A stretch of 42,876 nucleotides of DNA, taken from contig JBJKOV010000089.1 in the NCBI GenBank assembly GCA_046707105.1, positions 1 through 42,876 on the forward strand, given 5' to 3'. The translations under genes and the position numbers were made by a program. This document shows positions 1-42,876 of this stretch, one piece after another. A model generated the notes under the pieces. That model made no database searches and was not told the DNA's origin. It was given only the letters and a program-made list of their open reading frames with translations. Source of the DNA: Thermodesulfovibrionales bacterium (GTDB lineage: Bacteria; Nitrospirota; Thermodesulfovibrionia; Thermodesulfovibrionales; UBA6898). How positions within the stretch are numbered: the stretch's first letter is position 1; the number at the start of each line of letters is the position of its first letter.

Positions 1-195
1 CCGCCGAAACTCGTTGTTGCCTGCGGAGACTGCGCCGTAAACGGAGGAGTTTACAGAGGCAGCTACGCGGTACTGGACGGGGTTGCCAATGTAATCCCGG
101 TCGACTTCTTCATACCCGGATGTCCGCCGTCGCCAGACAAAATACTTGCAGCGCTCCTCAGGATGACGGGAGAAAAGGTTTCAGACAAGGGCTGA
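1..195 (+). CDS. NuoB / group-4 [NiFe]-hydrogenase small-subunit family protein, C-terminal fragment (5' end outside window)
   Basis: Frame 1 is open from base 1 to TGA at 193-195. It is absent from the ORF track because it has no start. The translation is PPKLVVACGDCAVNGGVYRGSYAVLDGVANVIPVDFFIPGCPPSPDKILAALLRMTGEKVSDKG. It carries the GDCA..GG and IPGCPP cysteine motifs typical of the Fe-S ligands of NuoB/HycG/EchC-type subunits. Confidence 0.7.
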   Translation, partial: PPKLVVACGDCAVNGGVYRGSYAVLDGVANVIPVDFFIPGCPPSPDKILAALLRMTGEKVSDKG

Positions 196-215
196 TCCCG
201 CATTACGCCACTGAA

Positions 216-370
216 GGACCAGGGGAGTTACTAATAAGTGCATTAATAGGGTGTCATTCCCGCTCGTCGGGAATCCTTCCCCAAAAAGACTCCGGACCTG
301 CCTACCGGCAGGCAGGCAAGCCGGAGTGACAAATAACGTTATCATACTTATGTACTTCTTAGTATATTAT
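216..370. repeat. Copy A of a ~150-bp dispersed hairpin-rich repeat (MITE/REP-like), inverted relative to copy B
   Basis: The reverse complement of 216-370 aligns by eye with 10972-11120. There is an uninterrupted 50-nt identical block (311-360 vs 10981-11030). Beyond it lie a 4-nt indel (tgcc) and scattered substitutions. Internal hairpins are attcccg/cgggaat (256-274) and ctccgg...ccggag enclosing cctgcc/ggcagg (290-326). The copy sits between two convergent gene ends (195 and 367). Confidence 0.85.
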
Positions 371-2751
371 CCGAGTTCATCGAGCTTCTTTTTAGCCCTG
401 GAGTTCCGCGGGTCTATCAGGAGTGCGTGTTTGTATTCTTCAATGGCCTTGTAACGTATGCCGGCTTTTTCATAAGCCTCCCCGGCAGTCAATCTGATAT
501 CTACATTGGCCGGCAAGGCATCAACGGCCCTTCTCATGACAGTAACGGCTTCATCAGTCATTTCCTTCTTCGCGAAATACCTGTAAACGCGTAAAAAATA
601 TGAAGGACTTATTTCTCTTTCATTGCCCATATATCCTAGGGCTGCCAGGTATTCCTCTTTCGCCAGGTCATCACGGCCGGTCTCGCTTAGATAATCGGCG
701 AAAGAAAGGTGCGGTTCGACCCTCTCTGGAAGTGAACTCCGAATGTCCTTATCGTCAAGGCCGTACAATACAAGGAAAGTAATGTACTTACGTGTTTTTT
801 TCGGTTCAAGTGCCATCGCCTTCTTTATGTATCCAAGGCCGGCGTCCTTTTCTCCCCGCGATATCAGCCATGACGAATAAACCTCGTATCTCGCTGAGTT
901 GCTTATATCGCAGTCTATGCCGGCCCGGAGCAGTTTACCTGCACCCTCTTCCTCCCCGAAGTCTGCAAGGGCAAGCCCGAGGGTCTGCAGATGCCCGGCA
1001 TTCGTCGGCTCAAGCATAACCGCCTTTCTATACTGGATCAGAGCATCCTCCCTGTTCGAAGAAAGCCATTCGGCGTTGGCGATCTCGTAGTGATACTTCG
1101 CCTCAAGAGGATCTGCGAGAGATGCCTTATAAGCCATACTTTTAACTCTCGCAAGGTCCTCCCCCCCGACATGGGCTTCCGGTCTGCCGTCGAGCATGAA
1201 GGGAGAAAAGTATTTCCCCCCCAGCACGCCGATATTGAATGTAAGACAACAGAACAGAAGTACCAGTGCAGGAAACTTCAATATCCCTCCATGCCCGTAA
1301 GCCTCCTTTGCGAGTAGCGTGTCTTCCTTCGCACCCGCTCTCATCCTGGTGTGGGCGGCAGACACTATCAACCCGGCGAGAAAAAAGAAATAGAGGCCGT
1401 TGGCCCCTATCTGGAGATTAAAATCGCCGAAACTGTGGATCAATATCGAGAGGAGCCCCGTGACGCTTCCAACAAAAAGATAAACTGAATAGGGCTCCCT
1501 CCTTTTCAGGAAGGTCCTGAAAGAACTGTACAAGACGGCCAGCAGGAACCATCCCATCAGCACGCATGCGATGACGCCGCCGTCCGAGGCCAATTCTATA
1601 TAGTCATTGTGGGCGTGTTGGAGTAACCCAGCGGCCGCTATCGAACGGTATTTCGGATAAATATCCACAAAGGTGCCGAACCCGGTCCCGGTCAGGGGGA
1701 ATTGTGCTACGATCTTGACGCAGTCCCGCCAGATGTCGAAGCGCAAATCGTGTATGTCGCCCTGCGCATCCCTCAAGCCCTTGAATCTCTCGAATATCGG
1801 TCCCCATCCGAACCACCCGACCGCCAGCACTATGAGAGCAAAGATGGCAATGATGATGAGTGCCCTGTTGCTACTGTTACTCCTCTTCCTTCGGCCCGCG
1901 ATCAACAGACAGAAAAATATCATCGACAGACTCAGACTGACGATGCCGCCACGTGAAAGACTCAGGAAAACGGAAGTGGAGATCAGCACTGCAGACAGCC
2001 CGAGAAGAATGTGTACATTCGTACCCTTTTGACTAAAGGCTTCGGATATCTTTTCGCGGAGAGATTGATAACCGGTATATGGTCTGCTCAGGAGAAAAGA
2101 GCAAAGGACGACAGGGAAGATCATTTCCATCAGACCTGCGTAATGGTCCCTGTTTACATAAGGCCCGAAGGGCGTCCCGGGATAGGTCAAACCTCTCACC
2201 CAGTAAATCTTGTTGTTCGGCAGTATATACTGGAGTATGGCAAAGAAGGCGATCAGAGACCCCAGCAGTATAACGGCAGACACTGTCCTTTTCAGAAATT
2301 CCTTCTTTGACAGAATTTGGACGGCGACGAAATAAAAGGCAACATAGGATGAGAACCTGAAGAATTCTGCGGCTGTGGCTTTCCTGCAGATTGAAAGAGG
2401 GCCCCACCCCGCATGACCACCCACCCATGCCGTCTCTCCGTACAGAGAATACGCAGCCGGAGATATGAATCTCAAGAGAGGAGGCGGAAGAGGAATTAGC
2501 TGCACTATCATGTAGACCATAAGGAGTAACAGGGGGACAATCCCGGGAACTTCATATAATGTCTTCCCGGTGTGGATGATTCTAAAAAAGAACCAGCACA
2601 AAGCAAGGATGGAAGCCGACTCCATCACAGTCAGAGACCACTGCTCGACGGTCCCGAATGCAAGCGGTGAAAAAAGCAGAAGGAAGATTAAAATTCTGTA
2701 GACGGTCACCGCATTTTGGGATCTCTCCTCTCCCCGAAAAGTCGCCCTCAT
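367..2751 (-). CDS. O-antigen ligase / Wzy_C family polytopic membrane protein fused to a C-terminal TPR-repeat domain
   Basis: 794-aa ORF. The N-terminal ~470 aa are strongly hydrophobic with many helices. They contain the Wzy_C-type signature region LLQHAHNDYIELASDGGVIA. The C-terminal ~300 aa consist of TPR-like repeats (ALIQYRKAVMLEPTNAGH, KAIEEYKHALLIDPRNSRAKKKL). Confidence 0.75.
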   Translation of the reverse strand: MRATFRGEERSQNAVTVYRILIFLLLFSPLAFGTVEQWSLTVMESASILALCWFFFRIIHTGKTLYEVPGIVPLLLLMVYMIVQLIPLPPPLLRFISPAAYSLYGETAWVGGHAGWGPLSICRKATAAEFFRFSSYVAFYFVAVQILSKKEFLKRTVSAVILLGSLIAFFAILQYILPNNKIYWVRGLTYPGTPFGPYVNRDHYAGLMEMIFPVVLCSFLLSRPYTGYQSLREKISEAFSQKGTNVHILLGLSAVLISTSVFLSLSRGGIVSLSLSMIFFCLLIAGRRKRSNSSNRALIIIAIFALIVLAVGWFGWGPIFERFKGLRDAQGDIHDLRFDIWRDCVKIVAQFPLTGTGFGTFVDIYPKYRSIAAAGLLQHAHNDYIELASDGGVIACVLMGWFLLAVLYSSFRTFLKRREPYSVYLFVGSVTGLLSILIHSFGDFNLQIGANGLYFFFLAGLIVSAAHTRMRAGAKEDTLLAKEAYGHGGILKFPALVLLFCCLTFNIGVLGGKYFSPFMLDGRPEAHVGGEDLARVKSMAYKASLADPLEAKYHYEIANAEWLSSNREDALIQYRKAVMLEPTNAGHLQTLGLALADFGEEEGAGKLLRAGIDCDISNSARYEVYSSWLISRGEKDAGLGYIKKAMALEPKKTRKYITFLVLYGLDDKDIRSSLPERVEPHLSFADYLSETGRDDLAKEEYLAALGYMGNEREISPSYFLRVYRYFAKKEMTDEAVTVMRRAVDALPANVDIRLTAGEAYEKAGIRYKAIEEYKHALLIDPRNSRAKKKLDELG

Positions 2752-2790
2752 GCTGTTTCCATGTCAGCCGCCCGCAGGCTGTTCCTGCCG

Positions 2791-4980
2791 CTAGATGACT
2801 TTGTGTCCGTCTTCTCCATCAGCCGAGTAATAGTAATTATGGTATCGTGAATAGTAGTACTTGTTCTTTTTGAAATCAACCGCATTGATAACCACGCCGA
2901 AGACATTGGCGTTAAGGTCACCGAGGGATTTAAGACTCTTCCCCAATAACTCATAAGTCGTTTTTCCGGCCCTGGCGACGATGATGGAGCCGTCGAGGAC
3001 CTTGCCGAGGATAAGACTGTCGACGACGGTGAGGAGAGGCGGCGAATCCCAGATAACAATATCGTACTTGCCGCCGAGCAGGCCCACCATTTCCACGAGC
3101 CTTCCGGAACCCAGAAGTTCCGACGGATTGGGCGGAATCGGACCGGATGGAATGATGTTCAGGTTCGGCAGAGGACCTTCGTGTATGATATCCATGCCGG
3201 ATGCCCCCGCAAGATATGTGCTCAGGCCCTTTGAGTTGTCAATCTTAAAAACTTTATGGATGCGAGGTCTTCTTAAATCGGCGTCGACCAGAAGCACCCT
3301 GTAATCCGACTGGGCAATCGCCGTCGCGAGGTTGATCGACGTGACGGTTTTTCCCTCTTCGGGTCCGGCACTGGTCAGGAGAATATGCTTCGGAGGCTTT
3401 TCAGCTGAAGAGAGCAGGAGGCTGGTCCTGATCGCCTTGTAATTTTCGGCGAAGGTCGAAGTGGGATGGTCGGTGACCGCGTTTTCGATCACGCCGTCGC
3501 CGGAGGAAAACATGGGAATGAGACCGAAAACGGGAACGCCCAGTTTTGTCTCAACATCCTCAGGCGATTTGACCGTCTGGTCAAGATATTCCAGGAAAAA
3601 AGCGGTACCGATTCCGCCGAATAAACCCACAATGAGGCCAAGCAGAACGTTGAGCGCCTTCCTCGGCTTCACGGGAGAAACCGGGGTGTCGGCCTTTTCA
3701 ACTATCATCACATTGGTAGTCTGGATCTGCTCCGTGATGTTCTGTTCTTTTATCCTCTTGATCAGCGCTACATAGAGCTGCCTGTTTGTCTCGACATCCC
3801 TGTTTATCATGTCGTACTCAATGAACTTTTCATTAACATTAATGGCCTGACCTTTGGCCTCGGAAAGCATCCTCCTGAGATTGGCTTCATTCGACTTTGC
3901 CAGCGCGTATTCGTTTTTTATCGAGGCTGTCACTCTGTTTATTTCCTGCTCTTTCTTTGCCCTCAGAACGTTCAGGTCCTCTTTCGCCCGGATCATGAGA
4001 GGGTGTTTCTTCCCGTATTTCTGAGACAGGTCCATGATCTTCTGCTCGGCCTGCATTATTTGCCGCCGCAAAGCCTCTATGGTAGGATCGTTTGCAACGG
4101 CGGAAACGGTCTCGGCCTTTCCAGGACTGCCGGAGACCTCTTTGACCTGATTGTACAGGGTCTCCATCTCCTCCCGCTTGGTCTCGGCGGTTACAAGCTG
4201 AGTGCTGAGCTGAGATATCTGTTCGGGAACGATCGCCATCTTGTTCTGGTTCGTAACGAGGTCCTGGCTCTTGATATACTGCTGGAGGGTCCTCTCGGAG
4301 TCATCCAGCTTTTTCTTCTCTTCTTCAGCCTTGCTCGTCATCCATTTCAGCATATGCTGGGTAGAGCTCATATTAAGGTCCAGAAGCTCATCTATGTATG
4401 CCTGCGCAACTGTATTGGCAACGGATTTCGCCAGTTCGGGATTGCTTGACATGTAGCTGATGGTGACGATTTTGCTGTTTTTTACAGGGTCGACTACTAT
4501 TCCCCCACTGATCATCCTTGCAAGCATGTCCTCTCTGGCGTCGCTGTTTTCCGCTTCCGCCCCCGTCGATTTCTTCCCACCCTTCCCGGAAAACATTGAA
4601 GAAAGGTCCCCGAACCATCCAGACACGGTTCCCACAAGTGAAAAACCACTGTTCGTCCCCCGCAGACCAAACCCATATGTCTTTTCAAGATCGAGCATTT
4701 GAACGACCCTTTTCGCTACTGGAACGCTTTTTATGATCTGATACTGCGTCTCGTAAAAGTCAGGATCATAAGGAATGTATCCATAATTCGTCATAAGCGG
4801 CGCCGACTCTCTTTTTTCGATGAGCACCTTCGTCGACGCCTTATAAACCGGGGTGGCAGAAAAAGTGGCTATGAGGACAACGGTAAAGACGACGATAAAA
4901 AAAGTATATACAGTATATCTCCTCTTATCGATAACCCTCAGGTAGTCCCTTAAGTGAATCTCTTTTTCTTCCATCTCCAT
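2791..4980 (-). CDS. Polysaccharide co-polymerase / bacterial tyrosine autokinase (Wzc / GumC-EpsG type, fused chain-length and kinase domains)
   Basis: 729 aa. An N-terminal Wzz-like region has a TM helix (YTVYTFFIVVFTVVLIATF), a long coiled-coil periplasmic segment and a second TM (ALNVLLGLIVGLFGGIGTAFFLEYL). The C-terminal P-loop domain has Walker A GPEEGKT, Walker A' LLVDADLRRP and Walker B DIVIWDSPP. A Tyr-rich tail follows (KNKYYYSRYHNYYYS). Confidence 0.85.
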   Translation of the reverse strand: MEMEEKEIHLRDYLRVIDKRRYTVYTFFIVVFTVVLIATFSATPVYKASTKVLIEKRESAPLMTNYGYIPYDPDFYETQYQIIKSVPVAKRVVQMLDLEKTYGFGLRGTNSGFSLVGTVSGWFGDLSSMFSGKGGKKSTGAEAENSDAREDMLARMISGGIVVDPVKNSKIVTISYMSSNPELAKSVANTVAQAYIDELLDLNMSSTQHMLKWMTSKAEEEKKKLDDSERTLQQYIKSQDLVTNQNKMAIVPEQISQLSTQLVTAETKREEMETLYNQVKEVSGSPGKAETVSAVANDPTIEALRRQIMQAEQKIMDLSQKYGKKHPLMIRAKEDLNVLRAKKEQEINRVTASIKNEYALAKSNEANLRRMLSEAKGQAINVNEKFIEYDMINRDVETNRQLYVALIKRIKEQNITEQIQTTNVMIVEKADTPVSPVKPRKALNVLLGLIVGLFGGIGTAFFLEYLDQTVKSPEDVETKLGVPVFGLIPMFSSGDGVIENAVTDHPTSTFAENYKAIRTSLLLSSAEKPPKHILLTSAGPEEGKTVTSINLATAIAQSDYRVLLVDADLRRPRIHKVFKIDNSKGLSTYLAGASGMDIIHEGPLPNLNIIPSGPIPPNPSELLGSGRLVEMVGLLGGKYDIVIWDSPPLLTVVDSLILGKVLDGSIIVARAGKTTYELLGKSLKSLGDLNANVFGVVINAVDFKKNKYYYSRYHNYYYSADGEDGHKVI

Positions 4981-5059
4981 CTTTCTGCCTCGTTTTTTTC
5001 AGAACCGGTTTTTATAACTTATGCTCTCCTGCAAAAGTACTTGCGAGTGCCTCATTCAA

Positions 5060-5854
5060 CTAAAAGAAACTCTCAGGGACCACGATCACGTCGTTAGGCA
5101 GTACTGGTTCATCCATCTTCACCTTTTCCATGACATCATCTTTCCCCTTTTCATTCCGTATGATCTTTACACTGCCTGTTGAAGCCTTATCAGTAAATCC
5201 ACCAGCCATGGTGATCGCCTTCAGTACAGTCGTCCCTTCCTCGAATTTATAGGCATCCGGCTTCCTGACCTCGCCGGTCACATAAAAAACTCCGGCTTTG
5301 GGGATATAGATGCTGTCGCCGTCTATAATAGGTATGTTCTGTGAGGTGTCCCCCATTTCTATCAGGCGCTTGAGGTCGATCGAGATGATTTTTTCCTTTT
5401 GGCCCGGAGAATCGGGTTTCCTCTTGACGATAGCCTTGTCACCCGCGTCCTTCGTAAGGTCCCCCGCCTTGGAAAGGACTTCAAGAAAAGTAGTATAGCC
5501 CTTCAGTTCATAAAGACCGGGATTCTTTACCTGCCCCATAATAGTCGCTCTCTGACTTCTGAACTCCTGAATAAATACGGTCACCTGCGGATCGATAATG
5601 TATCCCTGGGAAAGCATATCCGCTATTTTGTGGGACACCTCTGAGACGGTGAGACTGGAGATCTTCACATGGCCGATAAGAGGGAAAATTATCGTTCCGT
5701 CGCCGCTCACGCGCACAGTGGTGGTCAGATCGGGATGATCATATACCGTTATCTGAAGTACGTCACCTTCACCCACTACATAGTCTTGCGCAGCCACGGG
5801 GCGACATATTGCAAGGATTAAAACAATAAATCCGATGATCCCTATTAACTTCAT
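5060..5854 (-). CDS. Polysaccharide export protein (Wza / Poly_export + SLBB type)
   Basis: 264 aa with signal peptide MKLIGIIGFIVLILAICRPVAAQ. A Poly_export-like N-terminus is present (DYVVGEGDVLQITVYDHPDL...VSGDGTIIFPLIG). SLBB-like repeats follow (GLYELKGYTTFLEVLSKAG; GVFYVTGEVRKPDAYKFEEGTTVLKAITMAGG). It lies adjacent to the tyrosine kinase gene. Confidence 0.85.
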   Translation of the reverse strand: MKLIGIIGFIVLILAICRPVAAQDYVVGEGDVLQITVYDHPDLTTTVRVSGDGTIIFPLIGHVKISSLTVSEVSHKIADMLSQGYIIDPQVTVFIQEFRSQRATIMGQVKNPGLYELKGYTTFLEVLSKAGDLTKDAGDKAIVKRKPDSPGQKEKIISIDLKRLIEMGDTSQNIPIIDGDSIYIPKAGVFYVTGEVRKPDAYKFEEGTTVLKAITMAGGFTDKASTGSVKIIRNEKGKDDVMEKVKMDEPVLPNDVIVVPESFF

Positions 5855-5994
5855 ATCTCCGACTTAAAACAGTCTGTTATTTGGAGCCCGCGTATAAAGT
5901 CTTTTCCGTCCGGTTGTCTTACGCGCTTAACCCAATTTGCCCGCGGACCCTATTTAGTATACTTAAAGTTCGTAACTATTATAAAGGACGACAT

Positions 5995-6021
5995 AAAAAA
6001 TAAACGCGGGCAAAAGCCCGG
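5995..6021 (-). terminator. Possible weak intrinsic terminator after the outer-membrane protein gene
   Basis: On the minus strand a 5-bp stem (cgggc/gcccg, + strand 6007-6011 and 6016-6020) has a 4-nt loop. It is followed by GTTTATTTTTT. The stem is short, so support is limited. Confidence 0.3.
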
Positions 6022-6045
6022 GGCCGGTCGGATGTTTCACATTGG

Positions 6046-7812
6046 TTACAACGAGCCAGTAATCCTCAAGAATGCCGTATTGCTTACGAAATTGTAGTCG
6101 GAAAAAGAGGAGTCTCTCCTGGTATATACATAACCTATGTCGCTTTTAAGCCATTTCTGGAACTCATACTGCAGCCCCACAGTCGCCTGGTATATGTTGT
6201 CTTTAATGTCAGCTGCATTCCCCTCCGCCGTAACAACGCCTTTGTATCGTTCGTTAGTGTAAGTGAGGTCCGCCAGGCCGGTGATCTTCGATGTGAAGAG
6301 CTGCTGGTATTCGGCGCCTATCTGATTGGTTATCGTATACAGGAATGCCGCTACATTCGTCTCATCCGCCTTCCTGAATCCCGTCACAGTAAGCGATGTC
6401 TTCGGAGTAAAATGATGCTTTATCTGGGCTTCAGTTATAAATGTTCCGACGCTCTGTGAAGGGCCGGTGAGGTCTTTGACCCCGTAACCAGCTTTCACCA
6501 TCCCCTTCGATTTAGCCGTTATGTCCCACTGTATGCCCGCCAGAAATTGATGTTCCCTGCTGTCGAGAGTGGAGTCGCTGACGTAGGAAATATCGATAAA
6601 CCTGTATTCCAGGAAAGCGGCCGTTTTCGGTTTAAACTTATAAAGGAGATATCCGGAAAGGGAGTTGTCCGTCCGGTCCATAAACTGGTTTCTCTGGTCG
6701 TTGTAATGCACCAGGAAGTTGGAATAATCGAGCCGGACACTCAGACGGTTGCCCGTATCAACACGCGCAGCGGCTTCAAGAAGATTATTGTAGAATCTGT
6801 CAATCTGCCCCGGTTCGGTCGATACGCTCAGCCCGCGTGTTTCAAAGGATTTCACGAAAAGGTCGAAGTCGTTGGCCGAAAATTTATTGCCGTTATATTC
6901 AACCCTGCCGTACCCGGTGTGGCTGACGGCATTCCCGTACGGGGAATTCGCCGACGGCAGGGGTATGTCAGCCCGGTAAAGAAGATAGGCCTGATACCTC
7001 CTCACGACCTCTGGGGCGTAGCTCGTGAAGACAAGCCCCCCCGGCATACGGTTCGATGTCTCGTCGAGCACCAGATGCTTCTCGGCAACTCGCGGCAGTG
7101 AAAGCCAGATCTCCGGCGTCAGAACGGTGCTGAGATTGGTCTTCTTGTTGTCTTTCGTCGCAAAGGCGTTGTCGGTGTAAATTTCCGTGACCGCCAAAGA
7201 AGGATGGAAATAGCTCCCTCCTCTTCCGAATATTTCCCTGTACGTTCTCAGGGTGCCGGTAGGGCCTTCTTCCTGCTGCTGAGTTCCAGGCACGCCGTTG
7301 TCTCCGGCCTCACTCACAAGGAAAGCGCCCTCCGGAAGTTTACTCCCGCCGGAGGAAACGTCCGTGGCAACTGAGCGTCCGGCTGGTAGCGGTCCCCGGA
7401 CCGGATCGGATTTAACCGACGAGTACTCTGTCGCAACGCCCGTTTTTAGCGACGGGTCTTCATTTCCGCTCACTGCCATCGAAGCAGAGACTGTCTTCAC
7501 CTTATTAAGACCCGGAGCCTTGGTCGTCCGGTCTCCCATCTTCCTGGCTAACACCCTGTAAACCTCTTTTTTATGAGATGTGACACCCCTCACAATGAAT
7601 ACCTTATAACCTTCCCGTCTCAGTTTCCTGGAAAGGTCTTCAGCGTTCTTTTTATGCCGGAAGGCCCCCCTCTGGAGATACCCAGGGCGGTGAGCCTGCC
7701 CGTTTGACTTGGCGGCCGGAACAACCGTCTCATGTCCCGAAGTAGTGGCAGACTGGGCGATCGCAGGTAAACTGAGAGAAAAGACTAATATGACTAACAG
7801 CATCTTCTTCAT
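6046..7812 (-). CDS. SPOR-domain protein fused to an outer-membrane beta-barrel (exopolysaccharide-locus OMP)
   Basis: The ORF track gives 6046-7875. I prefer ATG at 7812 (MKKMLLVILVFSLSLPAIAQS signal peptide, AAGGAA upstream). The N-terminal SPOR-like module is GYLQRGAFRHKKNAEDLSRKLRREGYKVFIVRGV..VYRVLA, followed by a low-complexity linker. The C-terminal ~380 aa show alternating aromatic/hydrophilic beta-strand patterns (YQATVGLQYEFQKWLKSDIGYVYTRRDSS). Confidence 0.6.
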   Translation of the reverse strand: MKKMLLVILVFSLSLPAIAQSATTSGHETVVPAAKSNGQAHRPGYLQRGAFRHKKNAEDLSRKLRREGYKVFIVRGVTSHKKEVYRVLARKMGDRTTKAPGLNKVKTVSASMAVSGNEDPSLKTGVATEYSSVKSDPVRGPLPAGRSVATDVSSGGSKLPEGAFLVSEAGDNGVPGTQQQEEGPTGTLRTYREIFGRGGSYFHPSLAVTEIYTDNAFATKDNKKTNLSTVLTPEIWLSLPRVAEKHLVLDETSNRMPGGLVFTSYAPEVVRRYQAYLLYRADIPLPSANSPYGNAVSHTGYGRVEYNGNKFSANDFDLFVKSFETRGLSVSTEPGQIDRFYNNLLEAAARVDTGNRLSVRLDYSNFLVHYNDQRNQFMDRTDNSLSGYLLYKFKPKTAAFLEYRFIDISYVSDSTLDSREHQFLAGIQWDITAKSKGMVKAGYGVKDLTGPSQSVGTFITEAQIKHHFTPKTSLTVTGFRKADETNVAAFLYTITNQIGAEYQQLFTSKITGLADLTYTNERYKGVVTAEGNAADIKDNIYQATVGLQYEFQKWLKSDIGYVYTRRDSSFSDYNFVSNTAFLRITGSL

Positions 7813-7943
7813 AATTTCCTTGATATTCTTGACAAAAAAGCCTTTATTGTCAAGCAAAATCAGCTTTGTGGACAAGGAATATCCTCTTTTTTTTGTACGC
7901 CGGCAGATACTTTTTCCGGGACCTCTGATATAATTTATTTCAG

Positions 7944-8687
7944 GTGAGGTATATTTACTACATAATTATTATTTTTCTGGTCCTTTCGGCCGTGCTCGGC
8001 TACGAACTCCTATCCCCCCCGATCCCTGCAAAAGATACCGCAATGATTATAAACGGCCAGATCGTCACCATGGACGAGTTCAACAGGCTTTGCGCATCAC
8101 CGCCTCACCATTTGAAACCGCAAGTTGATTCGATAAATTCACTGATAACCAGGGAATTGCTGATCCAGGAGGCGCAGAGGGAAGGTATAGATAAAGAAGA
8201 ATCCTTCAGAAGGTCGATTCAAAATTTTTATGAACAGTCCCTGATAAAACTGCTGATGGACAAGAAGTTCGATTCCCTGAACGTTTCTGTCGACGACAGG
8301 GAACTGAACAGGTACATCTCTTTCCTCGGCAAGAAAGTCCGTCTGACAGTATTCACCTCGGACACTGCGGAGGACGCAGAAAGAGGTAATTACAAAGACA
8401 CCAAAACAAGTGAAATGAACTTCGAGGACCTTTCCAGCGACGTGAGGAGCAGGATCACTCCGCTTAAAGAAGGCGAAAAGACCAAGCCTTTCAGGGAAGG
8501 CGAAAAATTTGTTGTTCTGAGGCTCGATAAAGCGATAAATTCCGTTTCTGCATCACCCTCTGAGAAGGAAAGGGAAAACTTAAGGCATATGCTCATATCT
8601 GAAAAGAGAGAAGGGATGATCGAGGACTGGGTTGCCGGCTTGAGGAAGAAGGCAGACGTCAAGGTTCTGGTGACCCCGAAGAACTAG
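7944..8687 (+). CDS. Membrane-anchored SurA-N / PpiD-type chaperone-like protein (EpsD-like PPIase family candidate)
   Basis: 247 aa with a GTG start and N-terminal anchor YIYYIIIIFLVLSAVLGY. A helical chaperone-like region is present (INSLITRELLIQEAQREGIDKEESFRRSIQNFYEQSLIKLLMDKK). I did not see a clear rotamase signature. It is divergent from the export genes. Confidence 0.4.
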   Translation: MRYIYYIIIIFLVLSAVLGYELLSPPIPAKDTAMIINGQIVTMDEFNRLCASPPHHLKPQVDSINSLITRELLIQEAQREGIDKEESFRRSIQNFYEQSLIKLLMDKKFDSLNVSVDDRELNRYISFLGKKVRLTVFTSDTAEDAERGNYKDTKTSEMNFEDLSSDVRSRITPLKEGEKTKPFREGEKFVVLRLDKAINSVSASPSEKERENLRHMLISEKREGMIEDWVAGLRKKADVKVLVTPKN

Positions 8688-8699
8688 GAGACAGGTTAT

Positions 8700-9293
8700 A
8701 TGAAGAGGAACTGGAGGAGAAGAAACTACTTCATCAATAAAGAACTGCAGGGAAGGTATATATTCAGCTTCTTTGTCCTGGTTCTGGCCTGCGGCTTCCT
8801 TCTAACAGCGATCTTCAGTCTCCTCTCGGCCGATTCGTTGACCATAGTATACAAGAATGACACCCTGCAGCTTGGGAAGACGCCTCTCATCCTGTTCAGG
8901 GAAATCCTTGGCGCACACTGGATATTTATCGCCACAGGCGGGGTGCTGGTGATTATCGCCTCCCTGTTCCTGACGCACCGGGTCGCCGGTCCTCTCTACA
9001 GATTCGAAAAATCTCTTGAAGAAATGAACGGCGGGAACTTTGATTTTGAGATCAGGCTCAGGAGCAAGGACGAGGGAAAAGAACTCGCCCGGATGCTGAA
9101 CGACTTAAACTCGATGCTCTCTTCGCAGTTGGGGGAAATGAGAAACCTGGCGGAAGGGGTAAATTCGCACCTCGCGGAAATCAGGGCAAAACCGGCCGGC
9201 GCAACCGGAGGTGAGAACCTGGACAAGACGATTGCGCTGAACAATAAACTCAGAGATATTCTGAACACATTTAAACTGAAGCACGATGAGTAA
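8700..9293 (+). CDS. Two-TM HAMP-domain membrane protein without a recognisable output domain
   Basis: 197 aa with two hydrophobic helices. A HAMP-like segment follows (THRVAGPLYRFEKSLEEMNGGNFDFEIRLRSKDEGKELARMLNDLNSML), then a short coiled coil. The stop lies 2 nt before the next start. Confidence 0.6.
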   Translation: MKRNWRRRNYFINKELQGRYIFSFFVLVLACGFLLTAIFSLLSADSLTIVYKNDTLQLGKTPLILFREILGAHWIFIATGGVLVIIASLFLTHRVAGPLYRFEKSLEEMNGGNFDFEIRLRSKDEGKELARMLNDLNSMLSSQLGEMRNLAEGVNSHLAEIRAKPAGATGGENLDKTIALNNKLRDILNTFKLKHDE

Positions 9294-9295
9294 TT

Positions 9296-9835
9296 ATGTG
9301 TCACCGGACCTCGATGGGGGTTTTCACAGTCTTACTTGTATCGCTGATACTGTCGGCCTCCGTCTCTTCGGGGACCGAACTGAAAACTCGCTATGCTACT
9401 GTGGTTTATAGCAGCGAAAAATATTTAAGGGAGTTTAACGATGAGGTTTCACTTGGAAGTCTTTCCTACCTCATAAGCAACCGCGAGCCGCTAACAGCAT
9501 CGGAGGAAGCCGGAAATAAGCTGGACGCCATTGTCGAGCGGGTCGAAGTGGTCCTTGACATGTTTCCGAGAGGTCTGAAGTTTACAATGGTCCTTCTTCC
9601 CTCCAGCAGGGATGTGCAGCAGGTATACAGGAGCAAGTATGGGAGGAGTCCGGACTACATAGCCTTCTATTCCCCGAGGGACAAGACACTCTTCGTGTCC
9701 GTTGACGACGTCAGGGTCGGCGTATTGGCGCATGAACTGACCCATGTAATTCTCGTTAACTATTTTGGGATTTCCCCTCCGGATAAAACTCAAGAGGTTC
9801 TTGCTCAGTTCGTTGAAACTCACTTCGGCGACTGA
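9296..9835 (+). CDS. Secreted/lipoprotein-like hypothetical protein with HExxH motif (putative small metallopeptidase-like protein)
   Basis: 179 aa with an N-terminal signal-like segment GVFTVLLVSLILSASVSSG. It has a single HExxH (VLAHELTHVIL). No family was recognised. Confidence 0.45.
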   Translation: MCHRTSMGVFTVLLVSLILSASVSSGTELKTRYATVVYSSEKYLREFNDEVSLGSLSYLISNREPLTASEEAGNKLDAIVERVEVVLDMFPRGLKFTMVLLPSSRDVQQVYRSKYGRSPDYIAFYSPRDKTLFVSVDDVRVGVLAHELTHVILVNYFGISPPDKTQEVLAQFVETHFGD

Positions 9836-10131
9836 GGGTCGAGGACGTCGTGTCGCAAAGAGCACAGGGCATAGCGCATAGAGCAAAAAACAGAAGGGAC
9901 AGGCCCAACGGTCAGCAGTTCAGGGTAGTTTAAGCCCGGATTAGCCTAAAAAAACCAGTTGAGCCACAAAAGACACAAGAACAAAAAAAATCAAACCTTT
10001 ATGTTAGTGAAATACTTCATCCAATTGATGAGCATTTTCCCATTTCAACCTTTTGTTTTTCTATATTATTTTTGTGCTTTCTGCGGCGATTTGCCGTTTT
10101 TTAGCCCATATTATTCATGAAATGTGGTGGA

Positions 10132-10257
10132 GCCGGAAGGACATAGTGTTTCGCTCATTCTCGCTTCGCTCCGAGGAACTTGCCCTCTTTAATTATCAGA
10201 GACACACTGTATGAGTATCGGGCAAGTAAAGCCGCTCAAACACTATGCCCTTCCGGC
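10132..10257 (-). repeat. 126-bp nested imperfect palindrome (possible structured RNA or miniature element) in a 500-bp non-coding gap
   Basis: The outer arms are gccggaaggAcatagtgttt (10132-10151) and aaacactatgCccttccggc (10238-10257). The inner arms acttgccc (10178-10185) and gggcaagt (10220-10227) are perfect. The single outer mismatch is A-C on the plus-strand RNA but a G-U wobble on the minus-strand RNA. Confidence 0.6.
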
Positions 10258-10336
10258 ATTCAGGAAAATTTGTGAATAAAGTAGGTTTGGATTGAGATTT
10301 TTCGCGGCCCTTCGCACTGCGCGATGCTTTGACCTT

Positions 10337-10846
10337 TTAGAAGGTCGACTGACTGATGGGAGGATCGGGGTTCGGCTTCGGGATAGGTTCGAAAGGTGCA
10401 GGATTGTCTGCCGGAGGGGTATAGGGAAGTCCCTCGGGCTCAAAATAGCAAAGACTCACACCTGCCTGCATAAGGCTTGCGCTGACTTCACGGGAGTCGG
10501 CGCCTGCGTCTATAGCGCACCTTGAAACAACATCCGATGTAGCGCCGGCTTGCATGGCTCCCGAAATTATCTGCTTCAGATCCCCGCCCCCGTATATCGC
10601 ACATTTCACCATCAGGCAGGGACTGTTGCCGAGTTCTATAGCAGTCCTTACAACATCCAGGCTGCTCATCCCGTCCTGTATCGTGGTCTTTACGGCGCTG
10701 CAGATATTCCTCTGTCCATCATTTTCATAAAGCTTGTCTTTCGCATCCTGGCTTGCAGAGACCGCAACGGAGACGAGCAAAAATGACGACACTGCGACAA
10801 GGAACAAAACAAATCGACTGTTAAGAGGCCTTAACCGGGGTTTCAT
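10337..10846 (-). CDS. Secreted hypothetical protein (helical Ala/Gly-rich repeats, Pro-rich C-terminus)
   Basis: 169 aa with signal peptide RFVLFLVAVSSFLLVSVAVSAS. Loosely repeated motifs occur (VVRTAIELGNS, ISGAMQAGATSDVVSRCAIDAGADSREVSASLMQAG). The tail is Pro-rich (PYTPPADNPAPFEPIPKPNPDPP). No SD was seen. Confidence 0.5.
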   Translation of the reverse strand: MKPRLRPLNSRFVLFLVAVSSFLLVSVAVSASQDAKDKLYENDGQRNICSAVKTTIQDGMSSLDVVRTAIELGNSPCLMVKCAIYGGGDLKQIISGAMQAGATSDVVSRCAIDAGADSREVSASLMQAGVSLCYFEPEGLPYTPPADNPAPFEPIPKPNPDPPISQSTF

Positions 10847-10971
10847 TACAAATTAATTATCACAGAAAAGATCTCTTCTGTCAATAGAACGAATGTGTGA
10901 GTACAGTAACAAAATTCAGGGTTATCAGAAAAATAGGGTTGATTAATTTCTTGCCGATGGCCGATGATAGT

Positions 10972-11120
10972 ATAATTACTAAGAAGTACATAAGTATGAT
11001 AACGTTATTTGTCACTCCGGCTTGCCTGCCGGTAGGCAGATCCGGAGTCTTTTTGGGGACGGATTCCCGACGAGCGGGAATGACGCCCTACTAATGCACT
11101 TTTAGTAGCATGGTTGGTCC
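10972..11120. repeat. Copy B of the ~150-bp hairpin-rich repeat (inverted relative to copy A)
   Basis: See copy A. It carries the same two hairpins (attcccgacgagcgggaat; ctccgg..ccggag). It lies in a divergent intergenic region between gene starts at 10846 (-) and 11133 (+). Confidence 0.85.
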
Positions 11121-11132
11121 AGGGAGGAGACA

Positions 11133-11579
11133 ATGAAATTATCACTTTTTCCTTTTATGGCATGCGGCATCTTCTGCGTATGCCTTCTGACAGCTGCCCC
11201 GGCAAGGGCCGCGGCTGACGGGGGCGGCCAACTTTCCCCGGGAGTGTTGCCGCCGCCCGAGATTGTCGCCCCTGCGGAGATAGCTGAACTCAGGGGTGTT
11301 GACCACGCCACGTTCAGGTGGAGCGGCGTGCAGGGTGCGGTCGCTTATCATCTCGTGCTCGCCAGGGACAGGCGGTTTAAGAATATTGTCGAAAATACTT
11401 TCATAAACGGCACATCCTACACTTTGGGTAACACGAATTACGGGACCTATTTTTTGGAAATCAGTTCGGTCTCGGCAGGACGCTCCGAGGGCCCCTTTTC
11501 ACAAAGGCGGAGTTTTATTATAGTCCCGCCCCCGCCGGCGGGAGTTTCGCCCGGAGAATTACCCGAAAACGGCGGTTAG
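11133..11579 (+). CDS. Secreted hypothetical protein with an FN3/Ig-like module
   Basis: 148 aa with SD GGGAGGAG upstream and signal peptide LFPFMACGIFCVCLLTAAPARA. An FN3-like pattern is present (FRWSGVQGAVAYHLVLARDRRFKNIV...GTSYTLGNTNYGTYFLEISSV). Confidence 0.5.
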   Translation: MKLSLFPFMACGIFCVCLLTAAPARAAADGGGQLSPGVLPPPEIVAPAEIAELRGVDHATFRWSGVQGAVAYHLVLARDRRFKNIVENTFINGTSYTLGNTNYGTYFLEISSVSAGRSEGPFSQRRSFIIVPPPPAGVSPGELPENGG

Positions 11580-11624
11580 CCGCAGACTAAAGCCGGCTTT
11601 TTCAAAAATTCACAGCGCCGTATA

Positions 11625-12641
11625 TCACTTTTTTTCGCTGTTGCCGCTCCCCTTTTCGTCCTTCTTTTCAAAAGCGTCCTTCGCGCAGCGGAACCCGAAA
11701 TTGAGGTACCGGTCGGCCGGGTCGAACCAGTAGCGGTAAGGTGTTCTGATCACCAGTTCGCCATAACTGTCGTACCAGGAACCGCCCCGCATCACCTTGA
11801 ACCATCCGATTTTGGGGCCTTCGGGGTTTTCCTTAGGCGGTGTATCCGACTTCTCTTCTTTTGCAAGAGATATAGTCGACCTGGGCACGCCCAACAGCCT
11901 GGCCGACACATTAATGGTATCCTCTACAGTCTCATAGCAGAAGTTGCAGTAGTTCTGCCTGTACCAGTCGTTGACCCACTCCCAGACATTCCCGGCCATA
12001 TTTACTGCACCATAACAGGAAGCGCCCTCAGGAAGCGAATCGACCGGAACCATAACGTTGAATCCTTCGTTCTTCCATTTCCGGTTGTACCTGGCTTTGG
12101 TGTCGTCCGGCATAGTATTCCCCCAGGGATATATCCTCCCGTCGTCGCACCTGGCGGCTTTCTCCCATTCTGCCTCAGACGGGAGATGCCTGCCCTTCCA
12201 GCGGCAGTAGGCGTCAGCCCCGTACCAGGACACATTGTTGGCGGGATAGTCTTCAAAACCCTTCCTCGGGACATATTTCTCCGGGTCTTCAGGGGTCTCG
12301 ATCTCCTTGCCGTCTACATTGGATATCCCCATGACCGTAGAATAACGGTCGTCAGAAAAATACTTGTCGTCAGGGTTTCCCTTTTTGTTCAGGAACTCGG
12401 CAAACTGTTTTGCCGAAACCTCGGATTTGTCAATCAGATAGGCGTCCAGATACACATCATGTTCAGGCCTCTCATTGATTTCAGCCGAGTTGAGCCCCAT
12501 TCTGAACCATCCTGCGGGTACGGCGACCATATCCCGGTCCTTTGCGTCTTTCCTCGGGTTTGTTGTGACACACGCTGAAAGCAAAACGGACATCAGGAGG
12601 AACGCGAAAACGGTGCATATAATATTTTTCATCATTTTCAT
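11625..12641 (-). CDS. Formylglycine-generating-enzyme (SUMF1/EgtB/PvdO, FGE-sulfatase) family lipoprotein
   Basis: The ORF track starts at 12779. I prefer ATG at 12641, which gives MKMMKNIICTVFAFLLMSVLLSAC (lipobox LSAC). FGE-family motifs are present: VPAGWFRMG, RPEHDVYLDAYLIDKSEVS, NNVSWYGADAYCRWKGRHLPSEAEWEKAAR, GNVWEWVNDWY, RGGSWY and FGFRCAKD. Confidence 0.8.
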   Translation of the reverse strand: MKMMKNIICTVFAFLLMSVLLSACVTTNPRKDAKDRDMVAVPAGWFRMGLNSAEINERPEHDVYLDAYLIDKSEVSAKQFAEFLNKKGNPDDKYFSDDRYSTVMGISNVDGKEIETPEDPEKYVPRKGFEDYPANNVSWYGADAYCRWKGRHLPSEAEWEKAARCDDGRIYPWGNTMPDDTKARYNRKWKNEGFNVMVPVDSLPEGASCYGAVNMAGNVWEWVNDWYRQNYCNFCYETVEDTINVSARLLGVPRSTISLAKEEKSDTPPKENPEGPKIGWFKVMRGGSWYDSYGELVIRTPYRYWFDPADRYLNFGFRCAKDAFEKKDEKGSGNSEKK

Positions 12642-12804
12642 TTGAGCAATTCTACCCCTTCCGGGGTAGATATTACAAGAACTTTCTGTGCCAATTTCCC
12701 GGCTTGCCCGGAAGGATTCCCGACCCCGAAAGGATTCGGGATTGCGGCAATAACACACCCTTTTCCGGGGCCCGGACAAAACCGTTCATTTGAGGGACAC
12801 TACA

Positions 12805-13278
12805 TCAGGTATTTCTTCGGCAGATAATTTTTCGCCTGAAAAGCCGCAGGCGACCATAGTGACAGTACGATTCGAAGAGACTGACCACTGCCCTGAGGTA
12901 ATTTATTTTCCTCTGCAGCGACGCTTCCATATGTATCTTTTCAGGGCCGAATTCGGGACAAACCCGCTCTATCCTACAGACCTTGCCCAAAATTTCATCG
13001 TGCCGCACCGGTGCATCAAAAGACCTGAGGGCGTCTCCTCTTGTCTGAAACATGTACTCGCCCTTTCTGGCCCGTTTTCTTCTGACAAGCCTGTGGAGCA
13101 CAGGGAAACCCGGTTGACCTTCAACAAATATGAGGTCGCCTCTTCGCAGCTCGGTCTCCGGCACTTTTTTTATGGTGACCACTTCTCCTCCCCTGAGAAA
13201 AGGCACCATGCTCCGGCCCGTCACTTTTACGCGAAGGGATAAGCCGCTGTCCAGAATATCTCTGAAAAAACCCACCAT
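12805..13278 (-). CDS. S24/S26-family serine peptidase, archaeal/ER-type (Ser-His) signal-peptidase-I-like
   Basis: Motifs are VTGRSMVPFLRGGEVVTIKK (SM nucleophile box), GDLIFVEG, VLHRLV (His where LexA/SPase-I-type enzymes have Lys) and FQTRGDAL..D. The start is uncertain. The track ORF extends to 13521 but would overlap the upstream gene by 190 nt. ATG at 13278 (MVGFFRDIL) is the first non-overlapping Met. Confidence 0.6.
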   Translation of the reverse strand: MVGFFRDILDSGLSLRVKVTGRSMVPFLRGGEVVTIKKVPETELRRGDLIFVEGQPGFPVLHRLVRRKRARKGEYMFQTRGDALRSFDAPVRHDEILGKVCRIERVCPEFGPEKIHMEASLQRKINYLRAVVSLFESYCHYGRLRLFRRKIICRRNT

Positions 13279-13330
13279 CTCCGCCTTTGCCGGAGAGACA
13301 GGCGCGGGTACGGGTATATCCGGCTTTCCA

Positions 13331-14212
13331 TTATCTCGACACAAAGTCTTCAAGAATATCCGCCTCGATATCGGAAGTAAAATAAAGTAAATACGAAGGC
13401 ACGCGGGAAACCAGCTCCTCGACAAAAGAAAAAATTCTGCCGATCGCCTCCTTGTCATACCAGGGGATCGACAAGACCGGCATAAACCTTCTGAAGGCAT
13501 CCGCCTCCGTAATCTGTTCAATCCTGTTTTCTTCGCTTTGGACCAGGAAGAAGATTTGGGAAAGCGGAGCGGACTTGTTTACGGCAATGCCGGCGTCTCC
13601 GGGCCATGGTGTCCCGAAGATTACAAAAGAGTCTTCGATCTTTCTCATGATTATCCTGTCGTCACTCAAGCCCATGCATCCGGTCTTCCCAAGGAGCTGT
13701 CTCGATATGGTGGATTTTCCAGCCCCTGACCGGCCCGCGAAGATATACCCTCTTTCTTCAAAGACAACACCGGCCGAATGGACAATCGCACCGTTCCTCA
13801 CAGAAAGAAAATACATGAGCAGGATCTGATCCAGCGGATAATGCAGCGGGTTTCTCACAGTTGCTCCGCTACCCGACTCATTACAGAACATAGCGACATT
13901 TCTGTTCTGAGGACAGAATCTGACCAGCCTTTGGAGGCCTGCCCACGGCGCTTCAAAAAAGAGTACATAATCGCCCCTGTCGCAGAATAACGACCAGTCA
14001 TTCTCAATCTTAAAAAGGCTTTTCATCCCCTGGATTTCGGGAATCCGGCCAAAAAGGAGATCAACGGCGATTTGGTCGATTTCGTCCTGTTCAATTTTGG
14101 CCCCTTTGACAAACCCCGCATATGCCGGATCAGGAAGAAAAAGGTCCTTTTTGGGCTGGGGATTTAAGTCGAACTTCATTCCTCCGATACGGTAGAGATA
14201 TTCTGTAGACAA
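13331..14212 (-). CDS. HPr-kinase-like P-loop protein (HprK-related putative peptide/protein kinase)
   Basis: 293 aa with a TTG start and GGAGG 7 nt upstream. The P-loop is GYIFAGRSGAGKSTISRQL, followed by GLSDDRIIMRK. This resembles the HprK/P GxSGxGKSE ... ADDRV arrangement. Confidence 0.65.
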   Translation of the reverse strand: MSTEYLYRIGGMKFDLNPQPKKDLFLPDPAYAGFVKGAKIEQDEIDQIAVDLLFGRIPEIQGMKSLFKIENDWSLFCDRGDYVLFFEAPWAGLQRLVRFCPQNRNVAMFCNESGSGATVRNPLHYPLDQILLMYFLSVRNGAIVHSAGVVFEERGYIFAGRSGAGKSTISRQLLGKTGCMGLSDDRIIMRKIEDSFVIFGTPWPGDAGIAVNKSAPLSQIFFLVQSEENRIEQITEADAFRRFMPVLSIPWYDKEAIGRIFSFVEELVSRVPSYLLYFTSDIEADILEDFVSR

Positions 14213-14230
14213 CCGTGATCCTCCATACTT

Positions 14231-14395
14231 TTAGGAGCCACTGGAGGCGCAAGGCTGCGAGATCACACATCCAGGAGGAAAAGGCCCACCTAGTGTCTTT
14301 GTCTTGCAGCCGTTGACACTCATCGTCTCCTCTGCCGCGAGTTCTATTACCCTCAGGACGGGCTTTTCGTACACCATTTTTTTTTCTTGTTCCAT
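14231..14395 (-). CDS. Candidate RiPP precursor peptide (54 aa; 48 aa if the second ATG at 14377 is used)
   Basis: MEQEKKMVYEKPVLRVIELAAEETMSVNGCKTKTLGGPFPPGCVISQPCASSGS. The ATG at 14395 is preceded by GAGGTG and lies 17 nt after the radical SAM stop. The N-terminal half is charged and aliphatic (leader-like). The C-terminal half is Gly/Pro/Ser-rich with C-x12-C-x5-C and a Ser-rich tail. It sits between the rSAM and kinase-like genes. Confidence 0.55.
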   Translation of the reverse strand: MEQEKKMVYEKPVLRVIELAAEETMSVNGCKTKTLGGPFPPGCVISQPCASSGS

Positions 14396-14412
14396 CAAGC
14401 ACCTCACAGTAA

Positions 14413-15486
14413 TTATTTGCTGACTGCTGAATACCTCGCTTTTCCTAGGGCACACAGGTAATCGGAAAGAAGATTTTCATCACCTTTTTCCAACAGGAAA
14501 AAACCGGGGCAATAACCGCAAATCATTGAAGTATTGCAATCACGGCAGCGTCGTTCCGGGTTGGCCTTCAGGTCTCTCAACCCCGCCATTCTTTTCCAGC
14601 CCTCGGCAAAACTCCCAGCGAGCAAATCATGTCCAAAATGCTTAACCATCAGACAAGGCATGAGAACTCCTTTTGGGCTTATATGGAAGTTCGTGACCCC
14701 TGCGCCGCAGCTATATAACCTGTCGTTTAACTTCACGCCTCCATATCTGCCCACGACTTTTTTCCATTCGGCAAACCTGCTTTCGTCAGACAGTTCCTTA
14801 TCCAGGGCATCATAAACGGGGACCCTGAGAGAAAGCGGAGACATGTCACCGTCGAAACGGGGAAAGATGGCCGCATCGAACCGGAATTTGACACCATAGG
14901 ACTTTGCAATGCGCTCTATATCGTAAAATTCATGACTATTCACAGACATCAGGATCGTCTTGATTGTAAGGTTTGTCCCCGTTTTCAAAAGCTCCTCTAT
15001 CCCATTCATACAGGCACGAAATGATCCGGGAACTCCGGTCACCCTTTCATACGTCTCCTGGGTGGCACCGTAGAGGCTTATCTCGACGACATGCGGTGGT
15101 AGGTCGGCAAAAAGATCCGTCACCTTTCGGTTGATCAGCGTACCGTTTGTAAATACGGTCACGATCATCCCGTTATTCTTGGCGCGTCCATAGACGTCTC
15201 CGAAGTCCGGCCTCAAAAGAGGCTCCCCCCCGGTTATAAGCAGATAAAGGCATCCGGCATCTCTAATCTCATCCAGCAGCGAAAAGACCTTACTGGTATC
15301 CATTTCACTTCGCCCCGGATTTTTATCGTATCTGGCAGAACCGACATAGCAATGGATGCACCTGAGATTGCAACGCTGGGTAAATTCGAGGGCCCCGGAT
15401 ATGGGGACCCTCAGCCGGTTCACCTTCCGGCAGAATTCAGTAAAATACTCAGTTCCGTTCACAGAGGACTGGCATTCGAGCATCAC
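14413..15486 (-). CDS. Radical SAM / SPASM-domain peptide-modifying enzyme
   Basis: 357 aa. The CxxxCxxC radical SAM cluster motif is CNLRCIHCY, and GGEPLL is the SAM-binding motif. The C-terminal auxiliary-cluster cysteines are SPASM-like (YSCGAGVTNFHISPKGVLMPC ... CRDCNTSMICGYCPG). The start overlaps the PqqD stop by 4 nt (ATGA). Confidence 0.9.
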   Translation of the reverse strand: MMLECQSSVNGTEYFTEFCRKVNRLRVPISGALEFTQRCNLRCIHCYVGSARYDKNPGRSEMDTSKVFSLLDEIRDAGCLYLLITGGEPLLRPDFGDVYGRAKNNGMIVTVFTNGTLINRKVTDLFADLPPHVVEISLYGATQETYERVTGVPGSFRACMNGIEELLKTGTNLTIKTILMSVNSHEFYDIERIAKSYGVKFRFDAAIFPRFDGDMSPLSLRVPVYDALDKELSDESRFAEWKKVVGRYGGVKLNDRLYSCGAGVTNFHISPKGVLMPCLMVKHFGHDLLAGSFAEGWKRMAGLRDLKANPERRCRDCNTSMICGYCPGFFLLEKGDENLLSDYLCALGKARYSAVSK

Positions 15487-15791
15487 TCAACGACCTCTAT
15501 GAGACCGGCTTTCAAGAGTTCTTCCATAAAGTCACGGACATCTCTTTCCGCTTCTTCCCGTCCGACATCGAAACGATCCAGGAGTTCGGCCGCTATCGCA
15601 TCACGATCGCTTTTTTCATCGAGACATCGCCAGATGTACGCCGCGACGGGGTTAAGCGAAAAGATCTGCTGCATGTCGGCAAGCTTTCCTTTTATCGGCA
15701 CAAGGATAGTCTCACCTGCTATTTCTCGTGAGACGATCTCGCCGCGCTTTCTAAATGAGCTTTTCAGTGCCTTTTCTTCCAGACTCATCAT
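15483..15791 (-). CDS. PqqD-family protein (RiPP recognition element / peptide chaperone)
   Basis: 102 aa showing the PqqD pattern (IAGETILVPIKG..IFSLNPVAAYIWRCLDEKSDRDAIAAELLDRFDVGREEAERDVRDFMEELLKAGLI). Its start codon overlaps the giant gene stop (ATGA, 15788-15791). Confidence 0.85.
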   Translation of the reverse strand: MMSLEEKALKSSFRKRGEIVSREIAGETILVPIKGKLADMQQIFSLNPVAAYIWRCLDEKSDRDAIAAELLDRFDVGREEAERDVRDFMEELLKAGLIEVVE

Positions 15792-18700
15792 TTTATACTG
15801 AGCGCCGGGTCTCCGATGATATTAAAGCTGTTAAGGATAAACGATGGCCTGCCCTGAGCCTGGTAGCCCGCCATCGCCTTGATAACGGCGTCCCCAAGGG
15901 TAATCACCCCGGGCTGGAAGGCTGCAGTGTAAAAGCCCTGCCCGAGGATTTTCGCATCGGCGTTCAGTGAGAAGCCGGATGGCGCCCACGAGGAGACTAT
16001 CCCACCCCCGTTCTTCACAATAAGGGCGTCCGTCAGTGATTCAAAACCGGGGAAGGCATATTGGCCCACCATGCAGGTAAGGCCAATGAGCACTGGGTAC
16101 CGGCCGTTGCTCAGCCCGGCAACATCGTCCACGGTCAGGAGTCCATTCTGTGTCAGCTGGTCGATGCCTGCATGTCCCATGTAATTTACAAACTGCATGC
16201 CGCGATTCAGGCCGTCGAAAAGAAGACTTCTTGCCTGATCGAGCTGATAATCCGAAAGGTATATCTCCTCCACCAGATGGGCGGCAAATATTTGAGCTAT
16301 ATCGTTGCTGTCTTTCGGGAAATTACCGGCGCCATCAGGGCTGTCTGCAAGCATCATGACCCCGTCAATTCTGTCCCCTTCGAAGGACTTGATCTTATCG
16401 AGGACAGTTTGCATTTCGTCATTTGATACGACGGGAATCCTGCCGACGGCGATCTCCGGGACATTGTCTCCGTTGAAATCCCCAAGAACGTTGTCCGAAG
16501 GCACCAAACCCCACGGCGTACCGACCATGAGCGGTGGGATAAGGTTGCCTCCGAAGCCCATTACGTTCTTGTAGTCATATGTTCCGGCGCCGACAAGTAC
16601 GGCATACGACGGCTTCTTCTTCCAATTGTTATAAGCATATTGGAGGAAACTTTTTATCGCCCCTGGATCGTACATCCCGTAGTTGAACTCGTCCATGATA
16701 CTTTCGAGCGAAACCACCATAGTCGTCATTGTCTTGCTCTGCCTGTAATCGGCAAGCATCTGAGCGGCGTCCTTGAGCTCTTCCGGTGCAATTACAATGT
16801 AGTCGGCGGCCTTCTTCTTGCGCTTCAAATCCGCCGAAGGCAGAGCGGCTACTGTTTTCCCGGTAATAACGGCAGCGGGAGTGAAAGCGACATATACGGC
16901 ATTGGCGCTGTCCGGATAGAACTTCACCGAGTAATTCCCGGCCTGGCCCCCTGTCGACGCTGGAGCCACAACCTCCGGTTTCAGGGGGTCTGTAATATTA
17001 AAGACCGCTATCGAGGGCGTCGAGAACCCCGCCACCGTTATGGACGAGCTGCCTCCGGCTTTGAAGCGGAGGTAGTCGTTAACCGCCTCATACCGCCTCG
17101 CGTACGTCACGTCGAAGGAATCGATCATGAACAGGCTGTACGGCACGTTCGAGTCGAGAACAGCCTTTACCTCAAGGACATTATCACCCTGCCTGATCAA
17201 ACTTTGGTCTATATTCGCGACAACCGAGTAAGGGCTGATGCCGCTCCATCTTCCCTCGGCAATGTTCACTCCGTTCAGACTTATAACCGCATGGTGCTCG
17301 GGGTTTACGCCTGTCGACGTTATTCCGTACAGCCTCACCGTGATGGCGGCCGTATGGGCGCCGGTGGAGACAGAGTATGCCTTAAAGTTAAAGTCTTTCG
17401 TATCGAGACCCGGCGTGTCTGCCATTACATAATCCCAGAACCAGTAATCGGAATCAGGGTCGGTGGTAATGCCGGGGGCAGGCATGAGATCCTGTTCCAT
17501 GTGAATGGTATCAGCAAAAGAGTCCTGCACTGCACCCGCTAGAACCGCCTTGCCACCCTTAACCGAATTCATCAAAGATCCTTTCGCAGCATTCAGCCAA
17601 TAGATGTTCTCATCAGTGTAGACGTTGTTGATTCCCTTCCCGAAGAAGAAGAGCCCGGCATCGCCATTCGAGGGTGTATAAGAAACCTGGCCGTCGCTGC
17701 AGCTCAATGCGAGGTTGCCGGTCTTGATCATTTGCTCCACCGACTGCAGAGGCATATTGAGTTTGGCCGAGATATCGGAGGCATCGAGGTAATAGATGCC
17801 GTCGCCGGGGACCGGGATCTTAATCGCCGAGCCTTTGCGGGTCTGCTTCAGCGCCCTCGTATTCGCTTGTTCCTGCTTGGCAGCTGCAAGCCTTGAGGCG
17901 GCGGCTGCGGACATCCCGCGGACCTTCCTGCTGAAGGTGTCAGTCACCTGCAGGAAGTCCGAATCCGGCGTGGAGGCCGCATTGCGGACCTTTGTCGCCA
18001 CGTCTCCCTTGATAGTGATCTCCAGGGTGCCGTCCGAGGCAAACCTTTTCACTATATCACCGGCGCTGCTGCCGCCGAGGTCCACGGTGAACGGTCCGTA
18101 GACCAGGCTGCCGCCCTTGTTCTGGACCTCCACAATCTTATAAAGCTGTTTTCCGGAGGGAACGGCCGACTGATCGATCAGCCGGTATGTACCACCCGCC
18201 CCGGAGGTGAGAAAACCTGGAAGGAGGTACTTGTCCACTTTAACATACCTGCGAGTATTTGCGTCATACCGGTAAAGGTAAAAGCCGACTGTATTGCGTT
18301 CGGAGACTGTTTCCCATTCAACCACGACCTTGCCTCCCTGGACGTAGGCATCGAACCCGGCAAGGGATACCTCCGTCGGAGTAACTGTAGTGCAGCTCTG
18401 GTCGTTCGAAGGATTTACGTCCACGGGGATTGAGTTGCTAAGCGTTGCGCAGTTCTGGATTGCCGTGCCGCCGGTGCCGTCATTCGGATAAACATTGATG
18501 GTAAGTGTCGCAGTCGCATCTCTGTCGATCCTCCCGACATTCCATACGCCCGTATTATTATCGTAGGTCCCCTGGCTCGGATTGTTCGAGACATACGTCA
18601 CTTCAGATGGCAGAAGATCGCTGAGGTCCACCTTAAAAGCATGGTTCGTCCCGACATTTGTGAGAGTTATAGTGTAAACCAGCTCTGCGGAGGCTCCGGT

Positions 18701-21700
18701 ACCCGAAGGCGCCGCGTTGTCCACGGTCTTTACGACAGAGATATCAACAGGCACGGCCACCGTAACGTCCTCGGCAGTCGTCGAAAGTTCGTCAAAGGCA
18801 AGGCAGTTTGCGTTGGTGCTCGTGCATGACACGTTGTTTTGGTACGTGCCAGCCGGGACGGATCCGTCCACATTGGCAACAAACTGTATCGACAGCACAC
18901 CTTGAGGTCCGATAGTCCAGGCGCCCCACGTCGGGTGATTGGCACCCGCAGCAGGATCGACCGTCGCAGTTCTTTGACTTCCTGTGCCGGTCAGACTCAT
19001 GGACGTTGTACTCGCATACGTGAATCCGGACGCGAAATTGTCCGTTACCTGAACGCCTGTTGCCGGCGTTGCAGCGGGATTGGTCACAGTGAGAGTGTAC
19101 GTCGCGGTGGTGCCGGTGGTTGAGTTCGTCACATTCGGCGTGCTCGTGCTCTTGTCCGGGACAAGGGCGCAGACAGCCGTCGAAATCGGCGCGCCGCTGT
19201 TCGAGACCACGCCTCCCGGAATTTCTGTCGAGACGATAGTGGCGGTATTGTTATACGACCCGCACGCCGACGGCTGCACCGTCAGATGGAGGGCGCCCTC
19301 TGTGCCAGGAGCGAGAGTGCCGAGGCTCCAGGTAACAGTTCGCGTACCCGCGTTGAAGGTGCCGCCGTTATCGGCGGATATGAAACCAAGACCCGCGGGA
19401 AGAACGTCGGTCACCACAACATTGGTCGCGTTCGATCCGCCCGTATTCTTGTAGTAGAAAGAGTAAATGAACGTCGGGAACGGATTTCCGTAAGCAACAA
19501 GGGATGGGGCAGACTTGTCCAGTATGAAGGCCGGAGTATCCGTCACGTTGATTGATGCAGACGCCTGTTTCGTGGCCGTGTTGATCGAAGAAGCCGTGGC
19601 CGTGTTTGTCACCGTCGTGGTGCCGGCAGGCATGGGTTTGTTGACGGTAACATTAAAGCTCATCGCCCTTGTAGCTTTGCCCGGCAGCGTGCCGACGGCG
19701 TATACGATCCTGTTTAAGACCGCATCGAAATAGGCATTATCGCCGTCATTGGCGTCGGTCTGGCCGGCCGCCTGATAGACAATAGTTCCCTTCTTATATG
19801 ACATATAAGTCGGAACCGGATCGGTGACAACCACTCCCAGGGCGTCTTGAGACCCGACGTTTGCAACCGTCATCGACCAGGTCACATTCGCCCCCGCAGC
19901 CACAGGCCCGGCAGGGAATACGGTCTTGGTTATATTAAGATTCGGCCCGTTCAGGATCGTCACCCTCACCGTGTTGCTGTACTGCTGGGCGCCATACGCT
20001 ACGATGCCGGTGTTGTCTTTATAAGTCGTCCCCAAAGGCACTCCCGTCAACGATACGTTCATCTGGAAGGTGAGGCTCACGGAAGAATAGGCCGGGACTG
20101 ACAAATTCGTCCATGTGATCGTGCCGGAATTATAGATGCCGCCGTTTGTGGCGGATCCGACGACATATGAATAGTAGGCGCCGATCGGAAGGGCATCGGT
20201 AACGTTCACAGTTGTCGCAGACCCGGAGCTGTTTAGGACCTTAAGCGTGTACGTCGCCGTATCCCCGGGATAAAGGATAGTCTTGTCGACAGACTTCATG
20301 ATCGCCACGTTCGTCGCTACAGCCGTAGTCGCCGAACTGGTTATCGGCTGGGTCTGATTGGTCGTGAGCTGCGAGGTATTGACCAGCGTGTATATTCCTG
20401 ACGGGAATGGATTCTGCACCGTCACGGTGACTACGAGGGTTCCCTGCTGGCCGGCGGTTATCGTTCCCATAGTGGGGTTGTCATTGGAACTGACTGGACA
20501 GGTCAGCACCTGTCCCGACTGCGTGCAGGGGCTGGGACTTGTCGGACCTCCGTTGAGCGACGCAGTGGCAAAAGTCACTCCTGCGGGCAGGGTGTCTGTA
20601 ATTTGCGAGCCTGTCACATCCGAGCCGCCGTTGTTGCCGAAATTGATGCTGTAAGTCAGGGTGTCGCCGGGCACTGCGCTTATCTTGTCAACTGTCTTGT
20701 TCATGACCACCGACGTTCCCTGGTAACAGAAATGGCTTGGCGTCGGGACCTGTTTTCCATTGGACGTAGTGAAGATGCCGTCATAATAATAGGTCAGATC
20801 AAGGACCTGATTATTCGTATTGGTGCATGCCTCAAACCTCCAGTAAAGACGATGGCCCGCCTGGGGAGCGCTCGTCGGCGTGACGGTCATCTGGTTAAGC
20901 TGGGGCGTCTGATCGGCTCCCGTATAATTAACAGTCTCCTGTCCAAGAAGCGTCTTTGCGCCGGACGCGGGGTCGTAGTCATAGACAGAGGCGTACATGG
21001 TCGTAGGATTGCCGTTTGTCTTTTCGGTGTACCACTGAGCCGTGAGGGGCGTTGACGAACCGTTGTTTACAAGCGGCGGGTCCTGATAAAAATCGGCTAC
21101 CAACGTCAGGGGATTCGTCGGGGACGAACATCCGTTCGATGTGAGGTAAACATGGTGCAAAGCAGAAGGCCCGCTGCCGGCCGCAGTGGTATTGGCGATC
21201 TCCTGGCTTCCATCAAAGCCCACGTTCAGGAACTTGTTATGGAAATAATACGTCTGGCCCTGGCAGGTCATAGTTGATCCCGTCAGACCCACCGAGTAGC
21301 TGCTTGAAGCCGGCGGCGCGAAATTAGTCGCCTGGATCGACGCCGTATTCGTCGACGGATTGTCCCCGGCGTAAGGTTGAGACTGGGAATCCAGTGCCCT
21401 GAGCACCAGATTGCAGACACCCGATGCATTTGGAGCAAGGGTCCCGATGTTCCATGTCACCGACGTAACAGGATTGCCCGACGTCGTGCCCGCCGGGCAA
21501 TTTGTTCCCGCGGCCGAGGACACATAAGTCCAGCCCACAGGAACCGGATCGGTAATGGTGGTGCCTGCCGCGCTCGCATCGCCGACATTGGAAAAAGCGA
21601 TCGTGTAGGTCACGTTCGCTGTCGTCCCCTGCTGTATCGTGGGGTCTATAAATATCTTGTCGCCATTCTTCTGGATGGTAAGAAGGGGCGCAGCCACGCC

Positions 21701-24133
21701 GGTCACGATGATCGTTACGTTAGCGCTCTTCGGCGCTGTCTCGTTGGAGTAGATCGTTGCGGTGTTCAGTAATTTAGTCGGCGCAAGCTGCGGATACGGG
21801 CTCGTCACCTGGGCCATGAAAGATACGGTGAACGGTCCGGAATCCGATTGCAGATTGCCGACGTTCCAGGTGATCATCTTCGTCGTCGCGTTGTAAGTGC
21901 CGCCGTTTGAGGCGGAAACAAAGGTGAGCCCCGAAGGGAGGACATCTGTTATATACACCCCGGTTACATTTGCCGGAGAGTTGTTCGAGTAGGTGATTGT
22001 ATAGGTAATGTTGCCCCCCGGCGCCTGGGTCGCGACACTCGCGCTCTTTGCAATCGTGAGGTCAGGCGCTCCCACGCCGATCTGCACATAATTGCACGAT
22101 ATGTTCGTCGTCTGCCCCCATGATGCCACATTAACATTGGAACCGCATGTATTTTCATACGTCCCGGCCGTGTTCGGGGCCTGCGCAGTAAAGACGATCG
22201 TCCCTGTCCCTCCGGCGGAAATAGTTTTAGCAGGGGAAAAGGTCCATGTAACGGTATTTGTCGACACCGCAGGCGTCCCCGGAGCCAGGGTGCCCCCATT
22301 GGTGCTGACGTATGTAAAATATTGTGCCGGTGAAGAGCCGGCCACCGTCGGCAAATAATCCGTGACGTTGTTTACCTGCACGGTATTGCTCGTATTATTG
22401 TGCACCGTGACCGTGAACTGGACATTTTGTCCTGTTGCCACTCGACCGGGATTCGCGGTCTTATCGACAACCACCGTCTCCCCGCAGGAATTGTTTGACA
22501 AGCTGGAGCCGTAGACAATTCCCGGCGTGGGGTCAGGGTTTACTTTGTCCGTGGACGACGCCGTAGTGCCGTCCGGCAAAGTGTCTCCCGCCTGGACAGA
22601 CTGCAGAAAGCTCCATGTGTGGTAGCCGATATTGTTGGTTGCCACTACGCCGATCAGATAACTGCCGGCCTGAAGTCCGCTCCCGGCAGTGTTCCATGAA
22701 TACGTCCACTGTCTCGGGTCGGTCGCCGACTGTGTGCCCGCCCCGATGAGGACCCAGGACGAACCGTCATCAGCCAGACCGTTGCCGTTCGCATCGTAGT
22801 AGTAATAGAAGTTCGCCGCAGTAACATTTGTGTTGCACGCGGTATTGGTAATAGCGCCCCGCACCTGCGCTGTAAGGCCGGTCGTGCAGCCTGCGGGACT
22901 GGCCGTGACCGAGTCCACGACAGGCTGTGGAACAATCTCGGGACCATTGGGACCGCAGAGCACAACCAGATCGCCAAAGGGGACACAGGCGTCCGGCGTG
23001 GCAAGGAGGCTTTCGTTGGCGACGACATCCTTCTGGAACGGGTTAGTGAGGCTGTTTGCGGTCGAAAAGAAAAGCCCCGTCGGGTTCGTGCAGTCGAAAG
23101 AATAGGTACCGTTGCTCAACATCCCGAGGGGGATCTCGTAGTCAACAAAGTATTCGTTCTCGTTGTCCTGGCTGCACTGATGAGCTGGAGGCGCAAGCAG
23201 GGGGTCGTAATCGCTGATGTCAACAGAGCGGGTGGTCCCATAGTCCCAGACCGTCTCGGCCGAACCGTTCGGCCAATAAGCGTCGGGAGAATTGGAATTG
23301 TGAAAATTGAGGATCAGGCCGGACGGTCCGGGCGCCGTTCCGTCATTTACGAATGCCGTCGGGTTATGCCACAGTTCGAAGATGTCCCTGTCGTGGGGGT
23401 CCATGTTCTGGCTCAGTGTGTTGCTGTATACCGTGCGCAGGATGTCCACCGGATAAGCCGGCATGCCGGTCGAGCCGTCGAGCTGCATCCCGAATTCCCT
23501 GTATCCGTCGCCGTCGGTATCCATCAGCACCGTCCACTGGGCAGACTTCCACGGGTCCACATCGCTGAAGGCGCTCGGGGCCGGACCCGTAGCGTAAGTA
23601 TTCGGTATCTGCTCGACCCTCCACCTGAAAAAAAACATCTGATAGGCCGGATCGTAATCAATATATATGCTGGGGAGTGATTGGTCGGGGCAGCCCGAAC
23701 TGACGTTGACGTAGTTCTGCGGCCTGGTCCCTCCATTTGAAGGGTCAAGAACGCGGGGATCATTGATCGAGGCATTTTCCCAGGTATAGGCCATCCATGA
23801 ACTATCGCCCGGCCATGGGGCCGGAGAGAAGTTCGGACCATAATTCCCGCCAAGTGCTCCCCCGTTCCAGTACGGCACATAGCCAAGGACATTGGCCTCT
23901 GCCTTAACGGGCGGTATGGCGGCAAGAAGGAGAGAGATAACGAAGATAATGAAGGCATAGGGAAGCAACTTAAAGCCGCAACGTCCAACCGGTAATGACA
24001 TTTTTTGACACTTGTCATGACAAATAAGTTCAGAATGCGCGGCATTTGAGCCAATGCATTCCCTGATAAGAGCCTGTCTTCCGTCGGCCATAATCCTCCC
24101 CCTCACACTCCAAAACATTTTTAGACATCCCAT
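15788..24133 (-). CDS. Giant (up to 2781 aa) secreted DUF11-repeat protein with C-terminal peptidase C25 (gingipain-like) domain
   Basis: A single uninterrupted 8.3-kb ORF. Possible starts are 24133, 24091 (GGGGGAGGA just upstream) and 24001. The signal-like segment is FKLLPYAFIIFVISLLLAAIPPVKAEA. About nine DUF11-type repeats are present. The C-terminal C25 motifs are YIVIAPEEL, NYMGHAG and GLTCMVGQ. Confidence 0.9.
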   Translation of the reverse strand: MGCLKMFWSVRGRIMADGRQALIRECIGSNAAHSELICHDKCQKMSLPVGRCGFKLLPYAFIIFVISLLLAAIPPVKAEANVLGYVPYWNGGALGGNYGPNFSPAPWPGDSSWMAYTWENASINDPRVLDPSNGGTRPQNYVNVSSGCPDQSLPSIYIDYDPAYQMFFFRWRVEQIPNTYATGPAPSAFSDVDPWKSAQWTVLMDTDGDGYREFGMQLDGSTGMPAYPVDILRTVYSNTLSQNMDPHDRDIFELWHNPTAFVNDGTAPGPSGLILNFHNSNSPDAYWPNGSAETVWDYGTTRSVDISDYDPLLAPPAHQCSQDNENEYFVDYEIPLGMLSNGTYSFDCTNPTGLFFSTANSLTNPFQKDVVANESLLATPDACVPFGDLVVLCGPNGPEIVPQPVVDSVTASPAGCTTGLTAQVRGAITNTACNTNVTAANFYYYYDANGNGLADDGSSWVLIGAGTQSATDPRQWTYSWNTAGSGLQAGSYLIGVVATNNIGYHTWSFLQSVQAGDTLPDGTTASSTDKVNPDPTPGIVYGSSLSNNSCGETVVVDKTANPGRVATGQNVQFTVTVHNNTSNTVQVNNVTDYLPTVAGSSPAQYFTYVSTNGGTLAPGTPAVSTNTVTWTFSPAKTISAGGTGTIVFTAQAPNTAGTYENTCGSNVNVASWGQTTNISCNYVQIGVGAPDLTIAKSASVATQAPGGNITYTITYSNNSPANVTGVYITDVLPSGLTFVSASNGGTYNATTKMITWNVGNLQSDSGPFTVSFMAQVTSPYPQLAPTKLLNTATIYSNETAPKSANVTIIVTGVAAPLLTIQKNGDKIFIDPTIQQGTTANVTYTIAFSNVGDASAAGTTITDPVPVGWTYVSSAAGTNCPAGTTSGNPVTSVTWNIGTLAPNASGVCNLVLRALDSQSQPYAGDNPSTNTASIQATNFAPPASSSYSVGLTGSTMTCQGQTYYFHNKFLNVGFDGSQEIANTTAAGSGPSALHHVYLTSNGCSSPTNPLTLVADFYQDPPLVNNGSSTPLTAQWYTEKTNGNPTTMYASVYDYDPASGAKTLLGQETVNYTGADQTPQLNQMTVTPTSAPQAGHRLYWRFEACTNTNNQVLDLTYYYDGIFTTSNGKQVPTPSHFCYQGTSVVMNKTVDKISAVPGDTLTYSINFGNNGGSDVTGSQITDTLPAGVTFATASLNGGPTSPSPCTQSGQVLTCPVSSNDNPTMGTITAGQQGTLVVTVTVQNPFPSGIYTLVNTSQLTTNQTQPITSSATTAVATNVAIMKSVDKTILYPGDTATYTLKVLNSSGSATTVNVTDALPIGAYYSYVVGSATNGGIYNSGTITWTNLSVPAYSSVSLTFQMNVSLTGVPLGTTYKDNTGIVAYGAQQYSNTVRVTILNGPNLNITKTVFPAGPVAAGANVTWSMTVANVGSQDALGVVVTDPVPTYMSYKKGTIVYQAAGQTDANDGDNAYFDAVLNRIVYAVGTLPGKATRAMSFNVTVNKPMPAGTTTVTNTATASSINTATKQASASINVTDTPAFILDKSAPSLVAYGNPFPTFIYSFYYKNTGGSNATNVVVTDVLPAGLGFISADNGGTFNAGTRTVTWSLGTLAPGTEGALHLTVQPSACGSYNNTATIVSTEIPGGVVSNSGAPISTAVCALVPDKSTSTPNVTNSTTGTTATYTLTVTNPAATPATGVQVTDNFASGFTYASTTSMSLTGTGSQRTATVDPAAGANHPTWGAWTIGPQGVLSIQFVANVDGSVPAGTYQNNVSCTSTNANCLAFDELSTTAEDVTVAVPVDISVVKTVDNAAPSGTGASAELVYTITLTNVGTNHAFKVDLSDLLPSEVTYVSNNPSQGTYDNNTGVWNVGRIDRDATATLTINVYPNDGTGGTAIQNCATLSNSIPVDVNPSNDQSCTTVTPTEVSLAGFDAYVQGGKVVVEWETVSERNTVGFYLYRYDANTRRYVKVDKYLLPGFLTSGAGGTYRLIDQSAVPSGKQLYKIVEVQNKGGSLVYGPFTVDLGGSSAGDIVKRFASDGTLEITIKGDVATKVRNAASTPDSDFLQVTDTFSRKVRGMSAAAASRLAAAKQEQANTRALKQTRKGSAIKIPVPGDGIYYLDASDISAKLNMPLQSVEQMIKTGNLALSCSDGQVSYTPSNGDAGLFFFGKGINNVYTDENIYWLNAAKGSLMNSVKGGKAVLAGAVQDSFADTIHMEQDLMPAPGITTDPDSDYWFWDYVMADTPGLDTKDFNFKAYSVSTGAHTAAITVRLYGITSTGVNPEHHAVISLNGVNIAEGRWSGISPYSVVANIDQSLIRQGDNVLEVKAVLDSNVPYSLFMIDSFDVTYARRYEAVNDYLRFKAGGSSSITVAGFSTPSIAVFNITDPLKPEVVAPASTGGQAGNYSVKFYPDSANAVYVAFTPAAVITGKTVAALPSADLKRKKKAADYIVIAPEELKDAAQMLADYRQSKTMTTMVVSLESIMDEFNYGMYDPGAIKSFLQYAYNNWKKKPSYAVLVGAGTYDYKNVMGFGGNLIPPLMVGTPWGLVPSDNVLGDFNGDNVPEIAVGRIPVVSNDEMQTVLDKIKSFEGDRIDGVMMLADSPDGAGNFPKDSNDIAQIFAAHLVEEIYLSDYQLDQARSLLFDGLNRGMQFVNYMGHAGIDQLTQNGLLTVDDVAGLSNGRYPVLIGLTCMVGQYAFPGFESLTDALIVKNGGGIVSSWAPSGFSLNADAKILGQGFYTAAFQPGVITLGDAVIKAMAGYQAQGRPSFILNSFNIIGDPALSIK
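15791..16810 (-). other. Peptidase C25 (gingipain/PorU-like) catalytic domain of the giant protein
   Basis: The domain runs YIVIAPEELKDAAQMLADYRQ...VGRIPV...NYMGHAG...GLTCMVGQ. The His codon is at 16172-16174 and the Cys codon at 16073-16075, 33 residues apart. Confidence 0.75.
18380..22475 (-). other. DUF11 (conserved repeat domain) array, about nine units, with a ~200-aa insert (about 20710-21300)
   Basis: The recurrent pattern is x-L/I-T-I-x-K ... G-x-I/V-T-Y-T-I ... N-x-G ... V-x-V/I-T-D-x-L-P-x-G ... F/Y-V-S ... T-W-x-x-G-x-L. An example is PDLTIAKSASVATQAPGGNITYTITYSNNSPANVTGVYITDVLPSGLTFVSASNGGTYNATTKMITWNVGNL. Confidence 0.75.
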
Positions 24134-24295
24134 TATATTAAATCTGCCCGTCGATTGTAAATCGAAAAATATATAATCTACGTGGACTTAGGCATGGTAC
24201 ATCATCCTGAATGCCTGGTGCTTCATAGGCCCTGATACAACAAGTCCATCTATCCGCTTTTACTCTCCTCGGCCTTAGCCGAACATTGAATATTA

Positions 24296-24310
24296 GCAAT
24301 ATGGCTGCCA
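24296..24310 (-). promoter_or_regulatory. Candidate sigma54 (-24/-12) promoter upstream of the giant gene
   Basis: The minus strand reads cTGGCAGCCATATTGCt. This is GG-N10-GC with the consensus TGGCA and TTGC blocks at canonical spacing. It lies about 160-200 nt upstream of the candidate start codons, in the correct orientation. Confidence 0.4.
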
Positions 24311-24386
24311 GCTATTCTCAATAATCCTCGCCTTTACCGTCTTGCCTTAGTGCGCGAACTGACAACACCCGTTTATGAGAACTCCA

Positions 24387-24857
24387 CTAGCGCGCAAGGG
24401 CCATAACGTCACGCCCTGTTAAAGCGGCGTCCACATTTGCCTGGGAAATGGTACAGGTATAGTCCTTGTTGATGCTGTTGCATATGTTCGCCGGGTTTAC
24501 CGTGCAATGTATATCCCCTTTTTCCCTCTCTATATCCGGGTACCAGTAGGACTGCCATTGAGAAACCTTGCACCCCGTGGGACCGGTCATACTCAGAACC
24601 GCTGACGAATGGGCCGCAATCTTATTCGGCGGGTTCAAATTTGCCTGACAGCAGTAAACTCCCGGCGGAAGGCATGTACTGTCGATGGAATAAATCACCA
24701 TCTGCCGGGAACGGTCGGGACTGAGAGGAGTGTTCGAATTATTGACTATAGTTATTGTATGCGTAGTGTCACCTGCAAGAACCGCCGGCGCAAAGGCCAT
24801 GGAAAATACTATCAACGCAGCAATGAAGACGGTGCCAGACAAAGTCTGCTTTTTCAT
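24387..24857 (-). CDS. Small secreted Cys-rich hypothetical protein
   Basis: The track ORF starts at 24995. I prefer ATG at 24857 (GAGGAGGA 5 nt upstream), which gives MKKQTLSGTVFIAALIVFSMAFAPAVLAG. The protein has seven Cys. No family was recognised. Confidence 0.5.
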   Translation of the reverse strand: MKKQTLSGTVFIAALIVFSMAFAPAVLAGDTTHTITIVNNSNTPLSPDRSRQMVIYSIDSTCLPPGVYCCQANLNPPNKIAAHSSAVLSMTGPTGCKVSQWQSYWYPDIEREKGDIHCTVNPANICNSINKDYTCTISQANVDAALTGRDVMALAR

Positions 24858-25010
24858 GCGGTCCTCCTCTTTGCTTTCAGGTATTTTAACCCTTATAATC
24901 GCAATAACGAAAAGCACCAGAGAAACCGACAAATAAAAGAACCTTGCGAATGCAATTCTGCAGCATTTTCTGTATGGTCCTTTCTTTTTCAGCATTTTCG
25001 CCAGACATGT

Positions 25011-26267
25011 TTAATAAAGCAACATCCCGATTATTCCCGCTGCTGGAATGATCCATACAATGTCGATGCGCAGGCGCATCAGCGCAAAAAGCGACAGCAG
25101 AAAAATAATCAAAGTCGTCCAGTGCAAAACCGCCCCGCGGCCGATTACCACCGCGGCGGCAAAGATCATCCCGACCACTGCCGGGCGGACCCCTTTGAGG
25201 GCCGCCTGCACAGCCGTCGACCGCTTGATCCGGTCGAGGACCTGCGAACTGTTTACCATAAGCAGAGCGGGCGGGAAAAAAATGGCAAAAGTGGCGAGCG
25301 CGGCCCCCAGCAGGCCCTTCACCTTATACCCTATAAAAGCCGCGCTTATCATTATAGGTCCCGGTGTGATCTGGCCGAGCGCTATGGCGCTCGTAAACTC
25401 CGACTGTGTCAGCCAATGAAAGCCGGCCACTACAATTTTCTGGATCAGGGGTATAAACACATAGCCGCCCCCGAAAAGCATAAGGCTCATTCCGGAAAAG
25501 GTCACAAAGAGCCTGCCGTATGAGCTCTCGCCGAGCCCCGGCCATGGTATCAGGAACATGACCAGGAATCCGGCCAGCAATAAAAAGGAGAGAGAGAATT
25601 TCACCTTTGCGATTCCGGCACGGGAGGACGGCTCGAAGACCGGCGGGAGTACCCCGCCTTCAGTTTCATTGGAAGAGCGGCGACGGTAGAAAAGAAGCAG
25701 GCCGAGAAGACCGGATCCAAAAATAATCATCAATGTGGAGTAAAACCCCCCGATGCCGAGCAGGACACAAGCGGCAGCCAGACCGATCAGAAATTCGGCC
25801 GGGCCTTTCACCGCCTTTTTGCCCATGCCCCAGGCGGTACTGAAAACTATTGCGGTCACCGCCGGCACGAAACCGGCAAAGGCGTTGCTTACTGCCGGTA
25901 TCCTGCCGTAGTGCAGGTAGAAAGAAGAGAGGCCCACTAAAAGGGCAAAAGACGGCAAAATCACGCCGACGGCGGCCGCCAGCACCCCCAGCCCTCCCCT
26001 GATACGATACCCGACAAAGGCCACCACGTTTACCGCAATGGGGCCGGGGAGAAGCATCGCCAGAGAAATGCCGTCCAGCATGTCATCGGCCTGGAGTAAC
26101 TTTCGTTTCCGAACGATGATATTCTCCACGACCGAAATCAACGCCGTAAAACCCCCGAAGGCGATACTGCCGATTTTCAAAAAAGTCCTGAACAAAAACC
26201 AGAGAGAAACCTCTGGTCGTGATGACGCCGTATCTGTCTGTCTTTCCCGCCCCCCGGCTTTGTCCAT
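25011..26267 (-). CDS. chrA: Chromate ion transporter (CHR family, duplicated domain)
   Basis: 418 aa and polytopic. The CHR signature appears at the N-terminus (FLKIGSIAFGGFTALISVVENIIVRKRKLL) and repeats in the second half (GMSLMLFGGGYVFIPLIQKIVV...WLTQSEFTSAIALGQITPGP). Confidence 0.85.
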   Translation of the reverse strand: MDKAGGRERQTDTASSRPEVSLWFLFRTFLKIGSIAFGGFTALISVVENIIVRKRKLLQADDMLDGISLAMLLPGPIAVNVVAFVGYRIRGGLGVLAAAVGVILPSFALLVGLSSFYLHYGRIPAVSNAFAGFVPAVTAIVFSTAWGMGKKAVKGPAEFLIGLAAACVLLGIGGFYSTLMIIFGSGLLGLLLFYRRRSSNETEGGVLPPVFEPSSRAGIAKVKFSLSFLLLAGFLVMFLIPWPGLGESSYGRLFVTFSGMSLMLFGGGYVFIPLIQKIVVAGFHWLTQSEFTSAIALGQITPGPIMISAAFIGYKVKGLLGAALATFAIFFPPALLMVNSSQVLDRIKRSTAVQAALKGVRPAVVGMIFAAAVVIGRGAVLHWTTLIIFLLSLFALMRLRIDIVWIIPAAGIIGMLLY

Positions 26268-26401
26268 CAGTCACCCGCCGGACGGTCGGGACTCTCTCCC
26301 GTCACATATTCAAAGATGCTCATATCGCGCTCGCATGCTTCCCTGATAAACTCGCAGGTGTTGTTTCCGTTGAAGGCTGCACTTAAGAAACACGATCCCG
26401 G

Positions 26402-28309
26402 TCAATTCTCTGTTTCAGCTCTGTCCCTTTGGCTTTTCTCCAGCGTCCTGCCGTACAACCCCTTATAGAAGCCCCCCTGGGCCATAAGCTCTTCGTGCGT
26501 ACCTGTTTCCAGCACCTCGCCATTATTCATAACCAGAATCTTATCGGCCATATCTATCGTCGAAAGACGGTGGGCCACAATGAACGTGGTCCTGTTGGCG
26601 GCAAGTTTATTTACCGAATCCTTTACAAGGGCTTCAGTCGCAGGGTCCAGGGAGGAAGTCGGCTCGTCAAGAATAAGGATGGCCGGGTTTCGCAGGAATG
26701 CCCGCGCGATCGATATCCGCTGTCTCTGGCCCGCAGACAGCCTCACGCCGCGCTCTCCTACCTCAGTTTCATATCCGCCGGGAAGGCCCTCGATATCGTC
26801 ATGAATGTGGGCCAGACGGGCGGCACGCACAACGTCTTCCCCCGACGCAAGGGGACTGCCGTACTTTATGTTCTTTTCTATAGTATCATCAAACAAAAAC
26901 ACCTCCTGGGAAACAACACCGATCTTTCCTCTGAGCCAATCCGTTGGTATTCCTCTGATATCGCGGCCGTCCAGATATATGCCCCCCTGCTGCGGCGTCT
27001 GAAACTTCAGAAGGAGGTTCACCAGAGAGGTTTTGCCAGCCCCCGTCCTTCCGGCGAGTGCGATAATCTCTCCGGGCCCCGCCGAAAAACTTACATTCCT
27101 GAGAACCGGTCGGCCCTCCTCATACCAGAAGGAAACGTCATCGAATATTATTTCCCCTTTTATGTCCCCCGGGGCTGCTGCCGTCCGTGTATCATTTCCT
27201 TCCGTGAATTCCGGGATCAGGTTGAAAAGCTCCATAAGCCTCTCCATAGACGCGAAAGAGGGCTGGGCCATTATATGGAAAGTAAGAACGCTGTTTAAGG
27301 CCCCTGAAAGAAGAACGGCGTAGGAAGTGAAGGCAACGTAATCTCCGATGGTCAGACGTCCCTGCAGCACCTCATGGATGCCGGCCCACATAATGACCAG
27401 ATTAGCGGCGAAAAGGGAACCGGCTGCAGCATAATTCGAAAGTAGCGAAAGGAACATGCCTTTTATTCGTTTATGGATAACGGTCCTCATGCCGCGTGAG
27501 ACCTTCTGCGCCTCCCGTTCCTCCGTCGTATGCGCCTTGATAGTCTCCACCCCTGACAGGATCTCCTGTATGTCGCTTGAAACGCGCGCACTGGTTTCGC
27601 GTTCCTGGAGACTGACATCCCTGATCCTTGCGCCGAAAAAATAATTTATCAGAAGGTAGAGAGGCAAGGCAGCCGCCAGGATGAGAGACAGTTTCACGCT
27701 GAGCGCAAAAACTATCAGCATACCGAAGAAAAAATAGAACGTCCTGGCAAAGACCTGCATAATGCTTTCGGAAAAAAACAGCTGGAGGACATATATATCA
27801 TCTGATACCCGAGACATCAGGTAACCCGTCCGCTGTCTCTTAAAAAAAGGTACGGGAAATCTCAGGAGGTGATCGAACAGGGCTGTCTGAATGTTGAAGG
27901 TCATCTCCTGCTGGAACCTCAATGACAGATACTTCTGGATAATTCCTGTCATCCCGGCCACCGCCCCCACTGTCAGCACCGCCAGCACAACAAGAGTCAA
28001 TGCTTCCGGCGCATGTTTGACGGGGTCGAACAGGTTGTAGACGCCCAGAATCCGAAGGTAATGTTCCACCCCGTGCAGATTTTTTTTCAGGACGATAAAA
28101 TCAATCAGGACCTTGCCGCTCAGCGGCATGAGGGAGCTCAGAGCAGTGGCAATAAGGGAAAGAATAAGGGCCGCCAGTCCGGTCTTCCACAGGGGCCTTA
28201 CAAATCTGCCGAAAAACAGAATATCCCGGTATCCGAACTCACTGTGCCCCGGTTCGGGCTTCTTCAGGATGTCCCTGAGATATGCCTTTGCTTTTTCAAG
28301 TTTAGTCAC
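26402..28309 (-). CDS. ABC exporter, fused permease/ATPase (MsbA/type-1 exporter family)
   Basis: 635 aa with a six-helix TMD. The NBD has Walker A GRTGAGKTS, signature LSAGQRQRISIARAF and Walker B ILILDEPTSSLD. Confidence 0.9.
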   Translation of the reverse strand: MTKLEKAKAYLRDILKKPEPGHSEFGYRDILFFGRFVRPLWKTGLAALILSLIATALSSLMPLSGKVLIDFIVLKKNLHGVEHYLRILGVYNLFDPVKHAPEALTLVVLAVLTVGAVAGMTGIIQKYLSLRFQQEMTFNIQTALFDHLLRFPVPFFKRQRTGYLMSRVSDDIYVLQLFFSESIMQVFARTFYFFFGMLIVFALSVKLSLILAAALPLYLLINYFFGARIRDVSLQERETSARVSSDIQEILSGVETIKAHTTEEREAQKVSRGMRTVIHKRIKGMFLSLLSNYAAAGSLFAANLVIMWAGIHEVLQGRLTIGDYVAFTSYAVLLSGALNSVLTFHIMAQPSFASMERLMELFNLIPEFTEGNDTRTAAAPGDIKGEIIFDDVSFWYEEGRPVLRNVSFSAGPGEIIALAGRTGAGKTSLVNLLLKFQTPQQGGIYLDGRDIRGIPTDWLRGKIGVVSQEVFLFDDTIEKNIKYGSPLASGEDVVRAARLAHIHDDIEGLPGGYETEVGERGVRLSAGQRQRISIARAFLRNPAILILDEPTSSLDPATEALVKDSVNKLAANRTTFIVAHRLSTIDMADKILVMNNGEVLETGTHEELMAQGGFYKGLYGRTLEKSQRDRAETEN

Positions 28310-28527
28310 CGGCTATGGTCTTGAGGCCTTAATGAATAAGCATACAATTTTTGTACGCCCGAAAGCGAGTCCGGTTTATTAACGGTCTCATGATAGGTTG
28401 TCCGCGGAATCGATACCTCGGTCAAGGTCCTCGGGCATGACGAAAAAGACTATGAGATCTCTGAATATTGCTATGCGTTCGTTAATGCTGTTTTAAAACC
28501 GCGGTGAGGGGAAATCGGGACAGACAA

Positions 28528-29415
28528 TTATTTTTCGGCCGCCTTTCCCACCAGAACCGAGCACTCGGCGTGGCCCAGCACCCGCCTGGATACACTTCCC
28601 AGCATCCCTTTTATTCCCCTCAATCCCCTGCTTCCTACAGCTATCATGTCCGCTTTCCACCTTTCCGATTCTTCCAGTATGCTGAGCGAGGGGTCTCCCC
28701 TATGGATAATCATACCGACCTTTGAAAACCGTCGTAGCAGGCGCTGCTCCGCTTCATGTACAACCCTCCCGGCGCTCTCCGATTCCATTGTCCGCATCCT
28801 CGCCACAGTCTCCTTCAGTTTTTCATCGGCTTCCATACTCAGCGTCTCGGATATATCTGAAACATGAGACCAGGCAGTGTTAATAATCCTCACCTCGGTA
28901 TCATCAGGAAGCGGAAGAGCCATGATTAGATCGCCTGCCGCCTGCGCTGATTCCGAACCGTCCGTTGCAAAAAGGATCTTTAATCCCCCCTCTGCCACCC
29001 ATTCCGCCGGTTTGGTGACCAGAACGGACTTCGGTGAATTAATAACAACCGACCGCGTGGAACTTCCGAGGAAAAAAGCCTTCAGCCCCTTTATGCCCCT
29101 GGCTCCCATCACTATCAGATCCATATCCGCGTTTACCGCGATATCCATAATTCTCGCATCGGGATACCCCTCTTCTTCCCTCGTGATAACACTTGCCTTC
29201 ACGGGCTTCAGTATGTCTGTCGCCGTCCTGAGAATGCCCGGAGCGGCCCTTCCGATAAACTGTTTTATCTGAGTACTGTAATCGTCCTCATAGGGTATTT
29301 CGGCCACGACGTGAAGTACTACGATCTCGTCACGGGTGGAAAAGTCAAAGCGCGTGAGGAACCTCGCAGCTCTCTCCGAATATTCAGAACCGTCGGTCGC
29401 CAGCAAAACTCTCAT
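28528..29415 (-). CDS. Tandem universal stress protein (UspA family, two USP domains)
   Basis: I prefer ATG at 29415 (GAGGAGGG upstream), giving MRVLLATDGSEYSERAARFL. The two USP modules end in DLIVMGARGIKGLKAFFLGSSTRSVV and ADMIAVGSRGLRGIKGMLGSVSRRVL. Confidence 0.8.
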   Translation of the reverse strand: MRVLLATDGSEYSERAARFLTRFDFSTRDEIVVLHVVAEIPYEDDYSTQIKQFIGRAAPGILRTATDILKPVKASVITREEEGYPDARIMDIAVNADMDLIVMGARGIKGLKAFFLGSSTRSVVINSPKSVLVTKPAEWVAEGGLKILFATDGSESAQAAGDLIMALPLPDDTEVRIINTAWSHVSDISETLSMEADEKLKETVARMRTMESESAGRVVHEAEQRLLRRFSKVGMIIHRGDPSLSILEESERWKADMIAVGSRGLRGIKGMLGSVSRRVLGHAECSVLVGKAAEK

Positions 29416-29585
29416 ATCATCCCTCCTCAACCAAATCGTATCACACTCCTTAAGGACCGACAACCCGATTCCATCCGTCGTAAAGATTCTGCATCCCTCC
29501 AGTCATGCTTCTTCTCCTTCCGTCGTGATTGACCTTACAGACAAGGCGGAGTCCTTTCCGGCGCCGTAGCCGGGCAGGATCGGGA

Positions 29586-29615
29586 TTGACAGCATCAAAA
29601 TCACCGACGTAAAAT
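29586..29615 (+). promoter_or_regulatory. Candidate sigma70 promoter of the Crp/Fnr gene (very short leader)
   Basis: TTGACA (29586-29591), an 18-nt spacer, then TAAAAT (29610-29615). The ATG at 29628 is only 12 nt downstream, with no SD. Confidence 0.35.
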
Positions 29616-29627
29616 CAACTGCAGAAT

Positions 29628-30269
29628 ATGAGCGGCATATCGAATCATGAGTTTATCGAGACATTTCCGGCGCTCCGCAATGCGCCTGATCGGCTTGTGA
29701 AGGGGATTCTCTCAAACGCCTTTTTTCGGTCGTTCCCTTCGGGAATGCTCATCTACTCCGAGGGGGATGCCTGTTCAGCCATCGCGTTCGTTCTCTCCGG
29801 AGAAATCCGGGTTTACAAGGCAGCCGAAGGGGGAAAGGAGATTACCCTCTATGAGATCGGCAGAGGGGAGACCTGTATCCTCAATGCCTCCTGTATATTG
29901 TCACACACTGCATATCCTGCCAACGCGGTCTCAGTAAAGAGCGGGACCATGCTCCTTGTCCCTGCCGATGATTTTCGCGAGGCTATGGATACCAGCAGGG
30001 ACATGAGAGAATTTGTATTTGAGATAATGAGCAGGCGGCTTACGGCGGTCATGGCGCTTGTGGAGGAAGTGGCCTTCGGCAGAATGGACGTCAGGCTGAG
30101 GGAACATCTTTCGGAAAAGGCTGTTCGCGGTGTTGTCAGGTCTACACACCAGAAAATAGCCGGTGATCTGGGGACTTCAAGGGAAGTAGTAAGCAGGCTG
30201 CTGAAGGACCTGGAACGGAGGGGAATTGTGGCCCTTTCCCGGAGCGAAATTACCATCCTAAAGCCTTAG
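29628..30269 (+). CDS. Crp/Fnr-family transcriptional regulator
   Basis: 213 aa. It has a cNMP-binding-type beta-roll (IYSEGDACSAIAFVLSGEIRVYKAAEGGKEITLYEIGRGE) and a C-terminal HTH (THQKIAGDLGTSREVVSRLLKDLERRGIV). No N-terminal Fnr Cys cluster was seen. Confidence 0.85.
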   Translation: MSGISNHEFIETFPALRNAPDRLVKGILSNAFFRSFPSGMLIYSEGDACSAIAFVLSGEIRVYKAAEGGKEITLYEIGRGETCILNASCILSHTAYPANAVSVKSGTMLLVPADDFREAMDTSRDMREFVFEIMSRRLTAVMALVEEVAFGRMDVRLREHLSEKAVRGVVRSTHQKIAGDLGTSREVVSRLLKDLERRGIVALSRSEITILKP

Positions 30270-30368
30270 GGCACCATTCATTTCTTTTGTAACTTTGTCA
30301 CAGACAGCCTCGCCGGTGCGCCGTTATACTTAAGAATAAGCAAGAATTCATCTCAGGAGGTAGAGACA

Positions 30369-30560
30369 ATGAAAAAGAACATCGGTTCAACAGAAAGGGT
30401 TATAAGGGTACTCGCGGGGCTGGGTATTATCTCGATGGCGTTTGTCGGTCCCAGCTCCCCATGGGCGTTTCTCGGGATTATCCCACTGGCCACAGGCCTC
30501 ATAGGATGGTGTCCTCCATACGCCCTCCTGGGGATCTCTACCTGCAAAAAAAGCAGGTAG
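30369..30560 (+). CDS. DUF2892 (YgaP C-terminal-like) small membrane protein
   Basis: 63 aa with AGGAGG upstream. The sequence MKKNIGSTERVIRVLAGLGIISMA...ATGLIGWCPPYALLGISTC matches the DUF2892 pattern (N-x-G-x-x-(D/E)-R ... G-x-C-P-x-Y-x-x-x-G). Confidence 0.75.
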   Translation: MKKNIGSTERVIRVLAGLGIISMAFVGPSSPWAFLGIIPLATGLIGWCPPYALLGISTCKKSR

Positions 30561-30598
30561 ACGGTTGATGTCCGGGGGAGAGGTTTTGCGGAGAAGAT

Positions 30599-31498
30599 TC
30601 AGGCCACCCTCTGCGCCTCGCCTCCGAACCTTTCTCTTATCTCGCCACGTCCGGCTGCATCGCGGTAAATGAGGTCGTCGGATTCCAGGTCATATTCCGG
30701 TATCCGGGGGTCATTCCACCAGTTCAGGAAGTGCTGGTGGAACGGGACATACAGGCCGCCAGGATTCTGGTTGTACCTGAAGACATATTCAGGCAGGAAC
30801 TGGGCGTCATATCCGGCGTGATAATGCTTCACCCATATATAATCGCCCGATATCAACATCTTGAGGAAAGGCACGTCGTCATAGAGTTTGAGCCTGATGT
30901 TCTTTTGAGCAGCCCTGAGTGTTTTGAGAAAATCTATGCTCTTCCCTATCTGCTCTCCGAACCTCTCCAGGGTTATATCGGGGCTCAGAATGCTCTTGAC
31001 CCTTGCGGCCGCTCCCTCACCGTAAGGATTGAGAAGCATGATCTTCGCCTCCCGGCAATTTTTTACAACCTCATGCAGGTCGCTCTTCGCGTCCGCAAAT
31101 GTGGCGAAGCCGGTGGAGCCTATGAGCATGATGTCCCGCGCGAGTCCTTTGCTCTCCTTCAGCCTTCTGTTCTTCCTCTTCGCAAAAAAGCCTCCAGCCG
31201 AGGAAATGTGGACGAGTCCGGCCTCCTCCGCCATTTTTGAAAGCCGTCTGTCTTTCCAGTTCCTCGCAACGTAGTTAAAAAAAAGTATGAGGGCAACAGC
31301 CAGGGACACTTCGACCCCCGCAAGAAATATCTTTTCGTCGCCGCTGAAGGCCCAGAATGTCAAAAACCTCCTGGCGATCAGGTCCGCGGTATAGGGAAGG
31401 GAAATAACGATTGAGGCGCTCAGAGCAATCAGAATAACGTGATAGAGAATATGGGCCGGGGCTTTTATCATTTGTTTGAAACGATTTTTCTTGAACAT
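30599..31498 (-). CDS. Membrane-anchored hypothetical protein (2-3 N-terminal TM helices plus a soluble domain, possibly degenerate PLD-like/DUF5919-like)
   Basis: 299 aa. The hydrophobic N-terminus includes HILYHVILIALSASIVISL and VEVSLAVALILFF. The C-terminal pattern is IMLIGSTG...KIMLLNPYGEGAAARV...IRLKLYDDVPFLKMLISGDYIWVKHYH...FLNWWNDP. The family assignment is tentative. Confidence 0.45.
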   Translation of the reverse strand: MFKKNRFKQMIKAPAHILYHVILIALSASIVISLPYTADLIARRFLTFWAFSGDEKIFLAGVEVSLAVALILFFNYVARNWKDRRLSKMAEEAGLVHISSAGGFFAKRKNRRLKESKGLARDIMLIGSTGFATFADAKSDLHEVVKNCREAKIMLLNPYGEGAAARVKSILSPDITLERFGEQIGKSIDFLKTLRAAQKNIRLKLYDDVPFLKMLISGDYIWVKHYHAGYDAQFLPEYVFRYNQNPGGLYVPFHQHFLNWWNDPRIPEYDLESDDLIYRDAAGRGEIRERFGGEAQRVA

Positions 31499-31540
31499 GG
31501 CAACCTCGCTTTTTTGTTCTGCCTTTACTGGAAAGGTTTC

Positions 31541-31999
31541 TCAGGAAAAAATGATCAGGGTTGTAGCGATGAGGAAGGCGATGTCAGTCTTTGGACTCCG
31601 GTCATCAACGCCGGCTTCTTCGGAAAGATAGGCCAGCATCCGCAGACGACCCTCGCCCAGTGTCGGGAGTTTATCTTTTATCTTTTGAATCAGCTTTCTG
31701 TCGGTCACCCTTTTTTCCATCATTGAGAGGACTTTAAAAGCCTCCGATGAAGGATTCAGCAGATGGTAGCGGTTGTCCGACAGGGAATGAGCAACCGAAA
31801 GGCTTGGCATCCCGTCAAGGGTGCCGGCATCTGAAAAAAAATCGGATTTCACTTCCAGCGGGGCTTCGGTCTTCGCAGGGGCAACGCCCTTATCGGAAAC
31901 GGCGGACATTTCCGTTTTGTTTTTCGCGAAGACGCCACCCGCGATAAAGAAGGAACATAAGATGACAACGAAGGAAAAGAGAATTGTCTTTGCTATCAT
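31541..31999 (-). CDS. Hypothetical secreted/anchored protein
   Basis: 152 aa with N-terminal anchor ILFSFVVILCSFFIAGGVFA and a hydrophobic C-terminal end (IAFLIATTLIIFS). No motif was recognised. Confidence 0.4.
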   Translation of the reverse strand: MIAKTILFSFVVILCSFFIAGGVFAKNKTEMSAVSDKGVAPAKTEAPLEVKSDFFSDAGTLDGMPSLSVAHSLSDNRYHLLNPSSEAFKVLSMMEKRVTDRKLIQKIKDKLPTLGEGRLRMLAYLSEEAGVDDRSPKTDIAFLIATTLIIFS

Positions 32000-32183
32000 A
32001 GTTGCACCTCCATAAATATCTGATGATCACTCGTTAAACGTGCACTTTCTCCAAGTAAGATAATACCACGAAATTTTTTCATGGGAGATTAATTTATCTT
32101 AATGTCTGCCGGCGCTGAGGCGAGGTCGTGTCTGAGACGGGAACAGCCGCATATGCAGGGATGTGGGGTGAATCCTTAGATTA

Positions 32184-32837
32184 TTACCCGCGCCCACCGC
32201 TCTTTTCGCAAAATTCCATGTTTAGTTCGATCATCTTCTTCTGAACCTTACCGTAGTCAAGGCCGAATGACTTGTGAAGTTCTGCAGCTATGTCGGAATA
32301 TCTGCCGAAGACCTCTCCAACGGAGGAAGCCAGGTATTGATGCCTGAAGTCTTTGCATAGTTCGTGCGCCATATCCGTGTCGATATAAGGTGTGCTTTTC
32401 AGCGCCTGATCCACCTGAAGGGCTATCTCTTTCCTGATTTCGTCAGTCTCCTCACCGTTTGCACGCCGTTTGAAAAGGAGCCCCACGGCCAGGTTCTCAA
32501 GATCGAGGCATTTGCCGAAGTTCACACAGTTCGGACAATTGAACCGCAGTTCGTCTTTCATCGTCTCGATCAGGTACGTTTCAGCCACTTCCCTGAACCC
32601 GTCATCACCTCCGGGGCTTACCATCGAAAGCAGCTTCTCCACAAACTCACGACTGTCTTCGACAACTGCTTCAGGGGTCTCAGCTACCCTCTTTGCGTTT
32701 TCCGAGCCTATGATGCTGTTTGCGAGGATAACATAATAACGCATCTCCTCGGGAAACAGATCTAGTTTCCTCCTGAATTCCCGTTTGTTGAGCTCGTACG
32801 AAACAGCGAAAAGAGAATATGTCCTTGTCTCCGACAT
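32184..32837 (-). CDS. Hypothetical cytoplasmic protein
   Basis: 217 aa with no signal peptide. It has a CPNC-x5-C cysteine cluster (FNCPNCVNFGKC). No family was recognised. Confidence 0.45.
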   Translation of the reverse strand: MSETRTYSLFAVSYELNKREFRRKLDLFPEEMRYYVILANSIIGSENAKRVAETPEAVVEDSREFVEKLLSMVSPGGDDGFREVAETYLIETMKDELRFNCPNCVNFGKCLDLENLAVGLLFKRRANGEETDEIRKEIALQVDQALKSTPYIDTDMAHELCKDFRHQYLASSVGEVFGRYSDIAAELHKSFGLDYGKVQKKMIELNMEFCEKSGGRG

Positions 32838-32985
32838 TACCTGCCTTCATTGAATGAACAGCTTACTGCGCACTCTTGAATTATAACTTCTGCGGAAGCT
32901 TTTAGTCATGTACGCCCCTGTTTCACAAGTCAACGGGTCGGGAGACGACTTAAAGAAAAGCAGGCGAACCGTGGCGCTAAATTCA

Positions 32986-33016
32986 GCAAACAAAAAGGCC
33001 TGCATTTCTGCAGACC
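32986..33016 (-). terminator. Intrinsic terminator downstream of tRNA-Met
   Basis: The minus strand reads GGTCTGCA-GAAA-TGCAGGCC. This is an 8-bp stem with one G-U pair and a GAAA loop. It is followed by TTTTTGTTTG. Confidence 0.55.
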
Positions 33017-33028
33017 CTTGAATTTACT

Positions 33029-33105
<77 letters not shown>

Positions 33106-33115
33106 ATAGTTTTAT

Positions 33116-33145
33116 AGAATAACTTATCACACGCCGGATTGTCAA
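33116..33145 (-). promoter_or_regulatory. Candidate sigma70 promoter for the tRNA gene
   Basis: The minus strand has TTGACA (33145-33140), an 18-nt spacer, then TATTCT (33121-33116). The tRNA 5' end lies 10 nt downstream. Confidence 0.35.
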
Positions 33146-33203
33146 ACCTGCCACCTCCGGTTCGGGGTCCCTTTTTCAGCCGGCAGGGATCTGGAGCGCG
33201 CCC

Positions 33204-33659
33204 TCATTTGCGGTAATAAGACTCCACCATGTTGAGGTAATCGATGAACCATTGCGGATTGATCTTGTCGATGAAGCACATTCTTTTGCCCATCGTGTCG
33301 TTTATTATCTCGCCCTTTGGGTCGAGGAACAGCAGCAGACAATCATTCTTGAAATTATATTTATTGCCCAGATCCTCTTCTTCCTTCGTCAACTTCTTTT
33401 TCAGGTCAACCCGCACGGGGATAAAATCCTTCATGACCTTGGCAGCGATAGACGGGTTGTCGTACACCTGTTCCTGCATAGCCTCGCAGCGCGGACATCC
33501 CTTCCCGTAATAGAAATCGACAATAAGAGGTTTGTTCTCTTCTTTCGCTTTTTCCATCCCTGCTTTGAGCGACAGCCACTGAATACCGGCATCCGCCGCA
33601 AAAGCGGTTATGGAAAACATCATCCCAAAGATCAAAGCCAGCACCCCGTATTTTTTCAT
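33204..33659 (-). CDS. Periplasmic thioredoxin-fold protein (CxxC thiol:disulfide oxidoreductase family)
   Basis: 151 aa with GGAGGA upstream and signal peptide VLALIFGMMFSITAFA. The motifs are KPLIVDFYYGKGCPRCEAM (CPRC) and FIPVRVD. Confidence 0.7.
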   Translation of the reverse strand: MKKYGVLALIFGMMFSITAFAADAGIQWLSLKAGMEKAKEENKPLIVDFYYGKGCPRCEAMQEQVYDNPSIAAKVMKDFIPVRVDLKKKLTKEEEDLGNKYNFKNDCLLLFLDPKGEIINDTMGKRMCFIDKINPQWFIDYLNMVESYYRK

Positions 33660-33684
33660 CTTTTCCTCCTCGAAGAAACCTGCC

Positions 33685-33761
33685 GAACGGTTTGAACAGT
33701 TTGAACGGTTTGAACGGTTTGAACGGTTTGAACGGTTTAAACGGTTTGAACAGTTTGAACC
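33685..33761. repeat. Tandem repeat, 9-bp unit GAACGGTTT x about 8.5
   Basis: The direct reading is gaacggttt gaacagttt gaacggttt x4 aaacggttt gaacagttt gaacc. It fills 77 of the 107 intergenic nt between the dCMP deaminase stop (33767) and the thioredoxin-like start (33659). Confidence 0.95.
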
Positions 33762-33766
33762 ATTTT

Positions 33767-34249
33767 TTAAACCCGGCCCTTCAACCAGTCTTTCGGCTTG
33801 ATGACATGAAACTTGCCGTTGCCGTCCGAGAAAACGACCTTCTTAATGCGCGCGTTCAGGATCATTCTCTTGCACATCATGCACGGTTCAGAGTGGCATT
33901 CTCCCAGCCCGCTGTCTTCTCCGGATATGTAGATAGTCGCATCCTTGAGTTCATCTACGGAGGCCCTGATAATCGCATTCGCCTCGGCATGTACACTGTG
34001 GCACAATTCGTAACGTTCGCCGTGTGGTATCTGCAGTTCCTTCCTCGTGCACTTGCCGACCTCCAGACAGTCTTTCATGCCGGCAGGCGCACCGTTATAG
34101 CCTGTGCTCACAATAATATTGTCCTTTGTCACGACGGCGCCGTACCTCCGCCTGAAACACGTGGCACGCTCCGATACCGCCTTGGCGATATTGATAAAGT
34201 ATTCGTCCCACCCGGGCCGCAGATGTTTCTTCTTTGCGCGCGATGTCAA
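33767..34249 (-). CDS. dCMP deaminase (ComEB / CMP-dCMP deaminase zinc-binding family)
   Basis: 160 aa with a TTG start and GAGAGGGA upstream. The zinc motifs are HAEANAI and PCMMCKRMI. The N-terminus WDEYFINIAKAVSERATC is typical of the family. Confidence 0.85.
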   Translation of the reverse strand: MTSRAKKKHLRPGWDEYFINIAKAVSERATCFRRRYGAVVTKDNIIVSTGYNGAPAGMKDCLEVGKCTRKELQIPHGERYELCHSVHAEANAIIRASVDELKDATIYISGEDSGLGECHSEPCMMCKRMILNARIKKVVFSDGNGKFHVIKPKDWLKGRV

Positions 34250-34375
34250 TTAAGTCCCTCTCTACAGCTATTATAAATGACCCCCCGGTTTTTTCGCCAT
34301 GCCGGCAGAATGCCGTTTTCTCAGTCGGCATAGTGTCGCGGGGGAATCCCACTCTCGCCCACCGGCCAAAGGAGG

Positions 34376-36118
34376 TCAGTGGGTTATCCAGTCACTTTTA
34401 TTCACTAGTTCCGGGGTTGGCCCTTTCGTCAGTTGGACGATATAACATCCCTTTGATGCGTACCTCTGCCCCGGGCCGAAACTGAAGCGCTCGTACAGCG
34501 GAAAAGTCTCTTCAGTTACAATCCCCCCCATCCCTACGAAGTTCTTGCTCATGCCGACGACGTCGAGCAGGTTGTCGCGGTAATATTGTCCGTTCATGTC
34601 CATCAATACCTGAAACAGAACCTTGATGGTCGAATATACCTTCTTTAGCGTAATCAGCGCATTGCCATGGACATTAGTGATCCCCATAAACGACTCGACC
34701 ATCTTTGTATATCGCGCCTCGTCCCGGGGCAGTCTGAAGGGATATGTGATATCGGTAAAATCACGTGCCCGGTCGTCTATGGTCCACATGGACTTGCCTA
34801 GATAGCCTGACGAAACAAACACCTCCCCGGGCCTGTTTTCGGCAGATGCCAGGGCTTTAAGAACAGGCAGGGAATCAGGCCCGTCCCATATGATAAGCGT
34901 GGACCGATTTCGCCCGGCCAGCACATTCTCCAGTTTCCCGGAAGTCAGATTCTCTCCCTTTTTCAGCGTAACTGTAACCGGGGCCTGATGTTTCAGGTTA
35001 AGCCACGTCTCGTTAAATCCCGTGGACAGGGCACGCCCCTCAGGCGAATCACGGACGATTTCAACAATTGTATCGTCCTTAAACGCTTCACCTTTTCCAT
35101 TTAGATAACGTGCAGCGCCTTCTCCTTCCTGGTAAAGGCCCTTGGAGAAATAGAGAGTATACCAATCCGTATCGGAGATGACGGGGAAATCTGTGATCGG
35201 AAGGATGCACGGGATGTGGTTGTCTTCGCTGAATCTGTGGATCGGCAGCCATTCTCCCTTCGTCATCCCCCCCAAAAGGGCAAAGACCGGCTCCTCTCGG
35301 TAATATTTTTCCAGTTGGCGCCGCCAGGTCTCAGGCGGACCTTTTAACAGCCAGACGGACAGCGATAATCTCTTGTAAGCCGCCTCCCTTGAAAGCAGCA
35401 TGGACCTGGCCATCAGGGCCTGTCTGGGGTCCCTCTCGTAAGTACGAGCCATATTATTTTTAAGCCTGATATAATTCTCAAGAGGGATGAGCATCGCGTC
35501 GCGATCTTCGGGGCTGACATCGTCGGTGATGACGGTCGCAAATCTGAGCGCAGCATCCGAAACGCCCGGCGAAAAATGCGTGGAAAGCGACTCCAGATAG
35601 AATATGAGGAAAGCCAGGTCCTTATCGTCGACCATATACCGGGGCATAACTTCATTGAGTTTCCGACCTGAAGGGTCTATACCGGAGCGTAGTGTGTCCG
35701 CCAGTGATTTGTCGGTATATGCCGGCCGGAAGGGAGGGACTGAGGTTACTTCAAAGCCTTTATAAACGGCCTTGAGCGGGTGAAAGAGACTGCTCCCGTT
35801 GACGGGCGGAGTGACGACATTGCCCTCATAAGAGCCCAGCCCGCTTCTCAGGTGACAGCTGACGCAGGTAAAGGCGGTTCCCGCAACCGGGATGTCCCCT
35901 TTCACAACAGCCTGCATCGGCTCTCCCGAGGCCAGTATCCCCTCCCGGTAAATCCTCTCTCCAATGCGCAATGCCTCTTCCCGTGACACCCCGGAAATGG
36001 TGACAGGCCCCCCGCCGCCAGCTCTCGCCGGATCAATGCAAACAAGCGACAGAAGAATTGAAACGAGGCCGAAAAGCAGAATAATTGGATTGCCCCGGTC
36101 TTTGCCCCGGGACTTCAT
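34376..36118 (-). CDS. Fusion protein: N-terminal mono-haem c-type cytochrome domain + type-1 periplasmic binding protein (Leu/Ile/Val-binding-like) domain
   Basis: 580 aa with signal/anchor ILLFGLVSILLSLVCIDPARA. It has a single CxxCH (FTCVSCH). The C-terminal ~430 aa follow the PBP1 pattern (NHIPCILPITDFPVIS...YTLYFSKGLYQEGEGAARYL...IVEIVRDSPEGRALSTGFNETW). The start overlaps the SCO1 stop by 4 nt. Confidence 0.6.
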   Translation of the reverse strand: MKSRGKDRGNPIILLFGLVSILLSLVCIDPARAGGGGPVTISGVSREEALRIGERIYREGILASGEPMQAVVKGDIPVAGTAFTCVSCHLRSGLGSYEGNVVTPPVNGSSLFHPLKAVYKGFEVTSVPPFRPAYTDKSLADTLRSGIDPSGRKLNEVMPRYMVDDKDLAFLIFYLESLSTHFSPGVSDAALRFATVITDDVSPEDRDAMLIPLENYIRLKNNMARTYERDPRQALMARSMLLSREAAYKRLSLSVWLLKGPPETWRRQLEKYYREEPVFALLGGMTKGEWLPIHRFSEDNHIPCILPITDFPVISDTDWYTLYFSKGLYQEGEGAARYLNGKGEAFKDDTIVEIVRDSPEGRALSTGFNETWLNLKHQAPVTVTLKKGENLTSGKLENVLAGRNRSTLIIWDGPDSLPVLKALASAENRPGEVFVSSGYLGKSMWTIDDRARDFTDITYPFRLPRDEARYTKMVESFMGITNVHGNALITLKKVYSTIKVLFQVLMDMNGQYYRDNLLDVVGMSKNFVGMGGIVTEETFPLYERFSFGPGQRYASKGCYIVQLTKGPTPELVNKSDWITH

Positions 36119-36699
36119 TGTCCGAGCACCTTATTGTATTCGGCCATGAGGTCCGATGTTCCTATGAGACCGTAAATGCGGACCCATCTGCTGTCAGCGG
36201 ACGAATGCAGAAAAGCCAGCGGCAAGTGAGACATCTTGTCAGGGACATATGCGTCGAACGCCTTTACAACCTTTTCGACATCCTTCCGGGAACCTGTCAG
36301 AAACTCCCATCCCGGCCTGGCATTAAACCGTTTCAGATACTGCGTCAATCTTTTCGGAGTGTCATTCTCCGGATCTATCGAAATGGAAATAAGCTGCACA
36401 TTGCCGGAATCCGGTCCAATTCTCCTCTGGAAATTTGCAAAGCCAGCTGAAAGCACCGGACAGATCGTTGTGCATGTTGTAAAGATAAAGTCCACCATCG
36501 CCACCTTTTTTGAGTAAAGCAAGGTCCTGAGTTTCACTTTCGCTCCATACTGGTCCACAAGCGTCACGTCGGGAACCACGTAGTCTTCAACAGTCCGTTT
36601 GTATTTTCCACCTGTTGCAGCGTGAACCGCTTTCACCGGAAAGAAGTAAGTCATCAGTAGCAAAAGGATTGAGACTGAGATTGCCATCCTCATTTTCAC
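36115..36699 (-). CDS. SCO1/SenC-family copper chaperone (thioredoxin fold)
   Basis: 194 aa with a signal peptide. The motifs are VAMVDFIFTTCTTICP (CxxxC), ISISIDPENDTPKRLTQYLKRF, and a downstream His (MSHLPLAFL). Confidence 0.8.
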   Translation of the reverse strand: MKMRMAISVSILLLLMTYFFPVKAVHAATGGKYKRTVEDYVVPDVTLVDQYGAKVKLRTLLYSKKVAMVDFIFTTCTTICPVLSAGFANFQRRIGPDSGNVQLISISIDPENDTPKRLTQYLKRFNARPGWEFLTGSRKDVEKVVKAFDAYVPDKMSHLPLAFLHSSADSRWVRIYGLIGTSDLMAEYNKVLGQ

Positions 36700-36794
36700 T
36701 TGTAGGTCTCCTTGTAATTACTTCTTTAAACTTTCCCGCCGCATCTTAATCAGAAAAGTTCATTCTCGGACAACGCCGGGGCGCCTCTTGCCAG

Positions 36795-36835
36795 GATAAA
36801 ACAGAGGGCCGACGCTCTCCCCGTCGGCCCTCTGT
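36795..36835 (-). terminator. Intrinsic terminator between the multicopper oxidase gene and SCO1
   Basis: A perfect 14-bp stem, acagagggccgacg (36801-14) with cgtcggccctctgt (36822-35). On the minus strand it is followed by TTTTAT. It lies 29 nt after the MCO stop. Confidence 0.6.
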
Positions 36836-36863
36836 GACTAAAGGAATCTTTCCCAGGAGCAGA

Positions 36864-39800
36864 TCACTGAATGATCAGATTCTGTATGATCAGCGCACCG
36901 CTGCCGCCCCCGACCGAGAGCGATCCCTGCAGGGTTGTCATTCCTGTATGCGCGAGGAACGATGAATCGTAGCCGCCTATAAAAGTGACAATACCGACCG
37001 CGGGCGTGAAGATGATGTTCTCGTTGATGAACGGGACCGCCCATGCTTCGATGGTGTTGCCGTTAGTAGCATCGCCGAAGGCGCCCGTGAGATTCACATA
37101 GTAAGTACCGATGGGCGAGAGGAGCACTGTCCCCGCCTGGCCGGCGACAGTAACAGTCAGAGGCGCGGACGTCACGTCAGGAGTCGTCGATGTCAAACTG
37201 GTCCGCACGTCGACTGTTAGTGTGTAGCTCCCTATAGGAGTGTTGGCAGGCAGGGTCCACGTGGTGCCGATACCGTAATCCTGTACTACGCCCCCGTCCA
37301 GATTGAACCGATATTGATAGGGGACGGTGGAGCCAGTGGCTGTCGGGGTAAACACTACCGCCGTACCCATCGCATAATGCTCAGGCAGCGGGCTGCCGAG
37401 AGGGGCCGGGTCCGCAGCAATGTCAACTCCGGTGGCTTTAGGCCAGCTGTCTGTAGTCACAGTCGCCGTGTTGGAAGGGGTGGAATCTCCTATAGCGTTG
37501 AATGCGATAACGCGATAGCAGTAAGTAGTGCCCGAATCTACCAGTGTGTCGGTATAGGTGGTAATGGAAGCAGCGACCGTTATAATCGGCGACAGATTGC
37601 TGCAGTCGTTAGTAGACCGTTCGATCCGGAACCCAGTCTGCTGATTGGGCTCTGATGCCGCTATACCGGCAGTCCAGTTCAGTACGACAGTGTTCGATTG
37701 CGTTGCAGGCGGCACTACCGGCCCCTTGTCTGCCGTAAGGCTGGTAGGAGCCGGAGGCGCAGCGGTCGGCACCTGAAATACGATCGGCCGCATCATGTCG
37801 TTTTCTTCATGTCCCAGGAGGTGACAATGCCAGACGTATTCCCAGTAGAAGTCCGTAAGTTCGTTGGTTGTTGTAACAGGGGCGTTTGTATAGGGGTCCA
37901 CATTAATAAACTGATCCCCCGTGCTGTGAAGCGGCCTTGTCACGTCCAGGGGCCGGATGCTGTCGGGCAGCGGTCCCCAGGATAACGGTATAGACGGCTT
38001 AATGGGCTTCAACGCAATGATCACATCTTCCAGCGGGTTCATCCTCACCGTTTCCTTCCAGCCGAGCTCGTTGGAGTCGGGCGGCCTGACGGCCCCGTCC
38101 CATCCTACACGGTTGATCAGCTGGACATTGAAAAGGTGGACATGAATGGAATGTGTGTCCACACCGTTATGGGTTACCTTCCAGACCTGGGTCTCGCCGT
38201 TCTTTATTATCTCGGTGGGCGGATCGACATAGCCAAGCGGTATCGTAGTCTGAGTCGTAAAGTTGGTAAGCGGCAGCTCGGTACCCAGTGTCGCGTTCAT
38301 TCGCCCGTACTTGAGTTCGAAAAGCTCCTGAATGGCCTTCCGGATTATCGGAAGCGTTATCGGCCTGCCCGTCTGCATGCCGGTCACAGGGTCTATGGGC
38401 GTAAAAGTAAGAGAGGTATCAAAGATACTCGAGTATGTGTCGGTGAACATCGTGCCGAATGCAGCCCCTAAAACGGACTCCGGTACGATAGGCGTGGGCT
38501 GCGTTTCGGCAAAGGGCCCCTGGGCAGGGGGTGTCGGCGCGAAGGCGCTATCAAGTCCGGCCACGTCGAACGGCCCAGCCGCCGCACCGAGGGTTGAGTC
38601 AATCTGGAACTGCATCATGGTGCGGGTGTTGGGGCCGTAGCCCGGCAGGGTCGAAGGCGCTCCGCCCGTGTCGGTCTGGTCGGGGTCGCCGGTGTAATAG
38701 TCGTAACGCGTGTCGTATGCAGGGATAGGCGCCGGCGAATCGTTATACATAATAAGCCGGGAACCGTCAGGCACCTGGGAAAAGTCGATAATGATGTCCG
38801 CCCGCTCTGCAGGTCCAAGCATGATTGAGTGGTTCGAGACGTTCAGTACCACAATGTCCCTGCGGTTGTAGTTATATCCAACAGGAGTAGAAGGCACAAT
38901 CACAGGCGCCGGAAGCAGGCCGCCTTCGTTGCCTATCTGGATAATTGCGGGCCCGGCGGTTGAAGGGTCGGGCACGCCGCCGTCTCTTGAATCCGTCGGC
39001 CACGTCGTGGGCCAGCAGCCCGCCGGCAGTCCGGTCCCGTTGTTGATCGGGTAGCCGGTGCCGTCAACAGCGGCAATGGCAAGGCCGTTGGGGTCTGTAG
39101 TTGTGGGGGTACAAAGGGGCGGGGTCGAAGACGACGCATGCGGCACGGCAGGGACCATATTAACTTCAGTGCATATAGTCGTGGGACCGTTATCTGAAAC
39201 AGTCCCGTTACAGACATTGCCGTTTGCATCGGCGGCATAATACAACTGCAGGCCTATCGTGCGGTCATTGCTTGCGTTAAGGACCCTGAACCGGTAAGCC
39301 TTTTTCCCCACCTTAAAGACCGGGTAAGCGGTGCCGTTAATGATCGGGGTGTCCATAAACGCCTCCGGCACAATGGAGGGATTGGGTGTCCCGGGACACA
39401 TTACACCTGTCGGATAGCCGGGGCACTGGACGGGCTGGCCCACCAGAGTAGAGGGGTCCATTGGAGGCCAGAACCAGGGTCCGTAGTCCCACCGGCCCAT
39501 AGCGTTCACGCCGGCTTCGTCTGCCGGGTTCTGGTTCGGCATATATACATGCGGGAACCAGAGATTGCCGTATCCCCCCCATTTGGCGGTGTCCCACGTA
39601 GGGTCTTCGGCCGCCAGCTGGGCGGGCGGGGGCACGAAACTCTTGTCCTGAATAATAAGGGGGACGCCCCAGTTGTAAACCCCTCCTCCGACGGCGCCCT
39701 GGGTCTTATCGAGCCCGGCCTGGTCCGGAATAACTCCGGTACTGATAAGGTTGTCCTCCACGGGATCGTGAATTATATATCCTGCGGCCTCTCCGGCGTA

Positions 39801-41054
39801 GACGTTCAGGCGGGTGATGCCGAAGGCGTGGTCGTGGTAAAACATCAGCCTGGAGCTCAGCCCGTTGGGCCAGTAATAAGTCCCGAGCCCGTCATCGTCG
39901 CTTGGGGTAAAGCATGCATTTCCTGTCGTATCGGCACACGCAACCCCCGAGCCGTTTACCATATCGGGGACGTTCCGGAAACTCAGCCCCTTTTTGAACA
40001 TAGTCGTTTCCCCGGGCGGAGTGACCCACTGGTGGGGCGTTCCGTCGCTGATCCAGGGGTTATCGCCACCGTGGAGGTGGAACAGGGCGCGATTGGGAGA
40101 GTAACTGGCACAGTTCTGTGTATCAAAATTGCACGATCCGCCCTGAGAGTCAAGAGGTCCCTCACCTGCGCCCATGATCGTAGTGTCTACGGGCAGGAAG
40201 TAGCCGCTGTTCGGAACGATCTGGTTTACGAGCTCGACACGCGTGGGTGTGTGCCGGGAGGCTACGATCAGCGGCCCCATATAGTGGGCGACACTACCAC
40301 CATCGGCCTGGGGGGAAAGGTCCGCATAACCGCGCAGGTGGGTCGCGGGCAGATCGGAATGCATCTGTTCGGTATAGTCCACGACTCCGATTCTGTAATA
40401 ATCAGATGCGGGAAACGTAGTCGTATCGGCCCTTGCTATAGGGATGAACTGGCCGAGATCGTTGTGGTTCGCCGACCCTACACCGGGCAATGTGTCGACA
40501 AACTTCCTCATTCCCCCGGAGATAGCGTAGCCGCTGCCTCCGTTCGTAACGGTTATGACCGTAATAACTCCTTGTTCCACCGTTGCCGTGGCGGCAGCGC
40601 CTGAACCGCTGTTGCTGATGATGCTAACGTTGGGAGCGTTGTAGCCGCTGCCCCCGTTTATAACCGTGATGCCTGTAATGACGCCGCCCTGTACGGTTGC
40701 TTTAGCAGTAGCGCCCGTTCCGTTGCCGAAATCACCTATCGAGACAATTGCGTCGACTGCCGGGAGCGGGCTGTTGGCATAGTTCGGAGTCGTCCCCAGA
40801 TAATCCGGCATCCCTCCGGGAGTAACGGCAAGAAGCGAATATGAGCCGCCGACTGCTGCACGGCCCGCAGCAGCGCGGGCCGCGGCGGCCTCCCTGTCAC
40901 AATTTGAAATACTTCTCATTACTCCCTCGGTGTACGTATAATGGAGCGTGCCGTCGCACTGCGACGGCTGCGCCCACACGTTACCGGTCCCCCAGGAAAG
41001 AACAGCAACTATCGCGACCAACCCTGCAAACATCACCAGACTTCGTCTGTACAT
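36864..41054 (-). CDS. Large secreted multicopper oxidase (CotA/bilirubin-oxidase/MofA-like copper motifs) with FN3 and Ig-like C-terminal modules
   Basis: 1396 aa. The N-terminus MYRRSLVMFAGLVAIVAVLSWGTGNVWAQ is a possible Tat-type RR signal. All four MCO copper motifs occur in order: FHLHGG, YHDHAFG, HSIHVHLF and WHCHLLGHEENDMMRP. An FN3-like module follows (FRIERSTN...TYTDTLVDSGTTYCYRVIAFNAIGDS). The N-terminus has duplicated GG(V/I)IT.ITV.NGGSGY motifs. Confidence 0.85.
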   Translation of the reverse strand: MYRRSLVMFAGLVAIVAVLSWGTGNVWAQPSQCDGTLHYTYTEGVMRSISNCDREAAAARAAAGRAAVGGSYSLLAVTPGGMPDYLGTTPNYANSPLPAVDAIVSIGDFGNGTGATAKATVQGGVITGITVINGGSGYNAPNVSIISNSGSGAAATATVEQGVITVITVTNGGSGYAISGGMRKFVDTLPGVGSANHNDLGQFIPIARADTTTFPASDYYRIGVVDYTEQMHSDLPATHLRGYADLSPQADGGSVAHYMGPLIVASRHTPTRVELVNQIVPNSGYFLPVDTTIMGAGEGPLDSQGGSCNFDTQNCASYSPNRALFHLHGGDNPWISDGTPHQWVTPPGETTMFKKGLSFRNVPDMVNGSGVACADTTGNACFTPSDDDGLGTYYWPNGLSSRLMFYHDHAFGITRLNVYAGEAAGYIIHDPVEDNLISTGVIPDQAGLDKTQGAVGGGVYNWGVPLIIQDKSFVPPPAQLAAEDPTWDTAKWGGYGNLWFPHVYMPNQNPADEAGVNAMGRWDYGPWFWPPMDPSTLVGQPVQCPGYPTGVMCPGTPNPSIVPEAFMDTPIINGTAYPVFKVGKKAYRFRVLNASNDRTIGLQLYYAADANGNVCNGTVSDNGPTTICTEVNMVPAVPHASSSTPPLCTPTTTDPNGLAIAAVDGTGYPINNGTGLPAGCWPTTWPTDSRDGGVPDPSTAGPAIIQIGNEGGLLPAPVIVPSTPVGYNYNRRDIVVLNVSNHSIMLGPAERADIIIDFSQVPDGSRLIMYNDSPAPIPAYDTRYDYYTGDPDQTDTGGAPSTLPGYGPNTRTMMQFQIDSTLGAAAGPFDVAGLDSAFAPTPPAQGPFAETQPTPIVPESVLGAAFGTMFTDTYSSIFDTSLTFTPIDPVTGMQTGRPITLPIIRKAIQELFELKYGRMNATLGTELPLTNFTTQTTIPLGYVDPPTEIIKNGETQVWKVTHNGVDTHSIHVHLFNVQLINRVGWDGAVRPPDSNELGWKETVRMNPLEDVIIALKPIKPSIPLSWGPLPDSIRPLDVTRPLHSTGDQFINVDPYTNAPVTTTNELTDFYWEYVWHCHLLGHEENDMMRPIVFQVPTAAPPAPTSLTADKGPVVPPATQSNTVVLNWTAGIAASEPNQQTGFRIERSTNDCSNLSPIITVAASITTYTDTLVDSGTTYCYRVIAFNAIGDSTPSNTATVTTDSWPKATGVDIAADPAPLGSPLPEHYAMGTAVVFTPTATGSTVPYQYRFNLDGGVVQDYGIGTTWTLPANTPIGSYTLTVDVRTSLTSTTPDVTSAPLTVTVAGQAGTVLLSPIGTYYVNLTGAFGDATNGNTIEAWAVPFINENIIFTPAVGIVTFIGGYDSSFLAHTGMTTLQGSLSVGGGSGALIIQNLIIQ

Positions 41055-41413
41055 AAGTCCCCCTTTTGAATTTCCATTGTTCCCGTAATATCGTCTTACT
41101 TTAGTTTTAGTTCAGCCGGACTTAAGGCCGCATTACATCACATAACGCGGCTGTTTTCTCCCCTCTTCGCTGCTTTTCCGGCAGAAGTCGGGGATCGGGA
41201 ATAATATTCTTTTTACCGCGGGGAAACTTCAGCTTTTGCTTTCCCCCCCCTCTTAACGCTAAGTCGTATCAGATGATCACATTAAGTTTAAATATATCGC
41301 GTACCTTCGTGCTATCAGACAGAAACTTTTTTTTCTGTAGGAGTTTGTCTTACAAATTTTTAGGCTTAGACAACAACAGATCCCTCAGACAGCCTCGTCA
41401 CAAATGATCTCAT

Positions 41414-42325
41414 TCAGAGTGCCCAGAAATCCTTATTCCTGCTAAGCCAGGCCTTGAGACGCCTCGGTATCCTGCCTTCAGAAAGTCCAAGCTGAAAGGC
41501 CAGGTATTTCAGGGCGGCTTCGAGACACCCATAGGGTATCCAGGCCCATTCTTTCTCTCTCGCAAGAAAGCTCGTCTGCTCCCGGAGAAACCTTATTCCC
41601 TCTCCCGAAGGGGGGACCAGATCGAGCATCCACCTGTTTCTGCCCAGAGCCACGCCTACATCAAAGTATCTTCCAAACTGCTCATTGAGTGAATAATGGT
41701 GCGAATGATATACAACGGCAGAAGGTTCATATGCCACCTTATAGCCTTTCAGGATCATTTTGGAGGCGAGAAGCATGTCTTCATTCATTATGGTCTTCTC
41801 GGGAAAGCCGCCGAACTCTTCGAATTCCTTCCTCCTTGCCGCGGAGCAGGCGTTCGAGAAGAAAAAAGTCTTGATCCCCATAGACCTGATATGATCTCTG
41901 CCCTTCACCTCCGCATTTTCCGGGTAATTGAAAGCCCTCGCGAAACGCTCAAGCGGAGCAGCGTCTTCCCCCGCTATCTGCCGCCCATAACATAGCGCAA
42001 TACCCGGGTCCTGCAGAGGCCTGAGAAGATTTTCAACAACGCGTTCATTTGACGGCAGTACATCCTGAGTCATGAAAATTAAATGGTCGCCGGCCGACGA
42101 CCTGACACCCAGGTTACGTGTACCCCCATGATCAAAATCTTTCTTGTCTATGACGATAGTCTTTGCTCCATGGGCTTTGGCAGCCGCAACTGTTCCGTCG
42201 GAAGAAGATGAGTCGACAACGGTTATTTCGCAGGAAACCGTCTGGAGTTTCAATGCCTCCAACAAATCAGGGAACCGTTTCCCCGCATTCCAGGTAGGGA
42301 TAATAATGCTGATAATATCTGCCAC
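41414..42325 (-). CDS. Family-2 glycosyltransferase (rhamnosyltransferase-like)
   Basis: 303 aa. The GT2 motifs are IISIIIPTWNAGKRF, ITVVDSSSSDGT, DHGGTRNLG and FMTQDVLP. Confidence 0.85.
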   Translation of the reverse strand: MADIISIIIPTWNAGKRFPDLLEALKLQTVSCEITVVDSSSSDGTVAAAKAHGAKTIVIDKKDFDHGGTRNLGVRSSAGDHLIFMTQDVLPSNERVVENLLRPLQDPGIALCYGRQIAGEDAAPLERFARAFNYPENAEVKGRDHIRSMGIKTFFFSNACSAARRKEFEEFGGFPEKTIMNEDMLLASKMILKGYKVAYEPSAVVYHSHHYSLNEQFGRYFDVGVALGRNRWMLDLVPPSGEGIRFLREQTSFLAREKEWAWIPYGCLEAALKYLAFQLGLSEGRIPRRLKAWLSRNKDFWAL

Positions 42326-42675
42326 GCCCCTCGATCCTTCGTCTAATGCCGCATTAGTCCAATGCCCAGGTACCGTGGAGGGAATCCGAGTATGCCGGAA
42401 ATACCGGGATTCCGGGAAAGAGCACCGGCAGGATGTGTTCGCGGCCTGATTCTTCGAAATCGGGGGTCCCGGGCCCCACTGCCGGCCTTTCCTCGCTTCT
42501 TTTCATGCTGAGCTAATTGTAAAGCATTTTCAAATTCCACCGCAACAGAACCCCACCGGAAACGTTTTGCATCTTCTTATGACGGGGCGGCGAACAAAGC
42601 TCCGGCAACATACAGTCGGCCGGCAGTGGATTGACTGCCATGGAGAAGGATAGCTTTGGTAAAACCGTTCTCCTG

Positions 42676-42684
42676 TGTTATAAT
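42676..42684 (+). promoter_or_regulatory. Extended -10 promoter element (TGtTATAAT) immediately upstream of the GspE-like start
   Basis: tgttataat occupies 42676-42684. The ATG at 42690 is the sixth nt after the -10 hexamer, with no SD. This is compatible with a leaderless transcript. Confidence 0.35.
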
Positions 42685-42689
42685 TTTTA

Positions 42690-42876
42690 ATGCCTGAAAT
42701 GGAAGCGTCTTCCGCCGTCAGTAAACAATTCCTTACGCTTGACGACCTACCGAAGATTCCTTTCGTCATGAATGGGATATCGTCCCGTTTCATAAGGGAA
42801 AACATGGTCGTCCCCCTCGAACTCAAACAAAACACCCTGAAGGTGGCCATGGCAGACCCCGGGGACAGGGATACGA
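42690..42876 (+). CDS. GspE/PilB-family secretion ATPase, N-terminal fragment (3' end outside window)
   Basis: An open frame runs from ATG 42690 to the window end, with an in-frame stop at 42681. The translation is MPEMEASSAVSKQFLTLDDLPKIPFVMNGISSRFIRENMVVPLELKQNTLKVAMADPGDRDT. The pattern (F.REN.V.PL....L.VAMADP.D) is typical of the T2SSE/PilB N-terminal domain. Confidence 0.5.
   Translation, partial: MPEMEASSAVSKQFLTLDDLPKIPFVMNGISSRFIRENMVVPLELKQNTLKVAMADPGDRDT

Follow-up and report, generated by a model that had tools for sequence, protein, structure and literature searches.

The DNA analysed here, referred to as the window, was a stretch of 42,876 nucleotides taken at its full length (positions 1 to 42,876 of contig JBJKOV010000089.1, assembly GCA_046707105.1) from a Thermodesulfovibrionales bacterium. 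A preliminary description had recognised six minus-strand open reading frames as one compact unit, and all six were found where it had placed them. The first encodes a giant secreted fibre protein (15788-24133; 2,781 aa as the longest reading frame) and is followed by a five-gene cassette (12805-15791) for a PqqD-type RiPP recognition element (RRE), a radical SAM/SPASM enzyme, a 54-aa precursor peptide, a ScmC/HprK-like kinase and a signal-peptidase-I-like (SpI-like) peptidase. This six-gene unit is conserved, and the gene order was found again in 80 loci from other genomes.

Most of the junctions were as previously described: the giant reading frame's stop overlaps the PqqD start in an ATGA (15788-15791), a 17-nt gap containing GAGGTG precedes the 54-codon frame (14231-14395), and an 18-nt gap containing GGAGG precedes the TTG-start P-loop gene (13331-14212). 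The exception was the junction between PqqD and the radical SAM gene, which had been given as ATGA at 15483-15486; bases 15486-15483 in fact read GTGA. The PqqD stop codon (TGA, 15485-15483) is overlapped either by a GTG at 15486 or by an ATG at 15483-15481 (TGATG), and the ATG appears the likelier start because the homologous proteins begin MEC. The peptidase most likely starts at ATG 13278, 52 nt past the kinase stop, which gives a protein of 157 aa, and not at the TTG of the long reading frame at 13521. The giant gene probably starts at ATG 24091, with GGAGG ahead of it, rather than at 24133. Because the precursor gene stands fourth in a long operon, the peptide would be expected to be produced in roughly stoichiometric rather than bulk amounts.

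Upstream of the unit, a sigma54-like motif (TGGCAGCCATATTGCT, 24295-24310, minus strand, one mismatch) is the sole site of its kind in the window. It is present as previously noted but lacks statistical support, since 62 of 100 shuffles of the window yielded at least one such match; of 22 other loci, 3 had a similar motif ahead of their C25 gene, compared with about 0.8 expected. Nor is it the sole promoter-like signal, as had been thought. A sigma70-like sequence, TTTACA-18-TATAAT (24161-24132, minus strand), with 11 of 12 positions matching but identified by consensus match only, sits upstream of the giant gene's probable start.

The profile-HMM searches that had been proposed for the six proteins gave PqqD, Radical_SAM, DUF11, Peptidase_C25, HprK-related and signal peptidase I assignments. 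The PqqD-family RRE is a discrete protein of 102 aa (15483-15791; PF05402, E 4e-21) that fell under the cutoffs of the lasso-type, ScmD and GeoRSP PqqD models, and its gene was found in 67 of the 80 loci. It lies directly upstream of the radical SAM/SPASM gene (14413-15486; 357 aa; PF04055, E 8e-23). Comparison of this enzyme with NCBIfam detected no family at cutoff, the best matches being AhbD, MftC, NirJ2, ScmE/F and PapB. Among the maturase families AlbA, SkfB, PapB, StsB, MftC, PqqE, ScmE/F and GeoRSP, the highest score was 110 against a cutoff of 265 for MftC, and the others were further below; matches in the PDB were limited to the distant PqqE, SkfB and SuiB. The CX3CX2C cysteines (C39, C43 and C46) were retained in 65/65 homologues and the seven SPASM cysteines (C260, C278, C314, C317, C323, C326 and C345) in 63 to 64 of 65. 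With an RRE on one side and a Cys-containing, leader-bearing precursor on the other, the enzyme has the surroundings of an rSAM/SPASM peptide maturase.

The precursor (MEQEKKMVYEKPVLRVIELAAEETMSVNG-CKTKTLGGPFPPGCVISQPCASSGS; 14231-14395) had no match in Pfam or NCBIfam, and about 22 unannotated short relatives were detected among 1.84 billion representative proteins. Homologous small reading frames were recovered at the equivalent position in 75 of 81 loci (the window and the 80 from other genomes) with an [YFW]xxP leader motif as the search criterion, and nearly all of the leaders read Y-x-K/R-P, the window having YEKP. The leader consensus was YEKPxLRxIELAAEEVLAxG and the core consensus was C-K-x11-15-C-x4-C-x5-6 with a terminal Gly-Ser. 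Analysis of 74 unique cores indicated three cysteines in 73, a lysine after the first cysteine in all 74 and C-x4-C spacing in 59 of 73; the C-terminal residue was Ser in 71 and Thr in 3. A near-invariant basic residue at the border of leader and core was common to both C25-linked precursor families, being Lys in 74/74 here and Arg in 16/19 in a sister family whose loci have no rSAM gene. The published consensus of the linear polyphosphorylated peptides (LPP) of Bacillota, whose clusters have no C25 gene, has no basic residue at this border (PMC13381572).

The kinase (13331-14212; 293 aa) matched TIGR04355 (HprK-related, E 1e-8) and TIGR04249 (ScmC, E 2e-5), both under cutoff, and precomputed hits place it and its relatives in Pfam family PF27840 'ScmC'. 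An AF2 model (pLDDT 87) had PEP carboxykinase and HPr kinase/phosphorylase as top Foldseek matches (E 2e-7 to 1e-4). Its invariant residues, H145, K166, D184 and D185, form the H-K-D-D motif that is essential in lasso-peptide kinases, among which PadeK phosphorylates a conserved C-terminal Ser of its precursor (PMC9266682). The last gene (12805-13278) encodes a predicted soluble archaeal-type SpI-like (S26/S24) peptidase with a Ser23/His62/Asp82 triad. Its best profile was TIGR02228 (signal peptidase I, archaeal type) at E 5.5e-13, where 49.1 bits fell just short of the cutoff of 51.85, followed by weaker matches to SipW (E 1e-5) and Peptidase_S24 (E 1e-3). The Ser, His and Asp residues were retained in 59 to 60 of 60 homologues, and the Ser-to-His spacing of 39 equals that of LppS (S29/H68/D93). 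No membrane anchor was detected in the peptidase, in which no 19-residue window had a hydropathy above 1.6.

The giant protein comprises, in order, a long N-region with a signal-peptide-like sequence, about 560 aa without a known domain, a CLIPPER/DUF11 stalk, a small beta domain and a PorU-like C25 module. Pfam and NCBIfam profiles detected nine DUF11 stretches (E 1e-114), Peptidase_C25 (E 2e-71) and an isopeptide-forming domain (TIGR04226). DUF11, since renamed CLIPPER, has been demonstrated to act as a stalk domain with isopeptide bonds in fibrillar adhesins (bioRxiv 10.1101/2025.04.25.650565). The nine stretches, the DUF7507/CLIPPER_2 matches and the isopeptide-forming domain within a long secreted protein give this one the features of such an adhesin, with the stalk (18374-22456) at approximately residues 560 to 1920. 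The following beta domain (18032-18409; motif VVVEWETVSE..GFYLYR) had no match in Pfam or NCBIfam; it was retained in the alignment consensus of the C25 homologues, and the rSAM-less sister loci carry it as separate small membrane-anchored proteins.

The last 780 residues (15791-18130) consist of accessory beta domains and the C25 catalytic domain. The codons for the catalytic residues His2654 (GHAG, 16172-16174) and Cys2687 (LTCMVG, 16073-16075) encode residues present in at least 90% of 53 homologues, the former aligning with the GHGG of PorU and the latter with its active-site Cys region; Cys2687, 33 residues after His2654, was invariant in the C25 alignment, and the conserved D2597 aligned to an Asp of PorU. 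The NF033707 profile (T9SS sortase PorU) matched with an E value of 2.8e-63 and 214 bits, which did not reach the cutoff of 420, and the match spanned only profile positions 104 to 732 of 1095. PorU (6za2) was the only PDB sequence match of the module. A Foldseek search with an AF2 model (pLDDT 86.5) matched PorU 6za2 over about 800 columns (E 2e-31, TM(query) 0.53), whereas the gingipains, with a best E value of about 1e-18, matched in the catalytic domain only (RgpB and Kgp, E 4e-18 to 1e-14 over some 370 to 400 columns). The C25 assignment made previously was upheld, and as judged by sequence and model the module is of the PorU type, a sortase-like transpeptidase, rather than of the gingipain type. 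Propeptide_C25 (PF08126) was absent from the protein in Pfam profile searches. The protein ends directly after GDPAL, where the homologues continue as GDPAL[RK]x[KR]; their N-terminal parts vary freely (CLIPPER, SdrD_B, FG-GAP or LTD).

The surroundings of the unit were less constant. A gene for a small secreted Cys-rich protein (10337-10846, minus strand) lies between the cassette and an EpsL gene, as it does in several loci; homologues were placed likewise in L005, L016 and L035 and were found in L023 and L046 as well. Pfam and NCBIfam profiles identified an exopolysaccharide export block further downstream (367-7875, minus strand) with an EpsL-like porin, a Wza-like exporter, a Wzc-type tyrosine kinase and a Wzy/O-antigen-ligase-TPR protein. 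Among the 53 loci whose downstream sequence extended to 6 kb or more, these four genes followed the cassette in six others and Wzc and Wzy alone in a seventh. A gene with ABC_membrane and ABC_tran domains (26402-28309) lies 2.3 kb upstream of the giant gene. Relatives of this ABC exporter were present in only 6 of the 81 loci, no other conserved exporter was found in the loci, and no further neighbouring gene family was conserved across them. A gene for an FGE-sulfatase-domain lipoprotein follows the cassette; apart from this weakly GldK/PorK-like protein, no T9SS genes were recognisable in the window.

A survey of genome neighbourhoods, as proposed in the preliminary description, detected a C25 gene in 56 of the 59 related loci with enough upstream DNA, and in 48 of these it was adjacent to and co-oriented with the cassette. 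The gap between the C25 and PqqD genes was 60 nt or less in 41 of 47 loci and 20 nt or less in 28 of 47; three cassettes had no C25 gene within 10 kb. The loci spanned at least seven phyla, among them Nitrospirota, Desulfobacterota, Planctomycetota, Lentisphaerota, Verrucomicrobiota and Chloroflexota, and cultured carriers included Desulfosudis oleivorans, Desulfonema limicola and Desulfocicer vacuolatum (L052, L080 and L058, respectively). A search from the C25 side indicated that a cassette directly follows four of seven relatives (33 to 41% identity), while in a fifth case about 3 kb separate the C25 gene from a cassette downstream; members of the C25 clade without any cassette also exist (L082 and L087). 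In the rSAM-less sister family, 15 of the 24 loci that were 6 kb or longer carried C25 genes together with the same trio of kinase, RRE and peptidase. Divergence of the C25 proteins correlated with that of the cassettes (r 0.31 to 0.42, Mantel p ≤ 0.001), a correlation that may reflect only shared species history. Overall, the linkage of cassette and C25 gene is a conserved, selected arrangement and not an accidental one.

The domain assignments and a precursor family conserved in 75 of 81 loci bore out the earlier view of the small genes as a RiPP-type maturation cassette for a Cys-containing peptide. We lean towards the reading that 12805-15791 is an RRE-dependent RiPP pathway with the 54-aa peptide as its substrate and that the C25 protein is part of this pathway, acting on the modified peptide after export. 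The C25 gene is taken as a part of the pathway because it accompanies this type of cassette almost everywhere, with or without the rSAM gene. For the chemical steps we infer the following course. The PqqD protein would bind the YEKPxL leader, as suggested by the motif and by knowledge of the family, and the rSAM/SPASM enzyme would crosslink the three core cysteines, most likely through thioethers of the sacti/ranthipeptide type, although these residues could instead serve as disulfides or metal ligands. The ScmC-type kinase may phosphorylate a hydroxyl group, for which the invariant C-terminal Ser/Thr is the best candidate by comparison with paeninodin-type lasso peptides; the target site is uncertain, since the phosphorylated Ser of LPP lies at core position 3 and not at the C terminus (PMC13381572). 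By analogy with LppS, the soluble Ser/His/Asp peptidase would remove the leader in the cytoplasm at an uncertain site, A-x-G|C suiting small residues at -3 and -1 and the LppA register falling approximately 4 to 6 residues earlier.

The giant gene product would be exported by Sec as a fibre of isopeptide-type CLIPPER repeats, ending in the PorU-type module with its conserved His/Cys dyad. Once exported, the PorU-like domain may cleave the modified peptide, or transpeptidate it, at the invariant basic residue after the first cysteine. We know of no Arg/Lys specificity of PorU, and the argument from the basic residue is therefore weak. A further point against this reading is that the loci share no exporter through which a cytoplasmic peptide would meet a secreted protease. 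Peptide and protease probably work together in a manner so far undescribed; the earlier readings in which the peptide is processed by the giant protein, docks on it or signals to it are those that remain.

The alternative that retains the most ground, although we consider it rather unlikely, is that the cassette makes a secreted peptide with a role of its own, for example as an antimicrobial, signal or biofilm factor, and that the C25 gene is merely co-regulated with the cassette or travels along in a mobile block, so that the two products never meet. Related RiPPs of the LPP and paeninodin types have no known partner and, in polysaccharide loci, are suspected biofilm factors (PMC13381572), which agrees with the presence of exopolysaccharide export genes downstream of the cassette, both in the window and in 7 of 53 loci. 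The free variation of the N-terminal parts of the C25 proteins and the existence of C25 relatives without cassettes are also consistent with independence. However, co-regulation alone would hardly account for gaps of 20 nt or less that are maintained across at least seven phyla and in the rSAM-less family, conservation extends to no other neighbouring gene, and the fourth position in an operon is atypical for the precursor of a product secreted in bulk.

A more specific form of joint action, which we consider unlikely, is that a PorU-type transpeptidase uses the crosslinked and phosphorylated peptide as its dedicated co-substrate, within a surface attachment system independent of type IX secretion. 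The C25 domain would form an acyl-enzyme at the invariant basic residue, or a free amine of the peptide would act as the nucleophile, and the peptide would be ligated to the fibre, to other surface proteins or, through its phospho-Ser, to exopolysaccharide. If this were true, the RiPP would be a covalent linker or anchor and not a free natural product.

It is unlikely, at about the level of a conjecture, that the modified peptide instead acts in trans on the PorU-like protease as an inhibitor or chaperone, replacing the missing propeptide and ensuring latency until deployment. Propeptide_C25 was lacking in the window protein and its close relatives and occurred only in more distant ones. The prodomains of gingipains block the enzyme with a basic residue inserted into the S1 pocket, a residue for which the invariant Lys of the peptide could be a counterpart, and the operon position suits stoichiometric production. 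Against this, L088 has both a C25 protein bearing Propeptide_C25 and a cassette with a precursor, and the peptide would be made in the cytoplasm whereas the protease would fold after Sec export.

The earlier suggestion that the cassette modifies the giant protein itself, through action of the rSAM enzyme, kinase or peptidase on the fibre or C25 domain, is disfavoured and now seems very improbable. Enzymes of the rSAM/SPASM class can act on proteins, as the anaerobic sulfatase-maturating enzymes do, and both the translational coupling of the giant gene to PqqD and the FGE-sulfatase-domain lipoprotein gene after the cassette could be read in its favour. Nevertheless, 75 of 81 loci have a dedicated short precursor with an RRE-binding leader, whereas a leader-like motif occurred in 0 of 54 C25 proteins; furthermore, the giant protein would be Sec-exported unfolded while all five enzymes lack signal peptides and membrane anchors, and the sister family has no rSAM at all. 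A small redox cofactor as the end product, with the peptide as its precursor, is scarcely credible. The PqqD and rSAM/SPASM pairing of PQQ and mycofactocin logic, the presence of MftC (110 bits) among the best full-length matches and the invariant terminal core residues might suggest it, but all scores were far under the family cutoffs, the conserved surroundings include no dehydrogenase or other gene for a cofactor-using protein, and the retention of three cysteines and their spacings with 11 to 15 variable residues between them is typical of a crosslinked peptide and not of a two-residue cofactor core.

Among known systems, the maturases of sacti- and ranthipeptides (AlbA, SkfB, PapB and the CteB/SuiB class) have in common with the window enzyme the rSAM core, a seven-Cys SPASM domain, RRE dependence and an adjacent Cys-containing core peptide. 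Here the RRE is a separate rather than a fused protein, no named family cutoff was reached, and the cluster also contains a kinase, an SpI-like peptidase and a C25 fibre protein. PorU, the type IX secretion sortase of Porphyromonas gingivalis (PDB 6za2), was the best sequence and fold match of the last 780 residues, accessory domains and His/Cys dyad included, but the window module is fused to the C terminus of a CLIPPER fibre, stops with the C25 domain and lacks the C-terminal domains and T9SS sorting domain of PorU; hosts of this module are mostly Nitrospirota and Desulfobacterota.

The SynChlorMet (SCM) cassette (TIGR04248-04251, ScmC/D/E/F; PF27840) likewise combines a PqqD homologue, a ScmC-type HprK-like protein and rSAM/SPASM enzymes. 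Membership was rejected, as all four equivalog cutoffs were missed (ScmC 24/125, ScmD 42/100, ScmE 87/400 and ScmF 84/400) and window-type cassettes have a single rSAM gene instead of two; only the broader Pfam ScmC family matched. SCM, as NCBIfam describes it, is not known to include an identified precursor, an SpI-like peptidase or a C25 partner. The paeninodin-type lasso kinases (PadeK, ThcoK and PsmK) are HprK-like, have the H-K-D-D residues and act on a leader-bearing precursor at a conserved C-terminal Ser. The window family has the four invariant residues and an invariant C-terminal Ser/Thr as a putative phosphorylation site, while the lasso cyclase, B2 protease and nucleotidyltransferase of paeninodin clusters are absent here.

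The preliminary description had matched the locus to no named system. This does not hold for the trio of RRE, HprK-like kinase and archaeal-type signal peptidase. Its kinase falls within Pfam PF27840 ScmC, and the trio itself was characterised experimentally in Bacillota in 2026 as the LPP family, in which LppB serves as the RRE, LppK as a Ser kinase and LppS as a leader peptidase that depends on the RRE (Popov et al., Nat Commun 2026, PMC13381572). The window cassette, which has LPP and the SCM cassette as its nearest known relatives, resembles LPP in its discrete PqqD-type RRE and Tyr-x-x-Pro leader, its HprK-like kinase and its soluble SpI-like Ser/His/Asp protein, a putative leader peptidase, a likeness to LppB, LppK and LppS that is drawn from their published description rather than from sequence alignment. 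LPP clusters are also often placed in polysaccharide loci (PMC13381572). An NTP transferase of the type of LppN, a member of the LPP core set, was absent from the conserved families of the 81 loci and from the window reading frames scanned around the cassette. For LppD, the MsbA-like export pump of LPP, the ABC_membrane/ABC_tran gene at 26402-28309 would be a candidate counterpart, with relatives in only 6 of the 81 loci. LPP cores are long, variable and not defined by cysteines, whereas those of the window family have three, and LPP is reported as restricted to Bacillota (PMC13381572) while the window-type cassette occurs in at least seven phyla. The reported LPP core genes include neither a radical SAM nor a C25 gene (PMC13381572), and both are present in the window unit. 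The earlier view thus stands for the addition of an rSAM/SPASM enzyme and a C25 partner to an LPP-type trio, a combination that is undescribed in the literature searched.

Six minus-strand ORFs were present in the window at the positions reported in the preliminary description: the giant gene (15788-24133; 2781 aa), PqqD (15483-15791; 102 aa), a radical SAM (rSAM) gene (14413-15486; 357 aa), a small ORF for the precursor peptide (14231-14395; 54 aa), a P-loop kinase gene with a TTG start (13331-14212; 293 aa) and a peptidase-like ORF of about 157 aa ending at 12805. The last five make up a cassette of only 3 kb. The ATGA overlap of the giant gene stop and the PqqD start (15788-15791) and the 17-nt and 18-nt gaps containing GAGGTG and GGAGG, respectively, were as described, but the ATGA claimed for the PqqD/rSAM junction was found to be GTGA (bases 15486-15483). 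As rSAM homologues begin with MEC, this gene probably starts at ATG 15483 with a one-base TGATG overlap. The most likely starts of the peptidase and giant genes were ATG 13278 and ATG 24091, the latter with a GGAGG located 5' of it. Profile searches of the six genes confirmed every domain call, detecting PqqD (E 4e-21), Radical_SAM (E 8e-23), HprK-related kinase (E 1e-8) and archaeal-type signal peptidase I (E 5.5e-13) domains, and nine DUF11 repeats and Peptidase_C25 (E 2e-71) in the giant protein. The G+C content of the giant gene (0.53 to 0.58 over 15001-24000) was higher than that of the cassette (0.48 to 0.51 over 12001-15000) and of the flanks.

A sigma54-like motif with one mismatch (24295-24310, minus strand) had been regarded as the sole promoter-like signal of this unit, but a sigma70-like TTTACA-18-TATAAT sequence with 11/12 matches was also detected (24161-24132, minus strand). 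At least one sigma54-like site occurred in 62 of 100 shuffled windows, and of 22 other loci, only 3 had such a motif 5' of their C25 gene (∼0.8 expected). As chance alone would be expected to produce a motif of this type in DNA as long as the window, sigma54 control of the giant gene was not supported and is a weak possibility.

In order to examine the linkage of the cassette to the C25 gene, 559 relatives of the kinase were collected from protein databases and a genome scan was performed, in which 282 encoded relatives were detected; the best 80 loci were fetched with 10-kb flanks (L001 to L080; 81 loci with the window). These best 80 loci spanned at least seven phyla, with 41 from Nitrospirota, 22 from Desulfobacterota, 6 from Planctomycetota, 4 from Lentisphaerota, 2 from Verrucomicrobiota and single loci from Chloroflexota, Aminicenantes, Acidobacteriota, Tritonobacter and an unclassified host. 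Cultured carriers included the sulfate reducers Desulfosudis oleivorans, Desulfonema limicola and Desulfocicer vacuolatum. The nearest locus, L001 from a Thermodesulfovibrionales MAG, had a kinase with 70% identity and an equally long giant protein. Searches by tblastn with the window proteins detected a common order of C25 protein, PqqD, rSAM, peptide, kinase and peptidase. In 59 loci, the sequence extended ≥1.5 kb 5' of the cassette's first gene; a C25 gene was present in 56 of these and was co-oriented and ended ≤400 nt from PqqD in 48. The gap between the C25 stop and the PqqD start was ≤20 nt in 28/47 loci and ≤60 nt in 41/47. Most of the C25 proteins exceeded 1300 aa and many exceeded 2500 aa. 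All-against-all clustering of the ORFs in these loci detected no seventh conserved gene family. Colocalization of the cassette with C25 genes is thus recurrent, and the feature is real and widespread.

A reciprocal test was then performed with seven relatives of the last 780 residues of the giant protein (33 to 41% identity; loci L081 to L087). Four of the seven (L083 to L086) were followed directly by PqqD, rSAM, a 58- to 60-aa ORF, ScmC and an S24-like gene. The C25 gene of L081 was a second paralogue, with the cassette-linked one ∼3 kb downstream of it on that contig, and the cassette was absent beside the relatives in L082 and L087. These results and the locus counts indicated that the cassette is nearly always accompanied by C25, while this C25 clade sometimes occurs without a cassette. 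Pairwise divergence of the C25 domain correlated with that of the cassette (Pearson r 0.31 to 0.42; Mantel p ≤ 0.001), as compared with an r of 0.73 for kinase versus rSAM; cophylogeny was significant but modest, and shared species history may explain part of it. One Desulfobacterales locus (L054) carried two tandem cassettes; 3' of the first, C25-linked one were another rSAM gene and another ScmC gene, and then an ABC exporter gene.

The catalytic residues of the cassette enzymes were highly conserved. The CX3CX2C motif of the rSAM enzyme was retained in 65/65 homologues and its seven SPASM cysteines in 63 to 64 of 65. None of the named NCBIfam families reached its cutoff with this enzyme (best partial matches AhbD, MftC, NirJ2, ScmE/F and PapB), and the nearest solved structures were PqqE, SkfB and SuiB. 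For the kinase, a sequence search of the PDB produced nothing significant, and the class was settled by fold comparison only: a model with a pLDDT of 87 gave PEP carboxykinases and HPr kinase/phosphorylase as best matches (E 2e-7 to 1e-4). Precomputed Pfam hits placed it in PF27840, a family named ScmC. Its invariant residues H145, K166, D184 and D185 correspond to the His-Lys-Asp-Asp motif that is essential in lasso-peptide kinases (PMC9266682). The Ser, His and Asp of the signal-peptidase-I-like (SpI-like) peptidase were kept in 59 to 60 of 60 homologues, with a Ser-to-His spacing of 39, and no hydrophobic segment fit for a membrane anchor was present.

A small ORF homologous to the precursor was located between the rSAM and kinase genes in 75 of the 81 loci. 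The leader consisted of a Lys-rich stretch followed by YEKPxLRxIELAAEEVLAxG; the [Y/W]xxPx[L/V/I] part of this leader is the motif to which discrete lasso-type RREs bind (PMC13381572). Analysis of 74 distinct cores indicated the presence of exactly three cysteines in 73, with Lys directly after Cys1 in all 74 (Cys-Lys-Thr codons at 14320-14328 in the window). The Cys2-Cys3 spacing was four residues in 59/73 and five or six residues followed Cys3 in 68/73, and the 11 to 15 residues separating Cys1 from Cys2 varied freely. The last residue was Ser in 71 cores and Thr in the other 3, preceded by Gly in 68/74. Relative to the A-x-G|C border, position -1 was Gly in 63/74 and position -3 was Ala, Gly or Ser in 70/74. 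The window precursor matched no Pfam or NCBIfam model, and a phmmer search of 1.84 billion representative proteins detected ∼22 short unannotated relatives; a few long repetitive proteins in the same output were regarded as spurious. For the RiPP field, these data define a large precursor family that had no annotation, together with the five-enzyme pathway that serves it.

Conservation of the giant protein was confined to the last ∼850 residues, while the N-terminal parts of the C25 proteins varied between CLIPPER, SdrD_B, FG-GAP and LTD domains. CLIPPER is the new name of DUF11, which has been shown to form the isopeptide-bonded stalks of fibrillar adhesins (bioRxiv 10.1101/2025.04.25.650565). 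The C25 dyad, His2654 and Cys2687, was conserved at a distance of 33 residues. PorU was the only PDB sequence match of the C25 module (6za2; E 3.8e-10), and the alignment included the two catalytic motifs. When the last 780 residues were modelled with AlphaFold2 (pLDDT 86.5), the model matched PorU over ∼800 columns (E 2e-31); gingipains matched this model in the catalytic domain only (E 4e-18 or weaker). The C25 sequences stop a few residues beyond GDPAL and hence lack the C-terminal domains of PorU. A beta domain with the pattern VVVxWxTxSExxTxGFxLxR, which had no Pfam or NCBIfam match, was located 5' of the PorU-like module (18032-18409; giant protein residues ∼1925 to 2045). In the metagenomic loci L081, L083 and L084, genes for pseudopilins (N_methyl, PilW_C), a secretin and PilO were located just upstream of the C25 and CLIPPER genes, a hint that these fibres may be exported by a route resembling type II secretion or type IV pili. 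PorU-like C25 modules occur on isopeptide-stabilised fibres, tied to a predicted modified peptide, in hosts not known for type IX secretion, suggesting an unrecognised use of a PorU-like, sortase-like protease.

A distant C25 relative led to a sister family. Its locus, L088, encoded ScmC, PqqD, an SpI-like peptidase, two C25 proteins and a 48-aa precursor (MEQEPERKEYVKPEITHELELETRAGSP...) and had no rSAM gene. A metagenome scan with the L088 kinase clade produced 80 more loci (L089 to L168), apparently from Chloroflexota-type organisms. When loci of at least 6 kb were considered, a C25 gene was present in 15/24 and an rSAM gene in only one of 24; the C25 genes, one or two per locus, were PorU-like. 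The precursors shared RKPYxKPEIxHELELETRAGSP, a leader resembling that of the linear polyphosphorylated peptides (LPPs) of Bacillota, and had no Cys. In these loci, the beta domain occurred as small separate proteins (L088:2181-2621 and L088:12485-13291) with a C-terminal hydrophobic helix and basic tail, a layout like that of a sorting signal. As this C25-linked family has no rSAM enzyme, the tie between the cassette and PorU-like C25 is independent of that enzyme. A basic residue was present at the leader/core border in both families, being Lys in 74/74 rSAM-family precursors and Arg in 16/19 sister-family precursors (L088:7636-7782). The published consensus of LPP clusters, which lack C25, has none at this border (PMC13381572). 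This near-invariant residue is a candidate C25 recognition site.

Directly downstream of the cassette in the window was an FGE-sulfatase-domain lipoprotein gene with an LLSAC lipobox (11625-12641, minus strand), having a weak partial match to the type IX secretion ring lipoprotein GldK/PorK (78 bits versus a cutoff of 350) and relatives near the cassette in L001, L023, L032, L039 and L086. The gene at 10337-10846 (minus strand) encodes a small, Cys-rich secreted protein without known domains; L005, L016 and L035 have it at the same site, flanked by the cassette and EpsL. In the Desulfobacterota loci L012, L015, L052, L058 and L074, this site is taken by another small secreted protein, which is Ala/Gly-rich. 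Next was an exopolysaccharide export block (367-7875, minus strand) encoding a Wzy/TPR protein, a Wzc-type tyrosine kinase, a Wza-like exporter and an EpsL-like porin. This block was of the Eps/PEP-CTERM-associated type, with a SPOR domain on the porin and a divergent PpiC-type isomerase within 367-8687; exosortase genes were not detected in the window. The link to exopolysaccharide export is real in the window but was limited to 7/53 loci, in which such genes were located 3' of the cassette. The region 5' of the giant gene contained an uncharacterised 202-aa ORF, a chromate transporter and, at a distance of 2.3 kb, an MsbA-type ABC exporter (ABC_membrane plus ABC_tran; 26402-28309, minus strand). 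Relatives of the exporter were present in 6/81 loci, directly after the peptidase in L043, and it may be a counterpart of the LPP pump LppD. M48 peptidase, histidine kinase, sigma factor, PAP2-like and TraB-like neighbours were rejected as members of the unit, being lineage-level synteny of Nitrospirota. The M48 gene (Ste24-like membrane peptidase, HEAGH) was located on the opposite strand shortly 3' of the SpI-like peptidase in about a dozen Nitrospirota loci (L008, L010, L013, L020, L022, L028, L036, L040, L041, L044, L047 and L084), a placement that is probably lineage synteny. A second very large ORF (36864-41054, minus strand; 1396 aa), with partial multicopper-oxidase-like PhsA/CueO matches far below cutoff, had no evident connection to the cassette. 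The only RNA family match in the window was a tRNA-Met (CAT) at 33029-33105 (minus strand).

From the domain identities, catalytic residues, precursor family and linkage, we infer a pathway in which PqqD would bind the precursor leader and the rSAM/SPASM enzyme would crosslink the three core cysteines, with thioethers as the likeliest product. The kinase would phosphorylate a hydroxyl, most plausibly, as with PadeK, that of the invariant C-terminal Ser/Thr; this assignment is uncertain, as the LPP site is near the core N terminus. The soluble SpI-like peptidase would remove the leader, and a cut at A-x-G|C fits a small-residue -3/-1 rule; by the register of the LPP precursor LppA, the cut could instead fall a few residues earlier. 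After export, the PorU-like domain may use the peptide as a substrate or cosubstrate, with the invariant Lys as a possible site of action. An independent secreted product, merely coregulated with the fibre, is a doubtful alternative, given the tight adjacency maintained across phyla and in the rSAM-less family. The specific proposal of a sortase-like reaction that does not depend on type IX secretion and uses the peptide as its linker or acceptor is tentative and, in our estimate, unlikely. That the peptide acts in trans as an inhibitor, in place of a missing propeptide, seems distinctly unlikely, since L088 has both a propeptide and a cassette. Modification of the giant protein itself by the cassette, proposed in the preliminary description, was rejected as the main reading and is very improbable: a leader-like motif was detected in 0/54 C25 proteins and a dedicated precursor is conserved. 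A peptide-derived cofactor is scarcely credible, since the core is conserved in the manner of a crosslinked peptide and the neighbourhood has no conserved cofactor-using genes.

Comparison with known systems placed the cassette closest to the LPP pathway, in which LppK adds up to four phosphates to core Ser3, LppS (S29/H68/D93) is an LppB-dependent leader peptidase and the leader reads YxxPxVLxHQxIxFETxxS (PMC13381572). According to its authors in 2026, LPPs are restricted to Bacillota, where the clusters are often found inside capsule loci, and SpI-like peptidases were previously unseen in RiPP pathways (PMC13381572). The window PqqD, kinase and peptidase match the LPP trio in kind and in catalytic residues. 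Unlike LPP clusters, the window has an rSAM/SPASM enzyme, a Cys-defined core and a C25 partner, and it lacks an NTP transferase. Literature searches detected no report linking C25 proteases or gingipains to radical SAM, PqqD and HPr kinase, and the RRE-Finder paper names none of them as partners. Hence, the earlier view that no named system matches holds for the whole, which is unnamed in the searchable literature and curated models, but not for the RRE-kinase-peptidase trio, which is like that of LPP and SynChlorMet (SCM) cassettes. Three modification logics so far studied apart, namely, rSAM/SPASM crosslinking, HprK-like phosphorylation and SpI-like leader removal, are combined here, and LPP-type machinery is extended to diderm anaerobes. 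Overall, these comparisons indicated that the cassette is an LPP/SCM-like RRE-kinase-peptidase set to which an rSAM/SPASM enzyme has been added and which is tied to a C25 fibre protein of the PorU type.

Follow-up and report, generated by a model that had tools for sequence, protein, structure and literature searches.

A short open reading frame (ORF) lies on the minus strand between the genes of a radical SAM (rSAM)/SPASM enzyme and an HprK-like kinase in a 42,876-nt contig of a Thermodesulfovibrionales bacterium (JBJKOV010000089.1; the whole contig, as analyzed, is called the window below). A first-pass annotation made from the sequence had proposed that this ORF is an unannotated gene of a 54-aa precursor peptide. 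The question is whether the ORF is a gene at all and, if so, what is made from its product. According to the reading that we prefer, with a probability of about 0.78, the product of the ORF is a precursor (A peptide) from which a RiPP is made. The conserved module for this comprises a C25-peptidase protein, PqqD, the rSAM enzyme, the precursor and the kinase, with or without a SipW-like peptidase. Like RiPP precursors in general, the peptide has a conserved leader, a variable core and a gene located beside modifying enzymes. Together with its synteny, the precursor defines a family of modified peptides that has not been described before and whose hosts are anaerobic bacteria of sediments. The features of the window are listed in Table 1.

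Table 1. Features of the precursor locus in the window (position 1 is the first nucleotide of the window).
Feature	Position	Strand	Details
FGE-sulfatase/EgtB-like lipoprotein	11625..12641	minus	Lipobox LLSAC; module membership doubtful
SipW/Sec11-type (archaeal-type) signal-peptidase-I-like protein	12805..13344	minus	TIGR02228, 48.3 bits, E 1e-12 (cut-off 51.85)
HprK-like/ScmC-family P-loop kinase-like protein, 293 aa	13331..14212	minus	TTG start after GGAGGA; PF27840
Precursor peptide gene	14231..14395	minus	54 aa + stop: MEQEKKMVYEKPVLRVIELAAEETMSVNGCKTKTLGGPFPPGCVISQPCASSGS
Core, Cys30-Lys31 to Gly53-Ser54	14234..14308	minus	Cys 30/43/49; family alignment
Leader segment YEKPVLRVIEL (residues 9-19)	14339..14371	minus	Contains YxxPxL; invariant across the family (10 leader residues fixed by the scan pattern)
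A9 run	14377..14385	minus	GAA AAA AAA ATG (Glu-Lys-Lys-Met)
Shine-Dalgarno-like GAGGTG	14400..14405	minus	5' of the conserved ATG 14395
Radical SAM/SPASM enzyme, 357 aa	14413..15486	minus	C39xxxC43xxC46 and seven C-terminal Cys
Discrete PqqD-family RiPP recognition element, 102 aa	15483..15791	minus	4-nt overlaps with both neighbours; PF05402, E 4e-21
Giant exported protein, 2781 aa (longest ORF)	15788..24133	minus	Nine DUF11/CLIPPER repeats and C-terminal Peptidase_C25
Peptidase_C25 (gingipain-type, clan CD), residues 2445-2779	15797..16801	minus	PF01364, 1-373 of 374, E 2e-71
Promoter-like TTTACA-18-TATAAT	24132..24161	minus	Candidate operon promoter; 11/12 consensus match; such sites no commoner than in shuffles

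Retranslation reproduced the coordinates and sequence of the ORF and the C-x12-C-x5-C arrangement of its three cysteines (Cys30, Cys43 and Cys49) as proposed. The longest ORF in this frame starts at a GTG (14455) that overlaps the end of the rSAM gene, as the first-pass annotation had also pointed out, and the translation of the minus-strand interval 14231-14455 ends in ...VRCLMEQEKKMVYEKPVLRVIELAAEETMSVNGCKTKTLGGPFPPGCVISQPCASSGS*. Translation of the precursor begins at ATG 14395, the conserved first ATG that bears a Shine-Dalgarno (SD) motif, in agreement with the original proposal; the GAGGTG lies 4-5 nt 5' of this ATG, and 57 of 72 relatives likewise have an SD-like motif before the start. 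The gap between the precursor and kinase genes is 18 nt. Six-frame translation of the window revealed no additional precursor copies, and nothing convincing was found 3' of the precursor gene in the search for a terminator or attenuator. The description "unannotated" stands in the sense that the peptide has no name or family in Pfam and NCBIfam: neither the precursor nor seven family peptides gave a match even at E ≤ 10, and a literature search found no paper on the family. It does not stand in the other sense, since the exact 54-aa product is already present as a called gene in a public protein collection and the gene caller had therefore found the ORF.

In total, 218 distinct relatives of the precursor peptide were recovered. 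The peptide-pattern scan of metagenomes yielded 75 loci, and further loci were obtained by rSAM-first (11) and kinase-first (two) look-ups. The HMM search of 1.84 billion representatives produced 199 matches, 147 of them short. This exhaustive search was needed, the word-indexed protein search with the precursor peptide having found one relative only. The rSAM protein used as a query against genome contigs led to a single locus (L001), and the metagenome pattern scan was far more productive. Protein-level conservation of the peptide extends to 86 loci and 199 cluster representatives. The leader consensus in the family is Y-E-K-P-x-L-R-x-I-E-L-x-A-E-E-V-L-x-x-G-C-K, whose invariance is imposed in part by the metagenome scan pattern itself, which fixes 10 residues. 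For the leader codons outside this pattern, pN/pS is 0.28, and entropy is highest at third codon positions (1.71, compared with 0.66 at first and 0.44 at second positions), showing that the peptide itself is conserved. Conservation of the DNA alone, which the first-pass annotation had named as refuting its proposal, is not what is seen. Thus, the ORF is a genuine protein-coding gene with a leader under purifying selection and a hypervariable core.

The core of the family is Gly/Ser/Pro-rich and contains exactly three Cys, and the inter-Cys stretches vary in both sequence and length. All 73 unique complete locus peptides have three Cys and end with Ser (69) or Thr (4), and Cys1 occupies position Y+20 in 71 of them. 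Among the 147 short HMM representatives, 143 end with Ser or Thr and 141 have three Cys. Within a union set of 209 peptides, which was selected for three Cys and a Ser/Thr end, the terminal residue is Ser in 96% and Thr in 4%, Gly precedes the terminus in 88% and Cys1 in 84%, and Lys follows Cys1 in 97%. In the same selected set, Cys2 and Cys3 are 4 or 5 residues apart in 189 peptides, and Cys3 lies 5-6 residues from the end in 198. The L-[AG]-x-G-C sequence around Cys1 (L-A-V-G-C in the window) was also considered as a lipoprotein signal and rejected: no hydrophobic h-region precedes the Cys, and the family residues at this place, IELxAEEVL, are acidic and amphipathic rather than uncharged and hydrophobic.

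In non-redundant loci, the rSAM/SPASM gene is located directly upstream of the peptide in 66/66 cases, the PqqD recognition protein upstream in 37/38, and the HprK-like kinase (ScmC in Pfam) downstream in 54/57. The C25-peptidase protein is encoded upstream in 22 of the 23 loci with enough flank, and a SipW/Sec11-type (S26-like) peptidase downstream in 19/33, being absent from approximately 40%. In the rSAM-first sample, all seven rSAM homologues (51-87% identity) had the same small ORF downstream, so the pairing of such homologues with another substrate, which would have spoken against the proposal, was not observed. The precursor role suggested by the adjacent PqqD and rSAM/SPASM pair is supported by these seven homologues together with the family conservation. 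The module of C25 surface protein, PqqD, rSAM/SPASM enzyme, precursor and HprK-like kinase, with or without the SipW-like peptidase, is therefore syntenic across the family. No exporter is part of the conserved module, an ABC exporter being found nearby only sporadically, and no NTP transferase was found in the operon. The cluster adjoins a polysaccharide locus. The promoter-like site precedes the position at which the giant gene probably starts. The FGE-sulfatase-like protein was tried as a core Cys-modifying partner and rejected; apart from the window, only the closest relative, L001, encodes this exported lipoprotein.

According to NCBIfam, the PqqD protein is most similar to the lasso PqqD and ScmD families, in both cases below cut-off. 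Among proteins of solved structure, it is nearest to TbiB1, TfuB1 and 9x90, the last being a lasso-peptide chaperone of the PqqD family. The motif [Y/W]xxPx[L/V/I] is recognized by the discrete recognition elements (RREs) of lasso peptides and of linear polyphosphorylated peptides (PMC13381572). The YxxPxL motif is present and invariant in the leader, and the B1 proteins of lasso systems, to which the PqqD protein of the cluster is closest, bind leaders with this motif. In the first step of the proposed pathway, the discrete PqqD would bind the YEKPxLRxIEL segment of the leader in the form of a beta-strand, following the example of lasso B1 and LppB.

In the second step, PqqD would present the core to the rSAM/SPASM enzyme, which would use the three invariant Cys, most likely as donors of thioethers (sacti/ranthi-type) whose acceptors are defined by position and not by sequence. 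The enzyme has the CxxxCxxC motif and the SPASM-region Cys (260, 278, 314, 317, 323, 326 and 345) expected of sactipeptide and ranthipeptide maturases such as AlbA, SkfB, CteB, PapB and SCIFF maturases. With these systems it also shares a PqqD-type RRE and a Cys-bearing Gly/Ser/Pro-rich core that is variable except for the Cys. Unlike in these systems, the RRE is discrete and lasso-like instead of fused, the kinase and the C25 protein are obligatory partners, and the cross-links are predicted from family features. The enzyme shows full-length similarity to the MftC, PapB, AlbA and GeoRSP maturases, all of it sub-threshold. The scores with the curated sacti/ranthi maturase families were 69 bits for PapB (cut-off 340), 65.5 for AlbA (850), 56 for SkfB (300) and 85 for StsB (625), none of which reaches its cut-off. 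The best NCBIfam matches, AhbD, MftC and NirJ, are likewise below cut-off, and these enzymes are not thioether synthases. As all these scores are far below the cut-offs, none is diagnostic.

According to a less likely reading, the peptide is a RiPP precursor on which the rSAM enzyme does not make Cys thioethers. Its reaction could instead be a C-C or C-O cross-link, an epimerization, the conversion of Cys to formylglycine or, at the conserved C-terminus, chemistry like that of MftC, and the three Cys could be disulfide or metal ligands or substrates of another enzyme. This is suggested by the AhbD-, MftC- and NirJ-type similarities, among which that to MftC takes the form of a nearly full-length alignment (25-323, 110 bits); MftC acts on a peptide C-terminus, and the spacing between Cys3 and the terminus is nearly fixed in the family. 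In addition, no conserved residue that might accept a thioether was found at a constant distance from any of the Cys in the 209 peptides. However, the matches also include maturases of the PapB, AlbA, StsB and SkfB types, none of the scores is diagnostic, and an odd number of invariant Cys in a hypervariable core is typical of sactipeptide and ranthipeptide donors. Given the three Cys and the family resemblance, thioether cross-linking by the rSAM enzyme is plausible.

The kinase-like protein contains the residues of a phosphotransferase of the HprK type: H145, the P-loop GxSGxGK(S)T (G160-S-G-A-G-K166-S-T168) and the metal site SDDR (S183-D-D-R186) are invariant in its family, and similarity to HprK_rel_B was noted with an E-value of 1e-8. 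The PDB search with the single sequence returned nothing meaningful, and a 40-sequence profile matched 1jb1/2qmh (E 0.03) over the P-loop and metal-site region. The AF2 model (pLDDT 89) matched PEPCK and HprK/P in Foldseek with a probability of 1.0 and modest TM-scores of 0.3-0.5. The protein therefore has a fold of the PEPCK/HprK type as well as a P-loop and, after it, an (A/S)DD(R) metal site. Among phosphorylated lasso peptides (paeninodin/PadeK, pseudomycoidin/PsmK; PMC6993621, PMC5067487), PadeK phosphorylates the C-terminal Ser of paeninodin, and the D158A/D159A substitution in PsmK abolishes phosphorylation of the C-terminal Ser of pseudomycoidin (PMC6993621). The LppK kinase polyphosphorylates a single Ser, which is residue 3 of the core and not the C-terminus (PMC13381572).

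The terminal SSGS had been put forward as the phospho-acceptor of the adjacent kinase. The part of this proposal that holds is the terminal Ser/Thr after Gly, a Ser/Thr end being present in 73/73 locus peptides and 143/147 short representatives; the SSGS sequence itself is not conserved. By analogy, the conserved C-terminal Gly-Ser matches the C-terminal Ser phosphorylation documented in lasso peptides (PMC6993621). Because the phospho-Ser of the linear polyphosphorylated peptides is core residue 3, the precedent for the site comes only from the lasso peptides, and from it we infer that the terminal Ser of the precursor is phosphorylated. In the third step, the HprK-like kinase would phosphorylate the side chain of this Ser, possibly several times, like PadeK and PsmK.

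In the fourth step, the leader would be cut at a small-x-small site, [A/G]-x-G|C-K. Where the cytoplasmic SipW/Sec11-like peptidase is present, it may cleave with assistance of the RRE like LppS, which is an RRE-dependent SipW-like leader peptidase (PMC13381572). The gene of this protein has an ambiguous start (TTG 13344/13353 or ATG 13278); alignment with SEC11C/A revealed the catalytic boxes GRSMVP, VLHRL and TRGDA, and no obvious transmembrane segment was seen. Alternatively or additionally, the exported C25 domain could cleave after export. The giant protein carrying this domain probably starts at ATG 24001, which precedes a signal peptide, and the predicted compartments differ accordingly, PqqD, the rSAM enzyme and the kinase being cytoplasmic. 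The catalytic His (YxGH) and Cys of the C25 domain are invariant in the alignment of 23 loci, so the domain is apparently an active peptidase.

The strict pairing of a RiPP module with an exported C25 peptidase appears to be new, no precedent having been found in the searchable RiPP literature: no paper linked gingipain/Peptidase C25 with RiPP leader processing, PqqD or radical SAM, and the RRE-Finder paper mentions neither a kinase nor C25 nor a signal peptidase. A rather doubtful but consequential suggestion is that the C25 domain on the giant surface protein is a dedicated extracellular processor or a PorU-like transpeptidase, in the first RiPP pathway of this kind. If so, a thioether-bridged, C-terminally phosphorylated peptide would be trimmed outside the cell or joined to the surface or to exopolysaccharide, and the family and, by extension, the linear polyphosphorylated and paeninodin peptides of capsule loci would serve matrix or capsule building and not antibiosis. 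Weighing against the precursor reading as a whole are the rSAM scores below all maturase cut-offs, the lack of a fixed acceptor, the phosphorylation site known from the lasso precedent only, the modest TM-scores of the kinase, the optional SipW-like gene, the part of the leader invariance that the scan pattern imposes, and the signal peptide of a C25 protein whose partners are cytoplasmic, in a module that has no exporter.

The nearest described system is that of the linear polyphosphorylated peptides (LPP; LppA/B/K/S) of Bacillota (Popov et al., Nat Commun 2026, PMC13381572). It shares with the module a discrete PqqD-type RRE, the YxxPx[L/V] leader motif, an HprK-like kinase (acting on a single Ser in LPP), a SipW/archaeal-type signal peptidase I (the leader peptidase in LPP) and a location at polysaccharide loci. 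The combination of RRE, kinase and SipW-like peptidase found in LPP clusters is complete in the window, the signal-peptidase-I-like gene occurring in 19/33 loci family-wide. The peptide might accordingly be an LPP-like linear phosphorylated peptide that is matured mainly by phosphorylation and SipW-like cleavage, the rSAM enzyme and the C25 protein being accessory or acting on another substrate, e.g., the giant protein. The likeness of these core genes and leader (PMC13381572) and the adjacent polysaccharide locus are in its favour, yet we consider it improbable. LPP clusters lack any other class-defining enzyme, whereas the rSAM gene is the most constant neighbour of the precursor (66/66, directly upstream) and the SipW-like gene occurs in part of the loci only (19/33). 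The three invariant Cys and the C25 surface protein have no counterpart or role in LPP. The LPP leader consensus YxxPxVLxHQxIxFETxxS and the family consensus YEKPxLRxIELxAEEVLxxGCK have only YxxPx[L] in common, the remainder (VLxHQxIxFETxxS) being absent, as are an NTP transferase and an MsbA-type exporter from the module. The conserved C-terminal Gly-Ser contrasts with the phospho-Ser3 of the LPP core, and no conserved Ser was found near the leader/core junction of the family. The hosts also differ, being Nitrospirota, Thermodesulfovibrionales, Aminicenantes and the sources of sediment metagenomes in place of Bacillota.

The phosphorylated lasso peptides share with the precursor system an RRE that is closest to B1 proteins, a YxxPxL leader, an HprK-like kinase with a DD metal site and a precursor ending in Ser, which is (poly)phosphorylated in the lasso peptides. 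Unlike in lasso clusters, the rSAM/SPASM enzyme stands where the class-defining enzyme would be; no lasso cyclase (Asn-synthetase-like C) or B2 transglutaminase-type peptidase was found among the module genes or the scanned ORFs of the window. The SynChlorMet (SCM) cassette of Haft (TIGR04248-04251) contains an HprK-like ScmC-family protein, PqqD and PqqE-like rSAM/SPASM enzymes. SCM requires two rSAM/SPASM genes, unlike the module with its single one, and the scores of 24.3 bits for ScmC (cut-off 125), 42.1 for ScmD (100), 87 for ScmE (400) and 84.5 for ScmF (400) are all below the cut-offs. The module is a sister system of SCM and not a member of it. To our knowledge, the SCM precursor has never been identified, nor is C25 part of the SCM description. 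No paper on SynChlorMet or on ScmC together with PqqD was found in the searchable literature.

It is very improbable that a redox cofactor is made from the peptide in the way that PQQ and mycofactocin are made from theirs. The PqqD and rSAM/SPASM pair does resemble PqqD/E and MftB/C, but the cores of cofactor precursors are invariant, whereas the inter-Cys sequences vary here even in length; moreover, the PqqE, MftC and PqqD equivalog scores are far below the cut-offs, and no enzyme that depends on such a cofactor is conserved in the neighbourhood.

A regulatory or slippage role had also been proposed for the A9 tract and the second in-frame ATG (14375-14377, codon 7), whose A is the last base of the plus-strand T9 at 14377-14385. 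The tract does separate two in-frame ATGs in the window, and runs of 7-9 A recur in 15 of 72 relatives, as would suit a functional device for an alternative start or for programmed transcriptional or translational slippage. However, such a device is hardly credible. The second ATG is not conserved: in the closest relatives, Met7 is replaced by Gln (L001 and L002), Glu (L003), Lys (L004) or Ile. The run length ranges from 1 to 9 and follows the Lys content of the N-terminus, where approximately 30% of residues are Lys or Arg, which explains the long runs in relatives. The second ATG lacks an SD, and no product of another frame is conserved. The A9 tract is a by-product of Lys codons without a function of its own.

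The remaining alternative is that the ORF exists by chance, or that its DNA is not translated and owes its conservation to something else (e.g., a role as the 3' UTR of the rSAM gene). It may be suggested by the shortness of the ORF and the lack of a matching family model, but it is already refuted by the family conservation and the coding signal: besides the pN/pS, third-position and SD data above, many in-frame length changes have left the frame, the three Cys and the Ser-stop end intact.

With the precursor reading, a widespread nameless peptide family (at least 199 clusters at 50% identity) gains a defined precursor, leader motif and gene set. The lasso/LPP toolkit of YxxPxL leader, B1-like RRE, HprK-like kinase and SipW-like peptidase is seen recombined with an rSAM/SPASM enzyme outside Bacillota, to which, as far as we know, LPP and paeninodins were previously thought to be restricted. 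The family also indicates the kind of substrate to be sought in SCM-type cassettes, and through the C25 pairing a connection of modified peptides with the biology of the cell surface or of exopolysaccharide becomes open to testing. With five genes and a peptide of 50-60 aa, the system is small enough for direct heterologous reconstitution.

The hosts of the peptide family include Nitrospirota/Thermodesulfovibrionales, Aminicenantes and the bacteria of many sediment and wetland metagenomes. The family was also observed in groundwater bacteria, and the habitats are anoxic.

The small ORF, its start codons, ribosome-binding site, T9 run and cysteine spacing were all described in the first-pass annotation, and every item of that description was confirmed in the window. 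An SD-like GAGGTG is located 4–5 nt 5′ of the ATG at 14395, and Cys30, Cys43 and Cys49 of the encoded peptide form the C-x12-C-x5-C arrangement. GTG 14455, the mechanical longest-ORF start, overlaps the 3′ end of the radical SAM (rSAM) gene. The peptide had been termed unannotated; it is indeed un-named, but it is not un-called, the exact 54-aa product being present in a public protein collection as a called gene of a 42,876-nt contig. The genes of the surrounding module and the FGE-like gene are tightly packed or overlapping.

Features of the window (forward-strand coordinates), with placement relative to the peptide and occurrence among non-redundant loci having enough flank
Feature	Coordinates	Strand	Characteristics	Placement	Loci
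Exopolysaccharide assembly and export set	367–7875	minus	Wzy_C with TPR, Wzz-GNVR-P-loop, Poly_export/SLBB, BBP2 beta-barrel porin		
FGE-sulfatase/EgtB/PorK-like lipoprotein	11625–12641	minus	lipoprotein signal (MKMMKNIICTVFAFLLMSVLLSAC)	downstream, directly after SipW-like gene	window and closest relative L001 only; 92% identical
SipW-like protein, ~160–180 aa		minus	TIGR02228 archaeal-type signal peptidase I, 48.3 bits, E 1e-12	downstream, 3′ of kinase-like gene	19/33
Kinase-like protein, 293 aa		minus	Pfam PF27840 'ScmC'; HprK-related kinase B, E 1e-8	downstream, 3′ of peptide	54/57
Precursor peptide ORF, 54 codons	14231–14395	minus	ATG 14395, TAA 14233–14231; translation MEQEKKMVYEKPVLRVIELAAEETMSVNGCKTKTLGGPFPPGCVISQPCASSGS		
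rSAM enzyme, 357 aa	14413–15486	minus	C39xxxC43xxC46 and seven-Cys SPASM-type C-terminal region	immediately upstream	66/66
PqqD protein, 102 aa		minus	PF05402, E 4e-21	upstream, 5′ of rSAM gene	37/38
Giant protein, 2781 aa	15788–24133	minus	nine DUF11/CLIPPER repeats and full-length C-terminal Peptidase_C25, E 2e-71	upstream	22/23 (C25 domain)
MsbA-like ABC exporter	26402–28309	minus	ABC_membrane and ABC_tran	2.3 kb upstream of giant gene	

The proposal that the small ORF encodes the precursor for the PqqD and rSAM pair was borne out by its conservation as a protein across rSAM-, kinase- and peptide-side sampling. In L001, a Thermodesulfovibrionales MAG with 85% rSAM identity and the only reference-genome relative, MEREKKQIYEKPVLRVIELAAEETLSIGCKSNIAPGRSVPTCAVTNCAGTGS is encoded at the equivalent position. 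Six of six further rSAM homologues (51–74% identity; Nitrospirae MAGs, Aminicenantes MAGs and metagenomes) are followed directly by a 51–60-aa ORF of the same design, so that all sampled rSAM homologues carry the small ORF downstream rather than pairing with another substrate. Sampling from the kinase side showed the same arrangement in both loci. When metagenomes were scanned for the leader pattern in back-translated form, 75 loci were obtained, and 1.84 billion representative proteins, searched exhaustively with a profile, gave 199 matches at E ≤ 1e-3, nearly all of 40–80 aa.

Among the 73 unique complete peptides of the fetched loci, all contain exactly three Cys, Cys1 is located at Tyr+20 in 71, and the C-terminal residue is Ser in 69 and Thr in four, with a Gly-Ser end in 63. 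The 147 short representatives are similar (Ser/Thr end in 143, three Cys in 141), and the exceptions look like truncated or frameshifted sequences. The 209-peptide union has the consensus [K/E-rich N-terminus]-Y-E-K-P-x-L-R-x-I-E-L-x-A-E-E-V-L-[A/G]-x-G-C-K-[T/L]-x(10-15)-C-x(4-5)-C-x3-G-S; between the Cys residues, both sequence and length differ freely among peptides, without any loss of frame, and Gly, Ser, Ala, Thr and Pro are abundant. In the leader codons outside the scan-pattern constraint, pN/pS was 0.28 and positional entropy at codon positions 1, 2 and 3 was 0.66, 0.44 and 1.71, respectively; these values show selection on the protein rather than the DNA of the small ORF, contrary to a conservation of the DNA only.

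Three loci depart from the common gene order. In L051 a C25 homologue (3121–4296) is located downstream on the opposite strand, in L044 the ~2.6 kb preceding PqqD (~4 kb of flank counted from the peptide) gave no C25 match, and in L052 neither PqqD nor the kinase gave a detectable match. In a 365-kb ENA contig (L087, 3128–9973), the C25, PqqD and rSAM genes appear as numerous short gene calls, but the 59-aa peptide and the kinase are unbroken; the fragmentation probably reflects assembly frameshift errors and not decay.

According to a profile built from 40 sequences, the invariant stretch of the kinase-like protein aligns with the HprK/P structures 1jb1 and 2qmh; the invariant residues are His145, G160-x-S-G-x-G-K166-(S)-T168 and S183-D184-D185-R186. 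The AlphaFold2 model (pLDDT 89) was matched by Foldseek to PEP carboxykinases and HprK/P with a probability of 1.0 and TM of 0.3–0.5. Previously, the C-terminal Ser of pseudomycoidin was found to receive one to three phosphates from the HprK-like PsmK, an activity abolished by D158A/D159A, and PadeK phosphorylates the C-terminal Ser of paeninodin (PMC6993621). In the linear polyphosphorylated peptides (LPP) of Bacillota, a single Ser is polyphosphorylated by LppK, which takes neither Thr nor Tyr as substrate (PMC13381572). Since the family ends in Ser, rarely Thr, and such a kinase gene follows, the peptide is most simply explained as the substrate of this kinase. The earlier suggestion of SSGS as phospho-acceptor thus holds in a refined form, for the terminal Ser by lasso precedent, and not for SSGS as such.

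Among solved structures, the PqqD protein is closest to the lasso-peptide B1 proteins TbiB1 (E 1e-4), 9x90 and TfuB1; in NCBIfam it was matched best, below cut-off in every case, by lasso PqqD chaperones and ScmD. The leader motif recognised by discrete RREs of lasso and LPP systems is [Y/W]xxPx[L/V/I/F/A] (PMC13381572), and the invariant YEKPxL of the leader fits this motif. The SipW-like protein contains the Sec11/SipW Ser-His-Asp boxes and has no obvious membrane segment; its boxes GRSMVP, VLHRL and TRGDA align with human SEC11C and SEC11A. LppS is the first SipW-like RiPP leader peptidase, and the RRE is needed to present the leader to it (PMC13381572). Ahead of the invariant Cys-Lys, the sequence follows a small-x-small rule (A/G/S/V at −3 in ~92% and G at −1 in 84% of 209 peptides), which suggests leader cleavage at G|C-K.

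The rSAM enzyme reaches the cut-off of no curated family. MftC, PapB, AlbA, GeoRSP and ScmE/F resemble it over most of its length, and PqqE and SkfB are its closest solved structures. Because three invariant Cys are located in a hypervariable core, their proposed role as thioether donors is plausible; no acceptor at a fixed Cys spacing is conserved in the 209-peptide union, and for this reason we infer, rather than observe, the thioether chemistry.

The A9 tract had been proposed to influence start choice or to be prone to slippage. The plus-strand T9 occupies 14377–14385; read on the minus strand, its ninth A supplies the first base of the second in-frame ATG, at codon 7, within GAA-AAA-AAA-ATG (Glu-Lys-Lys-Met). 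In L001 the counterpart is GAA-AAA-AAA-CAA; codon 7 encodes Gln there and in L002, Glu in L003 and Lys in L004, and internal Met residues are scattered in the family without conservation. Runs of at least seven A are present in 15 of 72 relatives, A9 itself at one other locus, and they track N-termini in which Lys/Arg make up ~30%. Since, in addition, an SD-like motif precedes the first start in 57 of 72 genes, the tract is a compositional by-product and ATG 14395 the start, and the proposed role is rejected.

In the C25 proteins, the C25 domain is constant, with invariant His (YxGH) and Cys in 23 loci, while the N-terminal part varies in repeats (DUF11, SdrD_B, CarboxypepD_reg or LTD) and total length (1169–2959 aa). 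Complete examples begin with signal peptides. In the region 24001–24161 (minus strand), position 24133, where the longest ORF of the giant gene starts, falls within a strong promoter-like site, TTTACA-18-TATAAT; a signal-peptide-like segment follows ATG 24001, 44 codons further downstream, and this ATG is therefore probably the true start. In the RiPP literature searched, no precedent for an obligatory C25 partner was found, nor any paper linking ScmC, SynChlorMet or C25/gingipain to such a cluster.

By analogy, the module would work like a hybrid of an rSAM/SPASM Cys-cross-linked RiPP (sacti/ranthi), a phosphorylated lasso peptide, with which it shares leader, RRE, kinase and terminal Ser, and an LPP, with which it shares the SipW-like leader peptidase. 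The system is a widespread, uncharacterised variant of known RiPP kinds. Haft's SynChlorMet cassette (SCM) is a sister system, since the kinase-like protein falls in Pfam ScmC; identity was ruled out by one rSAM gene versus two and by all four equivalog scores being far below cut-off. LPP identity was ruled out by the presence of rSAM, a different leader and phospho-site, the absence of NTP transferase and exporter, and absence from Bacillota. A lasso peptide was rejected as neither cyclase nor B2 peptidase was found among the module genes and the other ORFs scanned in the window, and a curated sacti/ranthi maturase family by scores below cut-off.

A few kb separate the module from the exopolysaccharide set downstream; homologues of Wzz, Wzy or Poly_export also flank the module elsewhere, in several unrelated loci: Wzz/GNVR in L009/L010 (9932–13089) and L067 (7090–8139), Wzy_C in L009, and Poly_export in L064 (4941–5486). 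Capsule loci harbour LPP and paeninodin clusters (PMC13381572). These settings and the exported C25 protein jointly suggest, as a lead only, a cell-surface or matrix role. The ABC exporter is outside the strictly conserved module; homologues with 41–49% identity were found near the module in four other loci (L011 9199–11019, L022 5200–6984, L020 5274–5543, L076 3308–4024), and it is possibly the peptide exporter. The FGE-like lipoprotein is probably outside the RiPP system.

A plus-strand 148-aa ORF without Pfam match (11133–11579) is convergent with the operon end and 93% identical in L001 (9910–10353). On the minus strand at 33204–41054, a 1396-aa multicopper-oxidase and fn3 protein is followed by SCO1/SenC, a periplasmic-binding-like protein of 580 aa and a thioredoxin-like protein; the group resembles a locus for copper handling or for an oxidase and is unrelated to the peptide.
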